Source of the DNA: Acidimicrobiales bacterium
Lineage (GTDB): Bacteria > Actinomycetota > Acidimicrobiia > Acidimicrobiales > DASWIA01
Length of the DNA stretch: 64,000 nt
Direction of reading: 5' to 3'
Assembly: GCA_036397895.1 (NCBI GenBank)
Contig: DASWIA010000047.1
Coordinates: forward strand, 20,237-84,236
Shown here piece by piece: positions 1 to 64,000 of the stretch; positions within the stretch are counted from its first letter, which is position 1, and the number at the start of each line of letters is the position of its first letter. The notes under the pieces are model-generated. The model did not search any database. It was not told the DNA's origin and saw only the letters and a list, made by a program, of their open reading frames with translations. The position numbers and the translations under genes were made by a program.

Positions 1-51
1 GATGAGGTGGAGATCGACGTCGTCCTCAGCGAACGCCCTACCGAGTTCTAG
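1..51 (+). CDS. 3' end of an unidentified CDS entering from upstream of the window (ends DEVEIDVVLSERPTEF)
   Basis: Frame 1 is open from base 1 to TAG at 49-51, with mostly G/C third positions. It is too short to assign a product. Confidence 0.3.
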   Translation, partial: DEVEIDVVLSERPTEF

Positions 52-103
52 TCAGATGGGCCGGGTCGCCTCGGAGGGGTGCCCCGCCGGTGGGTTCGAT
101 CGC

Positions 104-1138
104 CTACCGGCGACGGCGTAGGACGGCAACGACTCCGGCCGCCGCGCCCGCCAGCATGACGCCAGACACCCCAAGGGCCAGGTTCTGACGCTTGTGCGGC
201 GACATCTCGGTCCACGACGAGCCTTCGTGGGCCTCGACGAACGCCTGCTGGTTGGTGTGGGCAGGCTGCCAACCCGCTGACCGCAACCGATCGTTGGCAA
301 CCACCCACGGGTGACGGAGATAGGGCTCGAGGCCGTCGGGCACGTTGGTGATCCCGAGCCGGCGGCCGGCACGGGTGAGTCGCCGTGCCGCTCGCTCCGA
401 AAGCGGTAGGCGCGGCGAGACCCCGGCGAGGGCCAGCACCTCCTCCCCATCGATCCAGCCGTCGGGCGCCACGTTGAACACCCCATCGAGCCGGTCCCGA
501 ACGGCCAGGACCACGGCCGCGGCCAGGTCCTCCCGGTGCAGGAACTGCGCGGCCGGCGCTTCGCTCTTGGGGCGCAGGGCGGCTGCGGTGCGCATGGCCT
601 CGGCCAGCCACGACCGGTCGTGGCTGCCGACGGTCACGGCCGGCCGCAGCACGGTGGCGGTCACACTCGGATGAGCGTCGCGCCACTCGGCGACCAGCCG
701 TTCGACCTCGGCCATGTGCGTGGCATAGGCGAGCTCGTTGTTAGGGCGGAGCGGCGTGTCCTCGGTCAGCGGCACGCGGTTGTCGGGGCGAGCGCCATAG
801 ACCACCGCGCTCGACCGGATCACGATGTGGCTCACCTGCTCCTTGGCCGCCGCGTCCAGGAGCCGCGCCGCCGCCTCGACGCTTCGATGCCCCTCATCGT
901 CGTCAGGAACCGAGCCGGGAACGAACGCGAGGTGGACGACGCAGTCGATGTCGGCCATCAGCTCCTCGAGCGGCGCGGTGGCCAGATCCGCGTGGACCAG
1001 GCGGGTGCACCCGGCCGGCACTGGGCCTCGTTGGCGGTCGAGCCCGACAACCTCAGGCGGGTGCTCGCCGTCCGCCCATCGCTGAGCGACCAGCCGGCCG
1101 AGCTCGCCTCGAGCGCCCGTGAGGAGGATCCGCGTCAT
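104..1138 (-). CDS. NAD-dependent epimerase/dehydratase family protein (SDR fold) with a hydrophobic C-terminal tail
   Basis: This lies in ORF 104..1288. A Rossmann motif (MTRILLTGARGELG) follows the ATG at 1138 (CAT 1136-1138). The C-terminus LALGVSGVMLAGAAAGVVAVLRRRR looks like a membrane anchor. The 50 codons upstream of 1138 do not look like part of the domain. Confidence 0.75.
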   Translation of the reverse strand: MTRILLTGARGELGRLVAQRWADGEHPPEVVGLDRQRGPVPAGCTRLVHADLATAPLEELMADIDCVVHLAFVPGSVPDDDEGHRSVEAAARLLDAAAKEQVSHIVIRSSAVVYGARPDNRVPLTEDTPLRPNNELAYATHMAEVERLVAEWRDAHPSVTATVLRPAVTVGSHDRSWLAEAMRTAAALRPKSEAPAAQFLHREDLAAAVVLAVRDRLDGVFNVAPDGWIDGEEVLALAGVSPRLPLSERAARRLTRAGRRLGITNVPDGLEPYLRHPWVVANDRLRSAGWQPAHTNQQAFVEAHEGSSWTEMSPHKRQNLALGVSGVMLAGAAAGVVAVLRRRR

Positions 1139-1199
1139 GCACCTACGATGCCCTTGTGTCGTTCCCTGGTCCAATGCCCGCCCCGCCCAGGTCGATTCG

Positions 1200-2429
1200 A
1201 TGAGTGACGACCAGCCGCCCGAGGACCCCTTCGGCAACGACGACGACCAGCCGTTCCATGGGGTTCCCTTCTTCGGCGACCTGGCCAAGATGTTCTCGGG
1301 TCAGGGTCCGGTCAACTGGGACCTGGCCCGGCAGATGGCCCAGATGATCGCCACCGAAGGGCAGGCCGAAGCCAATGTCGATCCCACCGTTCGCATGGCG
1401 GTGGCCGACCTGGTGCGCGTGGCCGAGATGCGGGTCGAGGGCGCCACCGGCCTGTCCACATCGACGAGTGGGCACCCCGTCGAGATGCAACCGGTACGGG
1501 CCGGGCAGTGGGCGTCCCAGACCCTCGAGGACTGGAGACCGTTGCTGGAACGGCTCGCCCAAGGGCTGTCCATCGATCGGCCCGGCGACACCGCCGGCAA
1601 CCCCAGCGCCGCGCTGATGGGCGGGTTGTTCCAGATGATCGGTCCGATGATGCTGGGGATGCAGTCGGGGATGATGGTGGGCCACCTTGCTCGGCGCTCC
1701 TTCGGCCAGTACGACCTGCCCCTCCCCCGGGCCCGGCGTGGTGAGCTCCTGCTGCTCACCGACGCATTGGATGGCTTCGCCACCGACTGGAGCCTCCCGC
1801 TCGACGAGGTTCGCCTGTGGATCTGCATCCACGAGCTCACCCATCACGCGGTGCTCGGTCGTCCCGGGGTTCGCGACCGCATCGAAGAGCTGGTGGGCGA
1901 GTACGTATCGAGCTTCGACCCCGATGCCAACGCGCTCGATGACCGTCTGGCCGGTCTCGGCCCCGAGCTGCTCGGAGGCGCGGGCGACGATCCTGCTGCC
2001 GTGCAGAAGGCGCTCCAGGACGCTGTGGGTGATCCCGAGGTGCTCCTCGGCGCCATCCAGAGCGACCACCAGCGGGCGCTCCTCCCGCAGCTCGGCGCGG
2101 TGATCTCGGCCATCGTCGGCTATGTCGACTGGGTCCTCGATGAGGTCGGTCCGGGCTTGATCTCGTCATACGAAGCGCTGACCGAGGCGCTGCGCCGTCG
2201 CCGGGTCGAGACGGCGTCGGGCGATCGGTTCGTCGAGCGCCTGCTCGGCCTCGAGATGAACCAAGCCACCTACGAGCGGGGCGAGCAGTTCATCGCCGGT
2301 GTGGTGGAACGGTCGGGGGCCGGCGCCCTCTCTCGGCTGTGGGAGGCGGCGGACCTGCTACCCACGCCGGCGGAGATCGAGGCGCCCGGCCTCTGGCTGG
2401 CCCGCATCGATCTACCCGCCGACGACTGA
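1200..2429 (+). CDS. Zinc-dependent metalloprotease, DUF2342-like (HExxH)
   Basis: The HExxH motif appears as WICIHELTHHAVLG. I chose the ATG at 1200 (MSDDQPPEDPF) over the ORF-track start at 1119, because 1119-1199 overlaps the 5' end of the divergent gene. Confidence 0.75.
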   Translation: MSDDQPPEDPFGNDDDQPFHGVPFFGDLAKMFSGQGPVNWDLARQMAQMIATEGQAEANVDPTVRMAVADLVRVAEMRVEGATGLSTSTSGHPVEMQPVRAGQWASQTLEDWRPLLERLAQGLSIDRPGDTAGNPSAALMGGLFQMIGPMMLGMQSGMMVGHLARRSFGQYDLPLPRARRGELLLLTDALDGFATDWSLPLDEVRLWICIHELTHHAVLGRPGVRDRIEELVGEYVSSFDPDANALDDRLAGLGPELLGGAGDDPAAVQKALQDAVGDPEVLLGAIQSDHQRALLPQLGAVISAIVGYVDWVLDEVGPGLISSYEALTEALRRRRVETASGDRFVERLLGLEMNQATYERGEQFIAGVVERSGAGALSRLWEAADLLPTPAEIEAPGLWLARIDLPADD

Positions 2430-2463
2430 CCCGTCGTCCCGGTCCAGGGCATCGACCTCGATG

Positions 2464-3774
2464 TCAGGGGGCGGTGGAGGGGGGCAGGGGACGTCGTCGC
2501 ACCTTGGCGAAGAGTCTGTCGTGGCCACCCACCAGGTAGGAGAGCACGGCAAAGGTGGCGGCGCCGGCCACTACCACGAACCCGGCCCGCGCCGGCAGTG
2601 AGATGAGCACCGGCGGCACCGCGCCGATCACCCAGGCCATCTGAAAGCGCGTCTCGAAGCGGGCGAACGAGCGGCCCTGGTTGGCGTCGGGCGCGTCGCG
2701 CTGCACGATGGCGTCGAACGCCGTCTTACCGCTGGCCGCGGCCACCCCCACCGAGGCAGCGAGCAGCGCCACCCACAGCCGGCCGCCGTTGAAGGCAGCC
2801 AGGCCACCCATGACCGACACCAGCAACAGGGCACCGACGAGGATCCGCTCCTCGCGCAGGCTCCGACGCAGCGGAGCGGCCAGCGCGGCGCCGCCCATGC
2901 CGCCGAGGGCACTGAGGGCGATGACCACCCCGAACCACCACGCCGGGGCTCCGTCGGCGCGCAGGAAGAAGGCGACGAAGAAGGTGAGGAAGCCGACGAT
3001 GCCGCGCATCAGGGCCATGGCCGACGCCGCCAGCAGGACACCGGCTCCCCGCAGCTCGGCTCGCTCCAGCTCATCTGTGGGCTTGGCAGCCACCACCACC
3101 TTGGGGATCTTCAATGCGGCCACGGCCGCGGCGGCGAAGGCCACCATGGCGAGGGCCAAGATCCACGTGGCGCCGCCAAGCCGGAGGATGGCGATGCCGG
3201 GGATCCCGATGGCGAAGCCGACCACCCCGCTGGTCACGGTGAGCTTGGAGTTGGCCTCGACGAGCTCGTCGTGGCTTCGGACCACGGTGGGCACCAGGGC
3301 GGAGCGCGCCACAGCATGACTCTTGGCCAGCACCAGCGCCGCGAAGGCCTCGGGGTAGAGCAGGAGACCATCGAGGTCATCGATGAGCAGCAGGCAAACG
3401 ATCGAGCGACCGAAGGCGGCGAGGATGATCATGAGCCGCCGCCCACCGCGGGTGGCATCGATCCACGGCCCGAGCAGCGGCGACACCAACGCGAACGGCG
3501 CCATGGTCAACACCAGGTACAACAGCACCTTCTCGCGGGCCGCTTCGGGGGACACATCGAAGAACACCGAGTTGGCCAGGGCCAAGGTGACCAGCGTGTC
3601 GCCCATGATCGACAGCGCATGGGCCCGCATCAGGCGGGTGAACGCCGACAGGCCTCCCGCTCGGCGAGGAGAGCGGAGCGGCTGCCACCCGGCACCTGCC
3701 TCTGGACGCACCCGGTCATCGTAGGTGAGGCTGGAGGTCAAGAACCGGCCCCCGAACGACGAAACTGAGGCCAT
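2464..3774 (-). CDS. MFS transporter
   Basis: Hydrophobic helices run along the whole length, and there is an MFS motif-A-like loop (GPWIDATRGGRR). The first ATG is at 3774 (MASVSSF); the track start at 3780 is a TTG. The start is uncertain, with Met at LMRAHAL as an alternative. Confidence 0.75.
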   Translation of the reverse strand: MASVSSFGGRFLTSSLTYDDRVRPEAGAGWQPLRSPRRAGGLSAFTRLMRAHALSIMGDTLVTLALANSVFFDVSPEAAREKVLLYLVLTMAPFALVSPLLGPWIDATRGGRRLMIILAAFGRSIVCLLLIDDLDGLLLYPEAFAALVLAKSHAVARSALVPTVVRSHDELVEANSKLTVTSGVVGFAIGIPGIAILRLGGATWILALAMVAFAAAAVAALKIPKVVVAAKPTDELERAELRGAGVLLAASAMALMRGIVGFLTFFVAFFLRADGAPAWWFGVVIALSALGGMGGAALAAPLRRSLREERILVGALLLVSVMGGLAAFNGGRLWVALLAASVGVAAASGKTAFDAIVQRDAPDANQGRSFARFETRFQMAWVIGAVPPVLISLPARAGFVVVAGAATFAVLSYLVGGHDRLFAKVRRRPLPPSTAP

Positions 3775-4477
3775 GTCCAACCTCTCGGATCTTCTCGGTG
3801 GTGTCTACGGCGACGACGGCGATGACGACACCAACGACAACGCCAACGCCGGCGATGACACGCCGACCACCTCCACTCCCCCCGACGCCGGGGATCCCGA
3901 AGAAGCCGCCGTACCCCCCGACGCCCCCGAGCAACCCTCATCTGAGGCCTCGCCGTCCGACCCAGTCCCCGACCCCGGCGACTCAGGCCCCGGCGACTCA
4001 GCGACGTCACCGGCGAGCGACGGACCGGCGTGGGCCAGCGACGACCGCCTCGACGCCGCCTTCGACGAATGGGCTCCAGGATCGCTGCCCGGGCACACCC
4101 GCGACGAGCGCGAGGAGCTGACGTCGGACATCGAAGACGAACCACGGGCGGTAACCGGGATCGAAGCCGCGTCCGATGCGGCGGCCGCCGCCGGATCAGG
4201 CGTGTCGGGTGATCCCACAACCGCGCCGTCTCCCCCCGCGGTGGAGATCGGCGAAGCACTCACTATCGACCGTTCGGCTCCTGACGCTGGTGCCTCACCC
4301 GATGATGCGGTCACCGTGGCCGGCGTAGGGTCGCTTCCCTACGACGAGCCGTCCGAGCCGGCGGCGTCGACAGCCCCCGAGCCGACCGTGCCGGCGACGA
4401 AGTGGCAGCGATCCGACGACGACATCATCCCCCACGGCGGCGTGGGCGGGATCTTGGCCCGGCTGCTGGGTCGCTGA
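3773..4477 (+). CDS. Hypothetical acidic Asp/Pro/Ser-rich protein
   Basis: ORF 3725..4477, with ATG at 3773 (MSNLSDLLGG). G/C-rich third positions are sustained, the composition is low-complexity, and I recognise no motif. Its ATG overlaps the divergent MFS ATG within a CATG at 3772-3775, so at least one of the two starts may be wrong. Confidence 0.45.
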   Translation: MSNLSDLLGGVYGDDGDDDTNDNANAGDDTPTTSTPPDAGDPEEAAVPPDAPEQPSSEASPSDPVPDPGDSGPGDSATSPASDGPAWASDDRLDAAFDEWAPGSLPGHTRDEREELTSDIEDEPRAVTGIEAASDAAAAAGSGVSGDPTTAPSPPAVEIGEALTIDRSAPDAGASPDDAVTVAGVGSLPYDEPSEPAASTAPEPTVPATKWQRSDDDIIPHGGVGGILARLLGR

Positions 4478-4507
4478 ACCAGGTCGCTGAACCAGGTCGC
4501 TGAACCA
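4469..4507. repeat. Perfect 13-bp tandem repeat x3 (GGTCGCTGAACCA) starting in the last codons of CDS 3773..4477
   Basis: Copies lie at 4469-4481, 4482-4494 and 4495-4507. TGA occurs at 4475, 4488 and 4501, which puts one in each of the three frames. The first TGA is the real stop. Confidence 0.95.
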
Positions 4508-4508
4508 C

Positions 4509-5210
4509 TCAGGCGGACGGGACCTGGTACTTGTAGCCGAGGCCGCGGATCGTCACGATCCGCTCGGGATGTGACGGATCGCGTTCGACCTTGGCCCGAA
4601 GTCGCTTGATGTGCACGTCGAGCGTCTTGGTGTCGCCCACGTAGTCGCTGCCCCAGACGCGGTCGATGAGCGTGTCGCGGGTGAGGACCCGGCCGGCGTG
4701 GTCGAGGAGCAGTGTGAGCAGCTCGAACTCCTTGAGCGGCAGCTGCACTTCTTCACCGCGGATGGTGACCTCGTGTCGTTCGACGTCGACCCGGACGTCG
4801 CCGACGGCCACCACGTCGACCGACGGAGCGGCGCGCTCGGACGGAGCCCGCCGGAGGACCGCTCGCATGCGGGCCACCAGCTCGCGCAGGCGGTAGGGCT
4901 TGGTGACGTAGTCGTCGGCACCCACCTCGAGCCCCACCACGGTGTCGACCTCGGAGCCTCGGGCAGTGACCATGATGATGGGGACCTTCGACGACTTGCG
5001 GATCTCGCGGCACACGTCGATGCCGCTCACGTTGGGCAGCATGACATCGAGGAGAACGAGGTCGGGACGGAGGGCGTCGAACATGGTGAGGGCTTCGGAG
5101 CCGTCACGGGCGATGTGGATGCGGAACCCTTCCCGGCGGAGACCGATCTGGAGCGCCTCGAGGAAGCTCTCCTCGTCTTCGACCACCAAGACGCTGGGGC
5201 CGTCTGCCAT
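4509..5210 (-). CDS. OmpR-family response regulator (RegX3/PhoP-like, phosphate two-component system)
   Basis: The receiver domain shows VLVVEDEESF and LVLLDVMLP. The C-terminus is a winged helix (LTRDTLIDRVWG...TLDVHIKRLRAKV). It sits directly downstream of the histidine kinase and the pst-phoU genes. Confidence 0.9.
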   Translation of the reverse strand: MADGPSVLVVEDEESFLEALQIGLRREGFRIHIARDGSEALTMFDALRPDLVLLDVMLPNVSGIDVCREIRKSSKVPIIMVTARGSEVDTVVGLEVGADDYVTKPYRLRELVARMRAVLRRAPSERAAPSVDVVAVGDVRVDVERHEVTIRGEEVQLPLKEFELLTLLLDHAGRVLTRDTLIDRVWGSDYVGDTKTLDVHIKRLRAKVERDPSHPERIVTIRGLGYKYQVPSA

Positions 5211-5225
5211 GGCGAGGTGCTCCGA

Positions 5226-6503
<1,278 letters not shown>

Positions 6504-6545
6504 GGCCGTCAGACTACGAGGGTGGACCGGGCTGGCGCGGCATCG

Positions 6546-7328
6546 TCATGCCTCATCGGCGCCGGAGCGGGGACCGGCTGGATCGGCGTTGGTCTCGCCG
6601 GCGTGGCGGGCCCGGGCCCGGGCTGCGCCCGTGTGCTCCGGAAGCCACCCGGCTGTCATGTACTGGACCCGCTCGGCGATGTTGACGGCGTGGTCACCGA
6701 TGCGTTCGTAGTACCGCCCGATGAGGGCGAGCTGTACGGCGGATTGGAGTTCGGCGCCTTGGGAGTGCCGGCTCTCGAACAGGGCCTGGATGTAGTCGCC
6801 GTGGAGGGTGTCCATGTTGTCGTCCATGTCGTCGAGGGCAGAGGCCAGTGCCTCGTCCTCGTCGGCGAAGGAGTCCACCGCGGCCCGGAACAGCCTCTGG
6901 GCCTCCTCCCCCATCCGTGTGATGTACCCCCGCAGCTTGGGGTCGATCGCCTGGCCGTGGAGGCGGCGGGTCCCCTTGGCGATGTTGGTGACGAGATCGC
7001 CGCTGCGCTCGATCTCGGAGATGAGGTGCATGCAGGTGATGACCCGACGCAGATCGCCGGCGACGGGGGCCTGGAGGGCGATGATCTGGGCACAGCGCTC
7101 CTCGGCATCGGTGGAGGCCAGATCGAGCTCGTCGTCGCCGATGATGAGCTCCTCGGCTCCGACCAGGTCGCCCGCGAGCAGGATCTGGGTGCCGCGGGGG
7201 ATGAGCTCCACCACCATCGAGCCCATCGCCACCAGGTCATGGCTGAGCTGGTCGAGGTTGTCGTGGAAGGTCTTGCGGGCCTCGGTGCGAGGCCGATCCT
7301 CGGGCTCGGGGGCGTTGAACACGCTCAT
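6546..7328 (-). CDS. phoU: Phosphate signaling complex protein PhoU
   Basis: Two PhoU repeats are present (EIERSGDLVTNIAK and YERIGDHAVNIAERV). The ATG at 7328 overlaps the pstB stop (ATGA). Confidence 0.9.
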   Translation of the reverse strand: MSVFNAPEPEDRPRTEARKTFHDNLDQLSHDLVAMGSMVVELIPRGTQILLAGDLVGAEELIIGDDELDLASTDAEERCAQIIALQAPVAGDLRRVITCMHLISEIERSGDLVTNIAKGTRRLHGQAIDPKLRGYITRMGEEAQRLFRAAVDSFADEDEALASALDDMDDNMDTLHGDYIQALFESRHSQGAELQSAVQLALIGRYYERIGDHAVNIAERVQYMTAGWLPEHTGAARARARHAGETNADPAGPRSGADEA

Positions 7329-8167
7329 CAGCCGAACCGCCCGGTGACGTACTGCTCGGTGCGCTCGTCGGAAGGGTTGGAGAAGATCACGTCAGTGTGG
7401 TCGTACTCGACGAGCACCCCGGTGCGGCGGTCGCTCTCCTCGTTGACCTCGGTCACGAAGAACGCGGTGCGGTCGCTGACCCGTGCCGCCTGCTGCATGT
7501 TGTGGGTGACGATCACGATCGTGTACTCGTCCTTGATCTGCTGCATCAGGTCCTCGATGCGGGCGGTGGCGATCGGGTCGAGCGCCGAGCACGGCTCGTC
7601 CATCAACAGCACCTCGGGGTCGACGGCGAGCGCCCGGGCGATGCACAGCCGCTGCTGCTGGCCTCCCGACAGGCCGTAGGCGTTGTCGTCGATGCGATCC
7701 TTCACCTCGTCCCACAGCGCAGCCTTCTGGAGCGACTGCTCGACGATGTCATCGAGCTCGGCCTTGTCTCTCGTCCCCGCCACCTTGGGGCCGAAGGCGA
7801 CGTTGTCATAGATCGACTTCGGGAAGGGGTTCGGCTTCTGGAACACCATCCCGATGCGGCGGCGGACCTCCACGGGATCCACGGCGGGATCGTAGAGATC
7901 GACGCCATGGAAGAGGATCCGGCCGTCGACCCGGGCGATCTCGATGAGGTCGTTCATCCGATTGAAGCACCGCAGCACGGTGCTCTTGCCACAGCCCGAT
8001 GGTCCGATCATGGCCGTGATCTGCCGGCGGTTGATCTGCAAGGCCACGTCGCGGACGGCGGTGAACCCGCCGTAGCGGACCGACAGGTCGACGACATCGA
8101 AGATGACCTCATCGGCGGACGGCGGTGCTCCGCCCTCCGGCTTTGTTCTCGTCTCTGGGTGCATCAT
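7328..8167 (-). CDS. pstB: Phosphate ABC transporter ATP-binding protein PstB
   Basis: Walker A is GPSGCGKST, the signature motif LSGGQQQRL, and Walker [13 protein letters not shown] placed the start at the ATG at 8167 (MMHPETR). An alternative ATG at 8242 would overlap the pstA stop. The rest of the 566-aa track ORF overlaps pstA out of frame. Confidence 0.9.
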
Positions 8168-8235
8168 GCCGAAGTTCACCTGGCGCCTCGCCGGCAACGC
8201 CGCGGTCGTGATGGACGGGTCAGGGCTCAATCTCA

Positions 8236-9162
8236 TCACCATCGTTGTTCGTAGCGGTTCCGGAGCCAGATGGCGAACCCGTTCATGACGAAGATGAGCA
8301 CGAGCAGCACCAGACTCGCAGCCGCGGCCAGCACGTTCCAACCCTGGCCCGCGGGCAGGCGAGCCCAGGAGAAGATCACCATCGGCATGGCCGTGAACCG
8401 GCCGTGGAGGATCTGCTCGAGCGTCCCCTGAGCGCCGACGAAGAACACACCGCTCACCGCACCGACGAGGAGGAGCGGGGCCGCTTCGCCCGCGGCACGT
8501 GCCAGCGCCAAGACGTTGCCGGTGAGGATCCCCGGGAGCGCGGCGGGAAGCACATGATGCCGGGTGGTCTCCCAGCGGGTGGCGCCGAGAGCGAGGGCAC
8601 CCACACGGATCCCGCTCGGAACCGCCCGGAGGGCCTCCTGGGACGTGATGATCACGATGGGGAGCACCAGAGCAGACAGCGTCAGCCCGCCGGCGATCAC
8701 CGTCCGGCCACCGGTCACGCCGCCGAGTGCCTGGACGAAGATGGCCAGACCCAGCAGCCCGAACACGATGGACGGGACGCCGGCGAGGTTGCGGATGTTG
8801 ACAGAGATGAACCGGGTGAGGCGGGAGTCGCTGGCGTACTCCTCGATGTAGATGGCCGACCCGATCCCCAGCGGGAACGCCACGGCGACGACGATGATCG
8901 AGAGCTGGAGCGTTCCCTTGACGCCCTGCCACACACCAGCGAGCTCCGGGTCGGAGTTCAGTCCCGAGGTCAGGAACGACCAGAGACGTTCGGTGAGGAC
9001 CGACTCGCCGCCGGCGATCATGTCCCACACCAAGGCGGCGAGGATCACGAACGCCAGCACCACCGACAGCACCACGAGGAGGTGGAAGAGCCGGCCCTTC
9101 ACATCGTGACCGCGCCGCGCCAATGAAACGTCACCCACGCCGGCAACGGTGGTGACGGCCAT
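8236..9162 (-). CDS. pstA: Phosphate ABC transporter permease PstA
   Basis: Multi-TM permease with an EAA-type loop ([14 protein letters not shown]), in the position expected within the pstSCAB order. Confidence 0.9.
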
Positions 9163-10094
9163 CAGTACCGCTCCCGGATCCGGCGCACGAACCGGGCGCT
9201 GATCACGTTGAGCAGCAAGGTGACCCCGAAGAGCAGCAGGCCGAGGAAGTACAGGCTCTGGAAGGCGGCGTCGTCACCCTTGACCTGGTCGGTCCCCGCC
9301 CCGAGGGCGGCCATGGCGGCCGTCAGCGTCTGGCCCGGGTCGAAGATCTGGGTGAAGTTCCGGAGCGAGCCGCCCGTGGCGCCCGCGGCGATCGCCACCA
9401 CCATCGTCTCGCCGATGGCCCGCGAGATCCCGATGATGAAGGCGGCGACGATGCCCGACACGGCCGCAGGGAACACCACACGCACGCACGTGGTGGCCTT
9501 GCGGCTGCCCAGCCCGTAGGCCGCTTCGCGCAGCGACGCCGGCACTGCTCGCATGGCGTCTTCGGAGACCGAGGCGATGAGGGGCAAGGTGAGGATCCCG
9601 ACGCCGATCCCCGCCGCGGCCAGGTTGAAGAACGACACGTCGTCGAGGAACCGGCTCAGCAGGTCGGGGGTGATGAAGCTGATGGCGAAGAACCCGATGA
9701 CCACGCTCGGGATCCCGGCGAGCACCTCGATGATCGGTTTGAGCGTCCGTCGAAGACGGGGCGAGGCGTACTCGGAGAGGTAGAAGGCGGCACCGAGCCC
9801 CAACGGAGCGGCGACGACCATGGCCACACCGGTGACGAGGAGGCTGCCGGCGAACAGGGTGAGGAGGTCAAAGGACCCGCGGCGAGGGAACCAGCCGATG
9901 TCCCACAGCGATCCCAGCTCGACCTTCGTGATGAAGCTGGCCGCCTCCCGCGTGAGCGAGACGATGATCAGCAGGCTCACGATGATCGACACCGACGCCG
10001 TGGCCCCGAACACCACCCGCATCGTCTTGTCGCGTCGCATCCGGCGCGCCGTGCCCTGGAGATCGGCCACGGTGAGGGGGGTGGTGCCCACCAT
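9162..10094 (-). CDS. pstC: Phosphate ABC transporter permease PstC
   Basis: Multi-TM permease with an EAA-type loop (REAAYGLGSRKATT). Its stop overlaps the pstA start by 1 nt. Confidence 0.9.
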   Translation of the reverse strand: MVGTTPLTVADLQGTARRMRRDKTMRVVFGATASVSIIVSLLIIVSLTREAASFITKVELGSLWDIGWFPRRGSFDLLTLFAGSLLVTGVAMVVAAPLGLGAAFYLSEYASPRLRRTLKPIIEVLAGIPSVVIGFFAISFITPDLLSRFLDDVSFFNLAAAGIGVGILTLPLIASVSEDAMRAVPASLREAAYGLGSRKATTCVRVVFPAAVSGIVAAFIIGISRAIGETMVVAIAAGATGGSLRNFTQIFDPGQTLTAAMAALGAGTDQVKGDDAAFQSLYFLGLLLFGVTLLLNVISARFVRRIRERY

Positions 10095-10100
10095 GGCGTT

Positions 10101-11171
10101 CTACTCCCGGGTCCCGGTCACACGCCCATCCCAGGCCGAGCGGGTCGCCTCGATGACGGACGCCTCCAGATCGACGTATCCGACCTCGGACACGGACGCC
10201 AACCCCGCCTCGCTCATGTAGAAGTCGATGTAGGCCTGAAGCGATGGGTTGGCCTCTGCCTTGGCCTTGTTCACGTAGATGAACAGCGGCCGGGCGATGG
10301 GGAACTCGCCGCTGGCGATCGTCTCGGGTGTCGGCTCCACGCATCCGCCCCCGCCGTCGACGGCGATGGCCTTGACCGCGTCGGGGTTGGCAGCCACGAA
10401 GGCGAAGCCGACCCAACCAAGGGAGGTCGGGGTCCCCGAGATGGCCTCGACGATCACGTTGTCGTTGGGTGAGGCCTGGTAGTCGGGCCGTGGGTTGGGG
10501 TCCTGGTCGCGGGCCTCGGCCACCCCTTCGAGGGCGATCTCGACGAAGCTGTCGAACGTGCCGGATTCCTCGCCGGGTGCCGACACCACCAGCGGCGCGT
10601 CGGGGTAGGGGGCGTGGCCGGCTCCGAACTCCTCGCCGAGCTCGCTCGCGAGCTCAGCGGCCAGGTCGTTGGCCTCGGTCCAGCTCCCGAAGCCGATCGA
10701 CTCGGCGCCCAGAAGCGCGTAGAGGTCCAGGAAGCTCAGGCAGTCGATCTGGTCGTTGGCGGTGGAGGTGATCACGGAGAGCCCATCGATGGCGATCTTG
10801 AGCTCGATGAACTCGATTCCGTTCGCCGTGCACTTCTCGATCTCCTCGTCCTTGATGGCGCGGGAGGCGTCGGAGACGTCGGACTCGCCGCTGCAGAAGA
10901 TCTCGAAGCCGTCGCCGGTGCCGGGACCGTCGACGGAGATGGCGACGCTGGGGTTGGCGGCCGCGAACTTCTCGGCGTTGCGGGCCGAGATCGGCTCGAC
11001 GGTCGAGGAGCCGGAGACGACGACCTCCCCGGAGAGGGTGGATGAGTCGCCGCCGGTGTCGCCGCCGGCGTCGATCCCGGGACCGTCGTCGGAGCCGCAC
11101 GCGGCTGCGATCAGGGTCAGCGCCACGAGAAGGGCGACGAGGCCGCGGGGCCGGCGAACACGGTGGGACAC
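10101..11171 (-). CDS. pstS: Phosphate-binding lipoprotein PstS
   Basis: GTG start at 11171, preceded by AGGAGGA. The lipoprotein signal is LTLIAAACGSDD. It has a periplasmic-binding-protein architecture and is the first gene of the pst operon. Confidence 0.9.
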   Translation of the reverse strand: MSHRVRRPRGLVALLVALTLIAAACGSDDGPGIDAGGDTGGDSSTLSGEVVVSGSSTVEPISARNAEKFAAANPSVAISVDGPGTGDGFEIFCSGESDVSDASRAIKDEEIEKCTANGIEFIELKIAIDGLSVITSTANDQIDCLSFLDLYALLGAESIGFGSWTEANDLAAELASELGEEFGAGHAPYPDAPLVVSAPGEESGTFDSFVEIALEGVAEARDQDPNPRPDYQASPNDNVIVEAISGTPTSLGWVGFAFVAANPDAVKAIAVDGGGGCVEPTPETIASGEFPIARPLFIYVNKAKAEANPSLQAYIDFYMSEAGLASVSEVGYVDLEASVIEATRSAWDGRVTGTRE

Positions 11172-11234
11172 GGGTGATCCTCCTGGATCGGTGGCGGGGG
11201 ACGTTGCTGTCGACGGTGCACGTTAGGAAGGCAT

Positions 11235-11274
11235 GGTGACGCGCCTCCGGCCAGCGGGTGAACGGGCGGTGAAC
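11235..11274 (-). promoter_or_regulatory. PHO-box-like 11-nt direct repeats upstream of pstS
   Basis: On the minus strand the sequence reads GTTCACCgccc GTTCACCcgct ggccggaggcg cGTCACC. The heptamers at 11268-11274, 11257-11263 and 11235-11241 are in 11-nt phase, about 65-100 nt upstream of the pstS start. They match the actinobacterial PhoP direct-repeat core GTTCACC. Confidence 0.55.
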
Positions 11275-11323
11275 GGCCTGCCAACGTTGGGCTGCGATCA
11301 GATGGGCGCCCAGTCGTGGATGA

Positions 11324-13468
11324 TCAGCCGCTCGGGGTCGCGCGCTCGATGGCCAGCTCTTCGAGCCGGTCGTGGGTGCTGATCCGGGCCACCTCAGGGG
11401 TTCGGTGCCAGGATCCGTCGGGAGCCATCTCCCAGGAGAGCAGATCGTCGGCAAGGTTCACGTCGAGGATCTGGTCGAGACGGGCTTGGAGCTCGACACC
11501 GTCGATGGGCACGACCGCTTCCACCCGGCGGTCGAGGTTGCGGGGCATGAGGTCGGCCGACCCTACGAGGTAGGTGGGCACTCCCTCCCCGCCCCCGTTG
11601 GCGAACAGGAAGATGCGGCTGTGCTCGAGGTAGCGGCCCACGATGGATCGCACCGAGATGTTCTCGCTCAACCCGCTCAGGCCCGGGCGCAGGCAGCACA
11701 TGCCGCGCACGATCAGATCGATCCGCACGCCGTGGCTCGACGCGTCGTACAGCGCCTCGATGATCTTGGCGTCGACCACACCGTTGGTCTTCATGACGAT
11801 GCGACCGGCCGGTCCGCGTGCCGCTTCGCCGGCGATCAGCTCCAGCAGCCGCCCGCGGAGATCGTGCGGTGCGGTGATGAGCCGGCGGTAGGGAACCTTG
11901 CGGCCGAATCCGGTGAGGTAGTTGAACAGCTGGGTGAGGTCGGCACCGATGTCGTCGTCGCAGGTGAACAGCCCGAGGTCCTCATAGAACCGAGCGGTGG
12001 TGGGGTTGTAGTTACCGGTACCGATGTGGCAGTAGCGGCGGATGCCGTCGGCTTCCTGGCGCACGACGAGACAGGTCTTGGTGTGGGTCTTCAGCCCGAC
12101 GACGCCGTACACGACATGCACGCCGGCCTGCTCGAGCTGACGGGCCCAGGCGATGTTGGCCTGCTCGTCGAACCGGGCCTGCACCTCCACGAGCACCGCC
12201 ACCTGCTTGCCCTGCTCGGCGGCCAGCACCAGTGACTTCACGATGGAGCTGTCACCGCTGGTGCGGTAGAGGGTCTGCTTGATGGCCAACACCTTGGGGT
12301 CGAGAGCGGCCTGACGGACGAACTCCCCGACTGATGAGCTGAACGATCCGTACGGGTGGTGCACCAGGACATCGCCGGAGCGGATCTCGGCGAACAGGTC
12401 CTTGTGGTCGTCCTCTCGGGGGGCGAGACGCGGCTGGGTGGTGGCCTTCCACACCGGATCCTTGAGGTCGGGGCGGTCGAGGTGGTGAAGCGCCCACAGG
12501 CCAGCGAGGTCGAGCGGGGCGAGGCGCTCGTAGACGTCGTCCTCGTCGAGATCGAGCTCGCGAACCAGAAGGTCGCGGATCTCGGAGTCGATGTCGGTGG
12601 GAACGTCGAGCCGGACGGCCCGACCGAACCTCCGGCGACGGAGCTCGACCTCCACCGCGCTGAGCAGATCATCGGCCTCCTCCTCCTCGAGAGTGAGGTC
12701 GGCGTTGCGGACGACCCGGAACGGGAAGTGGGCCACGATCTCCATGCCCGGAAAGAGCGCGTCGAGGTGGTGGGAGATGACGTCCTCGAGAGCGATGTAG
12801 GTCTCGTTGTCAGGGAGCACGACGAAGCGAGGGAGCGACGGCGGCACCTTCACCCGGGCGAACAGGTGTCCCGAAGCCCCCGGCTCGGCCACCGACACCG
12901 CCAGGTTGAGCGACAGGTTGGAGATGTAGGGGAATGGGTGGCTGGGATCGACGGCCAGCGGGGTGAGCACCGGGAACAGCCGGTCGTGGAAGACCTCGAC
13001 GAGGTGCTTCCGGTCGCCACCGTCGAGCTCATCCCAGGTGGAGAAGACGATCCCGGCCCCCGCGAGCGCGGGCGCAACCTCGTCGACGAATATCCGGTCC
13101 TCGAGCTCGACCATCTCGGCCACCGCGGCCCGGATGGCCGACAGCTGGCCGCTCGGCGACACGCCGTCGGACTCCGACGACGACACCCCGGCGGCGACGA
13201 GGTCCTTGAGGCCGGCCACCCGTACCTGGAAGAACTCGTCGAGGTTGGTGCCGAAGATGGCCAGGAACTTCGCCCGCTCCAACAACGGCTGGTGATCCTG
13301 GCGCGCCAGGTGGAGCACCCGAGCGTTGAAGTCGAGCCAGCTCAGCTCACGGTCGAGCAGGTGCCGCTGGTCGTCGGGTTCGACGCGGGGCCGCCCGAGG
13401 AACTCGGCTACATCGGGAGCAGGCACCCCACCGAAGGTACTCCGTGCCTGTCGGGGAGCGGCAGGCAC
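11324..13468 (-). CDS. ppk1: Polyphosphate kinase 1
   Basis: 714-aa ORF with the PPK1 N-terminal motif RELSWLDFNARVL, the catalytic His region GLKTHTKTCLVVR, and a C-terminal PLD-like region (GRYLEHSRIF). The exact GTG start is uncertain. Confidence 0.92.
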   Translation of the reverse strand: MPAAPRQARSTFGGVPAPDVAEFLGRPRVEPDDQRHLLDRELSWLDFNARVLHLARQDHQPLLERAKFLAIFGTNLDEFFQVRVAGLKDLVAAGVSSSESDGVSPSGQLSAIRAAVAEMVELEDRIFVDEVAPALAGAGIVFSTWDELDGGDRKHLVEVFHDRLFPVLTPLAVDPSHPFPYISNLSLNLAVSVAEPGASGHLFARVKVPPSLPRFVVLPDNETYIALEDVISHHLDALFPGMEIVAHFPFRVVRNADLTLEEEEADDLLSAVEVELRRRRFGRAVRLDVPTDIDSEIRDLLVRELDLDEDDVYERLAPLDLAGLWALHHLDRPDLKDPVWKATTQPRLAPREDDHKDLFAEIRSGDVLVHHPYGSFSSSVGEFVRQAALDPKVLAIKQTLYRTSGDSSIVKSLVLAAEQGKQVAVLVEVQARFDEQANIAWARQLEQAGVHVVYGVVGLKTHTKTCLVVRQEADGIRRYCHIGTGNYNPTTARFYEDLGLFTCDDDIGADLTQLFNYLTGFGRKVPYRRLITAPHDLRGRLLELIAGEAARGPAGRIVMKTNGVVDAKIIEALYDASSHGVRIDLIVRGMCCLRPGLSGLSENISVRSIVGRYLEHSRIFLFANGGGEGVPTYLVGSADLMPRNLDRRVEAVVPIDGVELQARLDQILDVNLADDLLSWEMAPDGSWHRTPEVARISTHDRLEELAIERATPSG

Positions 13469-13542
13469 CGATCCAAGAGCTCAGCGGCCGCGAGCTCGGG
13501 GCGGGCGAGGCTCGGGCGCCGCGGCCGCGGGCCCAGAGGGCC

Positions 13543-14073
13543 TCAGCCGGCAGGAGCGTCGTCTTCGGGCGACTCGGCGCTGGGTGGTGCCGGCGCCACG
13601 TCGGCAGTGCCGTCAGCCGTCTGGTCGGCGGCAGCGCTGCTGGCGGTCTGATCGGCGGCAGTGTCGTCACCGGTCTGGTCGGCGGCGGTGCCGCTGGCGA
13701 CGGGGGCCGGCGCCACCGTGACCGGCGGCGGCGCGGCAGCCGGCTCGCCTTCCTCTGGGTAGCCGAGATCCCATTCGAGCAGGATGCGCTCGCGCTCGGC
13801 GTCGCGCACGCAGCGCTCCCGGTTGCGCCGGAATTGAGGATCGAATGGCGGCAGCAGCAGCAGGCGGGCCATGGCACGGGTGCGGAACTCGTCGATGAGG
13901 CGCCCATCGCCAAAGTCGGAGTGCACCTCCCAGTGCGGCGCGGTGGGGCCGACGTAGACGATGCGGGCATGCGCCACGGGGGGGAGATTCTCGACGACCT
14001 CGGTGGGGTAGTGGGCCACGATCGCTCCTGGTGGGCGGGGTTGGGCGCCCGAGGATAGTGGTCCGACCGTCAT
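13543..14073 (-). CDS. Hypothetical protein with a C-terminal AADQT-type repeat tail
   Basis: ATG at 14073 is preceded by GAGGTGAGGAG. The body (AHYPTEVVENLPPVAHARIVYVGPTAPHWEVH...) matches no family I recognise. The tail is encoded by the 27-bp repeats at 13617-13697. Confidence 0.55.
   Translation of the reverse strand: MTVGPLSSGAQPRPPGAIVAHYPTEVVENLPPVAHARIVYVGPTAPHWEVHSDFGDGRLIDEFRTRAMARLLLLPPFDPQFRRNRERCVRDAERERILLEWDLGYPEEGEPAAAPPPVTVAPAPVASGTAADQTGDDTAADQTASSAAADQTADGTADVAPAPPSAESPEDDAPAG
13617..13697. repeat. Imperfect 27-bp tandem repeat x3 inside CDS 13543..14073
   Basis: Units lie at 13617-13643, 13644-13670 and 13671-13697 (cCGTCTGGTCGGCGGC..., CGGTCTGATCGGCGGC..., CGGTCTGGTCGGCGGC...). 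They encode (T/A)AADQT-containing 9-aa repeats. Confidence 0.8.
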
Positions 14074-14268
14074 CTCCTCACCTCGGCTGCCGCCGGTCTC
14101 CTCACGCCGGCCCGAGCCCCCTCCGATAGGCGCTGGAATCATCACCGTTCGTGACCTGAGGGGGCCTGCACCCCGGGTGGGCGAATTCTTTGCGGAATCT
14201 TGGGATCTGTTCGGGTGGTTCGACTCGTACAACAGATGTCAGACGTGCGTGCCGAACGGAGGAGTTCC

Positions 14269-14565
14269 ATGGAGCTCGATTGGATGGCCCGGGGCTTGTG
14301 TCGGGGCCGCCCGGCGGCTGACTTCTTTCCCAGCGATGGCGTGGGAGTGGAGCGAGCCCGTCAGATCTGCGCAGAGTGCCCGGTTTGCACCCGGTGCCTG
14401 GACTACGCACTGGCCGAGCGGATCGATCACGGCGTGTGGGGTGGAACCTCCGAGCGTCAGCGCCGACGCCTCCAGAAGGCACGTCGTGAGGCGGCTACTT
14501 CCGACGCGGAGGTCGGCGGACGGTCGCCCGACGGACCGACGCAGCCGTCGGCCACGCCTAGCTGA
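14269..14565 (+). CDS. WhiB family transcriptional regulator
   Basis: Begins MELDWMARGLCRG and contains CAECPVCTRC (four Cys in WhiB spacing) and the GVWGG turn. ATG at 14269 is preceded by GGAGG. Confidence 0.88.
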   Translation: MELDWMARGLCRGRPAADFFPSDGVGVERARQICAECPVCTRCLDYALAERIDHGVWGGTSERQRRRLQKARREAATSDAEVGGRSPDGPTQPSATPS

Positions 14566-14588
14566 AGCCGCTGAGGCTGCTCACGTTG

Positions 14589-14801
14589 TCAGCCTGACGT
14601 GGTATCGCCGGAATCCGTCTCTGCCGCAGCGTCGGACCCGCCGGAGGAATCGGAGTCGGAGGCACCTTCGTCGATGCCCTTCCTGAACTCCCGTTGAGCC
14701 TGCCCGATCGATTTGGCCAGCTTCGGCAGCTTGGCCCCGCCGAAGAGCACCAACAAGATCACCAGGATGACGACGAGTTCTCCTGCTCCAAGGCCAGCCA
14801 C
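14589..14801 (-). CDS. tatA: Twin-arginine translocase subunit TatA/E
   Basis: 70 aa with a GTG start. There is an N-terminal TM helix (GELVVILVILLVLFGGAKLPKLAKSIG), then an amphipathic helix and an acidic tail. Confidence 0.88.
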   Translation of the reverse strand: MAGLGAGELVVILVILLVLFGGAKLPKLAKSIGQAQREFRKGIDEGASDSDSSGGSDAAAETDSGDTTSG

Positions 14802-14857
14802 GAGCCCAGCGTAGCCAAGTCGGCGGCGGAGGCAACGCGGGTGCCACCATTCCCCCG

Positions 14858-15685
14858 GTGCTGGAGTGCGTCGTCAACGTCAGCGAGGGCCTCGACCCAC
14901 AGGTGATCCGACTGCTGTCGTCGGCCGCCGGCGCTGACCTGTTGGACTGCCACGTGGATCCCCACCACCATCGCAGCGTGCTCACGCTGGTGGGCACCGA
15001 CAGCCCGCGGCGGGTGGCCACGGCCGCCGTCGACCACATCGATCTAGGTCGCCACCGTGGCGCCCACCCCCGCCTCGGGGCGATCGACGTGGTTCCGTTC
15101 GTGGCGCTCGATGGATCGACTCCCGCCGACGCCGCGCTGGCCGCCGACGAGTTCGCCCGGTGGATGAGCGATGAGCACGGCGTGCCGTGCTTCCGCTACC
15201 ACGCTCGCAGCCCGTCGCTTCCCGAGGTGCGCCGCAACGCCTTCCACGGGCGCGGTCCCGACACCGGGCCGGGCTCGCCTCACTCCACCGCCGGCGCCTG
15301 CGCTGTCGGGGACCGTGGGGTGCTGGTCGCTTTCAATGCCTGGCTGACCAGCCCCGACCCCGCTTCGGCACGCCGCGCCGCCGCTCGGGTGCGAGCCGAG
15401 ACCACCGAACGATTCGGTCACCAGGTCGTGCGGACGCTGGGAATGTCGGTGGGAGGCAGAGCCCAGCTGTCGATGAACCTCATCAAACCCGAGGTGTTCG
15501 GTCCCGCCGACGCCGCCGATGCCGCTGAGCGGGCAGCACCGGTGGCCCGCTACGAGCTGGTGGGGCTGGTGCCCGCCACCGTGCTCACCGCAGTGCCGCC
15601 GCACCGGTGGAGCCGGCTCGACCTGGGGTGGAGCTGCACCATCGAGGCCCGTCTGGCCGCCCGCTCACGTCGCGGCGCCACCTGA
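14858..15685 (+). CDS. Glutamate formimidoyltransferase-like protein (FTCD N-terminal domain)
   Basis: GTG start. The N-terminal motif ECVVNVSEG is typical of formiminotransferases (ECVPNFSEG type). At 275 aa, there is no cyclodeaminase domain. Confidence 0.65.
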   Translation: MLECVVNVSEGLDPQVIRLLSSAAGADLLDCHVDPHHHRSVLTLVGTDSPRRVATAAVDHIDLGRHRGAHPRLGAIDVVPFVALDGSTPADAALAADEFARWMSDEHGVPCFRYHARSPSLPEVRRNAFHGRGPDTGPGSPHSTAGACAVGDRGVLVAFNAWLTSPDPASARRAAARVRAETTERFGHQVVRTLGMSVGGRAQLSMNLIKPEVFGPADAADAAERAAPVARYELVGLVPATVLTAVPPHRWSRLDLGWSCTIEARLAARSRRGAT

Positions 15686-15693
15686 CGGATTCC

Positions 15694-15730
15694 GGCGATC
15701 TGTTCAGGCGATCTGTTCAGGCGATCTGGA
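15694..15730. repeat. 13-bp tandem repeat, about 2.8 copies (GGCGATCTGTTCA), anchored on the stop of whiB-like CDS 15717..16004
   Basis: Copies lie at 15694-15706 and 15707-15719, with a partial copy at 15720-15730 inside the CDS. Minus-strand TGAs occur at 15719-15717 (the real stop) and 15706-15704. The next position downstream (15693-15691) reads GGA. Confidence 0.9.
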
Positions 15731-16004
15731 TGCTGGTGCCCTCTTCGGCGGTGCGACGCTCGACGGCGCGCTGGCGACGGATCTTGCGTCGCTCGCGCTC
15801 GCTCCGACCGCCCCAGATGCCGAACTTCTCGCCGTTGGTGATGGCGAAGTCAAGGCACTCGTCGCGCACCACGCACCCCTGGCAGACCGCCTTGGCCTCC
15901 CGGGTGCTGGCGCCGCGCTCGGGAAAGAAGAGATCAGGGTCGACGCCCAGGCAGTTGCTGTACTGCTGCCACGAAAGATCCTGTTCCGGCTTCGTCGTCC
16001 GCAT
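15717..16004 (-). CDS. WhiB family transcriptional regulator
   Basis: Begins MRTTKPEQDLSWQQYSNCLGVDPDLFFP and contains CQGCVVRDEC and GIWGG. ATG at 16004 is preceded by GGGAGG. Confidence 0.9.
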   Translation of the reverse strand: MRTTKPEQDLSWQQYSNCLGVDPDLFFPERGASTREAKAVCQGCVVRDECLDFAITNGEKFGIWGGRSERERRKIRRQRAVERRTAEEGTSIQIA

Positions 16005-16272
16005 CGTTGTGTGCCTCCCTCGCACTCACGACCACGGCAGGGCCCCCCACGACTCCTTCCGGACCGCACTGGTGTAATTACGTTGCTGTGATTCTGGCCC
16101 CTCCAGTAGCGATCCGCAAGAAGAATCTGGAAAACCCCTGGTCAACGCGCCAAAGAAATCCACCCGCTCGCGCCACCCGAGGGGTAGGAGTCACCCGGAT
16201 GAGGTGGTTGAACCAGCCGACAACCCGCAGCGCCGGCACCGTCAGGACTTCGGACGAAGCCGGCGAGCAACG

Positions 16273-17409
16273 TCACAGCGAGCCGGACGAAACCTCTTCC
16301 CAGTCGGCTACCTTCCAATTCTCGCTCACGATGTCGGAGATGGAGTCGTCGTAGCGCAACGTGAAGGTGGGGTTGCCGTTGATCGTGAGCGAGTTCAGCA
16401 CCAACGAGCCGTCGAGGTGCATCTGCCCGCCGTCGACCGTCAGGTCGGTGTCCGGTGCGTAGATGACGCCATTCACCTTGCCGGCCAACGCTCCGGAGCC
16501 CACCGTCATGGCCGCCGAACCCTCCTTCAAGATGCGGAAGTCGGCGCCGGCCCCACCCAGGTTGATCTCAGCACCCGACAGGTTGACCTCGTAGCCGTCG
16601 CCCACGTAGATGATGGCCGGCGGGTTGGAGATCGTCGTGGCACCCGCCGTGAACGAGATGTCCTGGAGGCAACGGAACGGGGTGCCGCCTTGGCCGTCGA
16701 TGGTCGACGGGAAGATGCCTCCCAGCGGACAGGCCTGGCTGTCGCCGCTGCCCGGATCGGTGGGAGCGTCCCACGACTTGGGCCCGTCGCGCTGAACGCC
16801 GTTGTCGCATCCCGAGCAGCTGCCGTTTGGCGTGAAGTAGTGCTGGGCATCACCGCCTCCGCCTCCGTTCACCACGATCGATGAGTTCGAGCCCACCACC
16901 GCGTTGCCGGTATCGGTGGCGCCCGTCGCCGAGTCGTACGACTCCACGTTGAAGTTGCCGTCGCCGTTGAAGACCAAGGCTTGCTGGGTGAAGATTGCGT
17001 AGGGGTACAGAGACTCCTGGCTCACCGTCGCCTCCAAAGTGTGGGTCACGCCGTTGAGGAGACCAGCCGACCGGACCCGCCACTCGAAGTCCGAGATCTT
17101 CGTGGCGGTGTAGTCGAACGTCCCGTCGCCGAAGTCGACATCGCTCACCGAGAACGTTGCCCCCGCTCCGGCGTCGATGCGGTACTTGGCGTCGCTGAGC
17201 CCGCCATCGGCGACCACCAGGGCGCCGGAGAAGTCCTGGGTGCGCCGCACGCTGCTCAGCGTCGACGTGCTGCGGGCGACGAGCGCCACCGACAACATGC
17301 CGACGACGGTCATGATCCCGAGCCCGACGATGAGGTTGCCCGCTTCGCTCTCCTGGTGATGACGGTTCCTCGCCCGGCGGCGAAGAAGATGTCCAAGCAG
17401 TGTCAGCAT
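16273..17409 (-). CDS. PilX-like minor pilin / pilus-associated protein (N-terminal TM, no Glu+5)
   Basis: The N-terminus is HHQESEAG-NLIVGLGIMTVVGMLSVALVA, followed by ALVVADGGL, the pattern of a PilX N-terminal domain. The rest is Gly/Asn/Thr-rich and looks beta-rich. Its ATG at 17409 overlaps the upstream stop (ATGCTGA). Confidence 0.6.
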   Translation of the reverse strand: MLTLLGHLLRRRARNRHHQESEAGNLIVGLGIMTVVGMLSVALVARSTSTLSSVRRTQDFSGALVVADGGLSDAKYRIDAGAGATFSVSDVDFGDGTFDYTATKISDFEWRVRSAGLLNGVTHTLEATVSQESLYPYAIFTQQALVFNGDGNFNVESYDSATGATDTGNAVVGSNSSIVVNGGGGGDAQHYFTPNGSCSGCDNGVQRDGPKSWDAPTDPGSGDSQACPLGGIFPSTIDGQGGTPFRCLQDISFTAGATTISNPPAIIYVGDGYEVNLSGAEINLGGAGADFRILKEGSAAMTVGSGALAGKVNGVIYAPDTDLTVDGGQMHLDGSLVLNSLTINGNPTFTLRYDDSISDIVSENWKVADWEEVSSGSL

Positions 17410-18053
17410 CCGATGCCTCCCGGTAGCCGGTTGCGGATCTCCGCCGAGGTCTGCTCGACGAACTGGCTGCCGACGGGGTCATCGGCCGCGAACACCGTCA
17501 TCTCGACGCGGATCGCGCAGTTGGCGTAGTCGCCCGAGGTCTGGATGGTGGTGATCTCGGCGCCCTGGTCGTCGAAGTAGCGGAGGAACGGGCTCGAGGG
17601 ATCGTTGTCGACCCCGTCGAGCACGACGCGGGTCGACGTGGCGGCGCCGCCCGGCGCGCTGAGGACGCTCCGGGTGAGCGTCGACCCGGTGAGCTGCCAC
17701 CGGATGTGGGTCTGGGTACCGCCGCCGGGTCCGGTCGACATCTCGATGGCGGTGGCGTATGCGTTGACGTCGTCGTGAGGGTTGATGGGGTTGGCGTTGC
17801 GGATGTCGCGTCCGAGCTCGAGGAGGGCGAACCGCACCTTCTCCTGGTTGTTGACCAGCGCCTGCTGGTAGCGGTCGTTGGTGAGCATCGATGCGAACAT
17901 GGCCATGGCCCCCACCATCACAAGGCTCATGACGAGCATGGTGACGGCCAGCTCCACGATGGTGAAGCCGGCCTCCTCGCTCCCGTCGGGGCCCCGCCGA
18001 TCGTCGACCAGCCGGACCACGCGTGTCCGCAGACGCTCGAGTCGTGCGAACAT
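17403..18053 (-). CDS. Prepilin-type N-terminal cleavage/methylation domain protein (minor pilin, PilW-like)
   Basis: The class III signal is SEEAG-FTIVELAVTMLVMSLVMVGAMAMF, with Glu at +5. ATG at 18053 overlaps the upstream stop (ATGA). Confidence 0.75.
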   Translation of the reverse strand: MFARLERLRTRVVRLVDDRRGPDGSEEAGFTIVELAVTMLVMSLVMVGAMAMFASMLTNDRYQQALVNNQEKVRFALLELGRDIRNANPINPHDDVNAYATAIEMSTGPGGGTQTHIRWQLTGSTLTRSVLSAPGGAATSTRVVLDGVDNDPSSPFLRYFDDQGAEITTIQTSGDYANCAIRVEMTVFAADDPVGSQFVEQTSAEIRNRLPGGIGC

Positions 18054-19306
18054 CAGTTGGTCACCACCAAGGAGATCACGGTGACGACGTCGCCGGTGGA
18101 GACCTGCTTCACGGTGATCGACTTGTTGCCGGTCGACCAGGTGGACCACTGGTTCTTCCAGATGGTGTAGCGGTACACGCCGCCGTTGCCGAAGCTGTTG
18201 TCCATCGCCTCGGTGTAGGTGGTTCCCGGCGACGTGGTGATGAGCGCCTGGAAGTCGCCGCAGTCGCCGGTGATCGACACCTCGAGGACCACGTTTCTCA
18301 AGAGTGTGTTGGGGTTGTTCTTCTTCTTGACCGATCCGGGGTCAGCGGTGGCCGCCTGCGTCTGGCACTCGGGCGCGTCCCAATCGGTCACGGCCGTGGC
18401 GATGTTGGACCAGGCGCCGACCACGCCGCTGGTGACGCCCCGGACCCGGAACGCGAACTCCGTTCCGTCCGCCAGGCCCGTTGCGCTGTAGGTCGTGTCG
18501 TCACCGGGGTGGGAATCGGTGATCGCGACCCACGTGAGCTGGCCGTCAGAGCTGAACTGGACTTCCCAGCTGCCGGGGATGGGGCTTCCCGTGACCCAGG
18601 TCAGATCCACCTGGGTAGTCGGGTTCGACACGCTCTTGGTGGCGGTGAGCCCGGTCGGGGTGCCCGGCGTGGGAGCCAGGGTGGTGGTGGTCGAGGGGGA
18701 GGGAGCACCGGCGTTGCCTAACGCGTAGACACCGCCGTGGGCCACGACCTCATGGCTCCCCGAACCGTCGGTCCACGAGATGGTGGCGATCAACCGCTTG
18801 AAGGCGTCGACGTCGCCAGCCGACGTGTCGTGCCACACGATGTCGCGCACGATGGTGTAGTCGAGGCCGTCGACAGCCTCCGTTCCCCCGAGGGGAGTGC
18901 TCTGAGGGCTGGCCACCACGACGGTGTCCCCGCCGTCGTAGGTGGACCGGAACCCGGGCTGGCCGGTGCTGAAGCCGAGCTGGTCCCAGGGGATGGCCTC
19001 GAGCTTCTCGACCTCGCGGCTGGCCAGCGCGGTGGCGTGGGAGCGGGCGTCGGCCACGGCAGTGGCATCCATGGTGGCCAGGAAGACGCTCAGGGTTCCC
19101 ACCACTCCGGTGGCGATGACGGCGAGCGTCACCAGCAGCTCGACGAGGGTGAACCCTTCCTCCCCGGCGGCGCGGGGCGTGCCGCCGCCCGAGCTGGTCG
19201 GGCGCGCGTCGAATCGGCGAGAGGCGGACCCGCCGAGAGCGGCATGGGGACATGGGTCCACTCCTAGGGGATCGGCATGTCGCTGAGCGCGCTTGAGCCC
19301 CGGCAC
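18053..19306 (-). CDS. Modular prepilin-type protein (PilV-like N-domain + FN3-like domain + unknown C-terminal domain)
   Basis: The class III signal is AGEEG-FTLVELLVTLAVIATGVV. An S/T/P linker (APSPSTTTTLAPTPGTP) follows, then an FN3-like segment (LTATKSVSNPTTQVDLTW...YSATGLADGTEFAFRVRGV). The roughly 110-aa tail has two Cys. The GTG start at 19306 gives an unusually long leader and is uncertain. Confidence 0.7.
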   Translation of the reverse strand: MPGLKRAQRHADPLGVDPCPHAALGGSASRRFDARPTSSGGGTPRAAGEEGFTLVELLVTLAVIATGVVGTLSVFLATMDATAVADARSHATALASREVEKLEAIPWDQLGFSTGQPGFRSTYDGGDTVVVASPQSTPLGGTEAVDGLDYTIVRDIVWHDTSAGDVDAFKRLIATISWTDGSGSHEVVAHGGVYALGNAGAPSPSTTTTLAPTPGTPTGLTATKSVSNPTTQVDLTWVTGSPIPGSWEVQFSSDGQLTWVAITDSHPGDDTTYSATGLADGTEFAFRVRGVTSGVVGAWSNIATAVTDWDAPECQTQAATADPGSVKKKNNPNTLLRNVVLEVSITGDCGDFQALITTSPGTTYTEAMDNSFGNGGVYRYTIWKNQWSTWSTGNKSITVKQVSTGDVVTVISLVVTN

Positions 19307-19326
19307 CGGCGGGGGCGGGGCTCAAG
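19292..19326 (-). terminator. 11-bp-stem hairpin between the vWA gene stop and the pilin-like operon
   Basis: CTTGAGCCCCG (19292-19302) pairs with CGGGGCTCAAG (19316-19326) around a 13-nt loop. There is no U-tract. The hairpin overlaps the nominal GTG start of CDS 18053..19306. Confidence 0.35.
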
Positions 19327-19343
19327 GGCTAGCTGCAGGCCGA

Positions 19344-21386
19344 TCAGAGCCGGGTGGCGGAACGTCCCCTTCCGCCCCGGTGCAGCTTGCGCTTGTGCTC
19401 GAGGAAGTCGACCATCACGTAGTCGCCGAGGCGCTCGGGTGAGCAGAAGAAGGCGCGACCCTTGTTCACCTCGGCCATCTGCTCGACGAAGGGCTGGAAC
19501 CACATGCCGCCTCCCTCGCCCATGAGGGCGAAGGTGTTGATGGTGATGCCGGCCCGAGTGGTGCGGATGACCTCCCGCATCGTCTCGTCGAGCGTCTCCG
19601 GAAGCGGCGGGTAGTGGAATATCGGCTCGACCCCACCGCTGGGGGTGTGGGCGGTGGGCTCGCCGTCGGTGACGAGGAGGATCTGCTTGTGACCGTGCTC
19701 GTGGTCGAGCTGGCGGCGGGCGAGCTGGAGGGCGTGCTGGATGTTGGTCCCGTAGGCGAAGTCCCAGCTCACCTCGGGCAGCGTCTCGTAGGCGAGCGGG
19801 CGGGCGACGAAGCCGAACCCCACCATCCCGAAGAAATCCCGCGGGTACTGCATCTTCACCAGCGTGGACAGGGCCATGGCCAGCTTCTTGGCCGGGAGCC
19901 AGTTGCCCTGCATCGGCATCGACAACGACAGGTCGAGGCACAAGACGGTGGCCGAGCGGGTCAGCACCTCGGTGCGCTCGATCTCGAAGTCGTCAGGGGT
20001 GATGCGCACCGGCGTGCCGCTGCCGGTGCGGCGCACGGCATTTCGCAGGGTGCGCTCGATGTGGAGGTTGAACGGATCGCCCCACTCGTAGGGCTTGGTG
20101 CTGTACTCCCGCTCGTGGCCGGCGCCCGCGAACGCCGCTTCGTGGCGGCCCGCCCGGCCGGCCGTCAGGTGCTGGAAGAGATCCTTCAGCGCGTGCTGGC
20201 CGAGCCGGCGTAGACCGCGAGGTGTGAGCTCCACCCGCCCCTCGTGCTCATCGATGTAGCCCGCTTCCCGCAATGCCTCGGCCAACCGGCTGAGCTGATC
20301 GAGCTGATGGGCGGCGTCGCCACCCAACAGGTCCCGCACCCGGTCGAGGTCCACCTCGTCGAGCAGGCGCGGATCGCCCGCCGCGCTCTCGAGCAGCTGT
20401 TCGAGCGCGTCGAGATCACCGAGCTCCTCCATGAGGTCCATGGCCTGGGCGAACCCGAGGGGGTCGCGGCCGTGCCCCTGGTAAGACCGGTCCCACCCGG
20501 CCTCGGGGAACATCTGGCGCAGGTTCGATCCGAGCTGGTCCATCTGCCAGCGCAGATCCATGTCGGCGTCGAGGAACTGCTGGCTGAGCTGGTGGAGCTG
20601 GGCCCGCTGCTCGGCCGACATCGAGTTGAGCATGGCCTGAGCCGCGGCCATGCGCCGGGCCAGCGCCTCCAGCAGCTCGTCGAGGGTCTGGGGGTTCTCG
20701 GGGAAGAGCTGGCCGTGGCGGGCCATGAAGCCCTCGAAGTCGGGTTCACGGCCGTTGGCTCGGTCGTCGAGCATCTGGTTGAGGTCGGCCAGCATGTCCT
20801 TCATCGCCGCCATCTGCTCGGGGTCGGGGTTGCTCATGGCCCCGGTGACCTGGCGGAAGAACTGGTCGGCCATCTCCTGGCGCAGTTGCTCGCTGAGCTC
20901 GCGGTAGCGCTGCTCGGCCTCGGGCGAGACGAAGTCGTAGCTGTCCAGCGTGCGCATCTGCCCGGCCAGGTCGGGCGGCAGCATGTCGAGGTCGAGGTGA
21001 TGCTCGGTGGCCGTGCTGTCTGCGTTGTCGAGCCGGCGTTGGTCTCCCGACTGGCGCGCCCGCTCGACCATGTCGTCGAGCGCCCGACGCTCCTGATCGA
21101 CGATCTCGCGCAGCTCTTTGGCCATCTCGGCGAACGGCCCGCCGAGATCGGCGTCCTCCAGGCGCTGCCGCTTCGCCGAGCGCAGCCGCTGCATCATCTC
21201 CCTCAGGCCGGCCATCCGCTCGCCGTCGGGGGTGCGCAGGCCGGACTGCATGAGCCGGCGCAGGGCGGCGTTGAGGTCGCCGTGGTAGAGCAGGTCGTCG
21301 GCGAGGTCACCCAGCAGCGCGTCGGCATCGAGAGCAGCCACCTTCTGGCTCCCGTCCCACCGCGAGTAGCGCCACGCCCGGGTCAC
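19344..21386 (-). CDS. vWA domain-containing protein (BchD-like partner of the adjacent AAA+ ATPase)
   Basis: 680 aa with a GTG start. The long helical acidic N-terminal and central region precedes a C-terminal vWA domain with a MIDAS-type DLSLS motif and a later LLVTDGEPT. No signal peptide is visible. Confidence 0.8.
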   Translation of the reverse strand: MTRAWRYSRWDGSQKVAALDADALLGDLADDLLYHGDLNAALRRLMQSGLRTPDGERMAGLREMMQRLRSAKRQRLEDADLGGPFAEMAKELREIVDQERRALDDMVERARQSGDQRRLDNADSTATEHHLDLDMLPPDLAGQMRTLDSYDFVSPEAEQRYRELSEQLRQEMADQFFRQVTGAMSNPDPEQMAAMKDMLADLNQMLDDRANGREPDFEGFMARHGQLFPENPQTLDELLEALARRMAAAQAMLNSMSAEQRAQLHQLSQQFLDADMDLRWQMDQLGSNLRQMFPEAGWDRSYQGHGRDPLGFAQAMDLMEELGDLDALEQLLESAAGDPRLLDEVDLDRVRDLLGGDAAHQLDQLSRLAEALREAGYIDEHEGRVELTPRGLRRLGQHALKDLFQHLTAGRAGRHEAAFAGAGHEREYSTKPYEWGDPFNLHIERTLRNAVRRTGSGTPVRITPDDFEIERTEVLTRSATVLCLDLSLSMPMQGNWLPAKKLAMALSTLVKMQYPRDFFGMVGFGFVARPLAYETLPEVSWDFAYGTNIQHALQLARRQLDHEHGHKQILLVTDGEPTAHTPSGGVEPIFHYPPLPETLDETMREVIRTTRAGITINTFALMGEGGGMWFQPFVEQMAEVNKGRAFFCSPERLGDYVMVDFLEHKRKLHRGGRGRSATRL

Positions 21387-21459
21387 GGCAACCCCACCCA
21401 GTCTCGACGGATGCGCGCACCTTCTGCGGAACTCGATGGTCGGCGGTGCAACACGGTGC

Positions 21460-22854
21460 TCAACGACCCCGGTAGGTGGCCCGGCGACCGCGACTGTCCT
21501 TGTTGAGCCGCTTGGTCAGGTGGAGCCCCTCCAGCACGAACTCGATCGCGGCCGCGGTCTCCGCCGGGGACTCCCCGGCTCCGAGCTCGGCGGCGAGGCT
21601 ACCCAGCGACTCGATCTCAGCGGCGAGGTGGGCGAGCTCGTCGTTGGCGACGTCGTCGCCGGTGTGCACCACGCGCTCCTCGTCGAAGGCGGTGACGACG
21701 GGGCCGAGCTGTTGGGGATCGCACCGCCGGGTGAAGACGTCGCGCACGGCCGTGGCCATGATCGCCGCCACGACGTGCTCCTCGCGTCCCTCCTCCATGA
21801 CCTCGAGCTCGAGCTTGCCGGCGGTGGAGGCCACCAAGGCGTCCAGGTCGGTGATGCGGGGCACGGCCACGTCTTCGCCTCGCTGGAGAGCGCGTCGGAC
21901 CGCCGACGCCACCATCGACTCATGGTTGGTGATCGACAGCCGCACCGACACACCGCTGTGCTGGTTCACGTGCGGCGACTCGCGCGCGAGCTGGCTCAGC
22001 TCGGAGACGATCTCCGACATGAACGGCGGGACGCGCACAGCGACGGGTTCATCGTAGGTGACCGCCTCCTGGTCGACGACGTCCATCTCCAGCTCGGTCT
22101 CGAGGGGGTAGTGGGTGCGGATCTGGGCGCCGAAGCGGTCCTTGAGTGGAGTGATGATGCGACCCCGATTGGTGTAGTCCTCGGGATTGGCGGTGGCCAC
22201 CAGAACCAGATCGAGCGGGAGCCGGATCTTGTGACCGCGGATCTGGATGTCGCGCTCCTCCAGCACGTTGAGCAGGCCCACCTGGATGCGCTCAGCCAGG
22301 TCTGGCAGCTCGTTGATGGCGAAGATGCCGCGGTTGGTGCGGGGCACCAGGCCGTAGTGGAGCGTGAGCTCGTCGGAGAGGTAGCGGCCCTCGGCCACCT
22401 TGATGGGATCGACCTCACCGATGAGGTCGGCGATCGACGTGTCGGGGGTTGCGAGCTTCTCACCGAAGCGGTGGTCGCGGTGCACCCAGTCGATCGGCGT
22501 GTCATCACCCTTGTTCTGCACCAGCTCGCGGGCGTACCGGCTGACCGGAGCGTAGGGGTCGTCGTTGATCTCCGAACCCTCGACGATCGGCATCCACTCG
22601 TCGAGCAGGTGCACGAGGGAGCGGATCATCCGGGTCTTGGCCTGGCCGCGCTCGCCCAGCATCACGATGTCGTGGCCGGCGAGCAGCGCGTGCTCGAGCT
22701 GCGGGAGGACGGTGTCGTCGAACCCCATCACCCCCTCGACGAGCGGCTCGCCGGCGGCGATGCGGTTGGCTGCGTTGAGCCGCAGCTCTTCTTTGACCGG
22801 GACCGACTGCCAGCCGGACGCCCGGAGCTCTGCGAGGGTGGTTGGTTGCGACAT
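21460..22854 (-). CDS. AAA+ ATPase, Mg-chelatase ChlI/BchI-like (MoxR-related)
   Basis: ATG at 22854 (MSQPTTLAELRASGW). The Walker A variant is LGERGQAKT and the Walker B-like motif GIFAINELPDL. VATANPEDYTNRGRIITPLKDRF is typical of this family. Confidence 0.8.
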   Translation of the reverse strand: MSQPTTLAELRASGWQSVPVKEELRLNAANRIAAGEPLVEGVMGFDDTVLPQLEHALLAGHDIVMLGERGQAKTRMIRSLVHLLDEWMPIVEGSEINDDPYAPVSRYARELVQNKGDDTPIDWVHRDHRFGEKLATPDTSIADLIGEVDPIKVAEGRYLSDELTLHYGLVPRTNRGIFAINELPDLAERIQVGLLNVLEERDIQIRGHKIRLPLDLVLVATANPEDYTNRGRIITPLKDRFGAQIRTHYPLETELEMDVVDQEAVTYDEPVAVRVPPFMSEIVSELSQLARESPHVNQHSGVSVRLSITNHESMVASAVRRALQRGEDVAVPRITDLDALVASTAGKLELEVMEEGREEHVVAAIMATAVRDVFTRRCDPQQLGPVVTAFDEERVVHTGDDVANDELAHLAAEIESLGSLAAELGAGESPAETAAAIEFVLEGLHLTKRLNKDSRGRRATYRGR

Positions 22855-23018
22855 CGCCCCAACGCTAACCCTCCCCGCGGCTCCCACCCTGTCGGCGCGT
22901 CGACCCACCCCCGTTGCCCGGCCGTCCACTACACCTCGTCTACACCTCGTCCGGCAGGTTGGCGCGCTCTGACCTCGCTCCGAGGTCGGCGCGGATCGAC
23001 CACTACCCTTCCTCGCCC

Positions 23019-25151
23019 ATGGACCTCGGGGGAAAGTGGCGGGCCACACGAGGTGATGACGCGCTGCGCCGTGAGTTCGCTGACCCCGACTTCGACGACC
23101 GCTCGTGGCATGAGCTTCCCGTCCCCGGGCACTGGCGCAACGATCCGGCGTTTGCCAACTGCGACGGCCCCGTCCTCTACCGCCGAACCTTCACCGCCCC
23201 TGCCCCCGCCAGCGACCGGCGTTGGTGGCTGACCCTCGAGGGGTGCTTCTACCAGGGCGATGTGTGGTTGGACGGCGCCTACCTCGGTGACACCGAGGGC
23301 TACTTCTTCCCCCACCACTTCGAGGTCACCGATCTGCTACGCGAGCGAGACCATCACGTGCTGGCGGTCGAGCTCACCTGCGCGCCCCAGAACGACCGGG
23401 CAGCCAAACGGAACATCACCGGGGTGTTCCAGCACTGGGACTGCATCGACCCCGACTGGAACCCCGGTGGCATCTGGCGACCGGTCATGCTGAACGAGAC
23501 TGGACCGGTGCGCATCGCCCGGCTCCGGGCCTCCTGCACCGAGGCAAGCACGGAGCGGGCGATCGTGTCGCTGCAGGCCGAGCTCGACACCGAGGTGGGG
23601 CGCGGCGCCCACATCCTCACCACCGTCGGCGACGTCGATCACACCCAGGACGTGACCCTGGCGGCGGGAACCAACCGAGTCGAGTGGACGGTGGCGGTCG
23701 CTGATCCTGACCTGTGGTGGCCGCGCTCGCTCGGTGGTCAGCCGCTCTACGACGTCGAGGTCAGCGTGACCGCGGCTGACGCTGACGCCGACGCCAGTGA
23801 CCACCGCTCGCTTCGGATGGGTTTGCGCAGCGTCGAGATGCGCAACTGGGTGTTCCGGGTCAACGGCGAGCGCATGTTCCTCAAGGGCTCCAATGCGGCG
23901 CCGGTGCGCCAAGACCTGGGCGATGCCTCGGTCGAGGACATGCGTCGCGACGTGGGTCTGGCCGTCGACGCCGGGCTCGACCTGTTGCGGGTCCACGCCC
24001 ACATCTCACGCCCCGAGCTGTACGACGCGGCCGACGAGGCCGGCTTGGTGATCTGGCAGGACTTCCCGCTCCAGTGGGGATACGCACGGGGGCTGCGGCC
24101 CCAGGCCGTCCGACAGGTGGACGCGGCGATCGACCTGCTGGCCCAACATCCCTCCATCGCCATGTGGTGCGGTCACAACGAGCCGATGGCGATCAGCGAG
24201 ACCGAGATCCCCGAGCGCACGATCGACATGGCCAAGCTGGCGGTGAAGGTGGCCCGCCACCAGCTGTTCCCCACCTGGAACAAGAGCGTGCTCGACCGAT
24301 CGATCAAACGGGCGTTCGAGAAGGGCGACGGCACCCGGCCCGTCATCGCCCACTCGGGCGTGTGGCCTCACGCCCCCCAGTTCGACGGCACCGACACCCA
24401 CGTTTACTTCGGCTGGTATCACGGCCACGAGCGGGAGTTCCCCGCCTTCCTCCGTGCCGCGCCACGGATGGCGCGCTTCGTCACCGAGTTCGGGGCGCAG
24501 GCCATCCCACCCAACGACGACTTCATCGATGTGGCGTCGTGGCCCGAGCTCGACTGGGACCAGCTGCGACACAAGCGGAACCTCCAGAAGAACGTGTTCG
24601 AACGCGTGGTGCCGCCCGGAGACTTCGCCACCTACGCCGAGTGGAAGGCCGCCACTGGCGAGTACCAGGCCACGGTGATCCGCCATCACATCGAGGCGCT
24701 GCGCAAGCTGAAGTACCGCCCCACCGGCGGGTTCTGCCAGTTCTCCTTCAACGACGCCTACCCGTCGGTGACGTGGTCGGTCCTTGATCACCTGCGGGCA
24801 CCGAAGCCGGGCTACGAGGCGCTGATCGAAGCGTGCCGCCCGGTGATCGTGGTGTGTGACCGCCTACCCGAGCTGGTGCGGCCCGGCGACACACTGGTGG
24901 CCGATGTCCATGTGGTGTCGGATCTACGGACCCCGCTGAGCGGTGGGCGCTGCACGGCGCGCCTGTCATGGGACGGGGGCGAGCACACGTGGGGCTGGGA
25001 AGGCGACGTCGACATTGACTCGGTGTGCCACGTCGGGCGAGTCGAGGCGGTGGTACCCGACGTATCGGGCACCCTGCAGCTCGATCTCACGTTCGACGCC
25101 GGCGAGATCACCGCCTCCAACCGCGACACCACCCGCATCGTCGCCGGCTGA
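23019..25151 (+). CDS. Glycoside hydrolase family 2 protein (beta-mannosidase/beta-galactosidase-like)
   Basis: ATG at 23019. The N-terminal sugar-binding region contains DDRSWHELPVPGHW. The TIM-barrel shows WQDFPLQW and an acid/base-type MWCGHNEP. Confidence 0.75.
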   Translation: MDLGGKWRATRGDDALRREFADPDFDDRSWHELPVPGHWRNDPAFANCDGPVLYRRTFTAPAPASDRRWWLTLEGCFYQGDVWLDGAYLGDTEGYFFPHHFEVTDLLRERDHHVLAVELTCAPQNDRAAKRNITGVFQHWDCIDPDWNPGGIWRPVMLNETGPVRIARLRASCTEASTERAIVSLQAELDTEVGRGAHILTTVGDVDHTQDVTLAAGTNRVEWTVAVADPDLWWPRSLGGQPLYDVEVSVTAADADADASDHRSLRMGLRSVEMRNWVFRVNGERMFLKGSNAAPVRQDLGDASVEDMRRDVGLAVDAGLDLLRVHAHISRPELYDAADEAGLVIWQDFPLQWGYARGLRPQAVRQVDAAIDLLAQHPSIAMWCGHNEPMAISETEIPERTIDMAKLAVKVARHQLFPTWNKSVLDRSIKRAFEKGDGTRPVIAHSGVWPHAPQFDGTDTHVYFGWYHGHEREFPAFLRAAPRMARFVTEFGAQAIPPNDDFIDVASWPELDWDQLRHKRNLQKNVFERVVPPGDFATYAEWKAATGEYQATVIRHHIEALRKLKYRPTGGFCQFSFNDAYPSVTWSVLDHLRAPKPGYEALIEACRPVIVVCDRLPELVRPGDTLVADVHVVSDLRTPLSGGRCTARLSWDGGEHTWGWEGDVDIDSVCHVGRVEAVVPDVSGTLQLDLTFDAGEITASNRDTTRIVAG

Positions 25152-25203
25152 GCGGCTGCGACGAGGTGGGTTCTGGTCGCCTACGCCTGTCGGCTGGGAT
25201 CCT

Positions 25204-25219
25204 CGGAGCGATCGCTCCG
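25204..25219. terminator. 16-nt perfect palindrome between convergent GH2 and vapC
   Basis: CGGAGCGATCGCTCCG at 25204-25219 lies between the stops at 25151 and 25233. Confidence 0.3.
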
Positions 25220-25232
25220 GTCCTCGACCAGA

Positions 25233-25640
25233 TCACTCGTCGACCACGATCAGCTCGACGTCGAGGGCCCGGTCGGTGTCGAGGGCCCGGCGGTCCCGGG
25301 TGAGAAGCGGGCGACCGTGTACGGCGGCGGCGTAGCCGACGAGCGCGTCGTAGACCGATCCACCCGCGATGCCAAGGTGGGGCAGGAGATCGGCCAGCCG
25401 GCGCGCTTCACGCGCGCCGAGGAACTCGGTCTCGGGAAAGTCATGCTCCAGCAACCGATGGACCTCGGTGACCGGACGACGGGCGGCACCGGGCAGGCGG
25501 GTCAGAACTGACATGGTCTCGAACCAGGCGTGACCGGCCAGACCGAGGCGCCGCCGCCCAACCCGCCGCGACACCGCGTCGTGGCCGGAGTGGTCGGCAA
25601 CTACGAGGGCCACAGCCGCACTGGTGTCGAGCAAGATCAT
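25233..25640 (-). CDS. vapC: Type II toxin, PIN-domain ribonuclease VapC
   Basis: The N-terminus MILLDTSAAVAL carries the conserved Asp. The size is PIN-typical (135 aa), and the ATG overlaps the antitoxin stop (ATGA at 25637-25640). Confidence 0.85.
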   Translation of the reverse strand: MILLDTSAAVALVVADHSGHDAVSRRVGRRRLGLAGHAWFETMSVLTRLPGAARRPVTEVHRLLEHDFPETEFLGAREARRLADLLPHLGIAGGSVYDALVGYAAAVHGRPLLTRDRRALDTDRALDVELIVVDE

Positions 25641-25870
25641 CGCCGGTCGGCGTCCCGCAACGATCGCACCAGGTCGTCGTCGATCGGTTCGCCGCTGCTC
25701 GGGATCACGAGCCGGCCGCCTCGATCGGCGAGTCCGTGTCCGGCGATGGGCTCGATGCGCACACCACTGCCGTCGAGCGTCACCTCGACGAGGCCCTCCT
25801 CGAGCCCGATGGCATCTCGTAACGCCTTGGGGATCACCAACCGGCCCGCCTTGTCGATCCCCGTCTTCAT
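25637..25870 (-). CDS. vapB: Type II antitoxin, AbrB/SpoVT-type VapB
   Basis: 77 aa, containing MKTGIDKAGRLVIPKALRDAIGL (swapped-hairpin AbrB-type DNA-binding motif). It is translationally coupled to vapC. Confidence 0.85.
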   Translation of the reverse strand: MKTGIDKAGRLVIPKALRDAIGLEEGLVEVTLDGSGVRIEPIAGHGLADRGGRLVIPSSGEPIDDDLVRSLRDADRR

Positions 25871-25952
25871 GCCATCACACTACCATTCAGATCCCATTCT
25901 CGATCCATCATCCATCCATCTCACATCTATCTAACTTCCATCTCACGACTCG
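25871..25952 (-). promoter_or_regulatory. G-depleted, AT-richer tract with seven CCAT[CT] repeats abutting the vapB start
   Basis: The plus strand has only two G residues between 25872 and 25946. CCATC occurs at 25872, 25905, 25912, 25916 and 25938, and CCATT at 25883 and 25894. On the vapB strand these read as GATGG/AATGG. It is a candidate VapBC operator/promoter. Confidence 0.4.
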
Positions 25953-26043
25953 TTGTCCACGGCCGCCTTCTTCGCACCTCGGCGACTAGATGCTCCGGGC
26001 TTGGTCGCACCGTGTTCGCCCCTGCTGGTGGCTGAATGTCAGG

Positions 26044-27801
26044 ATGCTCGGCGTGAAGATCCATCACCACAGCTATGACGCGGTGATCGTGGGTGCAGGG
26101 GGCGCCGGGCTGCGGGCCGCCATCGAGGTGGCCGGCAAGTGCAGGGTCGCGGTGCTCACGAAGCTGTACCCCACCCGATCCCACACCGGCGCGGCACAGG
26201 GAGGCGTATGTGCGGCGCTCGCCAACGTCGAGGAGGACAGCGCCGAGTGGCACGCCTTCGACACGGTGAAGGGATCCGACTACCTCGGTGACCAGCCGGC
26301 CATCGACGTCATGTGCCACGAGGCCATCGATGCGGTGATCGAGCTCGAGCAGTTCGGCCTGCCGTTCAACCGAACCCCAGAGGGCAAGATCGACCAGCGT
26401 CGCTTCGGAGGCCACACCCGGGCTCATGGCGAAGCGCCGGTGCGCCGGGCCTGCTACTCCGCCGACCGCACCGGCCACATGATCCTCCAGACCCTCTACC
26501 AGCAGTGCGTCAAGCGCGAGGTCAACTTCTTCAACGAGTTCCAGGTGCTCGACGTGGCCTTCAGCGACGGCCGGCTCGCCGCCGTCATCGCCTACGAGCT
26601 GGCCACGGGCGACATGCACGTGTTCCAGACCAAGGGCGCCCTGTTCGCCAGCGGCGGCTTCGGGAAGATGTTCAAGGTCTCCTCGAACGCGCACAGCCTC
26701 ACCGGCGACGGACCCGGGCTGCTCTACCGCCGTGGCATCCCGATGCAGGACATGGAGTTCTTCCAGTTCCACCCCACTGGCATCTACAAGCTCGGCATCC
26801 TGCTCACCGAGGGCGCACGGGGCGAGGGTGGCATCCTGCGAAACGCTGACGGCGAGCGGTTCATGGAACGCTACGCCCCCACGGTGAAGGACCTCGCCCC
26901 CCGCGACATGGTGTCCCGGGCCATCCTCACCGAGATCCGCGAAGGTCGCGGAATCGGGACCAGGAAGGACTACGTCCACCTCGACCTCACCCACCTGCCG
27001 CCCGAGCAGCTCGACGAGAAGCTGCCCGACATCACCGAGTTCGTGCGGACATACCAGGGCCTCGAACCGAAGACCGATCCCATCCCCATCCAACCCACCG
27101 CCCACTACGCCATGGGTGGGATCCCCACCAACGTCGACGGCGAGGTGGTGGTCGATGCTGACAACACGGTGTTCCCCGGTCTCTACGCCGCCGGCGAGTG
27201 CGCGTGCGTGTCGGTGCACGGCGCCAACCGACTGGGAACCAACTCGCTGCTCGACATCATCGTGTTCGGCCGCCGCGGTGGGCGCGCCATGGCCGACTTC
27301 AGCGTCACCTCCGACATGCCCGACCTCCCTGGCACCGTCGGGGACGTCGCGGGTGACGTCGTTCGACGGATCGACGAGATGAAGAGGCGCGATGGTGACG
27401 AGAAGCTGGCACCGCTGCGCGAGCAGCTCCAGGACTCGATGATGGAACACGCGTCGGTGTTCCGCACTGAAGCGTCGCTGACCTCGGCCCAGTCCACAAT
27501 CGACGACGTGCGCGAGCGCTACAAGAACATCACGATCGACGACAAGGGCCACACCTTCAACTACGACCTCACAGAGGCGTTGGAGATGGAGTATCTCATC
27601 GATCTCGCTGAGTCGCTGGTGGTGGGAGCGCAGGCCCGCACCGAGAGCCGCGGTGCCCACTTCCGAGACGACCACCCCGTCCGCGACGACGAGAGCTGGA
27701 TGAAGCACACGCTGGCCACCCGCCAGGACGACGGGTCCATCGCGCTGAGCTACAAACCGGTGATCGGCGGCAAGTACGAACCCATGGAGCGCAAGTACTG
27801 A
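26044..27801 (+). CDS. sdhA: Succinate dehydrogenase flavoprotein subunit SdhA
   Basis: ATG at 26044. The FAD motif is VIVGAGGAGLRAA, the covalent-FAD His region is RSHTGAAQGG, and HPTG and RLGTNSLLD are present. Confidence 0.95.
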   Translation: MLGVKIHHHSYDAVIVGAGGAGLRAAIEVAGKCRVAVLTKLYPTRSHTGAAQGGVCAALANVEEDSAEWHAFDTVKGSDYLGDQPAIDVMCHEAIDAVIELEQFGLPFNRTPEGKIDQRRFGGHTRAHGEAPVRRACYSADRTGHMILQTLYQQCVKREVNFFNEFQVLDVAFSDGRLAAVIAYELATGDMHVFQTKGALFASGGFGKMFKVSSNAHSLTGDGPGLLYRRGIPMQDMEFFQFHPTGIYKLGILLTEGARGEGGILRNADGERFMERYAPTVKDLAPRDMVSRAILTEIREGRGIGTRKDYVHLDLTHLPPEQLDEKLPDITEFVRTYQGLEPKTDPIPIQPTAHYAMGGIPTNVDGEVVVDADNTVFPGLYAAGECACVSVHGANRLGTNSLLDIIVFGRRGGRAMADFSVTSDMPDLPGTVGDVAGDVVRRIDEMKRRDGDEKLAPLREQLQDSMMEHASVFRTEASLTSAQSTIDDVRERYKNITIDDKGHTFNYDLTEALEMEYLIDLAESLVVGAQARTESRGAHFRDDHPVRDDESWMKHTLATRQDDGSIALSYKPVIGGKYEPMERKY

Positions 27802-28499
27802 TGCAGGTCAACCTCAAGATCAAGCGATACAACCCCGAGACCGACACCAAGCCGCACTGGCAGGAGTTCCAGGTCGAGGTCGAGGAGACCGACCGCGTGC
27901 TCGACGCACTGCACGAAGCGAAGTGGCGGCACGACGGCACGCTCACCTTCCGCCGCTCCTGTGCTCACGGCGTGTGTGGTTCCGACGCCATGGTCATCAA
28001 CGGCCGGAACGCCCTGGCCTGCGGGTTGCTCATGCGCGACGCCGGCTCCAACATCACCGTCGAGCCCATCCGCGGTCTCACTGTGATCAAGGACCTCGTG
28101 GTCGACATGGAGCCGTTCTTCGCGCAGTACCGCTCGGTGATGCCGTTCCTCATCAACGATGACGACCCCGGCTACAAGGAGCGCTACCAATCGGCCGAGG
28201 ACCAACAGCGGTTCGATGACACAACCAAGTGCATCCTCTGCGCGGCATGCACCACCAGCTGTCCGGTGTTCTGGGGCAACGGCTCCTACGTGGGTCCGGC
28301 CGCCATCGTGAACGCCCACCGCTTCATCTTCGACACCCGCGACCACGGCGCCGCCCAACGCCTCGACATCCTCAACGAGAAGTCGGGCGTCTGGAGGTGC
28401 CGCACCGCCTTCAGCTGCACCCAGGCCTGCCCGCGTGACATCAAGATCACCGAAGCCATCCAGGACGTGAAGCGGGCCATCCTCTTCGACCGCGTCTGA
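27801..28499 (+). CDS. sdhB: Succinate dehydrogenase iron-sulfur subunit SdhB
   Basis: Three cluster motifs are present: SCAHGVCGSDAMVINGRNALAC, CILCAACTTSCP and CRTAFSCTQACP. TGATG overlaps the sdhA stop. Confidence 0.95.
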   Translation: MQVNLKIKRYNPETDTKPHWQEFQVEVEETDRVLDALHEAKWRHDGTLTFRRSCAHGVCGSDAMVINGRNALACGLLMRDAGSNITVEPIRGLTVIKDLVVDMEPFFAQYRSVMPFLINDDDPGYKERYQSAEDQQRFDDTTKCILCAACTTSCPVFWGNGSYVGPAAIVNAHRFIFDTRDHGAAQRLDILNEKSGVWRCRTAFSCTQACPRDIKITEAIQDVKRAILFDRV

Positions 28500-28522
28500 C
28501 CCCCGTCGAGGCTCGGCCGTCA

Positions 28523-28676
28523 AGTCCCGCCCAACCCGAGGACTCAGCGATCGGACTCGGCGCGAGTCCCGCCCAACCCGAGGACTCAGCGATCGTTTCT
28601 TGGCGGCCGAGGACTGAGCCGTCGGAATCCGATAGGTGAGTCCTCGGCGCTCGGAAAGCGATTGCTGAGTCCTCGA
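28523..28676. repeat. REP/MITE-like intergenic element, copy A (GAGGACT[CG]A core)
   Basis: A 31-bp direct repeat AGTCCCGCCCAACCCGAGGACTCAGCGATCG occurs at 28523-28553 and 28565-28595. A third forward core is at 28607-28618, and inverted cores (TGAGTCCTCGG) are at 28637-28647 and 28665-28676. Confidence 0.85.
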
Positions 28677-28771
28677 CCGGTGTCGGTAGGCCGTGGATGG
28701 CTGGGGAGCCCGAGGGCCGAGAGGTGGGTTCCACCCGACTCGGGTGGAACGTCGGCTTCTACGATGCGGCA

Positions 28772-29512
28772 ATGGGCATGACGCCACTCCGGCCGGCCTG
28801 GGTGGGCCCCTCGTTGCTCACCACGGTCGCCCTCGCCACGCCCCTCGCCTGCACGTCGGGCCCGTCGGGCCTGACCGTTGGTGCTGCCTCCTCGCTGAGC
28901 GACCTGCTGCCAGCCATGGCCAGTGCGGCGGGGGTGGGCGACGTGAGCTGGTCCTTCGCCGGGAGTCAGACCCTCGTGGCGCAGGTCCAGGCGGGAGCAC
29001 CTCTCGATCTCGTCATCACCGCCGATGCGGCATCGATGCAGCGGCTGGTCAGCGAGGGGCTGGTGGGGACGCCGGTCGAGCTCGGAGAGGGTTCGCTGGC
29101 CGTGCTCATCGCCCCCCAGGCCTCCGATCGTGGGATCAGGTCGATCGATGCTCTGACCCGAGGCGATCTCGACGTGGTGCTGGCAGCGCCCGAGGTACCC
29201 CTCGGCCGGTACAGCCATGACGCCCTCGAGGCGGCCGGCGTCGCCGTGCAACCACGAGTCACCGTGACCAGCGCCGCCGGCGTGACCATCCAGCTCCGCC
29301 TCGGTGAGGCCGACGTCGGAATCGGCTACGCCTCCGACCTCGGCGTCCACCGAACGGGCGGGTTCGACGGCTTCGAGATCGACCACCCCGTGGAGTACCT
29401 GGCCGCCGTAGTGGTGGACGGTCGGCGAGCTGAAGCCGAGCGGCTGCTGGCTGAGCTGCTCAACGACGCGGCCGATTCGGTACTGGAGGCCGGGGGGATC
29501 TCACCGTCGTGA
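28772..29512 (+). CDS. modA: Molybdate ABC transporter substrate-binding protein ModA
   Basis: ATG at 28772 and a signal peptide. The N-terminal region (LTVGAASSLSDLL) and FAGSQTLVAQVQAGAPLDLVITAD are typical of ModA. Confidence 0.85.
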   Translation: MGMTPLRPAWVGPSLLTTVALATPLACTSGPSGLTVGAASSLSDLLPAMASAAGVGDVSWSFAGSQTLVAQVQAGAPLDLVITADAASMQRLVSEGLVGTPVELGEGSLAVLIAPQASDRGIRSIDALTRGDLDVVLAAPEVPLGRYSHDALEAAGVAVQPRVTVTSAAGVTIQLRLGEADVGIGYASDLGVHRTGGFDGFEIDHPVEYLAAVVVDGRRAEAERLLAELLNDAADSVLEAGGISPS

Positions 29513-30330
29513 CCCACCCGGTTCGTCAGTTCCCGCGCGTCGTCTGGGTGCTCGCGGCGCTGGGTGCGCTGGTGGTCGTCACTCCGGTGGCGGCGCTTCT
29601 CATCGAGACGCCGTGGTCGTCGTTTGGCGATGTCCTGGGCGACGCCAGTGTTCGGGGAGCCCTGGCCCGATCGGTCGGCGTGGCTGTTGGCGTGGCCGCG
29701 TTGAGCGCGGTGCTGGGAGTGCCGCTGGCTCTGGTGTTGGCGCGTTCTCAGCGACCGTGGGCCGGGATGCTTCGACGGCTCGTCGTTCTGCCTCTGGTCC
29801 TGCCACCCGTCGCCGGAGGCGTGGCCCTGCTCCTCACCGTCGGTCGGCGCGGGCTGCTCGGAGGCCCACTGGCGGGTGTTGGCATCGAGATTCCCTTCAC
29901 CATTGCCGCGGTCGTGGTCGCCCAGCTGTTCGTCGCCATGCCCTTCGTGGTCGTGACGGTGGAGGCGGCTGATCGGGCTCTTCCACCGGAGCCTGAGGAG
30001 ATCGCCGCCACGCTCGGAGCCGGCCCCGCCCGCCGGCTGCGGTCGATCACCCTGCCTCGCCTCGGTGGCGCCATCGGATCGGGTGTCGTGCTGAGCTGGG
30101 CCCGGGCCATGGGCGAGCTCGGCGCCACCCTCACGCTGGCCGGCAATCTCCCCGGCCGCACCCAGACCGGCCCGCTGCTCGTCCTTCTAGCCCTCGAATC
30201 CGACCCCAACGCTGCCGTCGTGGTCAGCGTCGCCCTCCTTGTCGTGTCGGTCGTCCTGCTGGTCGCGGGACGCGGGCGCTGGGTTCCCTACATCGGCTCC
30301 TCGAGCCGCTCGCGTCGGCCAGGCGGCTGA
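29509..30330 (+). CDS. modB: Molybdate ABC transporter permease ModB
   Basis: The GTG start overlaps the modA stop (GTGA). It is a multi-TM permease with an EAA-type loop (EEIAATLGAGPARRLRSITLP). Confidence 0.85.
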   Translation: MTHPVRQFPRVVWVLAALGALVVVTPVAALLIETPWSSFGDVLGDASVRGALARSVGVAVGVAALSAVLGVPLALVLARSQRPWAGMLRRLVVLPLVLPPVAGGVALLLTVGRRGLLGGPLAGVGIEIPFTIAAVVVAQLFVAMPFVVVTVEAADRALPPEPEEIAATLGAGPARRLRSITLPRLGGAIGSGVVLSWARAMGELGATLTLAGNLPGRTQTGPLLVLLALESDPNAAVVVSVALLVVSVVLLVAGRGRWVPYIGSSSRSRRPGG

Positions 30331-30411
30331 CCGCCCCGAGCGGCCAGCAGAGATCCCTTGGTTTGCCCAGCCGTTCGCCGACGGCGGCTGGGCAAACCAA
30401 GGACGGCGGGA

Positions 30412-31353
30412 TCAGCGCTGCGGCAGGTTGCGCTCGTACCAACCGGTGCCGGTGTCACCATCCGGTGAGGTCCAGCGGGCGTAGCAACGGCTGAACCTCG
30501 ACACCCGGCCTTCCTGGTCGTCGACGAGGATCACCGGCGCGTGGGCGATCGGCTCCACCGTCCACTCCTCGTCGCCATAGGTCATCGTCGCTTGTTCCAA
30601 GAGCTGCTCGTCGTCGAGCACCTCGGTGGCGGTGAAGCCCATCGTCTCCTGTTCCGATGCCGTGGCGCGGGTGCCGGTCGGCGTGACGAACCCGGCATGG
30701 AAGTCGACGCCGGCGTGGTCGAGACGCATCCCGTGCCGGGCGTGGGTCGGGGTGTGGAAGGTGGTCCACCACCAGCCGAAGGTCCACCAGTCGCGACTGC
30801 CCCACGAGTGATCCCGCTCACCCGGCGCGTCGATGGTGATCGTCTCGTCACCCACCAGCACCTCACCGTGAACACGACACGGGATTTCGTAACGATCGAC
30901 GCCGGGATAGGGGTAGGGCGCGCCGGTGGTCTCCCACTCGAGATCGAAGCCGAGCGCCGTTCTGTGGCCGAGCTCACCGTGGAAGGCGTCGGCCGGCTGG
31001 TCGAGGGTCACCGCGAACGCCTCCAGACCGAGGCTCCACCGGTCGAGCGGCTCCTCGATGTGATGATCGGCCCAGAGTCCCTCGTGGCGGATCTCGAGAC
31101 CGCCATGGCGGGGATGGACGACCTCGTGCTCTCGCACCAGCACCAGCGGCTCATCAGGTCGAGCGATGGCCGCCCAGTACCAGACCACGCCCTGGTTGGG
31201 GTAGCGGCCGATGCGGGCGTAGCCCCCGATGCTGCCGTCGGGGGAGGCGAAGTCGAAGTACCACGACTCGTTCCACCAACGGTCACCGCCATCGGGGTGC
31301 AGCCACTCGTCGGTGGGATCCACAGGCGGCGGGGGCGAGGCGGCGTCGGTCAC
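30412..31353 (-). CDS. Hypothetical protein (WNESWYFDF-containing, possibly a CrtC/AttH-like beta-barrel fold)
   Basis: ORF 30412..31440. The start is uncertain: I chose the GTG at 31353 to avoid overlap with the divergent gene at 31377. The body has good coding statistics, but the family assignment is only from memory of the WNESWYFDF-type motif. Confidence 0.55.
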   Translation of the reverse strand: MTDAASPPPPVDPTDEWLHPDGGDRWWNESWYFDFASPDGSIGGYARIGRYPNQGVVWYWAAIARPDEPLVLVREHEVVHPRHGGLEIRHEGLWADHHIEEPLDRWSLGLEAFAVTLDQPADAFHGELGHRTALGFDLEWETTGAPYPYPGVDRYEIPCRVHGEVLVGDETITIDAPGERDHSWGSRDWWTFGWWWTTFHTPTHARHGMRLDHAGVDFHAGFVTPTGTRATASEQETMGFTATEVLDDEQLLEQATMTYGDEEWTVEPIAHAPVILVDDQEGRVSRFSRCYARWTSPDGDTGTGWYERNLPQR

Positions 31354-31376
31354 GGTGGAGATGGTAGGCAACGACG

Positions 31377-31775
31377 GTGCTGATCGGATCGGAGGAGTGG
31401 GTGGCGGCGGTGCTGCTCCCGCATGTCGGTGCCCCGGCACCGCCAGTCGACGAGGCGGAGGAGGACGAGGAGGAGCAGCAGAAGGACGACATCGTCGTCG
31501 AGCACCGCCGGCCCCCTGAGGAGGGCGAGCGGTCAGAGGTGGTGTGGCACGTTGGTGTGCGCCAGGGAGAGGTCGTGGCCGGATCGGGCCCCGCCCCGTC
31601 GCCCGATGTCGTCATCACCTACACACGGGGCGTGGTGAATGCCCTGGCCGATGGATCGCTCGAGCTGCAGACCGCCCTCGCCGAGGGTCGGGTGAAGGTG
31701 TCGGGGTCGGCTCGTAGCCTTCGAGATCACCGGCGGGTGCTCGAGGCGCTCTCCAACGACGTCCCTACAGGTTGA
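31377..31775 (+). CDS. SCP2 sterol-binding domain protein
   Basis: GTG start. The N-terminus has GSEEWVAAV and the C-terminus has [19 protein letters not shown], typical of SCP-2 folds. There is an acidic insert, [14 protein letters not shown]. Confidence 0.6.
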
Positions 31776-33159
31776 GCGCTTTCACCTCGAGGTACTCCTC
31801 GAGACCGTAGGTGCCCCACTCGCGCCCGTTGCCCGACTGCTTGTAGCCGCCGAAGGGAGCACTCAGGTTGGCCTTCTGGCCGTTGATGTCGACGTTCCCG
31901 GCGCGGATCCGGCGCGCCACCTTCTTGGCCCGCTCGACGTCGCCGCCGTAGACACCGGCGTGTAGGCCGTAGATGGTGTCATTGGCGATGCGGATGGCGT
32001 CGTCGTCGTCGTCGTAGCCGATGATCGAGATGACCGGCCCGAAGATCTCCTCCTGGGCGATGGTCATGTCGTTGGTGACGCCCTTGAAGATCGTCGGCTT
32101 CACGAAGTAGCCGGTCTCGTGGCCCTCGGGCTTGCCCGGACCACCGGTGACCACCTCAGCGCCTTCCTCGATGCCCAGGTTGAGATAGCCCTGCACGCGA
32201 TCCCACTGGGTCTGAGAGACGAGAGGGCCCAGCATGGCGCCATAGCCCTCGGCGATCTCCTTGGCCTTCGCGGCCACCTCATCGACCTTGTCCTGGGGCA
32301 CCAGCATGCGACTCCAGGCCACACAGGCCTGGCCCGAGTTCAGGTAGCACTGACCGATGCCGGCGGTGACCGCCTCGTCGATCGGTGCGTCGTCGAGGAT
32401 GACGTAGGGCGACTTGCCTCCCAGCTCGAGGGCGACGCGCTTGACCGTCTTGCTGGCCACCTCGCTGACACGACGGCCGGCAGCAGTGGAGCCGGTGAAG
32501 CTGATCATGTCCACGTCGGGATGGGCGGCGAGCGCCTCACCCACCACGGGGCCGGTGCCCGACACCAGGTTGAACACGCCGGGCGGCAGGCCGATGTCGT
32601 TCAACACCTCGGCCAGGAAGTAGGCGGTGAGGGGGGTGACCTCCGAGGGCTTCACCACGAAGGTGCAGCCGGCGAGCAGGCCGGGGATGATCTTGCAGGT
32701 GATCTGGTGGAGCGGGAAGTTCCATGGGGTGATGGCCCCCACCACGCCGATGGGCTCCTTGACCACCAGCGAACCGTTGAGGTCCGCCTCCCACTCGAAC
32801 CTGTCGGCGATCTCCACGTAGTTGCTGATCATCCCCATCGGGAGGCCGACCTGGATCATCTGGCTGAGGTTCTCGGGCATGCCGAGCTCCTCGGTGATGA
32901 GCGACGCCAGCTCGTTCATGCGTCCCATCAGCTGCTCGTTGAGCAGGGTCAGGTACTTCACCCGGTCCTCGACGTTGCTCTGTCCCCACGTCTCGAAGGC
33001 CTTGCGGGCGGCGGCGACGGCCTTGTCGACGTCGGCCGACGAACCCTCGGGAACCGATCCGATCACCTGTTCGGTGACGGGGTTGCGGACCTCGATCGTT
33101 CCGGTGCTCTCCGATGGGATGAATGCTCCGTCGGCGTAGATGGTGTCGTAGGTCTTCAT
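31765..33159 (-). CDS. Aldehyde dehydrogenase family protein
   Basis: 464 aa. The catalytic Glu region is ELGGKSP and the Cys region is [11 protein letters not shown]. The NAD-binding motif is [11 protein letters not shown]. Confidence 0.92.
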
Positions 33160-33303
33160 GAGTCGGGATCCTCCCTGCGGTCGTCGCTCCCGGCGGAGGA
33201 CACGATACCCGCCGGTACCTCGGCTGCCCTATTCGCTCTCGTTCACCCCGCGACCTAGGGTCGGATTCGACCCCTCGACCCCTCTTCCCCGGAGCAGATC
33301 ACC

Positions 33304-34296
33304 GTGAAGGATCCCGTCCGCGTCGCCGTCACCGGAGCCGCCGGCCAGATCGGCTACAGCCTCGTCTTCCGCATCGCCTCCGGCTCGATGCTCGGCCCCG
33401 ATCAGCCGGTGCACCTCAGCTTGGTGGAGATCACTCCGGCTCTCGACGGGCTGCGGGGAGTGGCCATGGAGCTCGATGACTGCGCCTTCCCGCTGCTGGC
33501 CGGCATCACCCAGACCGACGACGCCAACGCCGCGTTCGATGGCGCGAGCTACGCCCTACTGGTCGGCTCCCGGCCCCGAACCAAGGGTATGGAGCGCAAG
33601 GACCTCCTGGAGGCCAACGGCGCCATCTTCACCGGTCAGGGTCGGGCCCTCGCGGCGGGGGCCGCCGACGACATCAGGGTGCTGGTGGTCGGCAACCCGG
33701 CCAACACCAACTGCCTCATCGCCAAAGAGAGCGCGGCGGGAATCCCCTCCGAGCGGTTCACGGCCATGACCCGCCTGGATCACAACCGGGCCAAGGCTCA
33801 GCTGGCCGCCAAGCTCGAGCTCACCGTCAACGACATCACCAAGATGACGATCTGGGGCAACCACTCGGTCACGCAGTACCCCGACCTCTTCCACTGCGAG
33901 GCCAACGGCGAGAACGCGGCCGAGGCCGTGGGCGACCAGGACTGGATCGAGAACACGTTCATCCCCACCGTGCAGAAGCGGGGCGCGGCAGTCATCGAGG
34001 CCCGGGGCGCGTCGTCGGCTGCCTCGGCGGCCAACGCCGCCGTGGACCACATGCGCAGCTGGGCACTCGGCACCCCCGACGGTGACTGGGTGTCGATGGC
34101 GGTGCCGGCCGACGGGTCCTACGGCATCGAGCCCGGCATCATCTGTTCGTACCCCTGCACCTGCGCCGGCGACGGCACCTACTCGATCGTGGGTGGCCTC
34201 GACCTCGACGACTTCTCGCGCGGCAAGATCGAAGCGTCAGTGGCCGAGCTCGGCGAGGAGCGCGACGCCGTGGCCGAGATGGGCCTGCTGGGCTAG
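33304..34296 (+). CDS. mdh: Malate dehydrogenase
   Basis: GTG start. The N-terminus is [35 protein letters not shown] and TRLDHNRA are present (MDH family). Confidence 0.93.
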
Positions 34297-34302
34297 GTCT
34301 TC

Positions 34303-35499
<1,197 letters not shown>

Positions 35500-35571
35500 G
35501 TCGAGCGAGACTACCGGCCCCCAAGATCGACGCGCCCATCCGTCTGAACGGCGGATCAGATGGTCGACTGG

Positions 35572-36474
35572 CTAGCGTCGCGGCCGATGGCTGGCGGGCG
35601 TGGGCCGCAGGCCGAGGGCGGCGACGATGGCCCGGACCGACTCCGCCTTGTTCAGGGCGTAGAGATGTATGCCGGCCACACCCTCCCGAACGAGACGCTC
35701 CGCCTGCTCGACGGCCACCTCGACGCCGAGGGCCTTGGTGGCGTCGGAGTCGCCGTCGACGGACTCGAGCTCGTCGTCGAGGCGGGCGGGGATCGCGGTG
35801 CCGTTCATTGCCGCCATCCGACGAACGCCGGGCACCGAGATGAACGGCATGATGCCGGGGATCACCGGCTTGTCAGCGCCGAGGCTCGCCAGCTCATCCC
35901 GCATGCGGAGGAAGTGGTCGACGTCGAAGAAGAACTGGGTGATGGCGAAGTCGGCCACCTCGAGCTTGGCCGCCAGGTTCTTGCGGTCGGCCTGGCGGTC
36001 TCCGTTGGAGCGCGGGTGCAGCTCGGGGTGGGCGGCGACACCCACGCCGAAGTGGCCAGCCGCCCGGACCGCGGCCACGAGATCCGATGCGTGCTCGAAA
36101 TCCCCGCCCGGGTTGGACCCGTCGGCCGGTGGGTCACCGCCGAGCGCCAGGATGTTGTCGACACCTCCGGCCCGGTAGGCGGCGAGCAGCTCATCGATCT
36201 GGTTCGTGGTGTGACCCACGCAGGTGAGGTGGGCCATGGCCGGGAAGTCGAACCGTGCGTTGGCCCTGATGACCAGATCGCGGGTGGTGTCGCGGGTGGA
36301 TCCCAGAGCGCCGTAGGTGACCGAGATGAAGTCGGGACCGAGCGCCGATAGCTCGGTCAGGGTGCGGTCGAGAGCGGCCGCGGCCTCCTCGGACTTCGGC
36401 GGGAAGAACTCGAAGCTGACCGTGGGCCGGCTGTCGGCGGCCGCGCCGGCGAGCAGGTCGGCGATGTGAGTCAT
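35572..36474 (-). CDS. metF: Methylenetetrahydrofolate reductase
   Basis: ATG at 36474. VSFEFFPPKS, ISVTYGALGSTR, AHLTCVGH and ILALGGDPP are present. Confidence 0.9.
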   Translation of the reverse strand: MTHIADLLAGAAADSRPTVSFEFFPPKSEEAAAALDRTLTELSALGPDFISVTYGALGSTRDTTRDLVIRANARFDFPAMAHLTCVGHTTNQIDELLAAYRAGGVDNILALGGDPPADGSNPGGDFEHASDLVAAVRAAGHFGVGVAAHPELHPRSNGDRQADRKNLAAKLEVADFAITQFFFDVDHFLRMRDELASLGADKPVIPGIMPFISVPGVRRMAAMNGTAIPARLDDELESVDGDSDATKALGVEVAVEQAERLVREGVAGIHLYALNKAESVRAIVAALGLRPTPASHRPRR

Positions 36475-36487
36475 CGTGTGAGTCCCG

Positions 36488-37357
36488 TCATCGGGCGCCG
36501 TGACGCCGCTCGGCGGCGTCGACTGTGTTGCGCAGCAAGAGCGCGACCGTTGTCGGACCGACGCCACCCAACCGTGGGGTGATCCATCCCGCCACGCCGG
36601 CGCAAGCCTCGTCGACGTCGGGGATCAACCGCTTGCCGTCCCACGAGATGCCGGCACTCACGACCGCCGCCCCCGGCTTCACCATGTCGGGCGTGATGAT
36701 CGACGGGCGCCCGGCCGCCGCCACCAGGATGTCGGCCTGGGTGGTGTACGACGTCAGATCGCCGATCCCGGTGTGCACGACGGTGACAGCGGCATTGGCG
36801 TTCGGTGCCTTGCGGCTGAGCAGCAACGCCAGCGGTCGACCGATGGTGAGGCCGCGACCAACGATGACCACGTGGCGTCCCTCGATCGGGACGTCGTTGT
36901 GCGCGAGCAGCGCTTGGATGCCGGCGGGGGTGCACGGCACCGGCCCGTGACCATCGGGGATGACAAGGCGACCGAGGTTGACCGGGTGGAGCCCGTCGGC
37001 ATCCTTGTCGGGATCGACGGCCAGCAGCGCCACGGTCTCGTCACACCCGCTGGGGAGTGGGAGCTGGACGATGAAGGCGTCGACGTCGTCGGCGGCGTTG
37101 AACTCGGCGATGGCGGCCATCACGTCGTCCGGCGTCGCCGTCTCGGGCAGGTGGGTGTGGTGGCTGACGATGCCCACCCGCTGGCATGCCTCATGCTTCT
37201 TGCGCACATAGGACGCCGAGGGGCCATCGTCACCGACCAGGATCGTGCCGAGTCCGGGGCGGGGGCCGTCGCCGGACATCAGTGCCTCGACCCGCCCGAT
37301 GAGCTCGGCCTCGACCGCCTCGGCCAGGGCAACGCCCGACAGCTCGATGGCGGTCAT
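36488..37357 (-). CDS. folD: Bifunctional methylene-THF dehydrogenase / methenyl-THF cyclohydrolase FolD
   Basis: LGTILVGDDGPSASYVRKK, DGLHPVNLGRL, TPAGIQALL and VIVGRGLTIGRPLA are present. Confidence 0.95.
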   Translation of the reverse strand: MTAIELSGVALAEAVEAELIGRVEALMSGDGPRPGLGTILVGDDGPSASYVRKKHEACQRVGIVSHHTHLPETATPDDVMAAIAEFNAADDVDAFIVQLPLPSGCDETVALLAVDPDKDADGLHPVNLGRLVIPDGHGPVPCTPAGIQALLAHNDVPIEGRHVVIVGRGLTIGRPLALLLSRKAPNANAAVTVVHTGIGDLTSYTTQADILVAAAGRPSIITPDMVKPGAAVVSAGISWDGKRLIPDVDEACAGVAGWITPRLGGVGPTTVALLLRNTVDAAERRHGAR

Positions 37358-37434
37358 CGGCGGCTCGCAGCGTTCGGGCAGTTCACGGTGCCGACAGTAC
37401 GCGTAGAGCTACCCGGCAGCCCACCCGATCTGGG

Positions 37435-37533
37435 TCGAGGACTGACCTGTCGTTCGCGGAGCGCCGAGGACTCACCAGTCGGATTCCGACTGGTGAGTCC
37501 TCGGCAACGCGAGATCGACTGCTCAGTCCTCGG
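37435..37533. repeat. REP/MITE-like intergenic element, copy B (GAGGACT[CG]A core) with a perfect 43-nt palindrome
   Basis: A forward core is at 37435-37446. The perfect inverted repeat GCCGAGGACTCACCAGTCGGA-T-TCCGACTGGTGAGTCCTCGGC spans 37463-37505. A further inverted core, CTCAGTCCTCGG, is at 37522-37533. Confidence 0.9.
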
Positions 37534-37618
37534 CCCCGGGGGGCCCTCGGCCCTCGACGCTGGAGGTTGGGTGGATTGGAGTGGAGCTTGGATGCGTGGG
37601 GCGACCTGGATGGGCGGG

Positions 37619-39196
37619 TCAGTGGAGGAAGTGGCGCTCGCCGGTGAAGACCATGGCGACGTTGCGCTCGTTGGCGGCGGCGATCGTGTCGGCGTCGCGG
37701 ACCGAGCCACCGGGCTGGATGATCACCGCTACTCCGGCATCAGCGGCGGCCTCGATGCCGTCGGCGAACGGATAGAACGCGTCGGACGCGCACGCTCCGC
37801 CCACCGCGCGCCCACCGGCCTTCCTGGCCGCGATCTCACCGGCCTCCACCCGGTTCTGCTGACCGGCACCGATGCCCCAGGCGGCGCCGTCTTTAGCCAG
37901 CACGATGCTGTTCGACTTCACGTGGCCACACACCCGCCAGGCGAAGGCGGCATCGTTGAGCTCGGCGTCGGTTGGCTGCCGCTCGGTCACGACCTCCCAG
38001 GAGGCTGGGGTGGCGGCGAAGCGATGGGCGTCCTGCACCAACCATCCGCCGGGGATCTGGCGCAGGTCGAGGACGGGCGTGGTAGGCGGGGGGGCGGTGA
38101 GCAACCGGGTGTTCTTCCGCTTCTGCTGGAGCCGCTCGATGGCGTCCCCCTCGTATCCCGGCGCGATCACCACATCGGCCTGGGCGGCATCGACCATGGC
38201 CTCGACCGTGGCCGCGTCGACGGGGCGGTTGAGGGCCACGATGCCGCCGAAGGCCGAGCGCTCGTCGCACTCGAACGCCCGCTGATAGGCGGTCGCCAGG
38301 GAGGACGACACCGCAGCCCCACACGGGTTGGCGTGCTTGATGATGGCGACGGCGGGCTCATCGGACAGCGAGCCCAGGTCGTGAGCCAGCACCCACCCGG
38401 CGGCGGCGTCGTAGAGGTTCAGATACGAGAGGGTCAAGCCACCGTGCTGCATCACGTCGTCCCAGAAGCTGCCCTGGCCGCTCACCCGGTAGCGCGCTCC
38501 GGCTTGATGGGGGTTCTCGCCGTAGCGCAGCACCTCGGCCCGTTCCAGCGCGAGGTGGAGGGTGGGCGGCAACGAGGCCGGAACCTCGTCGCCCTCGCCG
38601 GCCGCGCCCTGGTCGTCGAACCACGACACGATCGCCGCGTCGTACGCCGCCGTGTGGGCAAACCCATCGCGGGCGAGGCGTCGACGGGTTGACGCCGAGA
38701 GCGAACCTGCCGAGCGCAGCTCGTCGAGGACGGCGCCGTAGCGAGCGGGCGACACCACCACCCCGACGGTGGCGTGGTTCTTCGCCGCGGCACGCACCAT
38801 GGCAGGGCCACCGATGTCGATCAGCTCCACGCCGGGCTCCAGCACCCGCCCACCGGCATCGCCGACGGCGACGGCGGGATCGGCCCCGAAGGGGTAGAGG
38901 TTGGCCACCACGAGGTCGAACGGTTCGATGCCGTGTCGGGCCATATCGGCGCGGTGGTGGGGATCGGTCGGGTCAGCGAGGATGCCCCCGTGGATCTTCG
39001 GATGGAGGGTGACGACCCGGTGCCCGAGGATGGCGGGGAACCCGGTGACTTCGGCCGTCTCGGCGACCTCGATTCCGGCGTCACGGATGACCGCCGCCGT
39101 CCCTCCACTCGAGACGAGGTCCCAACCCAGGTCGGCCAGGCCTTTGGCCAGATCGACCACGCCGGTCTTGTCGTAGACGGACAGCAGAGCCCTCAT
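37619..39196 (-). CDS. purH: Bifunctional AICAR transformylase / IMP cyclohydrolase PurH
   Basis: Begins [17 protein letters not shown] (MGS-like domain). The C-terminus has [17 protein letters not shown] and IQPGGSVRD. Confidence 0.96.
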
Positions 39197-39774
39197 GTGG
39201 TGGTGGTCCCTTCGAGGATGGTGGGGTCGGCCAGCACGGCCTTGATGGTGTCGGGGTACAGCCGGCGCTCAACGGCCTTGATGCGCTCGTGGAGAGCCGA
39301 CTCGTCGTCGTCTGGAAGGACGGGGACGGCCTCTTGGGCCAGGATCGGCCCGGCATCGACCTCGAGAGTGGCCACGTGCACGGTGCAGCCCGTGACCCTC
39401 ACGCCGGCGGTGATCGCGTCACGAACGGCCTGCCATCCAGGAAACGACGGAAGGAGCGCGGGGTGGGTGTTGAGGATGCGATGCGGATAGGCATCGAAGA
39501 TCGGCTCGGCGAACACCGTTCCCCACCCCGCCATGGCCACGAGATCGATCTCGTGGCCGGCCAACACCGCCATCACGTCCTTGGTGAAGGCGGCCCTATC
39601 GAACCCAGGCGTGAAGTCGGTGCGCTCGACGTGCTCGGTGCTCACACCGGCGGCCTCCGCCACCTCGGTGGCGCGACATGACCGATCGACCACGACCAGC
39701 GCCACGTCGATGCCCGCCTCCAGCATCGCCTCGAGCAGCGTTCCGGTCCCACTGGCCAACACGGCGATGCGCAC
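39193..39774 (-). CDS. purN: Phosphoribosylglycinamide formyltransferase PurN
   Basis: GTG at 39774 (VRIAVLASGTGTLLEAML). ILNTHPALLPSFPG is present. The stop overlaps the purH start (ATGA). The upstream part of the track ORF looks non-coding. Confidence 0.88.
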   Translation of the reverse strand: MRIAVLASGTGTLLEAMLEAGIDVALVVVDRSCRATEVAEAAGVSTEHVERTDFTPGFDRAAFTKDVMAVLAGHEIDLVAMAGWGTVFAEPIFDAYPHRILNTHPALLPSFPGWQAVRDAITAGVRVTGCTVHVATLEVDAGPILAQEAVPVLPDDDESALHERIKAVERRLYPDTIKAVLADPTILEGTTTT

Positions 39775-39849
39775 GCGGCTGAACCTACCCAACCCCGTGC
39801 TCCCATCCCCACCCCCAACCCCACCCGCTACCCGATCCTCAAAAGTCCG

Positions 39850-39855
39850 TACAAT
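39850..39855 (+). promoter_or_regulatory. Candidate -10 hexamer TACAAT, 7 nt upstream of the GntR gene start (a leaderless mRNA is possible)
   Basis: TACAAT at 39850-39855 and GTG at 39863, with no Shine-Dalgarno sequence between them. Confidence 0.4.
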
Positions 39856-39862
39856 CAGATGA

Positions 39863-40639
39863 GTGACAGCAATCGACCGGTCCCATCCCCTTCCGCTGTG
39901 GGCGCAGGTGCTCGACGACCTCCGACGTCGACTCGACGGCGGCGAGTTCGGCGAGCGGTTCCCCACCGATGCTGAGCTGTCGTCGACCTACGGCGTCTCT
40001 CGCCACACCGTGCGCGAGGCGGTGCGGCGCCTGACCGACGCCGGGCTCATCCAGCGTGAACGCGGACGGGGCACGTTCGTGACCGCTCCGGTGATCGAAC
40101 AGGCATGGGGATCGCTGTACAGCCTGTTCCGGTCGGTGGAAGCGCAGGGCTTCGAACAACGAAGCCGGGTGCTGGCGCTCGACGAGACGATCGACCCGTC
40201 GGTGGCGACCCGCCTCGAGCTGCCCGGCGACGCGCCGCTCGTCCGCCTGGAACGAATCCGATTCGCCGGTGACGATCCACTGGCCCACGACGTCGCCTGG
40301 CTCCCGGCCCAGCGCGCCCGCCCCCTCCTGGGCGTCGACTTCACCCACACCGCCCTGTACGACGAGCTGGCTCGGATATGCGCCGTGGTCCTGACGTCGG
40401 GCACCGAATGGATCCGGCCGGCCGTCGCCACCCGTGACCAACGCGACCTCCTGGGGATGCGCGGCGGGCAGGGCGTGTTCTCGATCGAGCGGCTCACGCG
40501 GACCGACGATCGGCCCGTGGAGTGGCGCCACACCGTCGTGCGCGGCGACCGCTACGCCTTCGTGTCACGCTGGTCACGATCGCAACCGTTCGAATCGACG
40601 ATGGAGCCAGATCACCCAGCCGAGGAGGTCGCAACGTGA
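39863..40639 (+). CDS. GntR family transcriptional regulator (HutC/UTRA subfamily)
   Basis: The winged helix-turn-helix is FPTDAELSSTYGVSRHTVREAVRRLTDAGLIQRERGRGTFV. A UTRA-like C-terminal half follows. Confidence 0.88.
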   Translation: MTAIDRSHPLPLWAQVLDDLRRRLDGGEFGERFPTDAELSSTYGVSRHTVREAVRRLTDAGLIQRERGRGTFVTAPVIEQAWGSLYSLFRSVEAQGFEQRSRVLALDETIDPSVATRLELPGDAPLVRLERIRFAGDDPLAHDVAWLPAQRARPLLGVDFTHTALYDELARICAVVLTSGTEWIRPAVATRDQRDLLGMRGGQGVFSIERLTRTDDRPVEWRHTVVRGDRYAFVSRWSRSQPFESTMEPDHPAEEVAT

Positions 40640-41997
40640 TCTTCGAACAGTACTACCTCGACTGCTTGTCGCAGGCCTCCTACCTAGTGGGTGACGACAC
40701 GACCGGACAAGCAGTCGTGGTCGATCCGAGGCGCGATGTCGATGAGTACATCGACGACGCCAAGGGGCACGGACTCACCATCGTCGCCGTGGCCGAGACC
40801 CACTTCCACGCCGACTTCGTGTCGGGCCACCTCGAGCTCGCCGACCGCACCGGTGCCGAGATCATCTACGGCGAGGCGGCCGATCCCGACTTCGCTCACC
40901 GCAAGGTGGCTGACGGTGAACAGCTGGCGCTCGGTGAGGTGGTGTTGGAGTTCAGGGCGACTCCGGGCCACACGCCCGAGAGCATCTCGATCGTGATCTG
41001 GGAGCACGCCGACGACTCGGCCCCGTTCGGAGTGCTCACCGGGGACACGCTCTTCATCGGCGACGTAGGGCGTCCCGACCTTCTGGCCTCGAGCGGTGTC
41101 ACCGCCGACGAGCTGGGCCGGATGCTCCACGAAAGCCTTCGCACCAAGCTCCTGACGTTGCCCGACACCACCCGCGTCTTCCCGGCCCATGGAGCGGGGT
41201 CGGCGTGCGGCAAGCAGCTGAGCACCGAGACGTCGTCCACCATCGGCGAACAGCGATCCACCAACTACGCGCTCAGACCGATGACCACTGAGGAGTTCAT
41301 CTCCGTCGTCACCGAAGGCCAGAGCCGAGCGCCCGACTACTTCTCCTTCGATGCCGACCGAAACCGGCACACCCATCCCCTGCTCGACCAGCACGCGCCT
41401 GATCGGCTGGCGGTCGACGATGTCGTGGACCGCCAGCAGGGCGGCGCCGTCGTCATCGACACCCGCGACGCGGCCTCGTTCGCCCGTGGCCACCTGCGAG
41501 GTTCCATCAACGTGGGTCTCGAGGGTCGGTTCGCGGAGTACGTCGGGTCCGTGGTCGATCCTGACGACGACATCGTCATCGTCGGGGAGGAGGGCATGGA
41601 GGCCGAGGCCCGCGTCCGGCTGGGCCGAATCGGCTTCGACCGGGTGAGCGGTCATCTACCCGACGTCGCTCGGGTCCTGGCCCAGCGACCCGAGCTGGCA
41701 GCTACCGCATCCCGACTCACCGCGGCCGTGCTCCGCGCACGGATGGCCGAACACGATGTAGACGTAGTCGACATTCGTGAAGCCGGCGAGCGGACCGAGG
41801 GCGCCATCCCTGGGGCGATCCACATCCCGTTGCGCGAGCTGCGTCACCGGCTCGACGAGATCCGCACAGAGAGGCCCGTCGTCATTCACTGCGCCGGGGG
41901 TTACCGATCGTCCATCGGTGCCAGCCTGCTGCGTCGGCGCGGGTGGACGGACGTGAGCGACCTCCTTGGGGGCTACGGCGCCTGGGCGTCGTCGTAG
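40636..41997 (+). CDS. MBL-fold metallo-hydrolase fused to rhodanese domains (persulfide dioxygenase/sulfurtransferase-like)
   Basis: GTG at 40636 overlaps the GntR stop (GTGA) and is preceded by GAGGAGG. The metal motif is ETHFHADFVSGH. The C-terminal rhodanese has the active-site loop HCAGGYRSS. Confidence 0.8.
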   Translation: MIFEQYYLDCLSQASYLVGDDTTGQAVVVDPRRDVDEYIDDAKGHGLTIVAVAETHFHADFVSGHLELADRTGAEIIYGEAADPDFAHRKVADGEQLALGEVVLEFRATPGHTPESISIVIWEHADDSAPFGVLTGDTLFIGDVGRPDLLASSGVTADELGRMLHESLRTKLLTLPDTTRVFPAHGAGSACGKQLSTETSSTIGEQRSTNYALRPMTTEEFISVVTEGQSRAPDYFSFDADRNRHTHPLLDQHAPDRLAVDDVVDRQQGGAVVIDTRDAASFARGHLRGSINVGLEGRFAEYVGSVVDPDDDIVIVGEEGMEAEARVRLGRIGFDRVSGHLPDVARVLAQRPELAATASRLTAAVLRARMAEHDVDVVDIREAGERTEGAIPGAIHIPLRELRHRLDEIRTERPVVIHCAGGYRSSIGASLLRRRGWTDVSDLLGGYGAWASS

Positions 41998-42082
41998 GTG
42001 GCCGACGCCGACCGTCCGCCATCGCTCCCCCACTGTCCATCTACGCTCTGATCGACGTCTGACCCGTGATTGGAGAGGCGAC

Positions 42083-42532
42083 ATGAACGAGCCGCCCAGC
42101 CCGTCCCCTTCCCCATCTCCATCAGGAGAAACGGGCGATCCCGACTTCTCGACGCCCCAGATCGTGATCCTGGCCTCGGCGGTACTCCTCGTCTTCTGTT
42201 CGTTCCTCCCGTGGTGGGAGTTCGGTTCCGGTGACCGCTCCGTCAGCCAGAACGCCTGGGAGAGCTTCCCGCTGTTCGTGTGGCCGATGATCTTCGGGCT
42301 GATCGCCGGGCTCTATGTGCTGTCCATCACCGTGGCCAAAGGGCTGAACCTTCCCGACCTGCCCTTCGGCTTCACGTGGGTCCAAGGACTGGTGGTGTGT
42401 GGGCTCATCGCCGTCCTGGAGACGTTGGCCTTCGTCATCGGCGCCGACCAACAGGCCATCGGCGCCTACCTTTCGTTCCTCGCCGCCATCGGCCTCCTGG
42501 TCGGTGCGGTGATGATGGTCAACGAGGCCTGA
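42083..42532 (+). CDS. Hypothetical integral membrane protein (about 4 TM) with an N-terminal (SP)n tract
   Basis: ATG at 42083 is preceded by GGAGAGG. The sequence has MNEPPSPSPSPSPSGE followed by four hydrophobic segments. Confidence 0.6.
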   Translation: MNEPPSPSPSPSPSGETGDPDFSTPQIVILASAVLLVFCSFLPWWEFGSGDRSVSQNAWESFPLFVWPMIFGLIAGLYVLSITVAKGLNLPDLPFGFTWVQGLVVCGLIAVLETLAFVIGADQQAIGAYLSFLAAIGLLVGAVMMVNEA

Positions 42533-42582
42533 CGCTTCGAGGGACACCGGCGGAGTCCTCCCGTCGACCTACAGTCGCCACC

Positions 42583-43092
42583 GTGACGACGTCGGGTGCT
42601 GTGGCGCGGGACTGGGTCGAGGTGATCGTCGAGGTCCCCCGCGGGTCGCGCAACAAGTACGAGATCGACCACGACTCCGGTGAGGTGTGGCTCGATCGGC
42701 TGCTCTTCACGGCCACCCGCTACCCCGCGGACTACGGCTTCGTGCCGCACACACTGGCCGAGGATGGCGACCCCCTCGACGCCATGGTCCTCGGGGACGA
42801 GCCGACGTTTCCCGGCTGTCACATTCGGGCTCGGCCGGTGGCCGTGTTCCTCATGGCCGACGAGGCGGGTCCCGACGCCAAGCTGTTGTGTGTTCCATCC
42901 GACGACCCGCGGTGGGACCACCTCCAGGACCTCGACGACATCTCGGCCCACCTGCGGGCTGAGATCCACCACTTCTTCGAGGTGTACAAGGCTCTGGAGC
43001 CGAACAAGGACACCGAGGTCGGCGAGTGGGCCGACGCCACCCGCGCCGCTGCGATCATCGATGCCGGCCGCGACGCCTACCGACCGGACTGA
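42583..43092 (+). CDS. ppa: Inorganic pyrophosphatase
   Basis: VEVPRGSRNKYEID, YPADYGFVP and EDGDPLDAMVL are present. The GTG start at 42583 is provisional. Confidence 0.92.
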   Translation: MTTSGAVARDWVEVIVEVPRGSRNKYEIDHDSGEVWLDRLLFTATRYPADYGFVPHTLAEDGDPLDAMVLGDEPTFPGCHIRARPVAVFLMADEAGPDAKLLCVPSDDPRWDHLQDLDDISAHLRAEIHHFFEVYKALEPNKDTEVGEWADATRAAAIIDAGRDAYRPD

Positions 43093-43098
43093 GCAACC

Positions 43099-44664
43099 GT
43101 GATAGGTGCCAGCGCACGACGCCCGTGGTGGAACGACGCGGTCGTCTACCAGATCTACCCGCGGTCGTTCTGCGACACGACGGGCAACGGGGTGGGCGAC
43201 CTCGAAGGCATCCGTCGCCGCCTCGACCACATCGTCGACCTGGGCGTCGACGCGCTGTGGCTGTCACCGATGTTCCGGTCACCGATGGCCGACCACGGCT
43301 ACGACGTAGCCGACTACTGCGATGTCGACCCGCTCTTCGGCTCGCTCGAGGACATCGATCGGTTGGTGGCCGAGGCCCACGACCGTGGGCTGAAGGTGCT
43401 GCTGGACTGGGTGCCCAACCACACCAGCGACCAGCATCCATGGTTCTTGGCATCTCGCTCGTCGGTGGGCGACTCGAAACGCAACTGGTACGTGTGGAGG
43501 GATGGCCGGGGGGTCGATGGCTCCGAGCCGCCCAACGATTGGACGGCGACCTTCCCGCCCGGCCCGGCATGGTCCCGCGACGACGCCAGCGGCCAGTGGT
43601 ACCTCCACCTGTTCACCCCCGAGCAACCCGATCTCGACTGGCGCAACCCCGACGTCGTCGAGGCCATGCACGACACCCTGCGCTTCTGGCTCGACCGAGC
43701 CGTCGACGGGTTCCGGATGGACGTCATTCACATGATCGGCAAGGACCCCGACGGCCCCGGTCGCGAACCTCGCTCGGGCGAGCTCGAAGGCGTGGGCGAC
43801 GAACCCCTCACCCACGAGCTGCTGCGCGGCATCCGAACCGTCCTCGACGGCTACGGCGGCGACCGAGTGGCCATCGGTGAGGTGTTCATCCTGAACCCCG
43901 AGACCGTTGCCCGGTTCTACGGCCACGACGACGAGCTCCACCTGGCCTTCTACTTCACCCCGCAGTTCACGCCGTTTCGCGCTCCCGACTGGCGCGCGCA
44001 GATCTCCGAAGTGGCGCACCATTTCGATCCACGAGGTGCGTGGCCGGTGTGGGTGCTCAACAACCACGACATCCCGCGCTTCCCGACGCGTACCGGTGGT
44101 GGAGATGCTCGAGCCAAGGCCGCCGCCCTGCTGCTGCTGACCCTGCGCGGCACCCCCTTCCTGTATGCCGGCGAGGAGCTGGGCCTCGAGGACGCCGACG
44201 TGCCCGAGCACTGGCGCCAGGACCCCGCTGGATTTCGCGACGGGTGCCGGGCTCCGATCCCGTGGGATGCCTCCGAAGCTCACGGCTGGGCGACGGCCGA
44301 AACCTGGCTGCCGTGGCCACCCGATGCCACCACCCGCTCGTCGGCGTCCCAGGCCGGCGATCCGAGCTCGATCCTCAACCTCTACCGGTCCCTCATCGCG
44401 GCGCGAAAGGTGTCGCCGGCGCTTCGCGAGGGCGACCTCGATCTGCTCGATGTCGACGACGAACGGGTCCTCTCCTACCGCCGCCACGTCCAGGGTGACG
44501 AGCGGGTGATCATGATCAACATGAGCGAGGACGACCTCACCGTCTCGCTCGCCGGCCGCTGGAGCATCGAGATCGGGACCAACGGTCCGGCCCCCAACAC
44601 CCCGTTCACCGGAGCCCTCGCTCCCGATGAGGCCGTGCTCTTGACCTCAAACTCAATGCGGTAA
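43099..44664 (+). CDS. GH13 alpha-glucosidase / oligo-1,6-glucosidase-like
   Basis: WWNDAVVYQIYPRSF, DLGVDALWLSPMF, GFRMDVIHM, IGEVF and VLNNHDIPR correspond to GH13 conserved regions I-IV. Confidence 0.9.
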   Translation: MIGASARRPWWNDAVVYQIYPRSFCDTTGNGVGDLEGIRRRLDHIVDLGVDALWLSPMFRSPMADHGYDVADYCDVDPLFGSLEDIDRLVAEAHDRGLKVLLDWVPNHTSDQHPWFLASRSSVGDSKRNWYVWRDGRGVDGSEPPNDWTATFPPGPAWSRDDASGQWYLHLFTPEQPDLDWRNPDVVEAMHDTLRFWLDRAVDGFRMDVIHMIGKDPDGPGREPRSGELEGVGDEPLTHELLRGIRTVLDGYGGDRVAIGEVFILNPETVARFYGHDDELHLAFYFTPQFTPFRAPDWRAQISEVAHHFDPRGAWPVWVLNNHDIPRFPTRTGGGDARAKAAALLLLTLRGTPFLYAGEELGLEDADVPEHWRQDPAGFRDGCRAPIPWDASEAHGWATAETWLPWPPDATTRSSASQAGDPSSILNLYRSLIAARKVSPALREGDLDLLDVDDERVLSYRRHVQGDERVIMINMSEDDLTVSLAGRWSIEIGTNGPAPNTPFTGALAPDEAVLLTSNSMR

Positions 44665-44815
44665 TTCCGCATTGCCCTATTAGGACCTGCACGGATTGGC
44701 GGGGGGTCCGGGGGGCAGAGCCTCCTGGCGGAGCCCCCCGGCTGTCGATCGGTCTGGCTCTGCCAGCCGATCGGCTGGCAGGCAGCGTCGACCGAAGGTC
44801 GACTCGTGCAGAAGC

Positions 44816-44844
44816 CGAGCGGAAAGGGTTTCCCTTTCCGCTCG
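44816..44844 (-). terminator. 13-bp-stem hairpin immediately downstream of the amidase stop
   Basis: CGAGCGGAAAGGG-TTT-CCCTTTCCGCTCG spans 44816-44844. The amidase TAA is at 44850-44852. Confidence 0.6.
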
Positions 44845-44849
44845 AGTCC

Positions 44850-45881
44850 TTACTGCAGGGGTGGATCAACGCAACCCGCTTGACCGCCACCCGGTCCGGC
44901 GGGCTGGGTGCGGGGATAGGGCTCGGTGTAGCCACCTCCGGGTTCGTCGGTGGTGAGCCAGGTGACGATGGCGTCAGCCACTGCGCCACCCAAGCGCTGG
45001 TGGACGTCGGGCCGGGCCACCAGCGCCTCCTCCGCCGGATTCGACAGGTACGCGAGCTCCGCCAACACGGAGGGGACACCGGCGGTGTGGCGGAGCACGC
45101 CGTAGTAGTCGCCGCCCCGGCTGTTCGAGCGGTACTTGGCGCCCGCGTCGGTGTCGGCCACCCAGGCCACGTCGAACGGGGCCAGCGCGGCCGTGACCTC
45201 CTCCCAGAGGATGCCGGCCAACCGGCGCGACTCCACCGACGCGATCTGGAAGAACGTCTCGGTCCCCGGCCGCGACGAAGGACCGTCGGGATCTGCGTTG
45301 TGATGGATCGATACGAAGGCCCGGGCATCGACGGTCGTGGCGATCTGCGCTCGCGTCTCCAGAGTCATGCGCAGGTCGCGATCTCGGGTGAGGACCACGG
45401 TGAGGCCACGGGCCCGCAGCGACGCGGCGGCGGCCTGGGCCACGGCCAGGTTCAGATCCTTCTCGAGCACGCCGGCAGCACCGACGGCGCCGGTCTCGTC
45501 GCCACCGTGACCGGGGTCGAGCACCACGTGGGCGCCGTTCAGCGGATCGCCGCCGGTGACGGTCGCCGTCGCACCACACGGGGTGCGGACCGACCAGGCC
45601 CCCGGGCCGCCACCGACGATCGGGGCCACGAACCCGTCCAAGGTGAGCGCTCGCACCGGTCCGACCGGGATCGGGGCCACGGCACCAGCGGCGACGAGGT
45701 CGGTACCTGCCGAGGTGGTCGACCTCAGGGGCGATGTCGTGGACGTCACGGTCGGGTTGGACCCGACCCGACCGTGGTTCGCGTCAAGAGGCGACGGCGC
45801 GTCGACGACGACGGCCGCCGCCACCCCCGCCAACAGCAGCACCCCGATGGCGACGGCGAGGCGAGGTACGGACCGGTGCAC
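44850..45881 (-). CDS. N-acetylmuramoyl-L-alanine amidase (Amidase_3)
   Basis: An N-terminal TM/signal segment is present. LDPGHGGDETGA, EKDLNLAVA and FVSIHHNA are typical of the family. Confidence 0.85.
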   Translation of the reverse strand: MHRSVPRLAVAIGVLLLAGVAAAVVVDAPSPLDANHGRVGSNPTVTSTTSPLRSTTSAGTDLVAAGAVAPIPVGPVRALTLDGFVAPIVGGGPGAWSVRTPCGATATVTGGDPLNGAHVVLDPGHGGDETGAVGAAGVLEKDLNLAVAQAAAASLRARGLTVVLTRDRDLRMTLETRAQIATTVDARAFVSIHHNADPDGPSSRPGTETFFQIASVESRRLAGILWEEVTAALAPFDVAWVADTDAGAKYRSNSRGGDYYGVLRHTAGVPSVLAELAYLSNPAEEALVARPDVHQRLGGAVADAIVTWLTTDEPGGGYTEPYPRTQPAGPGGGQAGCVDPPLQ

Positions 45882-45896
45882 GACGCTGCGTGGACG

Positions 45897-46793
45897 TCAG
45901 AGGTGCTTCACGACCTCGACCATCAGCTCCCCCGCTTCGGTGGGGCTGTGGCCAACGGCCACACCGGCGTCGGCGAGCGCCTCCATCTTGGCCTGGGCCG
46001 TGCCCTTGCCCCCCGAAACGATGGCACCGGCGTGCCCCATCTTCTTGCCCGCCGGGGCGGTGACTCCGGCGATGTAGGAGACGACCGGCTTGCTCATCTT
46101 GTCCTTGATGAACTCGGCTGCCTCCTCCTCCGCCGAGCCGCCGATCTCGCCGATCATCATGACGGCGTCGGTCTCGGGATCGGCCTCGAAGCGCTCGAGG
46201 CAGTCGATGAAGGTCGTACCCGGCACCGGGTCGCCGCCGATGCCCACACAGGAGGACACACCGATGTCGTTGAGCTTGAGCTCATACAGCGCCTGGTAGG
46301 TGAGGGTGCCCGAGCGGGACACGATGCCCACCGTCGCATCACCCGGCACCGGCGCCTTGGCGATGTGGCCGGCGGTGATGCCGATGTTGGCCTTGCCGGG
46401 GCTGATGATGCCGGGACAGTTGGGGCCGAGCAGAGCCACGTTGGGGAAGTCGCGCTGGAGCTTGTTGTAGAACCAGGCTTCGTCCTTGGCGGGCACACCT
46501 TCGGTGATGGCGACGATGAGCTCGACGCCACCCTCGGCCGCCTCGATGACCGCCGATAGCACGCCTGGGGCGGGAATGAAGATGCACGACGCGTTGGCGC
46601 CGGTCTCGGCCACGGCCTCGCCCACCGTGGCGAAGACCGGGATGCCATCCACGTCGGTTCCGGCCTTGTTCGGGTTGGTACCCGCCACCACCTTGGTGCC
46701 GTAGTCGCGGTTCAACAGGCCATAGAACCGGCCCTGGTTCCCGGTGAGGCCCTGGTAGACGACCCTTGTGGTCTCGTCGACGAAGATTGCCAT
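45897..46793 (-). CDS. sucD: Succinate--CoA ligase subunit alpha
   Basis: [22 protein letters not shown] and the phosphohistidine-region motif [14 protein letters not shown] are present. Confidence 0.96.
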
Positions 46794-46808
46794 CGGTGCG
46801 CCCTCCCC

Positions 46809-47957
46809 TCAGGCGGTGGCGAGGGCCACTGCGCTGCGGGCGGCCTCGAGCATGGTTGGTTGGATCTGGAGCTTGTCGGAGAGGTGGGGTTCGAGGATGG
46901 CTCGGCCCTCCTCAGCGTTGGTGCCGTCGAGGCGGATGACGACGGGCAGGTCGATCTGCACCCGCTCCAGGGCGGCGACGATCCCGTTGGCTACCTCTTC
47001 ACCTTTGGTGATGCCGCCGAAGATGTTGATGAAGATGGAGCGGACCTCGGGGTCGCCGGTGATGACCTCCATGGCACCGGCCATGACGTCGGCCGACGCC
47101 CCGCCACCGATGTCCAAGAAGTTGGCCGCCCCGCCCCCCACCTGGTTGACGATGTCGACGGTGGACATGGCCAATCCGGCCCCGTTGGCGATGACGCCCA
47201 CCGACCCCTGGAGCCCGACGTACTGGAGGCCCTTCTCCTTGGCTGACTCCTCCCGCTCGTCCCGGGGCTGGGTGGCCTCGATCTCGTCCCACCCCTCGTT
47301 GGGGTGGCGGTAGGCGGCGTTGGCGTCGAGGCTGACCTTGGCGTCAAGGGCGTGTACCTTGCCCTCGGTGGTGAGGATCAGCGGGTTGACCTCGACGAGG
47401 TCGGCGTCACCGTTCACGTAGCACTTGTAGAGCTGGAGCAGGATGTCGACCGCGCCGTCGGTGGCAGCCGGGTTGAGCGTGGCCGCCCGCACCCAGTCGC
47501 GAGCGGCATCGGGAGTGAGACCGTCGACCGGATCGATCCAGATCTTGGCGATGGCGTCGGGGTTGGACTCGGCCACCGACTCGATCTCGACACCACCCTC
47601 GGCCGACAGCATGCCCAGGTGCTTCTTGGCCGATCGATCGAGGGTGAACGATGCGTAGTACTCCTCGGCGATGTCCGAGGCGCGCTCCACCCAGAGGATC
47701 TTCACGATGTGCCCACCGATGTCGAGGCCCAAGATGTCGGTGGCGTGCTGGCGGCACTCCGCGGCATCGGCGGCCAGCTTCACGCCGCCGGCCTTGCCGC
47801 GACCGCCCACGTGCACCTGCGCCTTTACCACGACGGGATACCCGACCTCCTCCGCGGCGGCGACGGCGTCATCGACCGTGGTCACGGCCTGGCCGGCCGA
47901 CACCGGGATGCCATAGCGGGCGAAGTACTGCTTGCCCTGGTACTCCATCAGATCCAC
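46809..47957 (-). CDS. sucC: Succinate--CoA ligase subunit beta
   Basis: GTG start. The ATP-grasp N-terminus has MEYQGKQYFARYGIPV and VVKAQVHVGGRGKAGGVK. NGAGLAMSTVD is also present. Confidence 0.96.
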   Translation of the reverse strand: MDLMEYQGKQYFARYGIPVSAGQAVTTVDDAVAAAEEVGYPVVVKAQVHVGGRGKAGGVKLAADAAECRQHATDILGLDIGGHIVKILWVERASDIAEEYYASFTLDRSAKKHLGMLSAEGGVEIESVAESNPDAIAKIWIDPVDGLTPDAARDWVRAATLNPAATDGAVDILLQLYKCYVNGDADLVEVNPLILTTEGKVHALDAKVSLDANAAYRHPNEGWDEIEATQPRDEREESAKEKGLQYVGLQGSVGVIANGAGLAMSTVDIVNQVGGGAANFLDIGGGASADVMAGAMEVITGDPEVRSIFINIFGGITKGEEVANGIVAALERVQIDLPVVIRLDGTNAEEGRAILEPHLSDKLQIQPTMLEAARSAVALATA

Positions 47958-48062
47958 GAGCGGGCTCCTTGGTTGTGGTTGGTGATCGATCGGTTCGATG
48001 GTTGTAGGTGCCGCCTGAGCCGGCGCGCCGCCGCCGATGGGGCGGGAGGATCGGACATCGGG

Positions 48063-48476
48063 TCAGCCGGCGTTGGCCGCCTTGGCGTCGAGCGTGGCTC
48101 GCAGCCACGAGGCAATGGTGGCCATGGGGGTGCCGGGTGTGAACACCTCGGCCACACCCTGCTCTTTGAGGGCGGCGATGTCGGCGTCGGGGATGATGCC
48201 GCCCCCGAACACCACGACGTCGTCGCGCCCACGCAGGGCGAGCTCGTCGATGACGCGGGGGAACAGCGTCATGTGCGCGCCCGACAGCAACGAGAGGCCG
48301 ACGGCCACCGCGTCCTCTTGGAGCGCCGTCTCCGCCACCTGCTCGGGTGTCTGGTGAAGACCGGTGTAGATGACCTCGAACCCGGCATCGCGAAGGGCCC
48401 GGGCCACGACCTTTGCGCCACGATCGTGACCGTCGAGGCCGGGCTTGGCGACGACGACGCGATGAGGGGTCTCCAC
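48063..48476 (-). CDS. Stand-alone cobalamin (B12)-binding domain protein (methylmalonyl-CoA mutase small-subunit type)
   Basis: 137 aa. The DxHxxG motif appears as [16 protein letters not shown], with SLLSGAH and VVFGGGIIP also present. Confidence 0.85.
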
Positions 48477-48544
48477 GGAACGGCGATACTACGACCCGCC
48501 TCCCAGCCCGTCCCACTCGGCCCGACCCCAACCGCCGGAGATCC

Positions 48545-49015
48545 ATGAAGCGTCAGACCCGTCACCTCCTCATCGCTGCCGCTGGTGTCGCCGCCGGCAT
48601 CGCCATGGTGGTGGCCGTCGTGGTCCTCGGGGAATCAGGAACCATCGAGCTCCAGCTCGGTGACGAAACGTTCGGCGCCGGACGAGCCGACGTGATGACC
48701 GACGTGATCGCCCGTGACGGCCCTGTCCTCTATCCCGATCTGTTGGGCCGTGACCGACCGATCTGGCTCCAGCACCTCGGCGAGGATCCGACCCGCGACT
48801 GGTTCGCCTTCGACGCCATCGCACCCGGTGCCGATGGCCGCTGCGTCACCGAGTGGCGCAGCGCGCCGGACGACGCCGACGGTGGCGAGTTCGCCGATCC
48901 CTGCTCCGGTGCCGTGTTCGGGGCTCGGGGGGTGGGACTCACCCGCTATCGGGTCGACGTGGTGGGCGGCGAGGTCATCGTCGACCTGCGTGCGGTGCGG
49001 TGGGTCAGGAGCTGA
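48545..49015 (+). CDS. Hypothetical membrane-anchored protein
   Basis: ATG at 48545 (MKRQTRHLLIAAAGVAAGIAMVVAVVVL). There is a single N-terminal TM segment and no recognised domain. Confidence 0.5.
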   Translation: MKRQTRHLLIAAAGVAAGIAMVVAVVVLGESGTIELQLGDETFGAGRADVMTDVIARDGPVLYPDLLGRDRPIWLQHLGEDPTRDWFAFDAIAPGADGRCVTEWRSAPDDADGGEFADPCSGAVFGARGVGLTRYRVDVVGGEVIVDLRAVRWVRS

Positions 49016-50507
49016 ACAGGGAGCGCACCTCGCGCTTGTGCACCTTGCGGGTACCGGTGCGCGGGAGATCGTCGACAACGATCACCTTGGTAGGGCGCTT
49101 GTACTCGGCGAGATGGTCAGCGGCCCAGGCGATGACGTCGCCCGTGGTGGTGGTCGCACCCTCGGCGAAGCGCACCGCGGCCGCCGGCACCTCGCCGAGC
49201 CGGTCGTCGGGAAGCCCGACGACGCAGGCTTCAATGATGTCGGGGTGCTCCTCGAGCTTGTGCTCCACCTCGACGGCCACGATCGTGTACCCACCGTGAA
49301 GGATCACGTCCTTCTGCCGGCCGGCGAAGGAGACCATCCCCAGTGGCCCTCGGCGGGCGAGGTCGCCGGTGCGCAACCAGCCGTCGATGGTGACGGTCTC
49401 GGCGCTCCGCTCGTCGTCGCCGTGATATCCCCGCAGCACACCAGGTCCCTTGACCCACAGCTCGCCGATCTCACCCCGGTCGACCACCTCACCGTCGTCG
49501 TCGACGACCCGCATCTGGTAGCCGGGCAGCGAGATTCCCAGGAACTGGTCGGTGGGCAGGTGCAGGAACGGGGGGCTGATCTTGGCCGCCACCCCGCCTC
49601 CCACCTCGACCATTCCGTACCCCTCGGCAAAGGCAGCCTGACCCAGACTGGTGTGCACCAGCGGCAGGGTGAGGGTGGCGCCGAACTGCTTGAACTGGAG
49701 GGCCAGGTCCTCGGGCATGGCATCGGCGCCCGACGCCCAGAGGCGGACGCCCGACAGGTCACGGTCGGCCGCACCGGCCTCGAGGAGCATGCGGTACATG
49801 GCGGGGACCCCGACGAAGATCGACGAACGCCGGCGCTCGAGGGCGTCGAGCACGTCGAGCGGGCGGAACCGCGGGAGGTGATGCACGGGGATGCCGGCGG
49901 TGGCCAGCATGGTGACGACCGCGAATCCCATGATGTGGGCGAGCGGGAGTGATGCGACCGCCTCGTCGCGGCGAAGTCCCGACGGCCACAGTGCCAGAGG
50001 GGTGGCCGACCCGATGAGGGCACGGTGCGTGAGCCGGGCGCCCTTGGGCAGGCCAGTCGTTCCGGACGTGTAGAAGAGGGCAGCCACGTCGTCTGGTTCG
50101 GCTCCTACGGGCTCCTCGAGACAGGCGGCGTCGTCGACATCGTGAGCACTGTGGATCACAAGCGTCGCCTCGCAATCAGCGACGACGTGGTCGCACTCCT
50201 CTGGCCGCATCAGCGGGTTGACCGGCACGATGGTCCCGCCGGCGCGGCTGGCGGCGCAGCAGAGCAGGAAGAACTCGTACGTGTTGGGAGTGGCGATGAC
50301 CACTCGATCACCAGGAGCGATCCGCTTGGAGATGCCTCCCGCCCAGCGGGACACCCGCTTGGCCGCCTGCCGGTAGGTGAGGCTCAGCTCGGGATCGGAC
50401 TGGGTGACGAGGATCCGATCCTCGTGGACACGCGCCAGCCGTTCCATGAGATCGCCCAGCGTGACGTGGCGGCGGATGGCCAGGTCGGCGCGTTCGAGGG
50501 TCCGCAT
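49005..50507 (-). CDS. Acyl-CoA synthetase (AMP-binding enzyme family)
   Basis: ATG at 50507. The AMP-binding motif is LFYTSGTTGLPKGARLTH, and YGMVE, GWLRTGDL and the C-terminal RTGTRKVHK are present. Confidence 0.88.
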   Translation of the reverse strand: MRTLERADLAIRRHVTLGDLMERLARVHEDRILVTQSDPELSLTYRQAAKRVSRWAGGISKRIAPGDRVVIATPNTYEFFLLCCAASRAGGTIVPVNPLMRPEECDHVVADCEATLVIHSAHDVDDAACLEEPVGAEPDDVAALFYTSGTTGLPKGARLTHRALIGSATPLALWPSGLRRDEAVASLPLAHIMGFAVVTMLATAGIPVHHLPRFRPLDVLDALERRRSSIFVGVPAMYRMLLEAGAADRDLSGVRLWASGADAMPEDLALQFKQFGATLTLPLVHTSLGQAAFAEGYGMVEVGGGVAAKISPPFLHLPTDQFLGISLPGYQMRVVDDDGEVVDRGEIGELWVKGPGVLRGYHGDDERSAETVTIDGWLRTGDLARRGPLGMVSFAGRQKDVILHGGYTIVAVEVEHKLEEHPDIIEACVVGLPDDRLGEVPAAAVRFAEGATTTTGDVIAWAADHLAEYKRPTKVIVVDDLPRTGTRKVHKREVRSLFSS

Positions 50508-50621
50508 GAAGATCACCTCTGGGTCGATTCGGCCCCGGTTGGCGGTGGTGGGTGCTGAGAGCAGATGACCCTCAGCCTGCCGCGCTGGCACCGGTGGGTG
50601 CCAACTTCCGCGAGCGGTTGG

Positions 50622-52940
50622 TCACTCGACCTTGTCGAGGGGTGCCCACGAGAGGAGAAGGCGCTTGTCGCCGACCGAGGGGAAGCGGACCAGGGCCTCG
50701 GCCTTGTCGCCGGATCCTTCGGTCTCGACGACGGTGCCCACGCCCCATGTGCCATGGCGCACGCGATCGCCCGGTTGGAGACCCAGGTCCTGCCCGCCTG
50801 TGTCGATTGAATTGCGATGGCCCGCGGCGACTGCCGAGTCGACGAGCGCCTGGTGGCCCCGCCCTCCTCCGAACGTCCGACCCGCCGGCTGGTCATCAGG
50901 ATCGCCCCAACCGCCTCCGTCATCGCTGTCCCGGGAGCGTCGCCGGCCCAGGCCGCGGCCGTGGCGCGACCACCCGCCGCCACTACGTCGGCCGTGGCGG
51001 CGCGGTGGCGTGACGTCGTCGAGCAGCTCGGCGGGGAGCTCCTTGAGGAAGCGGCTGGGCGGGTTGTACTGGCTCGAACCGTGCAGCATCCGCACCTCGG
51101 CGTTGCACAGGTACAACCGCCGCTGCGCCCGGGTGATGCCGACGTAGCAGAGGCGACGCTCCTCCTCGAGCTGGTGGGGATCACCGAGGCTGTTCATGTG
51201 AGGGAACACACCGTCCTCGAGACCCAGGAGGAACACCACCGGGTACTCGAGGCCCTTGGCTGAGTGCAGGGTCATGAGCACGACTGAGGTCTCGTCGCCG
51301 CGCTCGGCCTCGAGGGCATCGGTGTCGGCCACGAGGCTGACCTGTTCCAGGAACTCGTCGATCCCGCCCGCTTCCGCGGCGACGTTGAGAAGCTCTTCGA
51401 TGTTCTCGAGCCGCCCCTCGGATTCGATGGTGCCCTCGGCTCGCAGCTCGGCCTGGTAGCCGGTGCGCTCGATGGCGACCTCGATTGCGGCGGCCGCTGA
51501 CTCCTTTGCCGCCTCCCGCACCTGGGCCAGGGCGACCAGGAAGCGGCCGATGCCTTGGCCGGGGCGGGGGCCGACGCCGGCCTCGTGGCTTCGTTCGAGC
51601 GCCTCGTTGAAGGTGACGCCGTGGGCCGCCGCCCACTGCTCGAGCGTGCCGACCGTGGTATCCCCGACCCCCCGCTTGGGCACGTTCAGCACCCGCTTGA
51701 GCGACACCTCGTCGAACGGGTTGGTGGCCGCCTTCACGTAGGCGAGAACGTCTTTGATCTCACGGCGGTCGTAGAAGCGGGTGCCGCCGATCACCTTGTA
51801 GGGCACACCGGTGCGGACGAGCTCCTCCTCGACGGCACGGCTCTGAGCATTGGTTCGGTAGAAGACCGCCATCTCTCCCCATCCCACCTCGCCGGTGTCG
51901 CGCAGGCGAGCAACCTCGTGCGCCACGAAGCGGGCTTCGTCGTGCTCGTCGGTGGCCTCGTAGCGCCGGATCGGTTCGCCCTCGCCGGCGTCGGTCCACA
52001 GGTCCTTGGGCTGGCGGTACTGGTTGTTGGAGATCACCGCGTTCGCCGCGTTCAGGATGCGGCTGGTCGAGCGGTAGTTCTGGTCGAGCACCACGGTGGT
52101 GGCCTCGGGGAACGCCTCGGAGAACCCCAAGAAGTTCCGGTGATCAGCACCTCGAAAGCTGTACACCGACTGGTCGCTGTCGCCCACCACGCAGACGTTG
52201 CCGTGGCCCTGGCCCAGGCGCACGACAAGCTCGTTCTGGGTGGCGTTGGTGTCCTGGTACTCGTCGACGAGGATGTGACCGAAGCGCTCCTGGTAGTGCA
52301 TCAGGACGTCGGGGTGGTCGCGCATGATCTGCACGGTGACCAACAACAGGTCGTCGAAGTCCATGGCGTTCGCCCGGCGCAGACGGGCTTGGTACTGCTC
52401 GTAGACCTCGGCCACCTTCCGCTCGAAGATGGTGCGAGCACTCTCGCCGAGCGATGCCACCGACATTCCCTCGTTCTTGGCGGCCGAGATGGCCGCGTGC
52501 ACCTTGCGGGGCGGAAGGCGCTTGGGGTCGGCCCCGAGGTCGCGAAGCACGTAGGTGGCCAGCCGCACGGCGTCGGCCTGGTCGTAGATGGTGAACCCCG
52601 ACTGGTAGCCGCCGAGCTCGGCCTCGCGTCGGAGGATCCGCACGCACGCAGAGTGGAACGTGGAGACCCACATCTTCGAGGCGACGGGGCCCACCAACCG
52701 AGCGACGCGCGACTTCATCTCGTCGGCTGCCTTGTTGGTGAAGGTGATGGCCAGGATGTCGAACGGCGAGACATTGCGATCGCGGATGAGGTGGGCGATG
52801 CGGTGCGTGAGCACGCGGGTCTTGCCCGAACCGGCGCCGGCGATCACCTGGAGCGGGCCCTCGGGGTGGGTGACGGCGTCGTACTGGGCCGGGTTCAGGT
52901 CATCGAGAAGCCGGTCGGCCTGCTCCGGAGCGTCGGTCAC
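50622..52940 (-). CDS. pcrA: ATP-dependent DNA helicase PcrA (UvrD family)
   Basis: GTG start. LNPAQYDAV, AGAGSGKTRVLTHR, VDEYQDTN, and a C-terminal Gly/Arg-rich linker plus small beta domain (GDRVRHGTWGVGTVV) are present. Confidence 0.92.
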   Translation of the reverse strand: MTDAPEQADRLLDDLNPAQYDAVTHPEGPLQVIAGAGSGKTRVLTHRIAHLIRDRNVSPFDILAITFTNKAADEMKSRVARLVGPVASKMWVSTFHSACVRILRREAELGGYQSGFTIYDQADAVRLATYVLRDLGADPKRLPPRKVHAAISAAKNEGMSVASLGESARTIFERKVAEVYEQYQARLRRANAMDFDDLLLVTVQIMRDHPDVLMHYQERFGHILVDEYQDTNATQNELVVRLGQGHGNVCVVGDSDQSVYSFRGADHRNFLGFSEAFPEATTVVLDQNYRSTSRILNAANAVISNNQYRQPKDLWTDAGEGEPIRRYEATDEHDEARFVAHEVARLRDTGEVGWGEMAVFYRTNAQSRAVEEELVRTGVPYKVIGGTRFYDRREIKDVLAYVKAATNPFDEVSLKRVLNVPKRGVGDTTVGTLEQWAAAHGVTFNEALERSHEAGVGPRPGQGIGRFLVALAQVREAAKESAAAAIEVAIERTGYQAELRAEGTIESEGRLENIEELLNVAAEAGGIDEFLEQVSLVADTDALEAERGDETSVVLMTLHSAKGLEYPVVFLLGLEDGVFPHMNSLGDPHQLEEERRLCYVGITRAQRRLYLCNAEVRMLHGSSQYNPPSRFLKELPAELLDDVTPPRRHGRRSGGGWSRHGRGLGRRRSRDSDDGGGWGDPDDQPAGRTFGGGRGHQALVDSAVAAGHRNSIDTGGQDLGLQPGDRVRHGTWGVGTVVETEGSGDKAEALVRFPSVGDKRLLLSWAPLDKVE

Positions 52941-53002
52941 CGAACCACCCTACCGGTGCCGCCATCGCGCCAAACCACACGCGTGTGAGCCCACCGGAGC
53001 GC

Positions 53003-53788
53003 TCAGAGCAGGCGGTCGGCGAAGAAGTCGAGAACCTGGTGCAAGGCGTCGCGAGTGGGATGGCCCTCTACGTCCTGGAGGTCCTCGGTGAGCACAGAGT
53101 GGGCGATGGACTTGTTGCCCCACGGATTGCCCTTCGACGAGTCGATCTCCACGCCGATGAACGCCTCGCCGAGCTGGCGTCGGAGCGCGTCGAATCGGTC
53201 GCCGGGCGCCATCCGGTCGTTGGTGAACCGGAGACCCAGAACCTGGCACCCATCGGCGGCGCGCTCCTTCACCACCTCGAGGTCCGAAGGCGAGACACCG
53301 AGGTCTCTGCGGTGCGAACGGGTGAGTGGAAACGGGCTCGAGGGCTGGGACAGCACCGGCGCCACGACGACGGGATCGACCATCATCCCCAGAGCGAACC
53401 CCCCCGAGAAGCACATGCCCACCGCACCGACGCCCGGGCCGCCACCACGCTGGTGGGCGGTGCGCGACAGCGCCTTGAGCCACTCGATGATCGGCGACGT
53501 CTTCCCCGTCGCCAGCATGGTGAACTCCCGGGCCACGCACACCCTGGCCATCGACGACAGGATGTAGGGCATCGCCGGCTCCTTGCCCACCGTGCCCACA
53601 AGGTCGGGCATGAACACCGACATGCCTCGGTCGATCACCCGGCGGCCGAAGTCGGCGACCTTGGGCGTGACCCCGGGGATCTCGTGGACGACGACCACGG
53701 CGGGGCCCTCTCCTCCGACCCACACGTCGCGTGTGGCCCCACCGTGAGTGAATGGCTCCGGTGTGAATCCGTCGAGGGGTCCAGGCAT
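53003..53788 (-). CDS. Dienelactone hydrolase family protein
   Basis: 261 aa alpha/beta hydrolase. VVVVHEIPGV and the nucleophile region GAVGMCFSGGFA are present. Confidence 0.75.
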   Translation of the reverse strand: MPGPLDGFTPEPFTHGGATRDVWVGGEGPAVVVVHEIPGVTPKVADFGRRVIDRGMSVFMPDLVGTVGKEPAMPYILSSMARVCVAREFTMLATGKTSPIIEWLKALSRTAHQRGGGPGVGAVGMCFSGGFALGMMVDPVVVAPVLSQPSSPFPLTRSHRRDLGVSPSDLEVVKERAADGCQVLGLRFTNDRMAPGDRFDALRRQLGEAFIGVEIDSSKGNPWGNKSIAHSVLTEDLQDVEGHPTRDALHQVLDFFADRLL

Positions 53789-53823
53789 CCGCTCACCCTA
53801 TGACGCCACGGGTCCCCCAGCGA

Positions 53824-54924
53824 TCAGGCGGGAGGACCGCAGAACGAGTCGGCCGCTTCGGCGCAGAGAGCGGCGAGGCGGGACTCGCATCGCCCGTACT
53901 TCTTCCGGTAGCCGCCGTGGCGGTAGGTCTCGGGGAAGAGGTCACCGATGGGCCGCCCCTCGAGCACAACCGGCACCCCGGCGTCGTAGAGCTCGTCGAC
54001 GAGGTGCACGAACAGCAGGGCGTCGCCCTGGTTGGGAAGCGGGCGCAGGTTCTCCATCACCACCAGGTCGAGGCCGTCGACCAGGGCGTGGTACTGGACC
54101 GGGTGGATCGAACGGAGATGTCCGATCACATCGACGGCGTCGTCCACGGCGACCGCCGCCCCGCCTTCGAGCGCCGCACCCGCCACCCGGGCGGCAACGT
54201 CGGGCGCGACACAATCCGCTTCGTGACGGGTTCTGGCCCGATAGTCGGGACCATCGATCCGCACGACGTCGAAGTGGTCGGCGATGGCCGTGATCTCACG
54301 GCGGAAGTCGTCGGCGGCGAATCGTCCCTCGCCCAGCCGGTCGGGCAACGAGTTCGACGTGGTGACCACCCGCGCTCCACCCTTGGCCACCGCAGCCCGG
54401 AGGAAGGTGACAGCCAGGAGCGTGTTGCCCACGTCGTCGAGCTCGAACTCGTCGATGCACAGGAGCCGGAAGTGGGCGAAGGCCTCGATGGCGGCCGGCA
54501 TCCCCAGGAACCCGACGATCGCCGTGAGCTCGGCGAAGGTGAGGTAGGCCGAGGGAACGAGGTTGAAGGTCGCCTCGTACCACGCGGCGGCGAGCAAGTG
54601 GGTCTTGCCCACCCCGTAACCTCCGTCGAGGTAGCGGCCACGGGTGGCATCGCCCGTCGGCGCCGGGCGGTGGCGACGCCGGGCGAGTCGGCTCAACGGC
54701 GACGGGCGCACCGGACGGCCGGCCTGCTGGCCGACGAGATCGGCGATGAAGGCGACCAGACCATCTCGGGCAGCCGCCTGCGAGGGGTGCGAGGCGTCGG
54801 GCAGGAAGGTGTCGAAGCGAACGTCGGAGAACCGCCGGGGTGGCACCAGTGACTCCACCAGGGTCGCAACGTCGTGGCGTGGGTGGCGATCGACGAGCCT
54901 CAGCGAGGTTCCCGTCACTCCCAT
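53824..54924 (-). CDS. zapE: Cell division protein ZapE (AFG1-like ATPase)
   Basis: Walker A is [12 protein letters not shown] and Walker [12 protein letters not shown]. The start overlaps the guaA stop (ATG at 54924 or GTG at 54918). Confidence 0.8.
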
Positions 54925-56459
54925 TCGATGGTGCCGGGCGGTTTCGACGTGATGTCGTACGCCACGCGGTTGACGCTGTCGACCTCGTTGATGATGCGAG
55001 TCGAGAGCTTGGCCAGCAGCTCGTGAGGCAGCCGGGCCCAGTCGGCGGTCATGGCATCGTCGGAGGTGACGGCGCGGATGACGACGGGGTACGCGTACGT
55101 CCGCTCGTCGCCCATCACCCCGACGGACCGGATGTCGGGGAGCACGGCGAACGCCTGCCAGATCTCCCGCTCGAGGCCGGCCGCCCGCAGCTCCTCACGG
55201 ACGATGGCGTCGGCTCGGCGCAGAACGGCAAGCTTGGTGGGTGTGACCTCACCGATGATGCGCACGGCCAGTCCTGGCCCCGGGAAGGGCTGGCGCCACA
55301 CGATCTCGGCCGGCAGCCCGAGCTCCTCACCCACTCGCCGGACCTCGTCCTTGAAGAGATCCCGCAGCGGTTCGCAGAGCTCGAACTCCATGTCGTCGGG
55401 GAGGCCACCGACGTTGTGGTGGCTTTTGATCTTTGCCGCGTCGGCGGTGCCGCTCTCGATCACGTCGGGGTAGAGAGTCCCTTGGACGAGGTAGGTGGCG
55501 TCGCCGGCGTCAGCCGCCGCCTGTTCGAAGGTGCGGATGAACAGCTCACCGATGATCTTCCGCTTCTCCTCGGGATCGGTGATGCCGGCCAGCCGCTCAG
55601 CGAATCGGTCGGCGGCGTCGACATGGATCAGCCGGATGCCCTGATGTCGCTCGAAGGTATCGACGACCTGTTCCGCCTCACCCTCTCGCAGCAGCCCGTG
55701 GTCGACGAAGACGCACGTGAGCTGATCACCGACAGCGCGGTGGACCAGCGCGGCGGCCACCGAAGAGTCGACGCCGCCGGAGAGGCCGCAGATGACATCG
55801 TCGGAGCCGACCTGGGCCCGGATGGCCTCCACCTGGCTGTCGATGATCGACGTCATGGTCCAGCTGGGGCGGGCGCCCGCCGCGTCGTACAGGAAGTGCT
55901 GGAGCACCTCTTGGCCGTGGGGAGTGTGCGCGACCTCGGGATGGAACTGCACACCGTAGAAGCCTCCGTCGGTGTCTTCGAAGGCCGCGACCGGGGCTTC
56001 GGCCGATGAGGCCGTGACCAGCGAACCCGGAGGCGGGGTGGTGATCGAATCGAAGTGGCTCATCCACACCGGCTGGCGCGACGGCAGGCCGTGGCCGAGA
56101 AGGACGCCGGGTTCGAGCACTTCGAGGTCGGTACCTCCGTACTCGCCGCGCCCGGTGCGCGACACCTCGCCACCGCGATCGCGGGCGATGAGCTGGGCGC
56201 CGTAACAGATGCCCAGGACCGGGATGTCGAGGTCGTAGATGGCCGGGTCGATGCCAGGGGCGCCGTCGACGTGCACTGACTTCGGTCCACCGCTGAAGAT
56301 CAGCGCCGTGGGTCCGAGCTCGGCCACCTCGGCGGCGCTGATCGTGCTCGGCACGATCTCGGAGTGGACGTGGGCCTCACGGACCCGGCGAGCGATGAGC
56401 TGGGCGTACTGGGCGCCGAAGTCGACGACGAGAACAGTGTCGAAGGATTCGGCGGTCAT
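54915..56459 (-). CDS. guaA: GMP synthase (glutamine-hydrolyzing)
   Basis: The GATase region has [10 protein letters not shown]. The PP-loop is [10 protein letters not shown], and the C-terminus is [11 protein letters not shown]. Confidence 0.97.
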
Positions 56460-56511
56460 CGGTGCTCAGTGAGTTCGGAGGGCAGTATCGAACGGCGGCC
56501 GGGGGGAAGGG

Positions 56512-57675
56512 TCAGGACCCCATCCCGATGCCTTGGCTGCGCTGGAGGCTCTTGCCTTCGGTCTGGAGCGCGGGCGCCACCATGACCTCGGCCTTCTGGA
56601 ACTCCTTCACCGACTCGTAACCACACGTGGACATCGAGGTGCGGAGGGCACCGAAGAGGTTGAGCCGACCGTCGTTCTCGTGGGCGGGTCCCACCAGGAT
56701 CTCTTCGAGCGTTCCCCGGACGCCCACCTCGACCCGTGCGCCGCGCGGCAGCGTGGGATGGAAGGTGGCCATTCCCCAGTGGTAGCCGCGGCCGGGGGCC
56801 TCAACGGCAGCGGCGAGGGGGGAGCCGATCATCACCGCGTCGGCACCGCAGGCGATGGCTTTGGCAACGTCGCCACCGGTGCCCATTCCGCCATCGGCGA
56901 TGACGTGGACGTAGACGCCGGTCTCGTCGAGGTGACGCATCCGTGCCCCGGCCGCGTCGGCGATGGCGGTGGCCTGGGGCACACCGATGCCGAGCACACC
57001 GCGGCTGGTGCAGGCGTGACCGGGACCGACGCCGACGAGGATGCCGACGGCACCGGTGCGCATGAGGTGCAGCGCAGCCTGATAGCTGGCACACCCACCG
57101 ACGATGCAGGGGATGTCGAGCTCTCGGATGAACTTCTTCAGGTTCAACGGCTCACGCGTCTTCGACACGTGCTCGGCCGAGACGACGGTGCCCTGGATGA
57201 CCAACAGGTCGAGCTCGGCGGCGATGATGGCGGGTGCGAAGTGCTCGGTGCGAGGCGGCGTGACCGACGCGCAGCTGACCACGCCTGCATCCTTGATCTC
57301 CCGGATGCGCCGGGTGACGAGATCGAGGTCGACGTCTCGGGTGTAGATGTCCTGCATCCGCAGTGTGGCCTTCTCGGGCGGAAGCTCGGCGATCTCGGCC
57401 AGGAGCGCGTCGGGGTCCTCGTAGCGGGTCCAGAGACCCTCGAGGTTCAGCACACCGACGCCACCGATGCGGCCGATCTCGATGGCCGTGGCCGGGCTGA
57501 TGACCCCGTCCATGGCCGCGCCCATCAACGGGAGATCGAAGGTGTAGGCGTCGATCTCCCAGGAGATGTCGACGTCCTCGGGATCTCGGGTGCGCCTGCT
57601 CGGCACGATGGCGATGTCGTCGAACCCATACGCCCGGCGACCAGACTTCCCGATGCCGATCTCGACCTCAGCCAC
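56512..57675 (-). CDS. GuaB3-family IMP dehydrogenase-related protein
   Basis: Begins MAEVEIGIGKSGRRAYGFDDIAIVPSRRTR and contains IADGGMGTGGDVAKA. At 387 aa with no CBS pair, it matches the GuaB3 type rather than GuaB2. Confidence 0.88.
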   Translation of the reverse strand: MAEVEIGIGKSGRRAYGFDDIAIVPSRRTRDPEDVDISWEIDAYTFDLPLMGAAMDGVISPATAIEIGRIGGVGVLNLEGLWTRYEDPDALLAEIAELPPEKATLRMQDIYTRDVDLDLVTRRIREIKDAGVVSCASVTPPRTEHFAPAIIAAELDLLVIQGTVVSAEHVSKTREPLNLKKFIRELDIPCIVGGCASYQAALHLMRTGAVGILVGVGPGHACTSRGVLGIGVPQATAIADAAGARMRHLDETGVYVHVIADGGMGTGGDVAKAIACGADAVMIGSPLAAAVEAPGRGYHWGMATFHPTLPRGARVEVGVRGTLEEILVGPAHENDGRLNLFGALRTSMSTCGYESVKEFQKAEVMVAPALQTEGKSLQRSQGIGMGS

Positions 57676-57775
57676 AGGGGGGAACCTCCGGAAACTCGAC
57701 CCCTAAAGGGCTGAGTGTAGCCATGGCCTCCGACCGATCACGAACCCCTCGGCATGCCGGTGTGGAGCCCTGGGC

Positions 57776-57812
57776 ACGGTCAGGACACACGGTCAGGACA
57801 CACGGTCAGGAC
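57776..57812. repeat. 13-bp tandem repeat, about 2.8 copies (ACGGTCAGGACAC), anchored on the stop of CDS 57806..58195
   Basis: Copies lie at 57776-57788 and 57789-57801, with a partial copy at 57802-57812. Minus-strand TGAs occur at 57808-57806 (the real stop), 57795-57793 and 57782-57780, giving one in each frame. Confidence 0.95.
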
Positions 57813-58195
57813 TTGAGGACGTTCAGGATCTGGCGGGCCACCGCCCCCGACATCTCGTAGCGCACCTGCTTGCGGGCATCGCGCACCTTGGTGAGGACGC
57901 TGCCACCGGTGAGCTGTTCGACCGAGTCCAAGCCGGCCACCACCGCTTCCTTGGAGATGTCCGTGGCCCGGTAGCCCATCGAGGTGAGACCCTTGATGAT
58001 GTCGTTCTGAGCGACAGGGCCGGGCGCGGCGGTGGCGAGCACGCGAAGTGCGTCCTTGGTGATCTCGGCGGCCTGTTCGACCGCCTCGACCGGCGTGAGA
58101 TGGCCTCCGGGCGCTCCCTCGACCGATGCCAGCCAGCGCCGAACCTTCAGCACGATCTCCTGGTGGGACTCGCCGTCGAACGTCAACGTGGCCAT
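57806..58195 (-). CDS. Hypothetical protein (129 aa)
   Basis: ATG at 58195 (MATLTFDGESHQEIVLKVRRWL). The coding bias is good, but I recognise no motif. Confidence 0.55.
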   Translation of the reverse strand: MATLTFDGESHQEIVLKVRRWLASVEGAPGGHLTPVEAVEQAAEITKDALRVLATAAPGPVAQNDIIKGLTSMGYRATDISKEAVVAGLDSVEQLTGGSVLTKVRDARKQVRYEMSGAVARQILNVLKS

Positions 58196-58215
58196 GGGTG
58201 CCCAGCGTAGGACGT

Positions 58216-58803
58216 TCAGATGCCGCGCTCGGGGTCGGTGCCGGTGATGCGCCCCAACAGGTCGACGAGCATCGCACCGGTGGCGCCCCACACCGTGTCG
58301 CCGACCAGCTCGAAGAAGTAGATGGGACGATCGACCGGACCGAGGCCCCATCGCTCCTCGCGGAAGTGCTGGGGATCCAACAGCTCGCTGAGCGGCACGT
58401 GCAGGACCCGCTCGACCTCCGCGGGGTTGGGCGTGAGCGCGGGCGGGGCGTCGAGGACGCCGACCACAGGAACGATGAAGCTGCCACTGCTGATGGTGGC
58501 GAGGTGATCGAGCTCGCCGATGACCTCTACCTTGTCAGGGGGCAACGCCACCTCCTCGTTGGCCTCCCGCAGCGCGGTGGCCACTGCATCCTCTCCCTCG
58601 TCCTGGCGGCCTCCGGGGAACGCCACCTCCCAGCGATGGCTGCGCAGGTGGCGGGACCTGCGGGTGAGCACGACGTGGGCCTCACCGCCGTCCTCGTAGA
58701 GAGCGGCCAGAACCGCGGAGGCCCGAGGGCGGAACCGCTCCACCAGCGCGGGACGAGGCGCCCGCCCCGAGGCGAAGGCGCGAACCACGTCGTCGATGCT
58801 CAC
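58216..58803 (-). CDS. NUDIX hydrolase, CoA pyrophosphatase type
   Basis: The Nudix box is GGRQDEGEDAVATALREANEEVAL, preceded by a NuCoA-like LTRRSRHLRSHRWEVAFPGG. I chose the GTG at 58803. An alternative GTG at 58923 would overlap the upstream small-ORF stop (GTGA). The remainder of the 429-aa track ORF is Arg-rich and overlaps groEL. Confidence 0.8.
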   Translation of the reverse strand: MSIDDVVRAFASGRAPRPALVERFRPRASAVLAALYEDGGEAHVVLTRRSRHLRSHRWEVAFPGGRQDEGEDAVATALREANEEVALPPDKVEVIGELDHLATISSGSFIVPVVGVLDAPPALTPNPAEVERVLHVPLSELLDPQHFREERWGLGPVDRPIYFFELVGDTVWGATGAMLVDLLGRITGTDPERGI

Positions 58804-58919
58804 CCGGCGCTGTCCGGGGTCGAGGTGAGCCCACGGAGGCGGTTGGCCTCGCTTGGTACCCGGTGGGCGGGGGATGCGCTGAGGGCCGCCCCGGGCGTTG
58901 GTCGGGGTGCCGTCGCCGC

Positions 58920-59165
58920 TCACGCGTCCTGGTCGGTGATGGCCAGCGCGGAGAGCAGCTCGGCCAGACCGTGCTTCTTCAGCTCGGCCAGGGTCTGCCC
59001 AGGCGGCACCTCGCCGCGCTCCCACCCTTCCCAGTGCTCGAGCAGGACGTTGGGGTCGGGCGGCGGGCGGTCCATTGCGAGGAGCGTATCGACCGCATCG
59101 GACCGCGGGCGCCCCAGGCGCGGATCGAGCCGCCCGAAGGCGGCCCGATCGTGCGCGTTCAGCAA
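58920..59165 (-). CDS. Hypothetical small protein (81 aa, or 51 aa from the internal ATG at 59075)
   Basis: The frame has sustained G/C third positions (NVLLEHWEGWERGEVPPGQTLAELKKHGLAELL). TTG start at 59165, 13 nt after the groEL stop. Confidence 0.45.
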   Translation of the reverse strand: MLNAHDRAAFGRLDPRLGRPRSDAVDTLLAMDRPPPDPNVLLEHWEGWERGEVPPGQTLAELKKHGLAELLSALAITDQDA

Positions 59166-59177
59166 TGTGGCGCGGGG

Positions 59178-60848
<1,671 letters not shown>

Positions 60849-60881
60849 TCAGATGACAACGGGCGCACGGCCCGCGGACCG

Positions 60882-60905
60882 CCGTCGCCGCGGGGGCGGC
60901 GACGG
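60882..60905 (-). other. Intercistronic hairpin between groES and groEL
   Basis: CCGTCGCCGC (60882-60891) pairs with GCGGCGACGG (60896-60905) around a GGGG loop. Confidence 0.5.
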
Positions 60906-60917
60906 ACGGTCGGGGGA

Positions 60918-61208
60918 CTACTTGACGATGGCCAGGATGTCGCGGCTGTTGAGGATCAGCAGATCCTCACCACCTTCGGTGATCTCGGTACCGCCGTACT
61001 TGCTGTAGATGACGGTCTGGCCCACCTCGACGTCGAGGGGGACGATCTCACCCGTCTGCTCCGAACGAGCACCGGGGCCGGCAGCCAGGATCTCGCCTTG
61101 CTGGGGCTTCTCCTTGGCGGTGTCGGGGATGACCAGACCGCTGGCGGTGGTCTCCTCGGACTCGCTGGGGCGCACGACCACGCGGTCGCCGAGCGGCTGA
61201 AGATTCAT
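60918..61208 (-). CDS. groES: Co-chaperonin GroES
   Basis: ATG at 61208 ([12 protein letters not shown]) is preceded by GGAGG. The mobile loop is [18 protein letters not shown]. Confidence 0.97.
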
Positions 61209-61256
61209 GGTGGCTGCCTCCGTTGGCATGGTTTCGCCGGCCTCTTCGGCCGAGCG

Positions 61257-61283
61257 TTAGCACTCTCCACTTGCGAGTGCTAA
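61257..61283 (-). promoter_or_regulatory. CIRCE operator (HrcA binding site)
   Basis: TTAGCACTC-N9-GAGTGCTAA is a perfect match to the consensus: arms at 61257-61265 and 61275-61283, about 50 nt upstream of groES. Confidence 0.95.
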
Positions 61284-61302
61284 CCCTATGCGGGAGTCGC
61301 CA

Positions 61303-61316
61303 GGGGTTGCAACCCC
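61303..61316 (-). terminator. Small GC palindrome downstream of the tsaD stop
   Basis: GGGGTTGCAACCCC at 61303-61316. The tsaD stop is at 61330-61332. Confidence 0.3.
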
Positions 61317-61329
61317 GACAGCTCGGTTC

Positions 61330-62364
61330 TCACATCGGTGGCAGGCGCAGCCCCGGCTGTGCCCCTACATCGAGGGGAGTGGCGCCGTCGGAACGAAGTC
61401 GATGCCACCCCACCGCCGCCACCATGGCCGCGTTGTCGGTGCACATCGCCATCGACGGGACATGGCAACGCAATCCGTCGCGTTCACACGCGCTCACCAT
61501 CCGAGCCCGCAACAGCGAGTTGGCGGCTACTCCTCCGGCAAGGCACACGCCGGTGGCCTCGACCTCGAGGGCGGCGGCGAGGGTCTTGGCCACCAACACG
61601 TCGATGGCAGCCTCCTGAAACGACGCCGCCATGTCAGGCGTGCTGACGTCGGGGTGCTTGCGGACGTAGTTGACCACCGCCGTCTTCAGGCCGCTGAAGC
61701 TGAAGTCGAGGCCGTCGTTCATCATCGGCCGGGGCAGCGGGACGGCTTCGGGATCGCCATCGAGCGACACTCGATCGATGGCGGGCCCGCCCGGATAGCC
61801 GAGGCCCAGGTAGCGGGCCACCTTGTCGAACGCCTCGCCGGCGGCATCGTCGACGGTGCTCCCGAGCACCCGGTACTGGCCGTGGTCCACCATGTGGATG
61901 ATCTCGGTGTGCCCACCCGAAACCAACAAGATGACGACGGGGAGCTGGAGGTGGGGGTTCTCGATGAGCGGGGCATACAGATGCGCTTCGAGGTGGTTCA
62001 CCCCGACGAAGGGCACGTCCCACACCAGGGCCATCGCCTTGGCCGCTGACAATCCGACCAGCAGCGAACCCATCAGACCAGGGCCGATGGTGGCAGCGAC
62101 CGCGCCGACATCGTCGCCATCGGTACCCGCCTCCACCATCGCCTGGGCCACGACAGGTGTGATCAGGTCGAGGTGGGCACGACTGGCGATCTCGGGGACC
62201 ACGCCACCGTAACGGGCGTGGAGGTCGACCTGACTCGACACCACCGATGACAAGACGACGACCCCGTCGGCGACGACGGCGGCGGCCGTCTCGTCACACG
62301 ACGATTCGATGCCGAGCACCTTCAGGCTGAGATCGGGTACGTCCTCGAGGGTCGGGAGGCTCAC
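61330..62364 (-). CDS. tsaD: tRNA N6-adenosine threonylcarbamoyltransferase TsaD
   Basis: LGIESSCDETAAAVV, VNHLEAHLYA and LAGGVAANSLLR are present. Confidence 0.96.
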   Translation of the reverse strand: MSLPTLEDVPDLSLKVLGIESSCDETAAAVVADGVVVLSSVVSSQVDLHARYGGVVPEIASRAHLDLITPVVAQAMVEAGTDGDDVGAVAATIGPGLMGSLLVGLSAAKAMALVWDVPFVGVNHLEAHLYAPLIENPHLQLPVVILLVSGGHTEIIHMVDHGQYRVLGSTVDDAAGEAFDKVARYLGLGYPGGPAIDRVSLDGDPEAVPLPRPMMNDGLDFSFSGLKTAVVNYVRKHPDVSTPDMAASFQEAAIDVLVAKTLAAALEVEATGVCLAGGVAANSLLRARMVSACERDGLRCHVPSMAMCTDNAAMVAAVGWHRLRSDGATPLDVGAQPGLRLPPM

Positions 62365-62373
62365 GGGTCGGTC

Positions 62374-62985
62374 CTAGCAGTCATGGCCGATGGCGTCGTG
62401 GGAGACCACGGCGTGGAGGGTCGGATCGAGCACAGTCGGGCTGGGCAACCGCGCGGCGATGTCGACGAGCCGCCTCTCGTAGCCGGCGCTGTCGATGTCG
62501 TGCACCCACATGACCAGCGCGTCCTCGCCGGACTCGCGGTAGTAGCCCCGGCGAACTCCGACCGGCGCGAACCCGAAGCGTCGATACATCTCCTGGGCCG
62601 CGGTGTTCGACTGGCGGACCTCGAGGGTCAGGGCGGTCATGCCCCGGGCCCGAGCAACCCGGGTCTGGCTGAGCATCAGGTGCGTTCCGAGCCCTTGGCG
62701 GTGCCGGGACGGGTCGACGGCGATGGTGGTGATGTGAGCCTCGTCCGGCGCGAACATCAACCCGGAGTACCCGACGACGTGGGACCCGACGCGAGCGACG
62801 ATGTAACACCGCGCCGTACGCATCGAGAGCTCGGAGGTGAACAACCCGTGCGTCCAGGGGCGGGTGTACACCTGCTGCTCGATGGTGAGCACGGAGCGAA
62901 GGTGCCGGCGTCGCATGGGACCGACGTGCACCGGTGAGACGGTGCTGCCGTCGGAGGAGCGAGAGCTGGGGGCGCGGAGAGCCAT
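62374..62985 (-). CDS. rimI: Ribosomal-protein-alanine N-acetyltransferase RimI (GNAT)
   Basis: The GNAT acetyl-CoA motif is VDPSRHRQGLGTHLM, and the gene sits between tsaB and tsaD as expected. The start is uncertain (62985, or ATG at 62916). Confidence 0.8.
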   Translation of the reverse strand: MALRAPSSRSSDGSTVSPVHVGPMRRRHLRSVLTIEQQVYTRPWTHGLFTSELSMRTARCYIVARVGSHVVGYSGLMFAPDEAHITTIAVDPSRHRQGLGTHLMLSQTRVARARGMTALTLEVRQSNTAAQEMYRRFGFAPVGVRRGYYRESGEDALVMWVHDIDSAGYERRLVDIAARLPSPTVLDPTLHAVVSHDAIGHDC

Positions 62986-63000
62986 GGTGGTGACCGGCGG

Positions 63001-63699
63001 TCAGGCGCCGGTGCGCACCTCCCAGTTGATCTCGGCATCGGCCTTCCGCAGGTAGACGGGATGGAGGTCAGTGGGTTGGACGAAGTCCTCACGAAGGGCT
63101 CGGGCGTGGGCAAGCTGGACGAGTGCAGCCGCCGATGGACTGGACTGACCGGCTTCCACGAGCTCCACCCGGCCGGCATCTCGGAACTCCTCCGCGTAGC
63201 GGATGGCCCCGTCGCCCACCACCAGGCACTCCTCACGTGTGCTCGCCAGCTCGGTGGCCACGTCCCGGGGACTGGCCACCCGGTGTTCGCTGAGTCGCTG
63301 CACTCCTCCGGGAACCTGGCGGTAGCGGCCGACGAACACCTCGCCCCTTCGAGCGTCGATCACGGCAACGATGAGCTTGGGCGACTGCCGCATGGAGAAG
63401 GCGAGCAGATCCAGGCTGGCCACCCCGATCATCGGCACCCGCAGCGCCTGGGCGATGCCCTTGGCGGTGGCGATGCCGACTCGCAGCCCGGTGAACAGGC
63501 CGGGGCCGACGTCGACGGCCACCACGGAGATCTCGCGAATCTCGATGCGGGCCTGGCGGAGGACGAACTCGATGCCGGGAGCGAGCATCTCGGCGTGGCG
63601 GGGCCGTCGGTTCACATGGAAGCTGACCAGGACGCCTTCGTGGCCGCCGACGGCGACGCCCACCTGTGGGGTGGCGGTCTCGATGCCCAGTATCAGCAC
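63001..63699 (-). CDS. tsaB: tRNA threonylcarbamoyladenosine biosynthesis protein TsaB
   Basis: GTG start. Begins MLILGIETATPQVGVAV, with VDVGPGLFTGLRVG present. Confidence 0.92.
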   Translation of the reverse strand: MLILGIETATPQVGVAVGGHEGVLVSFHVNRRPRHAEMLAPGIEFVLRQARIEIREISVVAVDVGPGLFTGLRVGIATAKGIAQALRVPMIGVASLDLLAFSMRQSPKLIVAVIDARRGEVFVGRYRQVPGGVQRLSEHRVASPRDVATELASTREECLVVGDGAIRYAEEFRDAGRVELVEAGQSSPSAAALVQLAHARALREDFVQPTDLHPVYLRKADAEINWEVRTGA

Positions 63700-63702
63700 G
63701 GC

Positions 63703-64000
63703 TCAGCGCTCGACCCAGTGGGTCACAGCCCGCCGTAGCTCGGCGTCGCGGCCCGCCCACGGCGACCCGGTTGCGGAAAGAGACACCAGGCGCACATCGG
63801 GATCGTCGGTGAGCTCCAGGTGCACCTGCAGGTAGTCACGGGGAAGCAGGGGCTCGGCCACATCACCCCATTCGATCAGCGTGACACCGCCGTCATCGAG
63901 CATCTCGTTGAGCCCGAGGTCGATCACCTCCTGGTGGTGGTCGAGCCGGTAGACGTCGACGTGGTGCAATCGGAGACGCGCCGCATACTCGCGAACGAGG
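63703..64000 (-). CDS. tsaE: tRNA threonylcarbamoyladenosine biosynthesis ATPase TsaE (3' part only; the 5' end lies beyond the window)
   Basis: HVDVYRL and TLIEWG are typical of the TsaE C-terminus. The frame stays open to base 64000, and the position upstream of tsaB fits. Confidence 0.8.
   Translation of the reverse strand, partial: LVREYAARLRLHHVDVYRLDHHQEVIDLGLNEMLDDGGVTLIEWGDVAEPLLPRDYLQVHLELTDDPDVRLVSLSATGSPWAGRDAELRRAVTHWVER

Follow-up and report, generated by a model that had tools for sequence, protein, structure and literature searches.

Three blunt 13-bp tandem triplications spanning stop codons in an Acidimicrobiales genome

How do three unrelated 13-bp sequences come to stand in three tandem copies each, every time across the 3' end of a gene, within 64 kb of one bacterial genome? 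The stretch of DNA analysed here, called the window, is 64 kb long and belongs to a high-GC (68%) member of the Acidimicrobiales. A preliminary description had singled out one such array, had pointed to two more of the same architecture, and had offered as explanations a mutational mechanism, the footprint of a DNA transaction, an all-frame translational stop module or an array of protein-binding direct repeats. In the analysis reported here, the arrays were detected by Tandem Repeats Finder and by a separate perfect-repeat scan of the window, and were compared with independent assemblies of the same species and with tandem arrays in related genomes.

The arrays and the gene ends that they overlap

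The three arrays and their neighbouring genes are the following.

4469-4507, plus strand: locus 1 array, GGTCGCTGAACCA x 3.0, 0 mismatches, no flanking microhomology
3725 or 3773 to 4477, plus strand: acidic, proline-rich ORF, 250 aa, or 234 aa from the ATG at 3773
4509-5210, minus strand: gene for a RegX3-like OmpR-family response regulator, convergent with the acidic, proline-rich ORF
15690-15728, minus strand: locus 2 array, TTCAGGCGATCTG x 3.0, one mismatch
14858-15685, plus strand: FTCD_N-family gene, convergent with the WhiB-family gene
15717-16004/16025, minus strand: WhiB-family gene, 95 aa in the ENA annotation
57775-57812, minus strand: locus 3 array, CACGGTCAGGACA x 2.92, or 3.0 with one terminal mismatch
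57806-58195, minus strand: gene for a protein of 129 aa, function not assigned, no Pfam hit
56512-57675, minus strand: GuaB3-family gene, downstream of locus 3 and co-directional

The locus 1 unit forms a perfect triplicate of exactly 39 bp, the period being interrupted by the flanking base on either side. The last codons and the TGA (4475-4477) of the acidic, proline-rich ORF lie inside copy 1, and each of the three TGAs (4475, 4488 and 4501) is in a reading frame of its own; on these points the preliminary description was accurate. The stop codon of the RegX3-like gene (4509-4511) is found 1 nt past the array. The two convergent stops are now 31 bp apart, versus 5 bp in the reconstructed single-copy state, and the junction is located at the head of a senX3-phoU-pstBACS-ppk cluster. 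A search among 5.8 billion proteins yielded no homologue of the acidic, proline-rich ORF beyond its own cluster, and there was no Pfam hit; it is either an orphan gene or one that encodes a fast-evolving disordered protein. The third-position GC of this ORF is 0.79, matching the other predicted genes.

The second array had been placed at 15694-15730. Its 13-bp period, its three copies and its overlap with a stop codon stand, but its extent had to be corrected to 15690-15728 and the stop is on the minus strand. Read on that strand, it consists of CAGATCGCCTGAA twice, followed by CAGATCGCCGGAA; the mismatch is located in the copy at 15690-15702 (TTCCGG), and the perfect part covers 15694-15728. 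The stop of the WhiB-family gene (15717-15719) lies within the first copy in minus-strand reading, and the stop of the FTCD_N-family gene (15683-15685) precedes the array by 4 nt. The gap between these convergent stops is 31 bp, again versus 5 bp in the reconstructed single-copy state. In the distal copy the TGA has become GGA, which leaves locus 2 with two TGAs only. The general claim that the arrays place TGA in all three frames is thus correct for loci 1 and 3 and wrong for locus 2.

For the third array, previously given as 57776-57812, the 13-bp unit, the approximately three copies and the overlap with a stop were recovered, with the start corrected to 57775 and the stop assigned to the minus strand. 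In minus-strand reading the copies are GTCCTGACCGTGT, GTCCTGACCGTGT and GTCCTGACCGTG(C), and TGA is present in all three frames. The stop of the 129-aa gene (57806-57808) lies within the first copy. The array is positioned 100-137 nt upstream of the guaB3 start, and the junction is not convergent.

These three arrays are the only perfect tandem repeats in the 64-kb window with a period of at least 10 bp and at least 2.5 copies. Each unit, allowing at most one mismatch, is found in the window only inside its own array, and three unit matches were not obtained in any of 100 shuffles. A perfect array of three 13-bp copies amounts to 26 consecutive self-matches at lag 13, for which about 3e-10 occurrences are expected per 64 kb from base composition. 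These numbers bear out the suspicion that such arrays exceed chance, which they exclude as an explanation, and it also proved right that the units are unrelated to one another, that they do not represent a dispersed element and that all three arrays are at gene 3' ends. No shared motif was detected among the three units when aligned on the TGA. A motif common to loci 1 and 2, CTGAAC, was discarded, because base composition predicts about 20 occurrences per window. A dispersed intergenic repeat family of the REP/BIME, MIRU or TAACTGA type was likewise rejected, as the same unit does not recur at many loci.

All three arrays are exact multiples of 13, with the bases on both sides breaking the period, and no flanking microhomology was found at either side of any of them; for locus 3 this holds with the one terminal base taken as a substitution. 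The TGA begins 6, 9 and 4 nt from the unit start at loci 1-3, respectively. This lack of a fixed register argues against recognition of the stop codon and for a survival filter. No ORF is altered by the arrays and, because the stop codon sits in the first copy, no protein depends on the copy number. No further 13-bp array was encountered in the 14.4 kb beyond the window start, nor any two-copy 13-bp array in the 78.4 kb examined.

Several other repeats were observed in the window. A perfect 11-bp duplication, CTACACCTCGT x 2.09, occupies 22929-22951 in the 164 bp that separate a MoxR-like AAA gene from a divergent glycosyl hydrolase 2 gene, and is a recent small tandem duplication in a 5' region. 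At 25233-25960 on the minus strand, a PIN-like ORF (25233-25640) is accompanied by a small upstream ORF whose N-terminus resembles an AbrB-type antitoxin by eye, and the two look like a putative toxin-antitoxin pair. Beyond this pair the sequence becomes AT-richer and, immediately ahead of sdhA, contains a degenerate array of an 11-bp unit (ATCCATCTCAC x 4, 79% matches). Inside a 158-aa ORF without a Pfam hit, an imperfect repeat with a 27-bp unit (3.4 copies, 73% matches) occupies 13602-13693 and would encode a repeated peptide. Finally, a 9-bp repeat at 59187-59231 corresponds to the Gly-Gly-Met tail of GroEL and is ordinary.

Independent assemblies and the ancestral state

All three arrays, including the mismatch at locus 2, are present in contig k141_560713 of ENA assembly ERZ27256989, which is 78 kb long and 99.98-99.99% identical to the window. 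The locus 1 array was also found in JGI 3300054115, and the locus 3 array in two overlapping contigs of JGI 3300033417; across the ENA and JGI assemblies the identity to the window is 99.87-99.99%. At the assembly level, three copies were seen everywhere, i.e. for locus 1 in three assemblies, for locus 2 in two and for locus 3 in four contigs. Because three copies recur in independent metagenome assemblies of the same species, from three samples and two sources (ENA and JGI), an assembly or polishing artefact has a negligible probability. No variation in copy number was seen among the assemblies, so at this level the arrays do not behave as VNTRs, and the uniform copy number gives no sign of ongoing slippage. 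A VNTR or contingency locus was also rejected on the ground that a change in copy number alters neither reading frame nor promoter spacing. The ENA contig ends inside groEL, at approximately position 59851 of the window, where a paralogous groEL copy may have broken the assembly.

The two JGI 3300033417 contigs overlap across locus 3 (L163:108-146 and L169:4836-4874), one of them ending just after the array and the other beginning about 100 nt before it. They differ in the last base of copy 2 (57788-57800), which is T in L169 versus C in L163. This T/C point polymorphism segregates within one population. In copies 1 and 2 a G, the first base of the next copy, comes directly after this last base, and the T/C position suggests a mutable CpG-like site or conversion between copies. 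Each array carries between zero and two substitutions, in addition to the one base that is polymorphic within a population. By this measure the arrays appear to be young but not new.

No close relative outside the species (above 90% identity), from which the events at loci 1 and 2 could be dated, is present in the databases searched. In the search of 5.8 billion proteins with GuaB3, the identity drops from the species itself straight to 89%, and among the matches listed for the RegX3 homologue of the window, the best MAG representatives share 80-82% identity with it. The contig with the 89% identical GuaB3 (L164) has a single ...CGCTGACCGCCCCCAGG... (...CGC TGA CCGCCCCCAGG...) and no repeat past the stop orthologous to that of locus 3; the intergenic region aligns poorly. 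Based on this one divergent relative, the locus 3 array is probably derived, a conclusion that we regard as only moderately secure. For locus 1, the RegX3 junctions of other MAGs are too diverged to align. Relatives of at most 66% identity, from a polyphosphate kinase scan of metagenome contigs, contributed to the background described below and to the synteny at locus 2. In these distant relatives the FTCD_N and WhiB genes are convergent with gaps of -14 to +67 bp and without a 13-bp repeat. The arrays are probably recent, lineage-specific local triplications.

Tandem arrays in related genomes

A background of 2.12 Mb from 161 related loci, mostly Acidimicrobiia, was searched for comparable arrays, defined as perfect, with a period of at least 13 bp that is not a multiple of three. 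This yielded 21 arrays. Their periods are 16 bp (eight arrays), 14 bp (five) and 13 bp (one), the rest being singletons, and the sole period-13 array, from Nonomuraea, has 5.5 copies. At least 2.85 copies were found in six of the 21 arrays, and six of the 21 are without a partial extra copy. The stop codon of a long ORF with high GC3 is spanned by five of the 21, and shorter-period cases of the same kind exist. The period-16 arrays come from seven genomes (L003, L021, L046, L047, L103, L124 and L144), and their share hints that preferred duplication lengths exist more widely. Stop-spanning arrays in relatives have periods from 8 to 23 bp, as in the following.

L047:3169-3221: 16 bp x 3.3, TGA within the first copy and in each of the three frames
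L061:10712-10756: 8-bp TGA-containing unit in about six copies, located at the orthologous convergent junction directly behind the RegX3 stop
L126:8999-9048: 23 bp, stop codon in the first copy
L124:16700-16746: 22 bp, stop codon in the first copy
L041:6796-6823: 14 bp, stop codon in the first copy

Tandem duplication that includes a stop codon is thus a general architecture in these genomes and is not tied to period 13. Stop-spanning arrays are to be expected, because an insertion there leaves the protein intact and one inside an ORF would shift the frame. With these arrays in relatives, and with repeat-independent duplications already described in the literature (PMC6954433), the earlier statement that no described feature class matches the arrays was too strong. 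No report of 13-bp tandem repeats at stop codons was found in the literature searched.

The background also bears on whether the arrays are ordinary mini-arrays of the VNTR type produced by replication slippage, their shared period and three copies being a coincidence noticed post hoc. Such an origin is conceivable, and we consider it a minority possibility. It gains from the density of arrays here, which exceeds the background only about 4-fold (0.78 expected in 78.4 kb, P(3 or more) = 0.044), and from the frequency with which three or so copies, the lack of a partial extra copy and the overlap with a stop codon each occur in relatives. The shared period, on the other hand, fits poorly: the preliminary description had judged it unlikely to be chance, and with one period-13 array among the 21 comparable ones in 2.12 Mb of related genomes, three arrays of period 13 have a probability of about 1e-3 even when the post hoc choice of the period is allowed for. 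The form of the arrays is a second difficulty. Each of the six background arrays that reach about three copies or more (L046, L047, L072, L081, L124 and L026) carries a partial extra copy of at least 3 nt, which measures 3-7 nt in five of them and 22 nt in L026, so that arrays without such a partial copy are three of three here versus none of six in the multi-copy background. The share of stop-spanning arrays, three of three here, compares with the five of 21 given above. The three-copy number and the bluntness are each unremarkable alone; what is unusual is the shared period of 13, the blunt multi-copy form and the overlap with a stop codon in every array, for which about a quarter would be expected. 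The constant copy number among assemblies also speaks against slippage.

Mycobacterial MIRUs, known from MIRU-VNTR typing loci, occur in the senX3-regX3 region and form a dispersed family with units of 40-100 bp. The arrays resemble VNTR and MIRU loci in being short intergenic tandem arrays, and locus 1 adjoins a regX3 homologue. They differ in that the copy number of VNTRs is strain-variable, whereas here it is invariant among the assemblies and each 13-mer is unique.

Possible origins, functional readings and implications

Both the lack of microhomology and array lengths that are exact multiples of 13 speak against classical slippage between short direct repeats and for a homology-independent route. 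On balance, and with limited confidence, we favour the interpretation that the arrays are neutral scars of a lineage-specific, homology-independent duplication process; its enzymology, a 13-bp ruler and selective neutrality are what we infer. In such a process, a local 13-bp stretch would be copied head to tail twice per site without the use of pre-existing repeats, giving a 26-bp insertion in each of three independent events. A topoisomerase-I-type lesion would be one candidate route, and fill-in with end joining where nicks are closely spaced or a break is staggered would be another. A third copy could arise by a second event, or by slippage once two copies were present. The insertions would then persist because the unit holds the stop codon of the overlapped gene and ends before the neighbouring gene, with no protein altered.

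The recognition site of mycobacterial topoisomerase I is CGCTT; this motif was looked for and is contained in none of the three units. The length of 13 bp has several candidate sources in known processes, namely the excision patch of 12-13 nt left by UvrABC, the target duplications of 11-13 bp made by IS4-group elements and the length of primase primers.

The arrays were found to be local head-to-tail copies without microhomology, which is the form of a de novo, repeat-independent duplication. The closest described counterpart is the topA R168C mutator of Escherichia coli, in which de novo head-to-tail duplications of 2-19 bp arise in hotspots independently of repeats, and for which a 15-bp duplication is annotated as intergenic (+56/+105) in the supplement (PMC6954433). 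Shared with these events are the local head-to-tail copying, a length within the 2-19 bp range, the independence from pre-existing repeats and the occurrence at particular sites (PMC6954433). The topA R168C events are single and of varied length, in contrast to the arrays described here, which have the same length and three copies each, and no topoisomerase I variant or nickase is linked to this organism.

Several observations weigh against the neutral-scar interpretation. A generic process leaves unexplained why three events should share both a rare period and a copy number, and the 13-bp ruler is postulated. The missing two-copy 13-mer is odd for a stepwise history from one to two to three copies. 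A pure survival filter predicts that approximately a quarter to a third of the arrays span a stop, and three of three then has P ~0.01-0.03. Furthermore, slippage is not seen to be ongoing, the copy number being the same in every assembly.

A more specific variant is that the lineage has, or until recently had, a DNA transaction with a 13-bp ruler that prefers gene 3' ends and leaves blunt 13-bp triplications. We regard this as unlikely. Possible agents include an enzyme that makes paired nicks or staggered cuts, an activity of the integrase type, and an excision-repair patch (12-13 nt) that was misprocessed.

Somewhat less probable still are footprints of a mobile element or integrase with a 13-bp stagger, in which each insertion would duplicate 13 bp, excision followed by end joining would leave the duplicate in place, and two such cycles would give three copies. 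Target-site duplications of transposons are blunt direct repeats with a fixed length set by the staggered cut, and exact multiples of 13 with blunt ends and no microhomology are what such duplications would leave. IS4-group elements generate duplications of 11-13 bp, and casposons generate duplications of 14-15 bp at gene 3' ends. The arrays depart from this pattern in having no element, three copies instead of two and no common target sequence. No transposase, integrase, inverted repeat or element remnant was found in the window and 14 kb beyond it, where all genes are housekeeping genes, and the units share no target motif. Exactly two cycles would be needed at each of three sites, and no two-copy footprint was seen.

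A selected function, be it as an all-frame stop module, as a spacer that widens the convergent gap from 5 to 31 bp or as a 3' UTR or regulatory element, is very improbable. The proposal of an all-frame translational stop module draws on loci 1 and 3, where every frame has a TGA, and was not sustained: locus 2 has two TGAs, and its frame +2 is open for 167 nt, compared with 26 nt in the single-copy state. In the reconstructed single-copy states, stops in the two remaining frames come within 106/71, 106/26 and 112/77 nt at loci 1-3, respectively. The window median for frame closure is 206 nt, later than in all three single-copy states, and as these frames were closed sooner than at a typical gene end of the window there was no special need for a stop module at these genes. 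Because 13 is 1 mod 3, the all-frame TGA is an arithmetic by-product and does not indicate a selected function.

The spacer idea rests on the same geometry of loci 1 and 2, where an ancestral convergent gap of 5 bp has become 31 bp, and a fixed copy number across all assemblies would suit any of the functional readings. Locus 3, however, is not convergent, and other tight convergent junctions of the window (gaps of 6 and 34 bp) are without an array. The suggestion of a protein-binding direct-repeat array fell with the finding that the three units share no motif; since the unit sequences are unrelated, no common binding partner is possible. Response-regulator direct-repeat binding sites were rejected for the same reason, the unit sequences being different.

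A described repeat with a proposed function is the TAACTGA heptamer of Beggiatoaceae, Cyanobacteria and Bacteroidetes, whose direct repeats occupy 169 sites, most of them a short way upstream of a start codon, and which was proposed to be a regulator binding site (PMC4679880). Both kinds of repeat are short and intergenic, have a unit length of 1 mod 3 and carry stop triplets in the unit, which places stops in all frames (PMC4679880), but there it is one fixed heptamer and here three unrelated 13-mers at gene 3' ends. RNA structure was not indicated either, as the fold z-scores of the arrays range from -1.6 to +0.9 on both strands, locus 1 showed neither a terminator nor a promoter pattern and there were no Rfam hits in the 64-kb window. 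An intrinsic terminator or structured RNA was accordingly rejected, there being no stable fold, terminator pattern (locus 1) or Rfam match.

How tandem repeats originate from non-repetitive sequence is still poorly understood. If there is no 13-bp ruler, the arrays illustrate how duplications that are not multiples of three persist at stop codons in compact, high-GC genomes with the protein intact, and how duplications that include the stop mimic an "all-frame stop" design without selection. If the ruler is real, the arrays would constitute a previously undescribed, lineage-specific mutational footprint, left in nature by one particular process of nick or break repair, and would allow that process to be read from the genomes of uncultured bacteria.

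Follow-up and report, generated by a model that had tools for sequence, protein, structure and literature searches.

The locus and its setting

The window, i.e. the whole 64 kb stretch of DNA that was analysed, harbors three intact, overlapping ORFs on the minus strand; a gene-caller run on the source contig returns the same three genes, with the lengths given below. The encoded proteins are denoted P1, P2, and P3 in the order in which the genes are read. The locus consists of the following features:

18053..19306, minus strand: P1, PilV/GspI-like modular candidate minor pilin, 417 aa as called
17403..18053, minus strand: P2, PilW/GspJ-like candidate minor pilin, 216 aa, with a G29/F30 TIVE signal
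16273..17409, minus strand: P3, PilX/GspK/ComZ-like putative cap subunit, 378 aa, with DUF7305 and a fold match
19139..19156, minus strand: class III signal core of P1 (G/FTLVE), from a pattern scan
19292..19326, minus strand: GC-rich hairpin, located between P1 and the VWA gene upstream of it, which extends over the called GTG start (-46.9 kcal/mol, z -4.8)

The junction between P1 and P2 reads TGATG, with the stop codon TGA at 18055-18053, the ATG at 18053-18051, and an overlap of 1 nt, so that P2 spans 17403-18053. The initial annotation had given ATGA at this position; the second junction, ATGCTGA at 17403-17409 between P2 and P3, had been read correctly. The trio is flanked by a MoxR-VWA pair and by whiB, and the VWA stop is 37 nt from the start of P1. 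The hairpin in this interval is not followed by a T-run; it may serve as a terminator or a processing element, setting the trio apart from the MoxR-VWA pair. A search for RNA genes, promoters, and terminators in the trio region yielded none beyond this hairpin.

The common strand and the short distance could indicate that the trio, the MoxR-type AAA+ ATPase, and the VWA protein form one system, and VWA modules are known in PilY1 as well as in PilB of S. sanguinis (PMC8179133). Homologues of MoxR and VWA, however, are found at no other trio locus, a strong hairpin parts the two units, and there are no PADLOC matches. The pair has Rv0959/Mb0984-type domains (PF27098 Rv0959_3rd, PF27532 Mb0984_helical), which we take to be the mark of a conserved actinobacterial pair. 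We consider a joint system to be extremely unlikely, and a functional link was discarded as the adjacency is not conserved. A defence system was likewise rejected, there being no PADLOC match.

Architecture of the three proteins

P1 and P2 carry class III signals, AGEEG/FTLVELLV (EEG/FTLVELLVTLAVIATGVVG) and SEEAG/FTIVELAV (EAG/FTIVELAVTMLVMSLVMVG, at 17952-17969 on the minus strand), respectively, each with Glu at +5 and a hydrophobic stretch of ~20 residues, as had been proposed for two of the three products. Scanning all frames of the 64 kb for the signal pattern results in four matches, of which only those in P1 and P2 are plausible; the matches at 50932 and 49622 are in frames inside genes for a UvrD-helicase and an AMP-binding enzyme and lack a hydrophobic tail. 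Profile searches with the putative prepilin N-termini gave a divided result: P1 passes NCBIfam TIGR02532 (19.8 bits, cut-off 16.3) and P2 is narrowly below (15.3 bits), and neither protein reaches the cut-off of 21.2 bits for Pfam N_methyl (PF07963; 19.9 bits for P1, 19.4 bits for P2). Homologues of both P1 and P2 carry precomputed N_methyl matches at E <= 1e-5, including the P2 homologue on the contig denoted P0028. Judged by sequence, the profile backing for both prepilin signals is real and marginal. The leader of P1 as called is unusually long, comprising 50 aa, or 35 aa when counted from the next in-frame GTG.

The segments of P1 and the annotated domain of P3 are:

P1, long leader followed by the G51/F52 TLVE signal: leader and predicted cleavage point
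P1, about aa 52-196: pilin head
P1, aa 197-215: Ser/Thr/Pro linker
P1, aa 216-304, 18395..18661, minus strand: FN3 domain (PF00041, 27.2 bits, cut-off 25)
P1, aa 305-417, 18056..18394, minus strand: second, C-terminal beta-sandwich (Ig/FN3-like) with invariant C314 and C349
P3, aa 265-359, 16333-16617, minus strand: DUF7305 (PF23981, 40.1 bits, cut-off 27)

The modular composition described initially for P1 (pilin head, S/T/P linker, FN3, and a C-terminal domain with two Cys) is confirmed, and the FN3 segment passes its profile. The architecture is kept across 13 homologues, in all of which C314 and C349 are invariant. The AF2 model of P1 predicts a helix (54-103), a sheet (strands 126-194), a disordered linker, and two beta-sandwiches, and hence the long N-terminal helix on an antiparallel sheet that defines a pilin fold. 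A structure search with the model returns tandem FN3/Ig structures, and among PDB sequences the P1 family profile finds numerous solved FN3 domains and nothing but FN3. P1 therefore combines a pilin module with a domain foreign to pilus biology, i.e. it is a modular pilin in the sense of PMC8179133, whose catalogue already contains the class of a pilin module plus FN3. The AT-richer patch reported within the C-terminal domain does exist (KKKNNPNTLL, encoded at 18299-18328, 43% GC), but it is neither an anomaly nor a foreign insertion, because it is part of VxKKSxxxL, a conserved Lys/Asn motif of the P1 family. Against the PilV equivalog TIGR02523, P1 scores 31 bits (E 3e-7), with a match to model positions 2-53 only and below the cut-off of 52.2. 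On sequence grounds, P1 resembles PilV/GspI, yet is outside PilV at the equivalog level; the JGI name for one P1 homologue (P0045) is PilV.

P2 has a C-terminal Cys pair (C179...C216) that is conserved in the family alignment. Its best match in NCBIfam is the N-terminus of HpsC (E 1e-7), in addition to GspJ (E 1e-4), both under the cut-off; for GspJ (TIGR01711) the score is 22.3 against 64.85. Aligning the P2 family with E. coli GspJ by hhalign gives a probability of 88.7% over 109 columns, compared to about 20-46 columns only for GspG/H/I/K. A single P2 homologue shows a faint T2SSJ match (E 0.085), and a PDB sequence-profile search with P2 found no solved relatives. P2 appears to resemble PilW/GspJ, as the alignment with GspJ seems to continue past the helix into the globular domain.

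P3 begins with a basic leader and SEAG/NLIVGLGIMTVVGML, with Gly24 invariant among 26 homologues. Glu at +5 occurs in none of the 26 family members; it is also absent from GspK/PilX-type subunits. The suggestion of a PilX-like N-terminus holds for SEAG and the invariant Gly24 but not for the PilX_N profile (PF14341), which does not match P3 and matches one of the 26 members faintly (E 0.03). DUF7305 is matched by 25 of 26 family members; a literature search for this domain found no papers. The AF2 model of P3 (pLDDT 83.5, pTM 0.72; alignment depths for the AF2 models were 26 and 12 sequences) consists of a helix (21-79), a 4-stranded sheet (85-133), a beta-solenoid (~139-354), and a last strand (361-373). 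The predicted structure thus has the long N-terminal helix and antiparallel sheet of pilins, joined to a triangular beta-solenoid of the ice-binding type, a combination that is characteristic of the ComZ/solenoid-PilX class; the succession of sheet, solenoid, and last strand is compatible with this class as well. The best PDB match in Foldseek is indeed ComZ (6QVI, E 9e-7 to 6e-5, probability 1.0), followed by the ice-binding beta-solenoids 4NU2, 3VN3, and 3UYU. TM values for these matches are low (0.27-0.35), and the global superposition of P3 and ComZ is poor (TM 0.27-0.30, rmsd 12 A). A PDB sequence-profile search with P3 found no solved relatives, and the likeness to ComZ is undetectable in sequence. 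P3 may be said to resemble PilX/GspK by way of the predicted fold match to ComZ, with no backing from the PilX_N profile; some P3 homologues are named PilX by JGI.

ComZ binds DNA and partners an adjacent GspI-like pilin (PMC6561018), and one of two solenoid-PilX sets in cyanobacteria is competence-specific (bioRxiv 10.64898/2026.02.12.705559). Since no solved structure matches P3 better than ComZ, these findings would speak for a pilus dedicated to DNA uptake (competence), with the trio at its tip, P3 as a ComZ-like DNA receptor, P1 as a PilA2-like partner, and natural transformation in place of adhesion as the function. We regard this assignment as unlikely: P3 and ComZ are not similar in sequence, it is not possible to place the DNA-binding lysines of ComZ on P3, the window yielded no family of the comEA/comEC type, and in paralogous cassettes the FN3-Ig tandem of P1 is swapped for TIG or CarboxypepD_reg, which looks more like the diversification of an adhesin.

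We note that the scores of PilV, GspJ, GspI, and Pfam N_methyl are all under the curated cut-offs, which speaks against a core minor-pilin complex, as do the missing PilX_N match, the low TM with ComZ, the long leader of P1, and the lack of a pil gene in the 64 kb.

Relatives and linkage to pilus genes

The trio cassette occurs at about a dozen distinct loci in uncultured Acidimicrobiia/Actinomycetota, in most relatives beside aroC and/or a pil cluster. The family comprises 144 clusters (50% identity) at E <= 1e-30, with full-length best matches. All named members stem from Acidimicrobiia/Actinomycetota MAGs, and those checked in NCBI are annotated as 'hypothetical protein'; among GTDB species representatives, five loci contain the family, every one in a MAG. 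T4aP genes have been reported for free-living Acidimicrobiia MAGs (PMC12008989).

At three loci (the P0028 contig, L009, and L002) the trio, next to aroC, forms the 3' end of a T4P cluster and directly follows PilD, PilM/N, and PilO; the PilD gene (Peptidase_A24) of this cluster is no more than 10 kb upstream, and at one of the three loci three major pilins precede the trio. The synteny of homologues joins orthologous cassettes to T4P genes and at the same time lowers the novelty of the trio, since these copies are embedded in ordinary T4P clusters. Tad-type pseudopilins were dismissed as candidates: the signals are of the GFTxxE type, and Tad genes are found near the trio at L004 only. The window itself contains no pilus assembly family (PilB/C/D/M/N/O/T/Q, Tad), no prepilin peptidase, and no major pilin according to Pfam annotation, which covered essentially all ORFs with coding-like composition and returned only housekeeping families. 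The initial observation that no assembly machinery is encoded in the 64 kb is borne out.

Two further readings of the trio can be judged from these loci. One is the tip of a short secretion pseudopilus (T2SS-like or related to Hps-like polysaccharide export) instead of an extended surface pilus: the best NCBIfam matches of P2 are the pseudopilins HpsC and GspJ, P2 aligns with GspJ, and the I-J-K-like order and overlaps are as in T2SS operons. The HpsC and GspJ scores, however, are far under the family cut-offs; judging by its Actinomycetota affiliation, the host is assumed to belong to a monoderm lineage; secretin, GspC, GspL, and GspM families occur in none of the listed loci; and the machinery linked in relatives is T4aP-like, consisting of PilM/PilN/PilO and three major-pilin-sized genes. 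A pseudopilus is very unlikely on balance. The other is a displaced, functionless remnant, parted from its pilus cluster by rearrangement, as the cassette resides beside aroC and/or a pil cluster in most relatives and here beside MoxR-VWA/whiB, where the 64 kb contain no pil gene. We hold a remnant to be highly improbable, given that the three ORFs are intact with preserved overlaps, that all invariant positions of the family are kept (including the Cys pairs and G-1), and that GC3 (0.88-0.92) is in line with that of host genes. Stand-alone cassettes among housekeeping genes and without T4P linkage are also found in other lineages (L005, L015, and L016), as expected of minor-pilin operons.

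The family also includes second V-W-X sets (L009/L002 and L016) and paralogous cassettes whose first protein carries TIG or CarboxypepD_reg in place of the FN3-Ig tandem.

A putative tip complex and its counterparts

We conclude that the trio probably represents the core minor-pilin complex of a type IV pilus, the host being an Acidimicrobiales bacterium that is presumably monoderm. The initial suggestion of a priming or tip complex is supported because each protein resembles its minor-pilin counterpart, because the genes overlap and follow the canonical V-W-X / I-J-K order, and because the same trio ends T4P clusters in three related contigs. The stop/start overlaps of the trio mirror those of 4-8 nt between the E. 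coli gspH-I-J-K genes; overlap is typical of minor-pilin genes, and scattered minor-pilin operons are normal in T4aP systems. By analogy with GspI-J-K and FimU-PilV-W-X, all three proteins would insert in the membrane through their N-terminal helices, and a prepilin peptidase of the PilD type, presumably encoded elsewhere in the genome like the remaining machinery, would cleave P1 and P2 after the Gly residue. Helix contacts would then hold the three proteins together in a small complex topped by P3, and the lack of Glu+5 in P3 would be explained by no subunit being placed above it. The complex may prime the polymerisation of major pilins below and remain at the pilus tip, where the beta-solenoid of P3 would serve as a cap or plug, a role held by PilY1 elsewhere, and the FN3 and Ig-like tandem of P1, on its flexible Ser/Thr/Pro linker, would be a putative adhesive surface for binding a ligand.

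Read in this way, the trio is an ordinary starter/tip complex away from the pilus motor genes, a real and previously unnamed family that follows a known scheme. Its novelty is modest: FN3 modular pilins, solenoid PilX/ComZ caps, and multiple minor-pilin sets per genome have already been described, and no new principle is involved, as priming complexes, modular pilins, and multiple sets are all established. To our knowledge, type IV pili have barely been studied in Actinomycetota, and Acidimicrobiia are mostly uncultured. The trio provides a functional reading for a sizeable hypothetical-protein family (the 144 clusters) and for Pfam DUF7305, extends the solenoid cap architecture of ComZ and cyanobacterial PilX to Actinomycetota, and offers, in its three genes, a compact marker by which pilus tip complexes can be annotated in Acidimicrobiia from the environment. 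More tentatively, and with somewhat less than an even chance of being right, the V-W-X tip cassettes of uncultured Acidimicrobiia may be exchangeable units, in which a DUF7305 solenoid cap (a stand-in for PilY1) is combined with a PilV-like subunit bearing differing Ig-fold modules (FN3, TIG, CarboxypepD_reg), and whose scattering and duplication would let one monoderm T4P machine build differing tip specificities. If so, the copy in the window would encode an alternative tip with its own genomic location and possibly its own regulation, and core minor pilins would thereby be described for the first time in type IVa pili of actinobacteria.

The closest counterparts are FimU-PilV-PilW-PilX (T4aP) and GspH-I-J-K (T2SS), which share with the trio the V-W-X / I-J-K order of overlapping genes, the canonical G/F..E signal in the first two proteins and the lack of Glu+5 in the last, the alignment of P2 with GspJ, and an operon that may stand apart from motor genes. 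In contrast to these systems, the trio has no adjacent FimU/GspH-like fourth gene in the window and no PilY1, its scores are sub-cut-off, its host is presumably monoderm, P1 carries two extra beta-sandwiches, and P3 has a beta-solenoid where GspK has an alpha-domain.

As a modular pilin, P1 resembles PilB/PilC of S. sanguinis (PMC8179133), which likewise consist of an N-terminal pilin module, a linker, and a domain that is not pilus-specific. What is grafted on P1, however, is an FN3 domain together with another, uncharacterised beta-sandwich in place of vWA or lectin, and its carrier is a PilV-like protein in a V-W-X operon. CofB/TcpB (T4b) are similar to P1 as large minor pilins whose C-terminal domains, attached by a linker, are rich in beta-structure. 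They initiate assembly and sit at the tip, CofB being a homotrimer in T4b systems, whereas the trio would form a set of the heterotrimer type, and its context is T4a-like.

For P3, the counterpart is ComZ of the ComZ-PilA2 pair of Thermus thermophilus (6QVI; PMC6561018), with a pilin-like fold and a large triangular ice-binding-like beta-solenoid, a non-canonical signal, a gene adjoining that of a GspI-like pilin, and a proposed site at the tip; its authors compared ComZ with the ice-binding solenoid 4NU2, which is also a match of P3. The solenoid of P3 is much smaller than that of ComZ (~215 versus ~380 aa), with no detectable sequence similarity and a TM of about 0.3. In the cyanobacterial solenoid-PilX sets, the PilX solenoid has been proposed to stand for PilY1 as a tip plug, as we propose for P3; these genomes contain several alternative V-W-X sets each, comparable to the second sets at L009/L002 and L016, and the best NCBIfam match of P2 is the cyanobacterial pseudopilin HpsC. 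The trio differs from the cyanobacterial sets in phylum, in cell envelope, and in the lack of an adjacent FimT member; and in the trio family it is the PilV-like subunit that carries the variable module, be it FN3, TIG, or CarboxypepD_reg.

The overlapping genes and their prepilin signals

The window comes from an uncultured Acidimicrobiales MAG. In our best reading its three overlapping pilin-like genes, whose products we call P1, P2 and P3, probably encode a set of core minor pilins, of the V-W-X (PilV/PilW/PilX) or I-J-K (GspI-J-K) type.

18053-19306, minus strand: P1 gene, 417 aa as called
17403-18053, minus strand: P2 gene, 216 aa
16273-17409, minus strand: P3 gene, 378 aa

P3 is identical to the NCBI TPA entry VGA13_09640 and is carried by ENA contig ERZ27256989:k141_560713. 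The P2 and P3 genes overlap by ATGCTGA, as initially annotated; the junction of P1 and P2, given there as ATGA, is in fact TGATG, where the two genes share one nucleotide. A hairpin (19292-19326, minus strand; -46.9 kcal/mol, z -4.8) fills the 37 nt from the stop codon of the preceding gene, encoding a VWA protein, to the GTG called as the start of P1. It contains a perfect 11-bp inverted repeat (CTTGAGCCCCG / CGGGGCTCAAG) and is not followed by a T-run. The called GTG lies in its 3' arm. Another in-frame GTG comes next, at 19261, so the true start of P1 and the length of its leader are uncertain. Scans of the window (65-72% GC) for tRNAs and Rfam families gave no match.

P1 (EEG-FTLVE) and P2 (EAG-FTIVE) indeed carry the class III signals ascribed to them, with a hydrophobic stretch of ~20 residues after each. 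A six-frame pattern scan of the window returned four signal matches, of which only these two are plausible; the others fall in frames inside housekeeping genes. Profile support is there, but marginal: Pfam N_methyl scores 19.9 (P1) and 19.4 (P2) bits versus a cut-off of 21.2, and TIGR02532 scores 19.8 for P1 (above the 16.3 cut-off) and 15.3 for P2.

Architecture of the three products

P1 is a PilV-like modular pilin. It matches the N-terminal part of the PilV model (E 3e-7, below cut-off), and a P1 homologue is named PilV by JGI. The FN3 segment proposed from the sequence was recovered at aa 216-304 (nt 18395-18661; 27.2 bits versus a cut-off of 25). One architecture is common to 13 P1 homologues: after the signal and a head of ~145 aa, a Ser/Thr/Pro linker leads to FN3, and the C-terminal domain that follows contains two invariant Cys. 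The AT-richer patch encoding KKKNNPNTLL is present (18299-18328, 43% GC) and sits within a conserved family motif. In the AF2 model of P1 (pLDDT 77.8) a helix (54-103) and a sheet are followed by a disordered linker and two beta-sandwiches. The structures that it matches in the PDB are tandem FN3/Ig proteins, with alignments of ~220 columns, so the last domain, too, is Ig/FN3-like.

P2 is GspJ-like. In its family alignment G-1 and E+5 are invariant, and a C-terminal Cys pair is found. In NCBIfam, P2 comes nearest to the pseudopilins HpsC and GspJ, with neither score reaching the cut-off. Profile-sequence comparison of the family with the five E. coli pseudopilins aligned GspJ over 109 columns (88.7% probability) and the other four over ~20-46 columns. 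That the trio forms a secretion pseudopilus, a reading on which these matches bear, is in our estimate improbable.

In P3 a basic leader precedes Gly24, which is invariant in 26 homologues; none of these has Glu at +5. Its sole Pfam match is DUF7305; the PilX-like N-terminus claimed initially finds no match in the Pfam PilX_N profile. In the confident AF2 model (pLDDT 83.5, pTM 0.72) a helix (21-79) leads into a four-stranded sheet, and a beta-rich body (139-354) and a last strand follow. The top match among solved structures is ComZ, a tip pilin of Thermus (6QVI, E 9e-7); ice-binding beta-solenoids, 4NU2 among them, rank next. ComZ itself is described as having a pilin fold like that of GspK, into which a solenoid resembling 4NU2 is inserted, and its partner at the pilus tip is the adjacent GspI-like pilin (PMC6561018). 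The global TM of P3 versus ComZ is low (about 0.3), and a sequence-profile search of the PDB found no sequence-level similarity between them. A ComZ-like competence receptor, the function that this match brings to mind, is unlikely for the trio, if less so than a pseudopilus. Some P3 homologues (P0029, at 10001-11299 of locus L002, and P0026, P0027 and P0030) have a ~60-aa Asp/Asn-rich insertion inside the solenoid, with repeats such as DDSDDDNDG. By its sequence it resembles DxDxDG calcium-binding repeats, recalling the calcium site of PilY1.

Genomic surroundings of the cassette

As stated initially, no pilus assembly or Tad gene was found in the 64 kb by Pfam searches that covered nearly every ORF of coding-like composition. 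The surroundings are all housekeeping and include pst/phoU/ppk, TCA and purine enzymes, groES/EL, tsaBDE and UvrD. As a rule, the minor-pilin operons of Pseudomonas, Neisseria and Myxococcus are located away from the motor genes. The immediate neighbours are:

19344-23049, minus strand: MoxR-type AAA+ ATPase and 680-aa VWA protein, with Rv0959/Mb0984-type Pfam domains
15717-16025, minus strand: WhiB-family gene
14858-15685: FTCD_N gene
14589-14801, minus strand: TatA-like ORF
14200-14565, plus strand: WhiB-family gene

The two WhiB genes bracket the FTCD_N gene and the TatA-like ORF, and this group (14200-16025) lies immediately downstream of the trio. The MoxR-VWA pair directly precedes P1, and a joint function with the trio might be supposed; yet the pair is absent near the trio from every other locus and the strong hairpin stands in between, and we regard such a link as highly improbable.

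Roughly a dozen distinct loci contain the whole trio with order and overlaps kept, and every one of them comes from a metagenome or MAG with an Acidimicrobiia/Actinomycetota label. An exhaustive profile search gave 144 clusters (50% identity) at E <= 1e-30 and 2019 at E <= 1e-3; named members are 'hypothetical protein' of Acidimicrobiia MAGs. That the trio is a relic without function is slightly less probable still than a pseudopilus. On one contig (P0028; JGI 3300047160) three major-pilin-sized N_methyl genes, a Wzy_C protein, PilD, PilM, PilO and a small ORF precede the trio, and aroC-aroK-aroB-aroQ-pepQ-efp-nusB follow it. The Wzy_C/TPR protein (606 aa, 2109-3929), between the major pilin genes and pilD, is possibly an O-antigen-ligase-like enzyme of pilin glycosylation. 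Loci L009 and L002 likewise have a PilD-PilM/N-PilO block and the aro operon, and four more trio loci show the aroC adjacency without a pilus cluster. A second V-W-X-like trio, divergently oriented, separates the PilO block from the FN3 trio in L009 (4884-7975, minus strand) and L002 (4771-7880). Its products are two pilins, one of 359 aa (GFAMVE) that bears a CarboxypepD_reg module and one of 193 aa (GFGMIE), and a PilX-like protein of 474 aa that matches no Pfam family. The cassette stands alone among housekeeping genes in the window and in L005, L015 and L016. L016 (4887-11332) holds two tandem trios, more distantly related, whose first proteins are TIG-bearing and FN3-bearing, and L015 (7430-11377) a more distant cassette with a first protein of 645 aa; no pil gene lies within 10 kb of either. 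In L004 (1-8092) TadE- and Tad (PF13400)-family genes, which belong to a different pilus system, lie just ahead of the cassette; this adjacency was seen once only.

Proposed role and comparison with known systems

The priming or tip complex proposed in the initial annotation is supported, and the feature is real. As a core minor-pilin set the trio would serve to prime type IV pilus assembly and then remain at the pilus tip. P3 would be a Glu-less cap whose solenoid may stand in for PilY1, and P1 would expose an adhesive FN3-Ig stalk. For this set we infer that P1 and P2 are cleaved, that the three proteins form a complex located at the tip, and that there is a ligand. Assembly machinery is presumably present in this genome, judging from the relatives and from T4aP genes reported in Acidimicrobiia MAGs (PMC12008989).

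The value of the assignment is one of annotation: a proposed role in Acidimicrobiia pilus tips can now be given to DUF7305 and to a family whose members are named 'hypothetical' proteins. There are hints that tip cassettes are exchangeable. Modular pilins are widespread (>1,200 proteins, 264 architectures), with FN3 (IPR003961) in the top 15 most frequent additions (PMC8179133). Cyanobacteria have PilX subunits with a solenoid, proposed to be a PilY1-like plug, and two alternative core sets per genome (bioRxiv 10.64898/2026.02.12.705559). The overlapping gene arrangement has a parallel in E. coli gspH-K. The trio belongs to an established type of system, not to a new one.

Follow-up and report, generated by a model that had tools for sequence, protein, structure and literature searches.

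The nearest actinobacterial relatives in kind of the repeat described here are, by analogy, the MIRU/VNTR loci of Mycobacterium, which are likewise tandem repeats in intergenic spacers of an actinobacterium. MIRUs are reportedly located within operons, where they are said (in an account from 1997 attributed to Supply et al.) to overlap the stop codon of the upstream gene, and the first copy of our array, located at positions 57775-57812, similarly holds the native TGA of the gene upstream. The MIRU units, of 40-100 bp, have their sequence in common as a dispersed family, and their copy number differs from isolate to isolate (PMC2734929), whereas the array examined here has a 13-bp unit, with a local sequence of its own at each locus, and a copy number that is constant in five assemblies.

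Another comparison is offered by the TAACTGA heptamer repeats in Beggiatoaceae, Cyanobacteria and Bacteroidetes, which occur at 169 sites, in most cases only a few nucleotides ahead of a start codon, and are suspected to be a post-transcriptional regulator (PMC4679880). Like the array, these are short intergenic direct repeats with a period that is not a multiple of three (non-3n) and with stop codons in the unit, and they stop all three reading frames. However, a single fixed unit is used in the heptamer repeats, in contrast to locus-specific copies of the gene's own end, and they are adjacent to start codons, whereas our array is located about 100 nt upstream of the guaB3 start.

The array also touches on the hidden or fail-safe stops of the ambush hypothesis, in which additional stops make frameshifted or read-through translation less costly, a concern that is larger in GC-rich genomes since off-frame stops are rare there. 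In the accessible parts of two publications, such stops are treated as statistical tendencies of single codons inside or after genes (PMC5909447, PMC6764699), and the accessible part of the second, a bacterial survey, reports no evidence for fail-safe 3' stops (PMC6764699). Here, in contrast, the stops are created by a discrete repeat, and our own survey of 879 gene ends showed no general enrichment. Finally, the slippage-prone simple sequence repeats of contingency loci share with the array a presumed origin by strand slippage on head-to-tail copies, but they are located in coding regions or promoters and switch expression by frequent changes in copy number, whereas the array is placed after a stop codon, leaves the protein unchanged and shows no copy-number variation.

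The array at the end of gene 57806-58195, upstream of guaB3

The window, by which we mean the whole analysed stretch of 64,000 nucleotides from an Acidimicrobiales bacterium, was searched with Tandem Repeats Finder, which reported a repeat at 57775-57812 with a period of 13, 2.9 copies and 100% matches. An independent exact scan was concordant. The array and its surroundings contain the following features:

57775..57812, minus strand: whole tandem array, 13-bp unit GTCCTGACCGTGT (in gene orientation), 2.9 copies, 100% identical
57800..57812, minus strand: copy 1, in which gene 57806-58195 ends with its final Ser codon (TCC) and native stop TGA (57808-57806)
57787..57799, minus strand: copy 2, whose TGA (57795-57793) is in frame +1 with respect to the gene
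57775..57786, minus strand: copy 3 (12 of 13 nt), with a TGA at 57782-57780 in the +2 frame
57806..58195, minus strand: gene whose end is repeated, for a 129-aa conserved hypothetical protein of Acidimicrobiales
57714..57719, minus strand: -10-like box TACACT, followed by CCCTTT, about 55 nt downstream of the array
56512..57675, minus strand: gene for a GuaB3-family IMP dehydrogenase-related protein (TIGR01304, 548 bits), with a GTG start at 57675 and GGAGG at 57689-57685

Read along the minus strand, the end of the gene is ...CTC AAG TCC TGA CCGTGTG TCCTGACCGTGTG TCCTGACCGTG CCC. The TGAs are located at +0, +13 and +26 and occupy all three frames because 13 is not a multiple of 3, which provides a stop in each frame within tens of nucleotides after gene 57806-58195. 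One of the alternative frames is open for 721 nt across the whole gene (ORF 57780..58487) and is closed by the TGA in copy 3. The initial annotation had given the three TGAs at exactly these positions, 13 nt apart and one per frame; it had also placed the array at 57776-57812, of which the right end is correct whereas the true start is one base further to the left, at 57775. With its head-to-tail copies of one unit the array is a simple tandem repeat of the minisatellite or VNTR type, and its edges are blunt and without any microhomology remainder, as are those of a second array at 4469-4507. The G+C content of the window is 68.4%, for which we used a per-base match probability of 0.284, and the number of perfect runs of such length expected by chance at a given period in 64 kb is about 1e-9. 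Just six perfect tandem repeats with at least 2 copies were identified in the window by the exact scan, and three of these six had a period of 13 and about 3 copies.

CDS 57806-58195 is a real gene, called identically in public assemblies and terminating at the first TGA. No Pfam or NCBIfam family matched the 129-aa protein, for which we found 761 homologues of about 130 aa; nearly all of these come from Acidimicrobiales or from actinobacterial metagenome bins without classification, and NCBI lists the exact sequence under an Acidimicrobiales MAG. The gene is preceded by a NUDIX gene, a small ORF, groEL and groES, and is separated by a spacer of 130 nt from guaB3, after which comes guaA. The match to TIGR01304 and the length of the spacer agree with the earlier placement of the array in a 130-nt region upstream of a guaB3-like gene on the same strand.

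Of 79 orthologous spacers upstream of guaB3, 33 contain TAG[ACG]CT in the sense orientation and none contains it on the antisense strand. The box reads TAGCCT, TAGACT or TAGGCT in the relatives, and its counterpart in the window is TACACT, which, to judge from the sequence, probably drives the transcription of guaB3. Since the -10-like box is conserved and located outside the array, guaB3 probably has its own promoter beyond the array.

The suggestion that the array could insulate guaB3 from the upstream gene found no support in the structural and motif analyses. Compared to dinucleotide shuffles, the array at 57775-57812 with its flanks had fold z-scores of -0.1 and +0.6 and showed no hairpin, and the folds on either strand at all three loci in the window that carry such arrays, and those at an array in another genome, L026, were not unusual (z between -1.6 and +1.3). 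A consensus scan of 57400-58400 identified no terminator-like or promoter-like site. The array itself contains neither a GC-rich hairpin followed by a U tract, as in intrinsic terminators, nor the -35 and -10 hexamers of a sigma-70-type promoter. A search against Rfam was empty for the whole window at the gathering threshold, and for 57500-58000 even at E<=1. Nor is the array C-rich, G-poor and unstructured at the RNA level, as rut sites are; the unit contains 4 C and 4 G and its structure is like that of shuffled sequence. The -10-like box, as noted, is located about 55 nt downstream of the array.

Related arrays in the window and in other genomes

Two further arrays with a period of 13 are present in the window:

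4469..4507, plus strand: sister array 1, GGTCGCTGAACCA in 3.0 copies, with the TGA of gene 3725-4477 in copy 1
15690..15728, minus strand: sister array 2, CAGATCGCCTGAA in 3.0 copies, with the TGA of the WhiB gene 15717-16025 in copy 1

Sister array 1 begins 5 nt before the TGA of gene 3725-4477, which encodes a 250-aa acidic low-complexity protein, and finishes 1 nt short of the convergent stop of a response-regulator gene, the end of which is at 4509. Sister array 2 begins 9 nt before the TGA of the WhiB gene, and after it comes the stop of a formiminotransferase-like gene in convergent orientation. The true stop is contained in copy 1 in all three arrays of the window, and the three units (GGTCGCTGAACCA, CAGATCGCCTGAA and GTCCTGACCGTGT) are unrelated in sequence. 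The initial annotation had treated the three loci as one set, anchored on a stop codon and with TGA in all frames. Both sister arrays are indeed anchored on the TGA of a gene, but a TGA in every frame was found only at 4469-4507, since copy 3 of the WhiB array has GGA in place of TGA and only two frames are closed. At both of the convergent loci the two stops are separated by 31 nt, which would be 5 nt without the two extra copies. A minimum spacer between convergent genes was considered as an explanation and rejected; such spacers range freely in these genomes from overlapping to hundreds of nucleotides, with 0-10 nt being common, which argues against any minimum-spacer rule. No decayed older arrays were found at other gene ends in the window.

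To the four further contigs with the exact 129-aa protein, which come from four other samples (two from ENA, ERZ27256989 and ERZ27256991, and two from JGI, 3300033417 and 3300054115), the window is 99.9-99.0% identical, and all four have three copies at the counterpart of 57775-57812. There was no variation in copy number among the five assemblies, which diverge by up to about 1%, and the sole difference within the array was one SNP, T-to-C, inside copy 2. The sister arrays, too, show no change wherever an assembly covers them, and the GGA in the WhiB array is present in all three that cover this locus. The finding of three copies in four independent assemblies indicates that the array is neither an assembly artefact nor hypervariable, and a hypervariable locus was ruled out by the constant copy number. 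The lone SNP in copy 2 of one assembly indicates that no homogenisation of the copies is under way. At the orthologous stop no repeat was found in any of 80 loci from other Acidimicrobiales (55-65% protein identity), from which it follows that the array was gained in this lineage; an ancient conserved element was ruled out on the same grounds. The databases searched contained no relative whose orthologue of the 129-aa protein has an intermediate identity of 70-95%. We found no further 13-bp arrays in an additional 20 kb of same-species flanking sequence, 10 kb on each side (L088, L090). The density of arrays in this species is about 7 times that in other Acidimicrobiales, with 3 observed versus about 0.45 expected (Poisson p ~0.01).

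In a survey of 1.13 Mb of other Acidimicrobiales loci, we identified a handful of analogous arrays:

L026, 15022-15065: 13 bp in 3.4 copies at the end of a dienelactone-hydrolase gene, with the third TGA as the in-frame stop
L002: 10 bp in 3 copies
L042, 18997-19028: 14 bp, anchored on the stop of guaA
L029, 7376-7419: 14 bp, beginning 20 nt after the stop of guaA
L034 and L074: 17-nt repeats where guaA ends
L047: duplication of 53 nt, also where guaA ends
L058, 6006-6020: TGAGCTGAGCTGA between groES and groEL, where the groES end TGAGCTGAGCTGAC is directly followed by the ATG of groEL

Two of the repeat copies in L026 are translated as a short C-terminal extension (...RL TASPDRES*), while orthologues end 1-7 residues after RL; its unit and the window unit at 57775-57812 share GTCCTGACCG. 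In L058, three TGAs with a period of 5 nt cover the three frames in an intercistronic spacer of 14 nt. The third TGA has been lost in L074, where it reads TGG. The arrays in L042 (GTGA-N10-GTGA-N10-GTGA), L002 and L058 look like the products of single microhomology-mediated slippage events, for example from GTGA-N10-GTGA. No perfect arrays of 2.0-2.25 copies with a period of at least 13 were found in 1.2 Mb of Acidimicrobiales DNA, and the arrays that are present have 2.3-3.4 copies.

The end of guaA (...GTIEWE*) carries stop-containing duplications with differing units and periods of 14, 14, 17, 17 and 53 nt in a group of freshwater Acidimicrobiia bins (L042, L029, L034, L074 and L047). Copies 2 and 3 of the L042 array match each other exactly but have diverged from the coding copy. 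Taken together, the guaA-end duplications and the copies in L042 suggest repeated rounds of duplication at one site.

A scan of metagenomes for three TCCTGACC cores spaced 10-16 nt apart matched at least 120 contigs. In at least 16 cases the array was located where a long ORF ends whose codon composition is of the coding type, and the contigs mostly had a G+C content of 64-74%. Among the matches listed, the gene stop was TGA number 1 in 12 of the 13 non-3n arrays with a coding ORF, as compared to the one third expected if the arrays were independent of the gene (binomial estimate ~2e-5). This strong bias for the first copy indicates that the arrays duplicate the gene's own stop-containing end, and argues against pre-existing arrays that genes have run into. 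The eight ORFs that were scanned belong to unrelated families, namely ZnuA, DUF2017, DUF559, PdxT/SNO, DUF5753, acyl-CoA synthetase, oligopeptide ABC ATPase and ABC-2 permease. In six of these eight (ZnuA, DUF2017, DUF559, DUF5753, AMP-binding_C and oligo_HPY) the Pfam match extends to the end of the profile, which indicates that these six stops are native. The periods of the 16 gene-end arrays among the matches listed were 11 (1), 13 (5), 14 (7) and 15 (3), with none at 12 or 16, which places 15 of the 16 at 13-15 nt, and the perfect part of the metagenome arrays usually comprised 2.8-3.2 copies among the matches listed.

A sequence-specific repeat family was considered and rejected, since the matches listed for the TCCTGACC core have unrelated variable parts and are located at unrelated genes, which suggests that the shared core is merely a common Ser-stop context. 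The array at 57775-57812 is a member of a set of short, stop-codon-spanning arrays, mostly with units of 13-15 nt in about three copies, which are found at unrelated gene ends in high-GC, apparently actinobacterial genomes. We found no description of stop-anchored triple repeats of 13-15 nt in the full-text literature, which suggests that their recurrence at gene ends in high-GC bacteria is an undescribed pattern.

Other repeat structures were observed among the matches. In L288 (6479-6554), two adjacent 14-bp arrays are located after one gene end, CAGTCCTGACCAGC in 3.2 copies and then CAGGCCCGGCCAGG in 2.4 copies, the second of which looks as if it had been derived from the first by divergence, with loss of the TGA. 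Among the metagenome matches listed (L211-L330), many of those with a period of 14 in contigs of lower G+C content are long arrays of the heptamer CCTGACY. Such heptamer arrays are also present in viral contigs (L091-L210); they are not located at gene ends and seem to represent a different class of repeats. The viral contigs with a CCTGAC core contained mostly coding repeats with 3n periods and heptamers.

Origin and possible function of the arrays

With moderate confidence, we interpret the array at 57775-57812 as a lineage-specific tandem triplication, fixed in the species, of a 13-bp segment spanning the native TGA, which was produced by slippage or unequal exchange and is neutral or nearly so. 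Replication slippage or unequal exchange would have added two copies, or 26 nt, directly after the original segment. Copy 1 retains the reading frame and the stop, and the protein is unchanged. The additional copies would thereby have entered the untranslated spacer 3' of the gene, ahead of the probable guaB3 promoter, and would disrupt nothing there. The anchoring on stop codons is accounted for by purifying selection. A duplication of 13 bp inside a CDS would shift the frame and be lost, while a duplication that contains the stop would leave the protein intact and be tolerated. At the two sister loci, removal of the extra copies would leave just 5 nt between the convergent genes, so that a 13-bp duplication could be tolerated there only if it included a stop. 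The copied TGAs land in the other two frames, and no reading frame stays open for more than 26 nt beyond the end of the gene.

Rather less probable, in our judgement, is an array kept by selection as a three-frame translational stop, at which frame-shifted ribosomes are released within 26 nt. The shift could occur inside the gene or at a slow UGA, and the stop would prevent run-on through the spacer and into the guaB3 promoter and leader or, at the convergent loci, antisense to the neighbouring gene. Such selection is consistent with the TGA in each frame at both 57775-57812 and 4469-4507, with the closure of the 721-nt open frame by TGA number 3, and with the occurrence elsewhere of at least three TGAs in three frames at periods of 5 (L058), 10 (L002), 13 (L026) and 14 nt (L029 and L042). 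It would also account for the scarcity of two-copy arrays and the stability of the copy number among strains, and, in the unbiased set, for the two gene-end arrays with 3n periods having only about 2 copies while the non-3n arrays have at least three stops. In L026, the gene ends at TGA number 3, as if the safety net had been used in evolution, and some of the carriers are typically highly expressed genes (groES, guaA and whiB). However, several observations speak against a selected stop. The third TGA of the WhiB array is mutated in three of three assemblies, which leaves frame +2 open for 167 nt, whereas an array collapsed to a single copy would close this frame at +26. The stops are thus not conserved where the element recurs, as seen from the GGA at 15690-15728 and the TGG in L074. 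All frames were closed within 30 nt at 1.5% of 879 Acidimicrobiales gene ends, versus 0.6% in a reverse-complement control; about 98.5% of the genes do without such closure, and there was no clear general enrichment of off-frame stops after the 879 gene ends. If the array at 57775-57812 were removed, the next off-frame stops would be located at +77 and +112 nt instead of +26 and +13, and the off-frame translation saved was computed to be only about 50-100 nt. Moreover, gene-end arrays with a period of 15 occur at a roughly neutral proportion (3 of 16 among the matches listed), and the accessible part of a published survey offers no evidence for selected fail-safe additional stops in bacteria (PMC6764699). 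Of the all-frame-stop reading in the initial annotation, what stands is the anchoring on a real stop and the TGA in three frames at 57775-57812, but not its standing as a functional device. The three-frame stop is probably a by-product and not the reason for the array, since the third TGA has decayed at WhiB and in L074, gene ends show no enrichment, the saving is small and period-15 (3n) arrays are found at gene ends too.

A signal at the RNA or DNA level, whether for the loading of Rho, for an oligomeric binder that recognises units of about 13 nt, or as a spacer or insulator for guaB3 or the convergent genes, would fit the location of all three window arrays at gene ends and the spacing of exactly 31 nt between the stops at both convergent loci. 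The RNA site size of E. coli Rho is roughly 13 nt per monomer, which the 13-15-nt mode of the gene-end arrays resembles. Yet the units are wholly different among the loci, so that no sequence-specific binder fits, and the unit with its 4 C and 4 G is unlike the C-rich, G-poor rut sites. The structure is neither unusual nor unusually absent, there is no terminator-like site, convergent spacers range freely with 0-10 nt being common, and the -10-like box of guaB3 is located outside the array. We consider such a signal improbable. Still more improbable, in our view, are the footprints of staggered cuts, that is, target-site duplications from repeated insertion and excision or the repair of breaks with 13-nt overhangs. 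These would explain the blunt and exact edges without microhomology and the 13-bp length shared by all three arrays, but three copies require two identical events at each of three loci, and the ORF lists and gene tables show no element remnants, inverted repeats or transposase gene beside the arrays. Excision in bacteria normally leaves no two clean copies of a target duplication, and the gene-end periods in other genomes range from 5 to 53 nt. The source of the window is a metagenome-assembled genome, which would be the reason to suspect a chance match or an assembly artefact, but with an expectation of about 1e-9 and the same array in four independent ENA and JGI assemblies, including a strain diverged by about 1%, the probability of either is negligible.

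The favoured tandem triplication does not account for every feature of the data. Plain stepwise neutral slippage fits poorly with three arrays in one window that all have a period of 13, about 3.0 copies and blunt edges, and with the scarcity of two-copy arrays, which would be expected as the more stable precursors. The constant copy number, the clustering of periods at 13-15 nt and the about 7-fold higher density of arrays are further misfits. They would be compatible with stabilising selection on three copies, in line with the all-frame-stop idea of the initial annotation, or with a dedicated mutational mechanism that has a characteristic length of about 14 nt. We therefore tentatively entertain, as a possibility to which we give less than even weight, that high-GC Actinobacteria widely carry stop-anchored arrays of about 13-15 nt and about 3 copies as a distinct feature, hitherto undescribed, which is not neutral and reflects either selected three-frame stops or mutation at gene ends by a specific process whose characteristic length is about 14 nt.

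If the three-frame stop is a by-product, the array is a small curiosity in which purifying selection has confined frame-breaking duplications to stop codons, the one harmless place for them in a compact genome, and annotators should take such arrays as a sign of neither a frameshift nor an assembly error. If a mutational mechanism is responsible, the sharp length of 13-15 nt and the preference for three copies would indicate that replication or repair behaves at gene ends in a way not recognised before. To our knowledge, the organisms that carry such arrays lack MutS/MutL mismatch repair. If the arrays are selected, they would represent the first discrete and recurrent device that terminates all three frames at natural bacterial gene ends, and would challenge the no-evidence finding on fail-safe additional stops in bacteria, as given in the accessible part of the published survey.

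Other repeats and motifs near guaB3, guaA and elsewhere in the window

In the region of the guaB3 box (57701-57719 of the window, minus strand), the box is followed by a CTTTC motif in one subset of relatives and by GCGGCAACGA in another. In L008 and L009, the box reads TAGTGT and is located just 7-8 nt before the GTG start of guaB3, which suggests that the guaB3 mRNA is leaderless there.

Downstream of guaA, at 56447-56461 of the window, an in-frame TGA is present at +15 after the stop, and many genomes have a second stop 12-18 nt after the first (orthologous positions in L021, L030, L043, L048, L061, L063, L069 and L071). Several of these other genomes then share (g)gggggcggagcg.aggtcacgtcg downstream of guaA, which could represent either a conserved element or the terminal part of an adjacent gene.

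The 9/18-bp repeat CCCATGCCA at 59187-59231 of the window is an ordinary coding repeat that corresponds to the glycine- and methionine-rich tail of the GroEL C-terminus. A divergent intergenic region that is richer in AT, at 25880-25950, contains imperfect direct repeats of ATCCATC / ATCCATCTCAC, for which Tandem Repeats Finder gave a period of 11 with 4 copies and 79% matches. These repeats are located upstream of a MazE-like/PIN toxin-antitoxin pair, of which they may be the operator.
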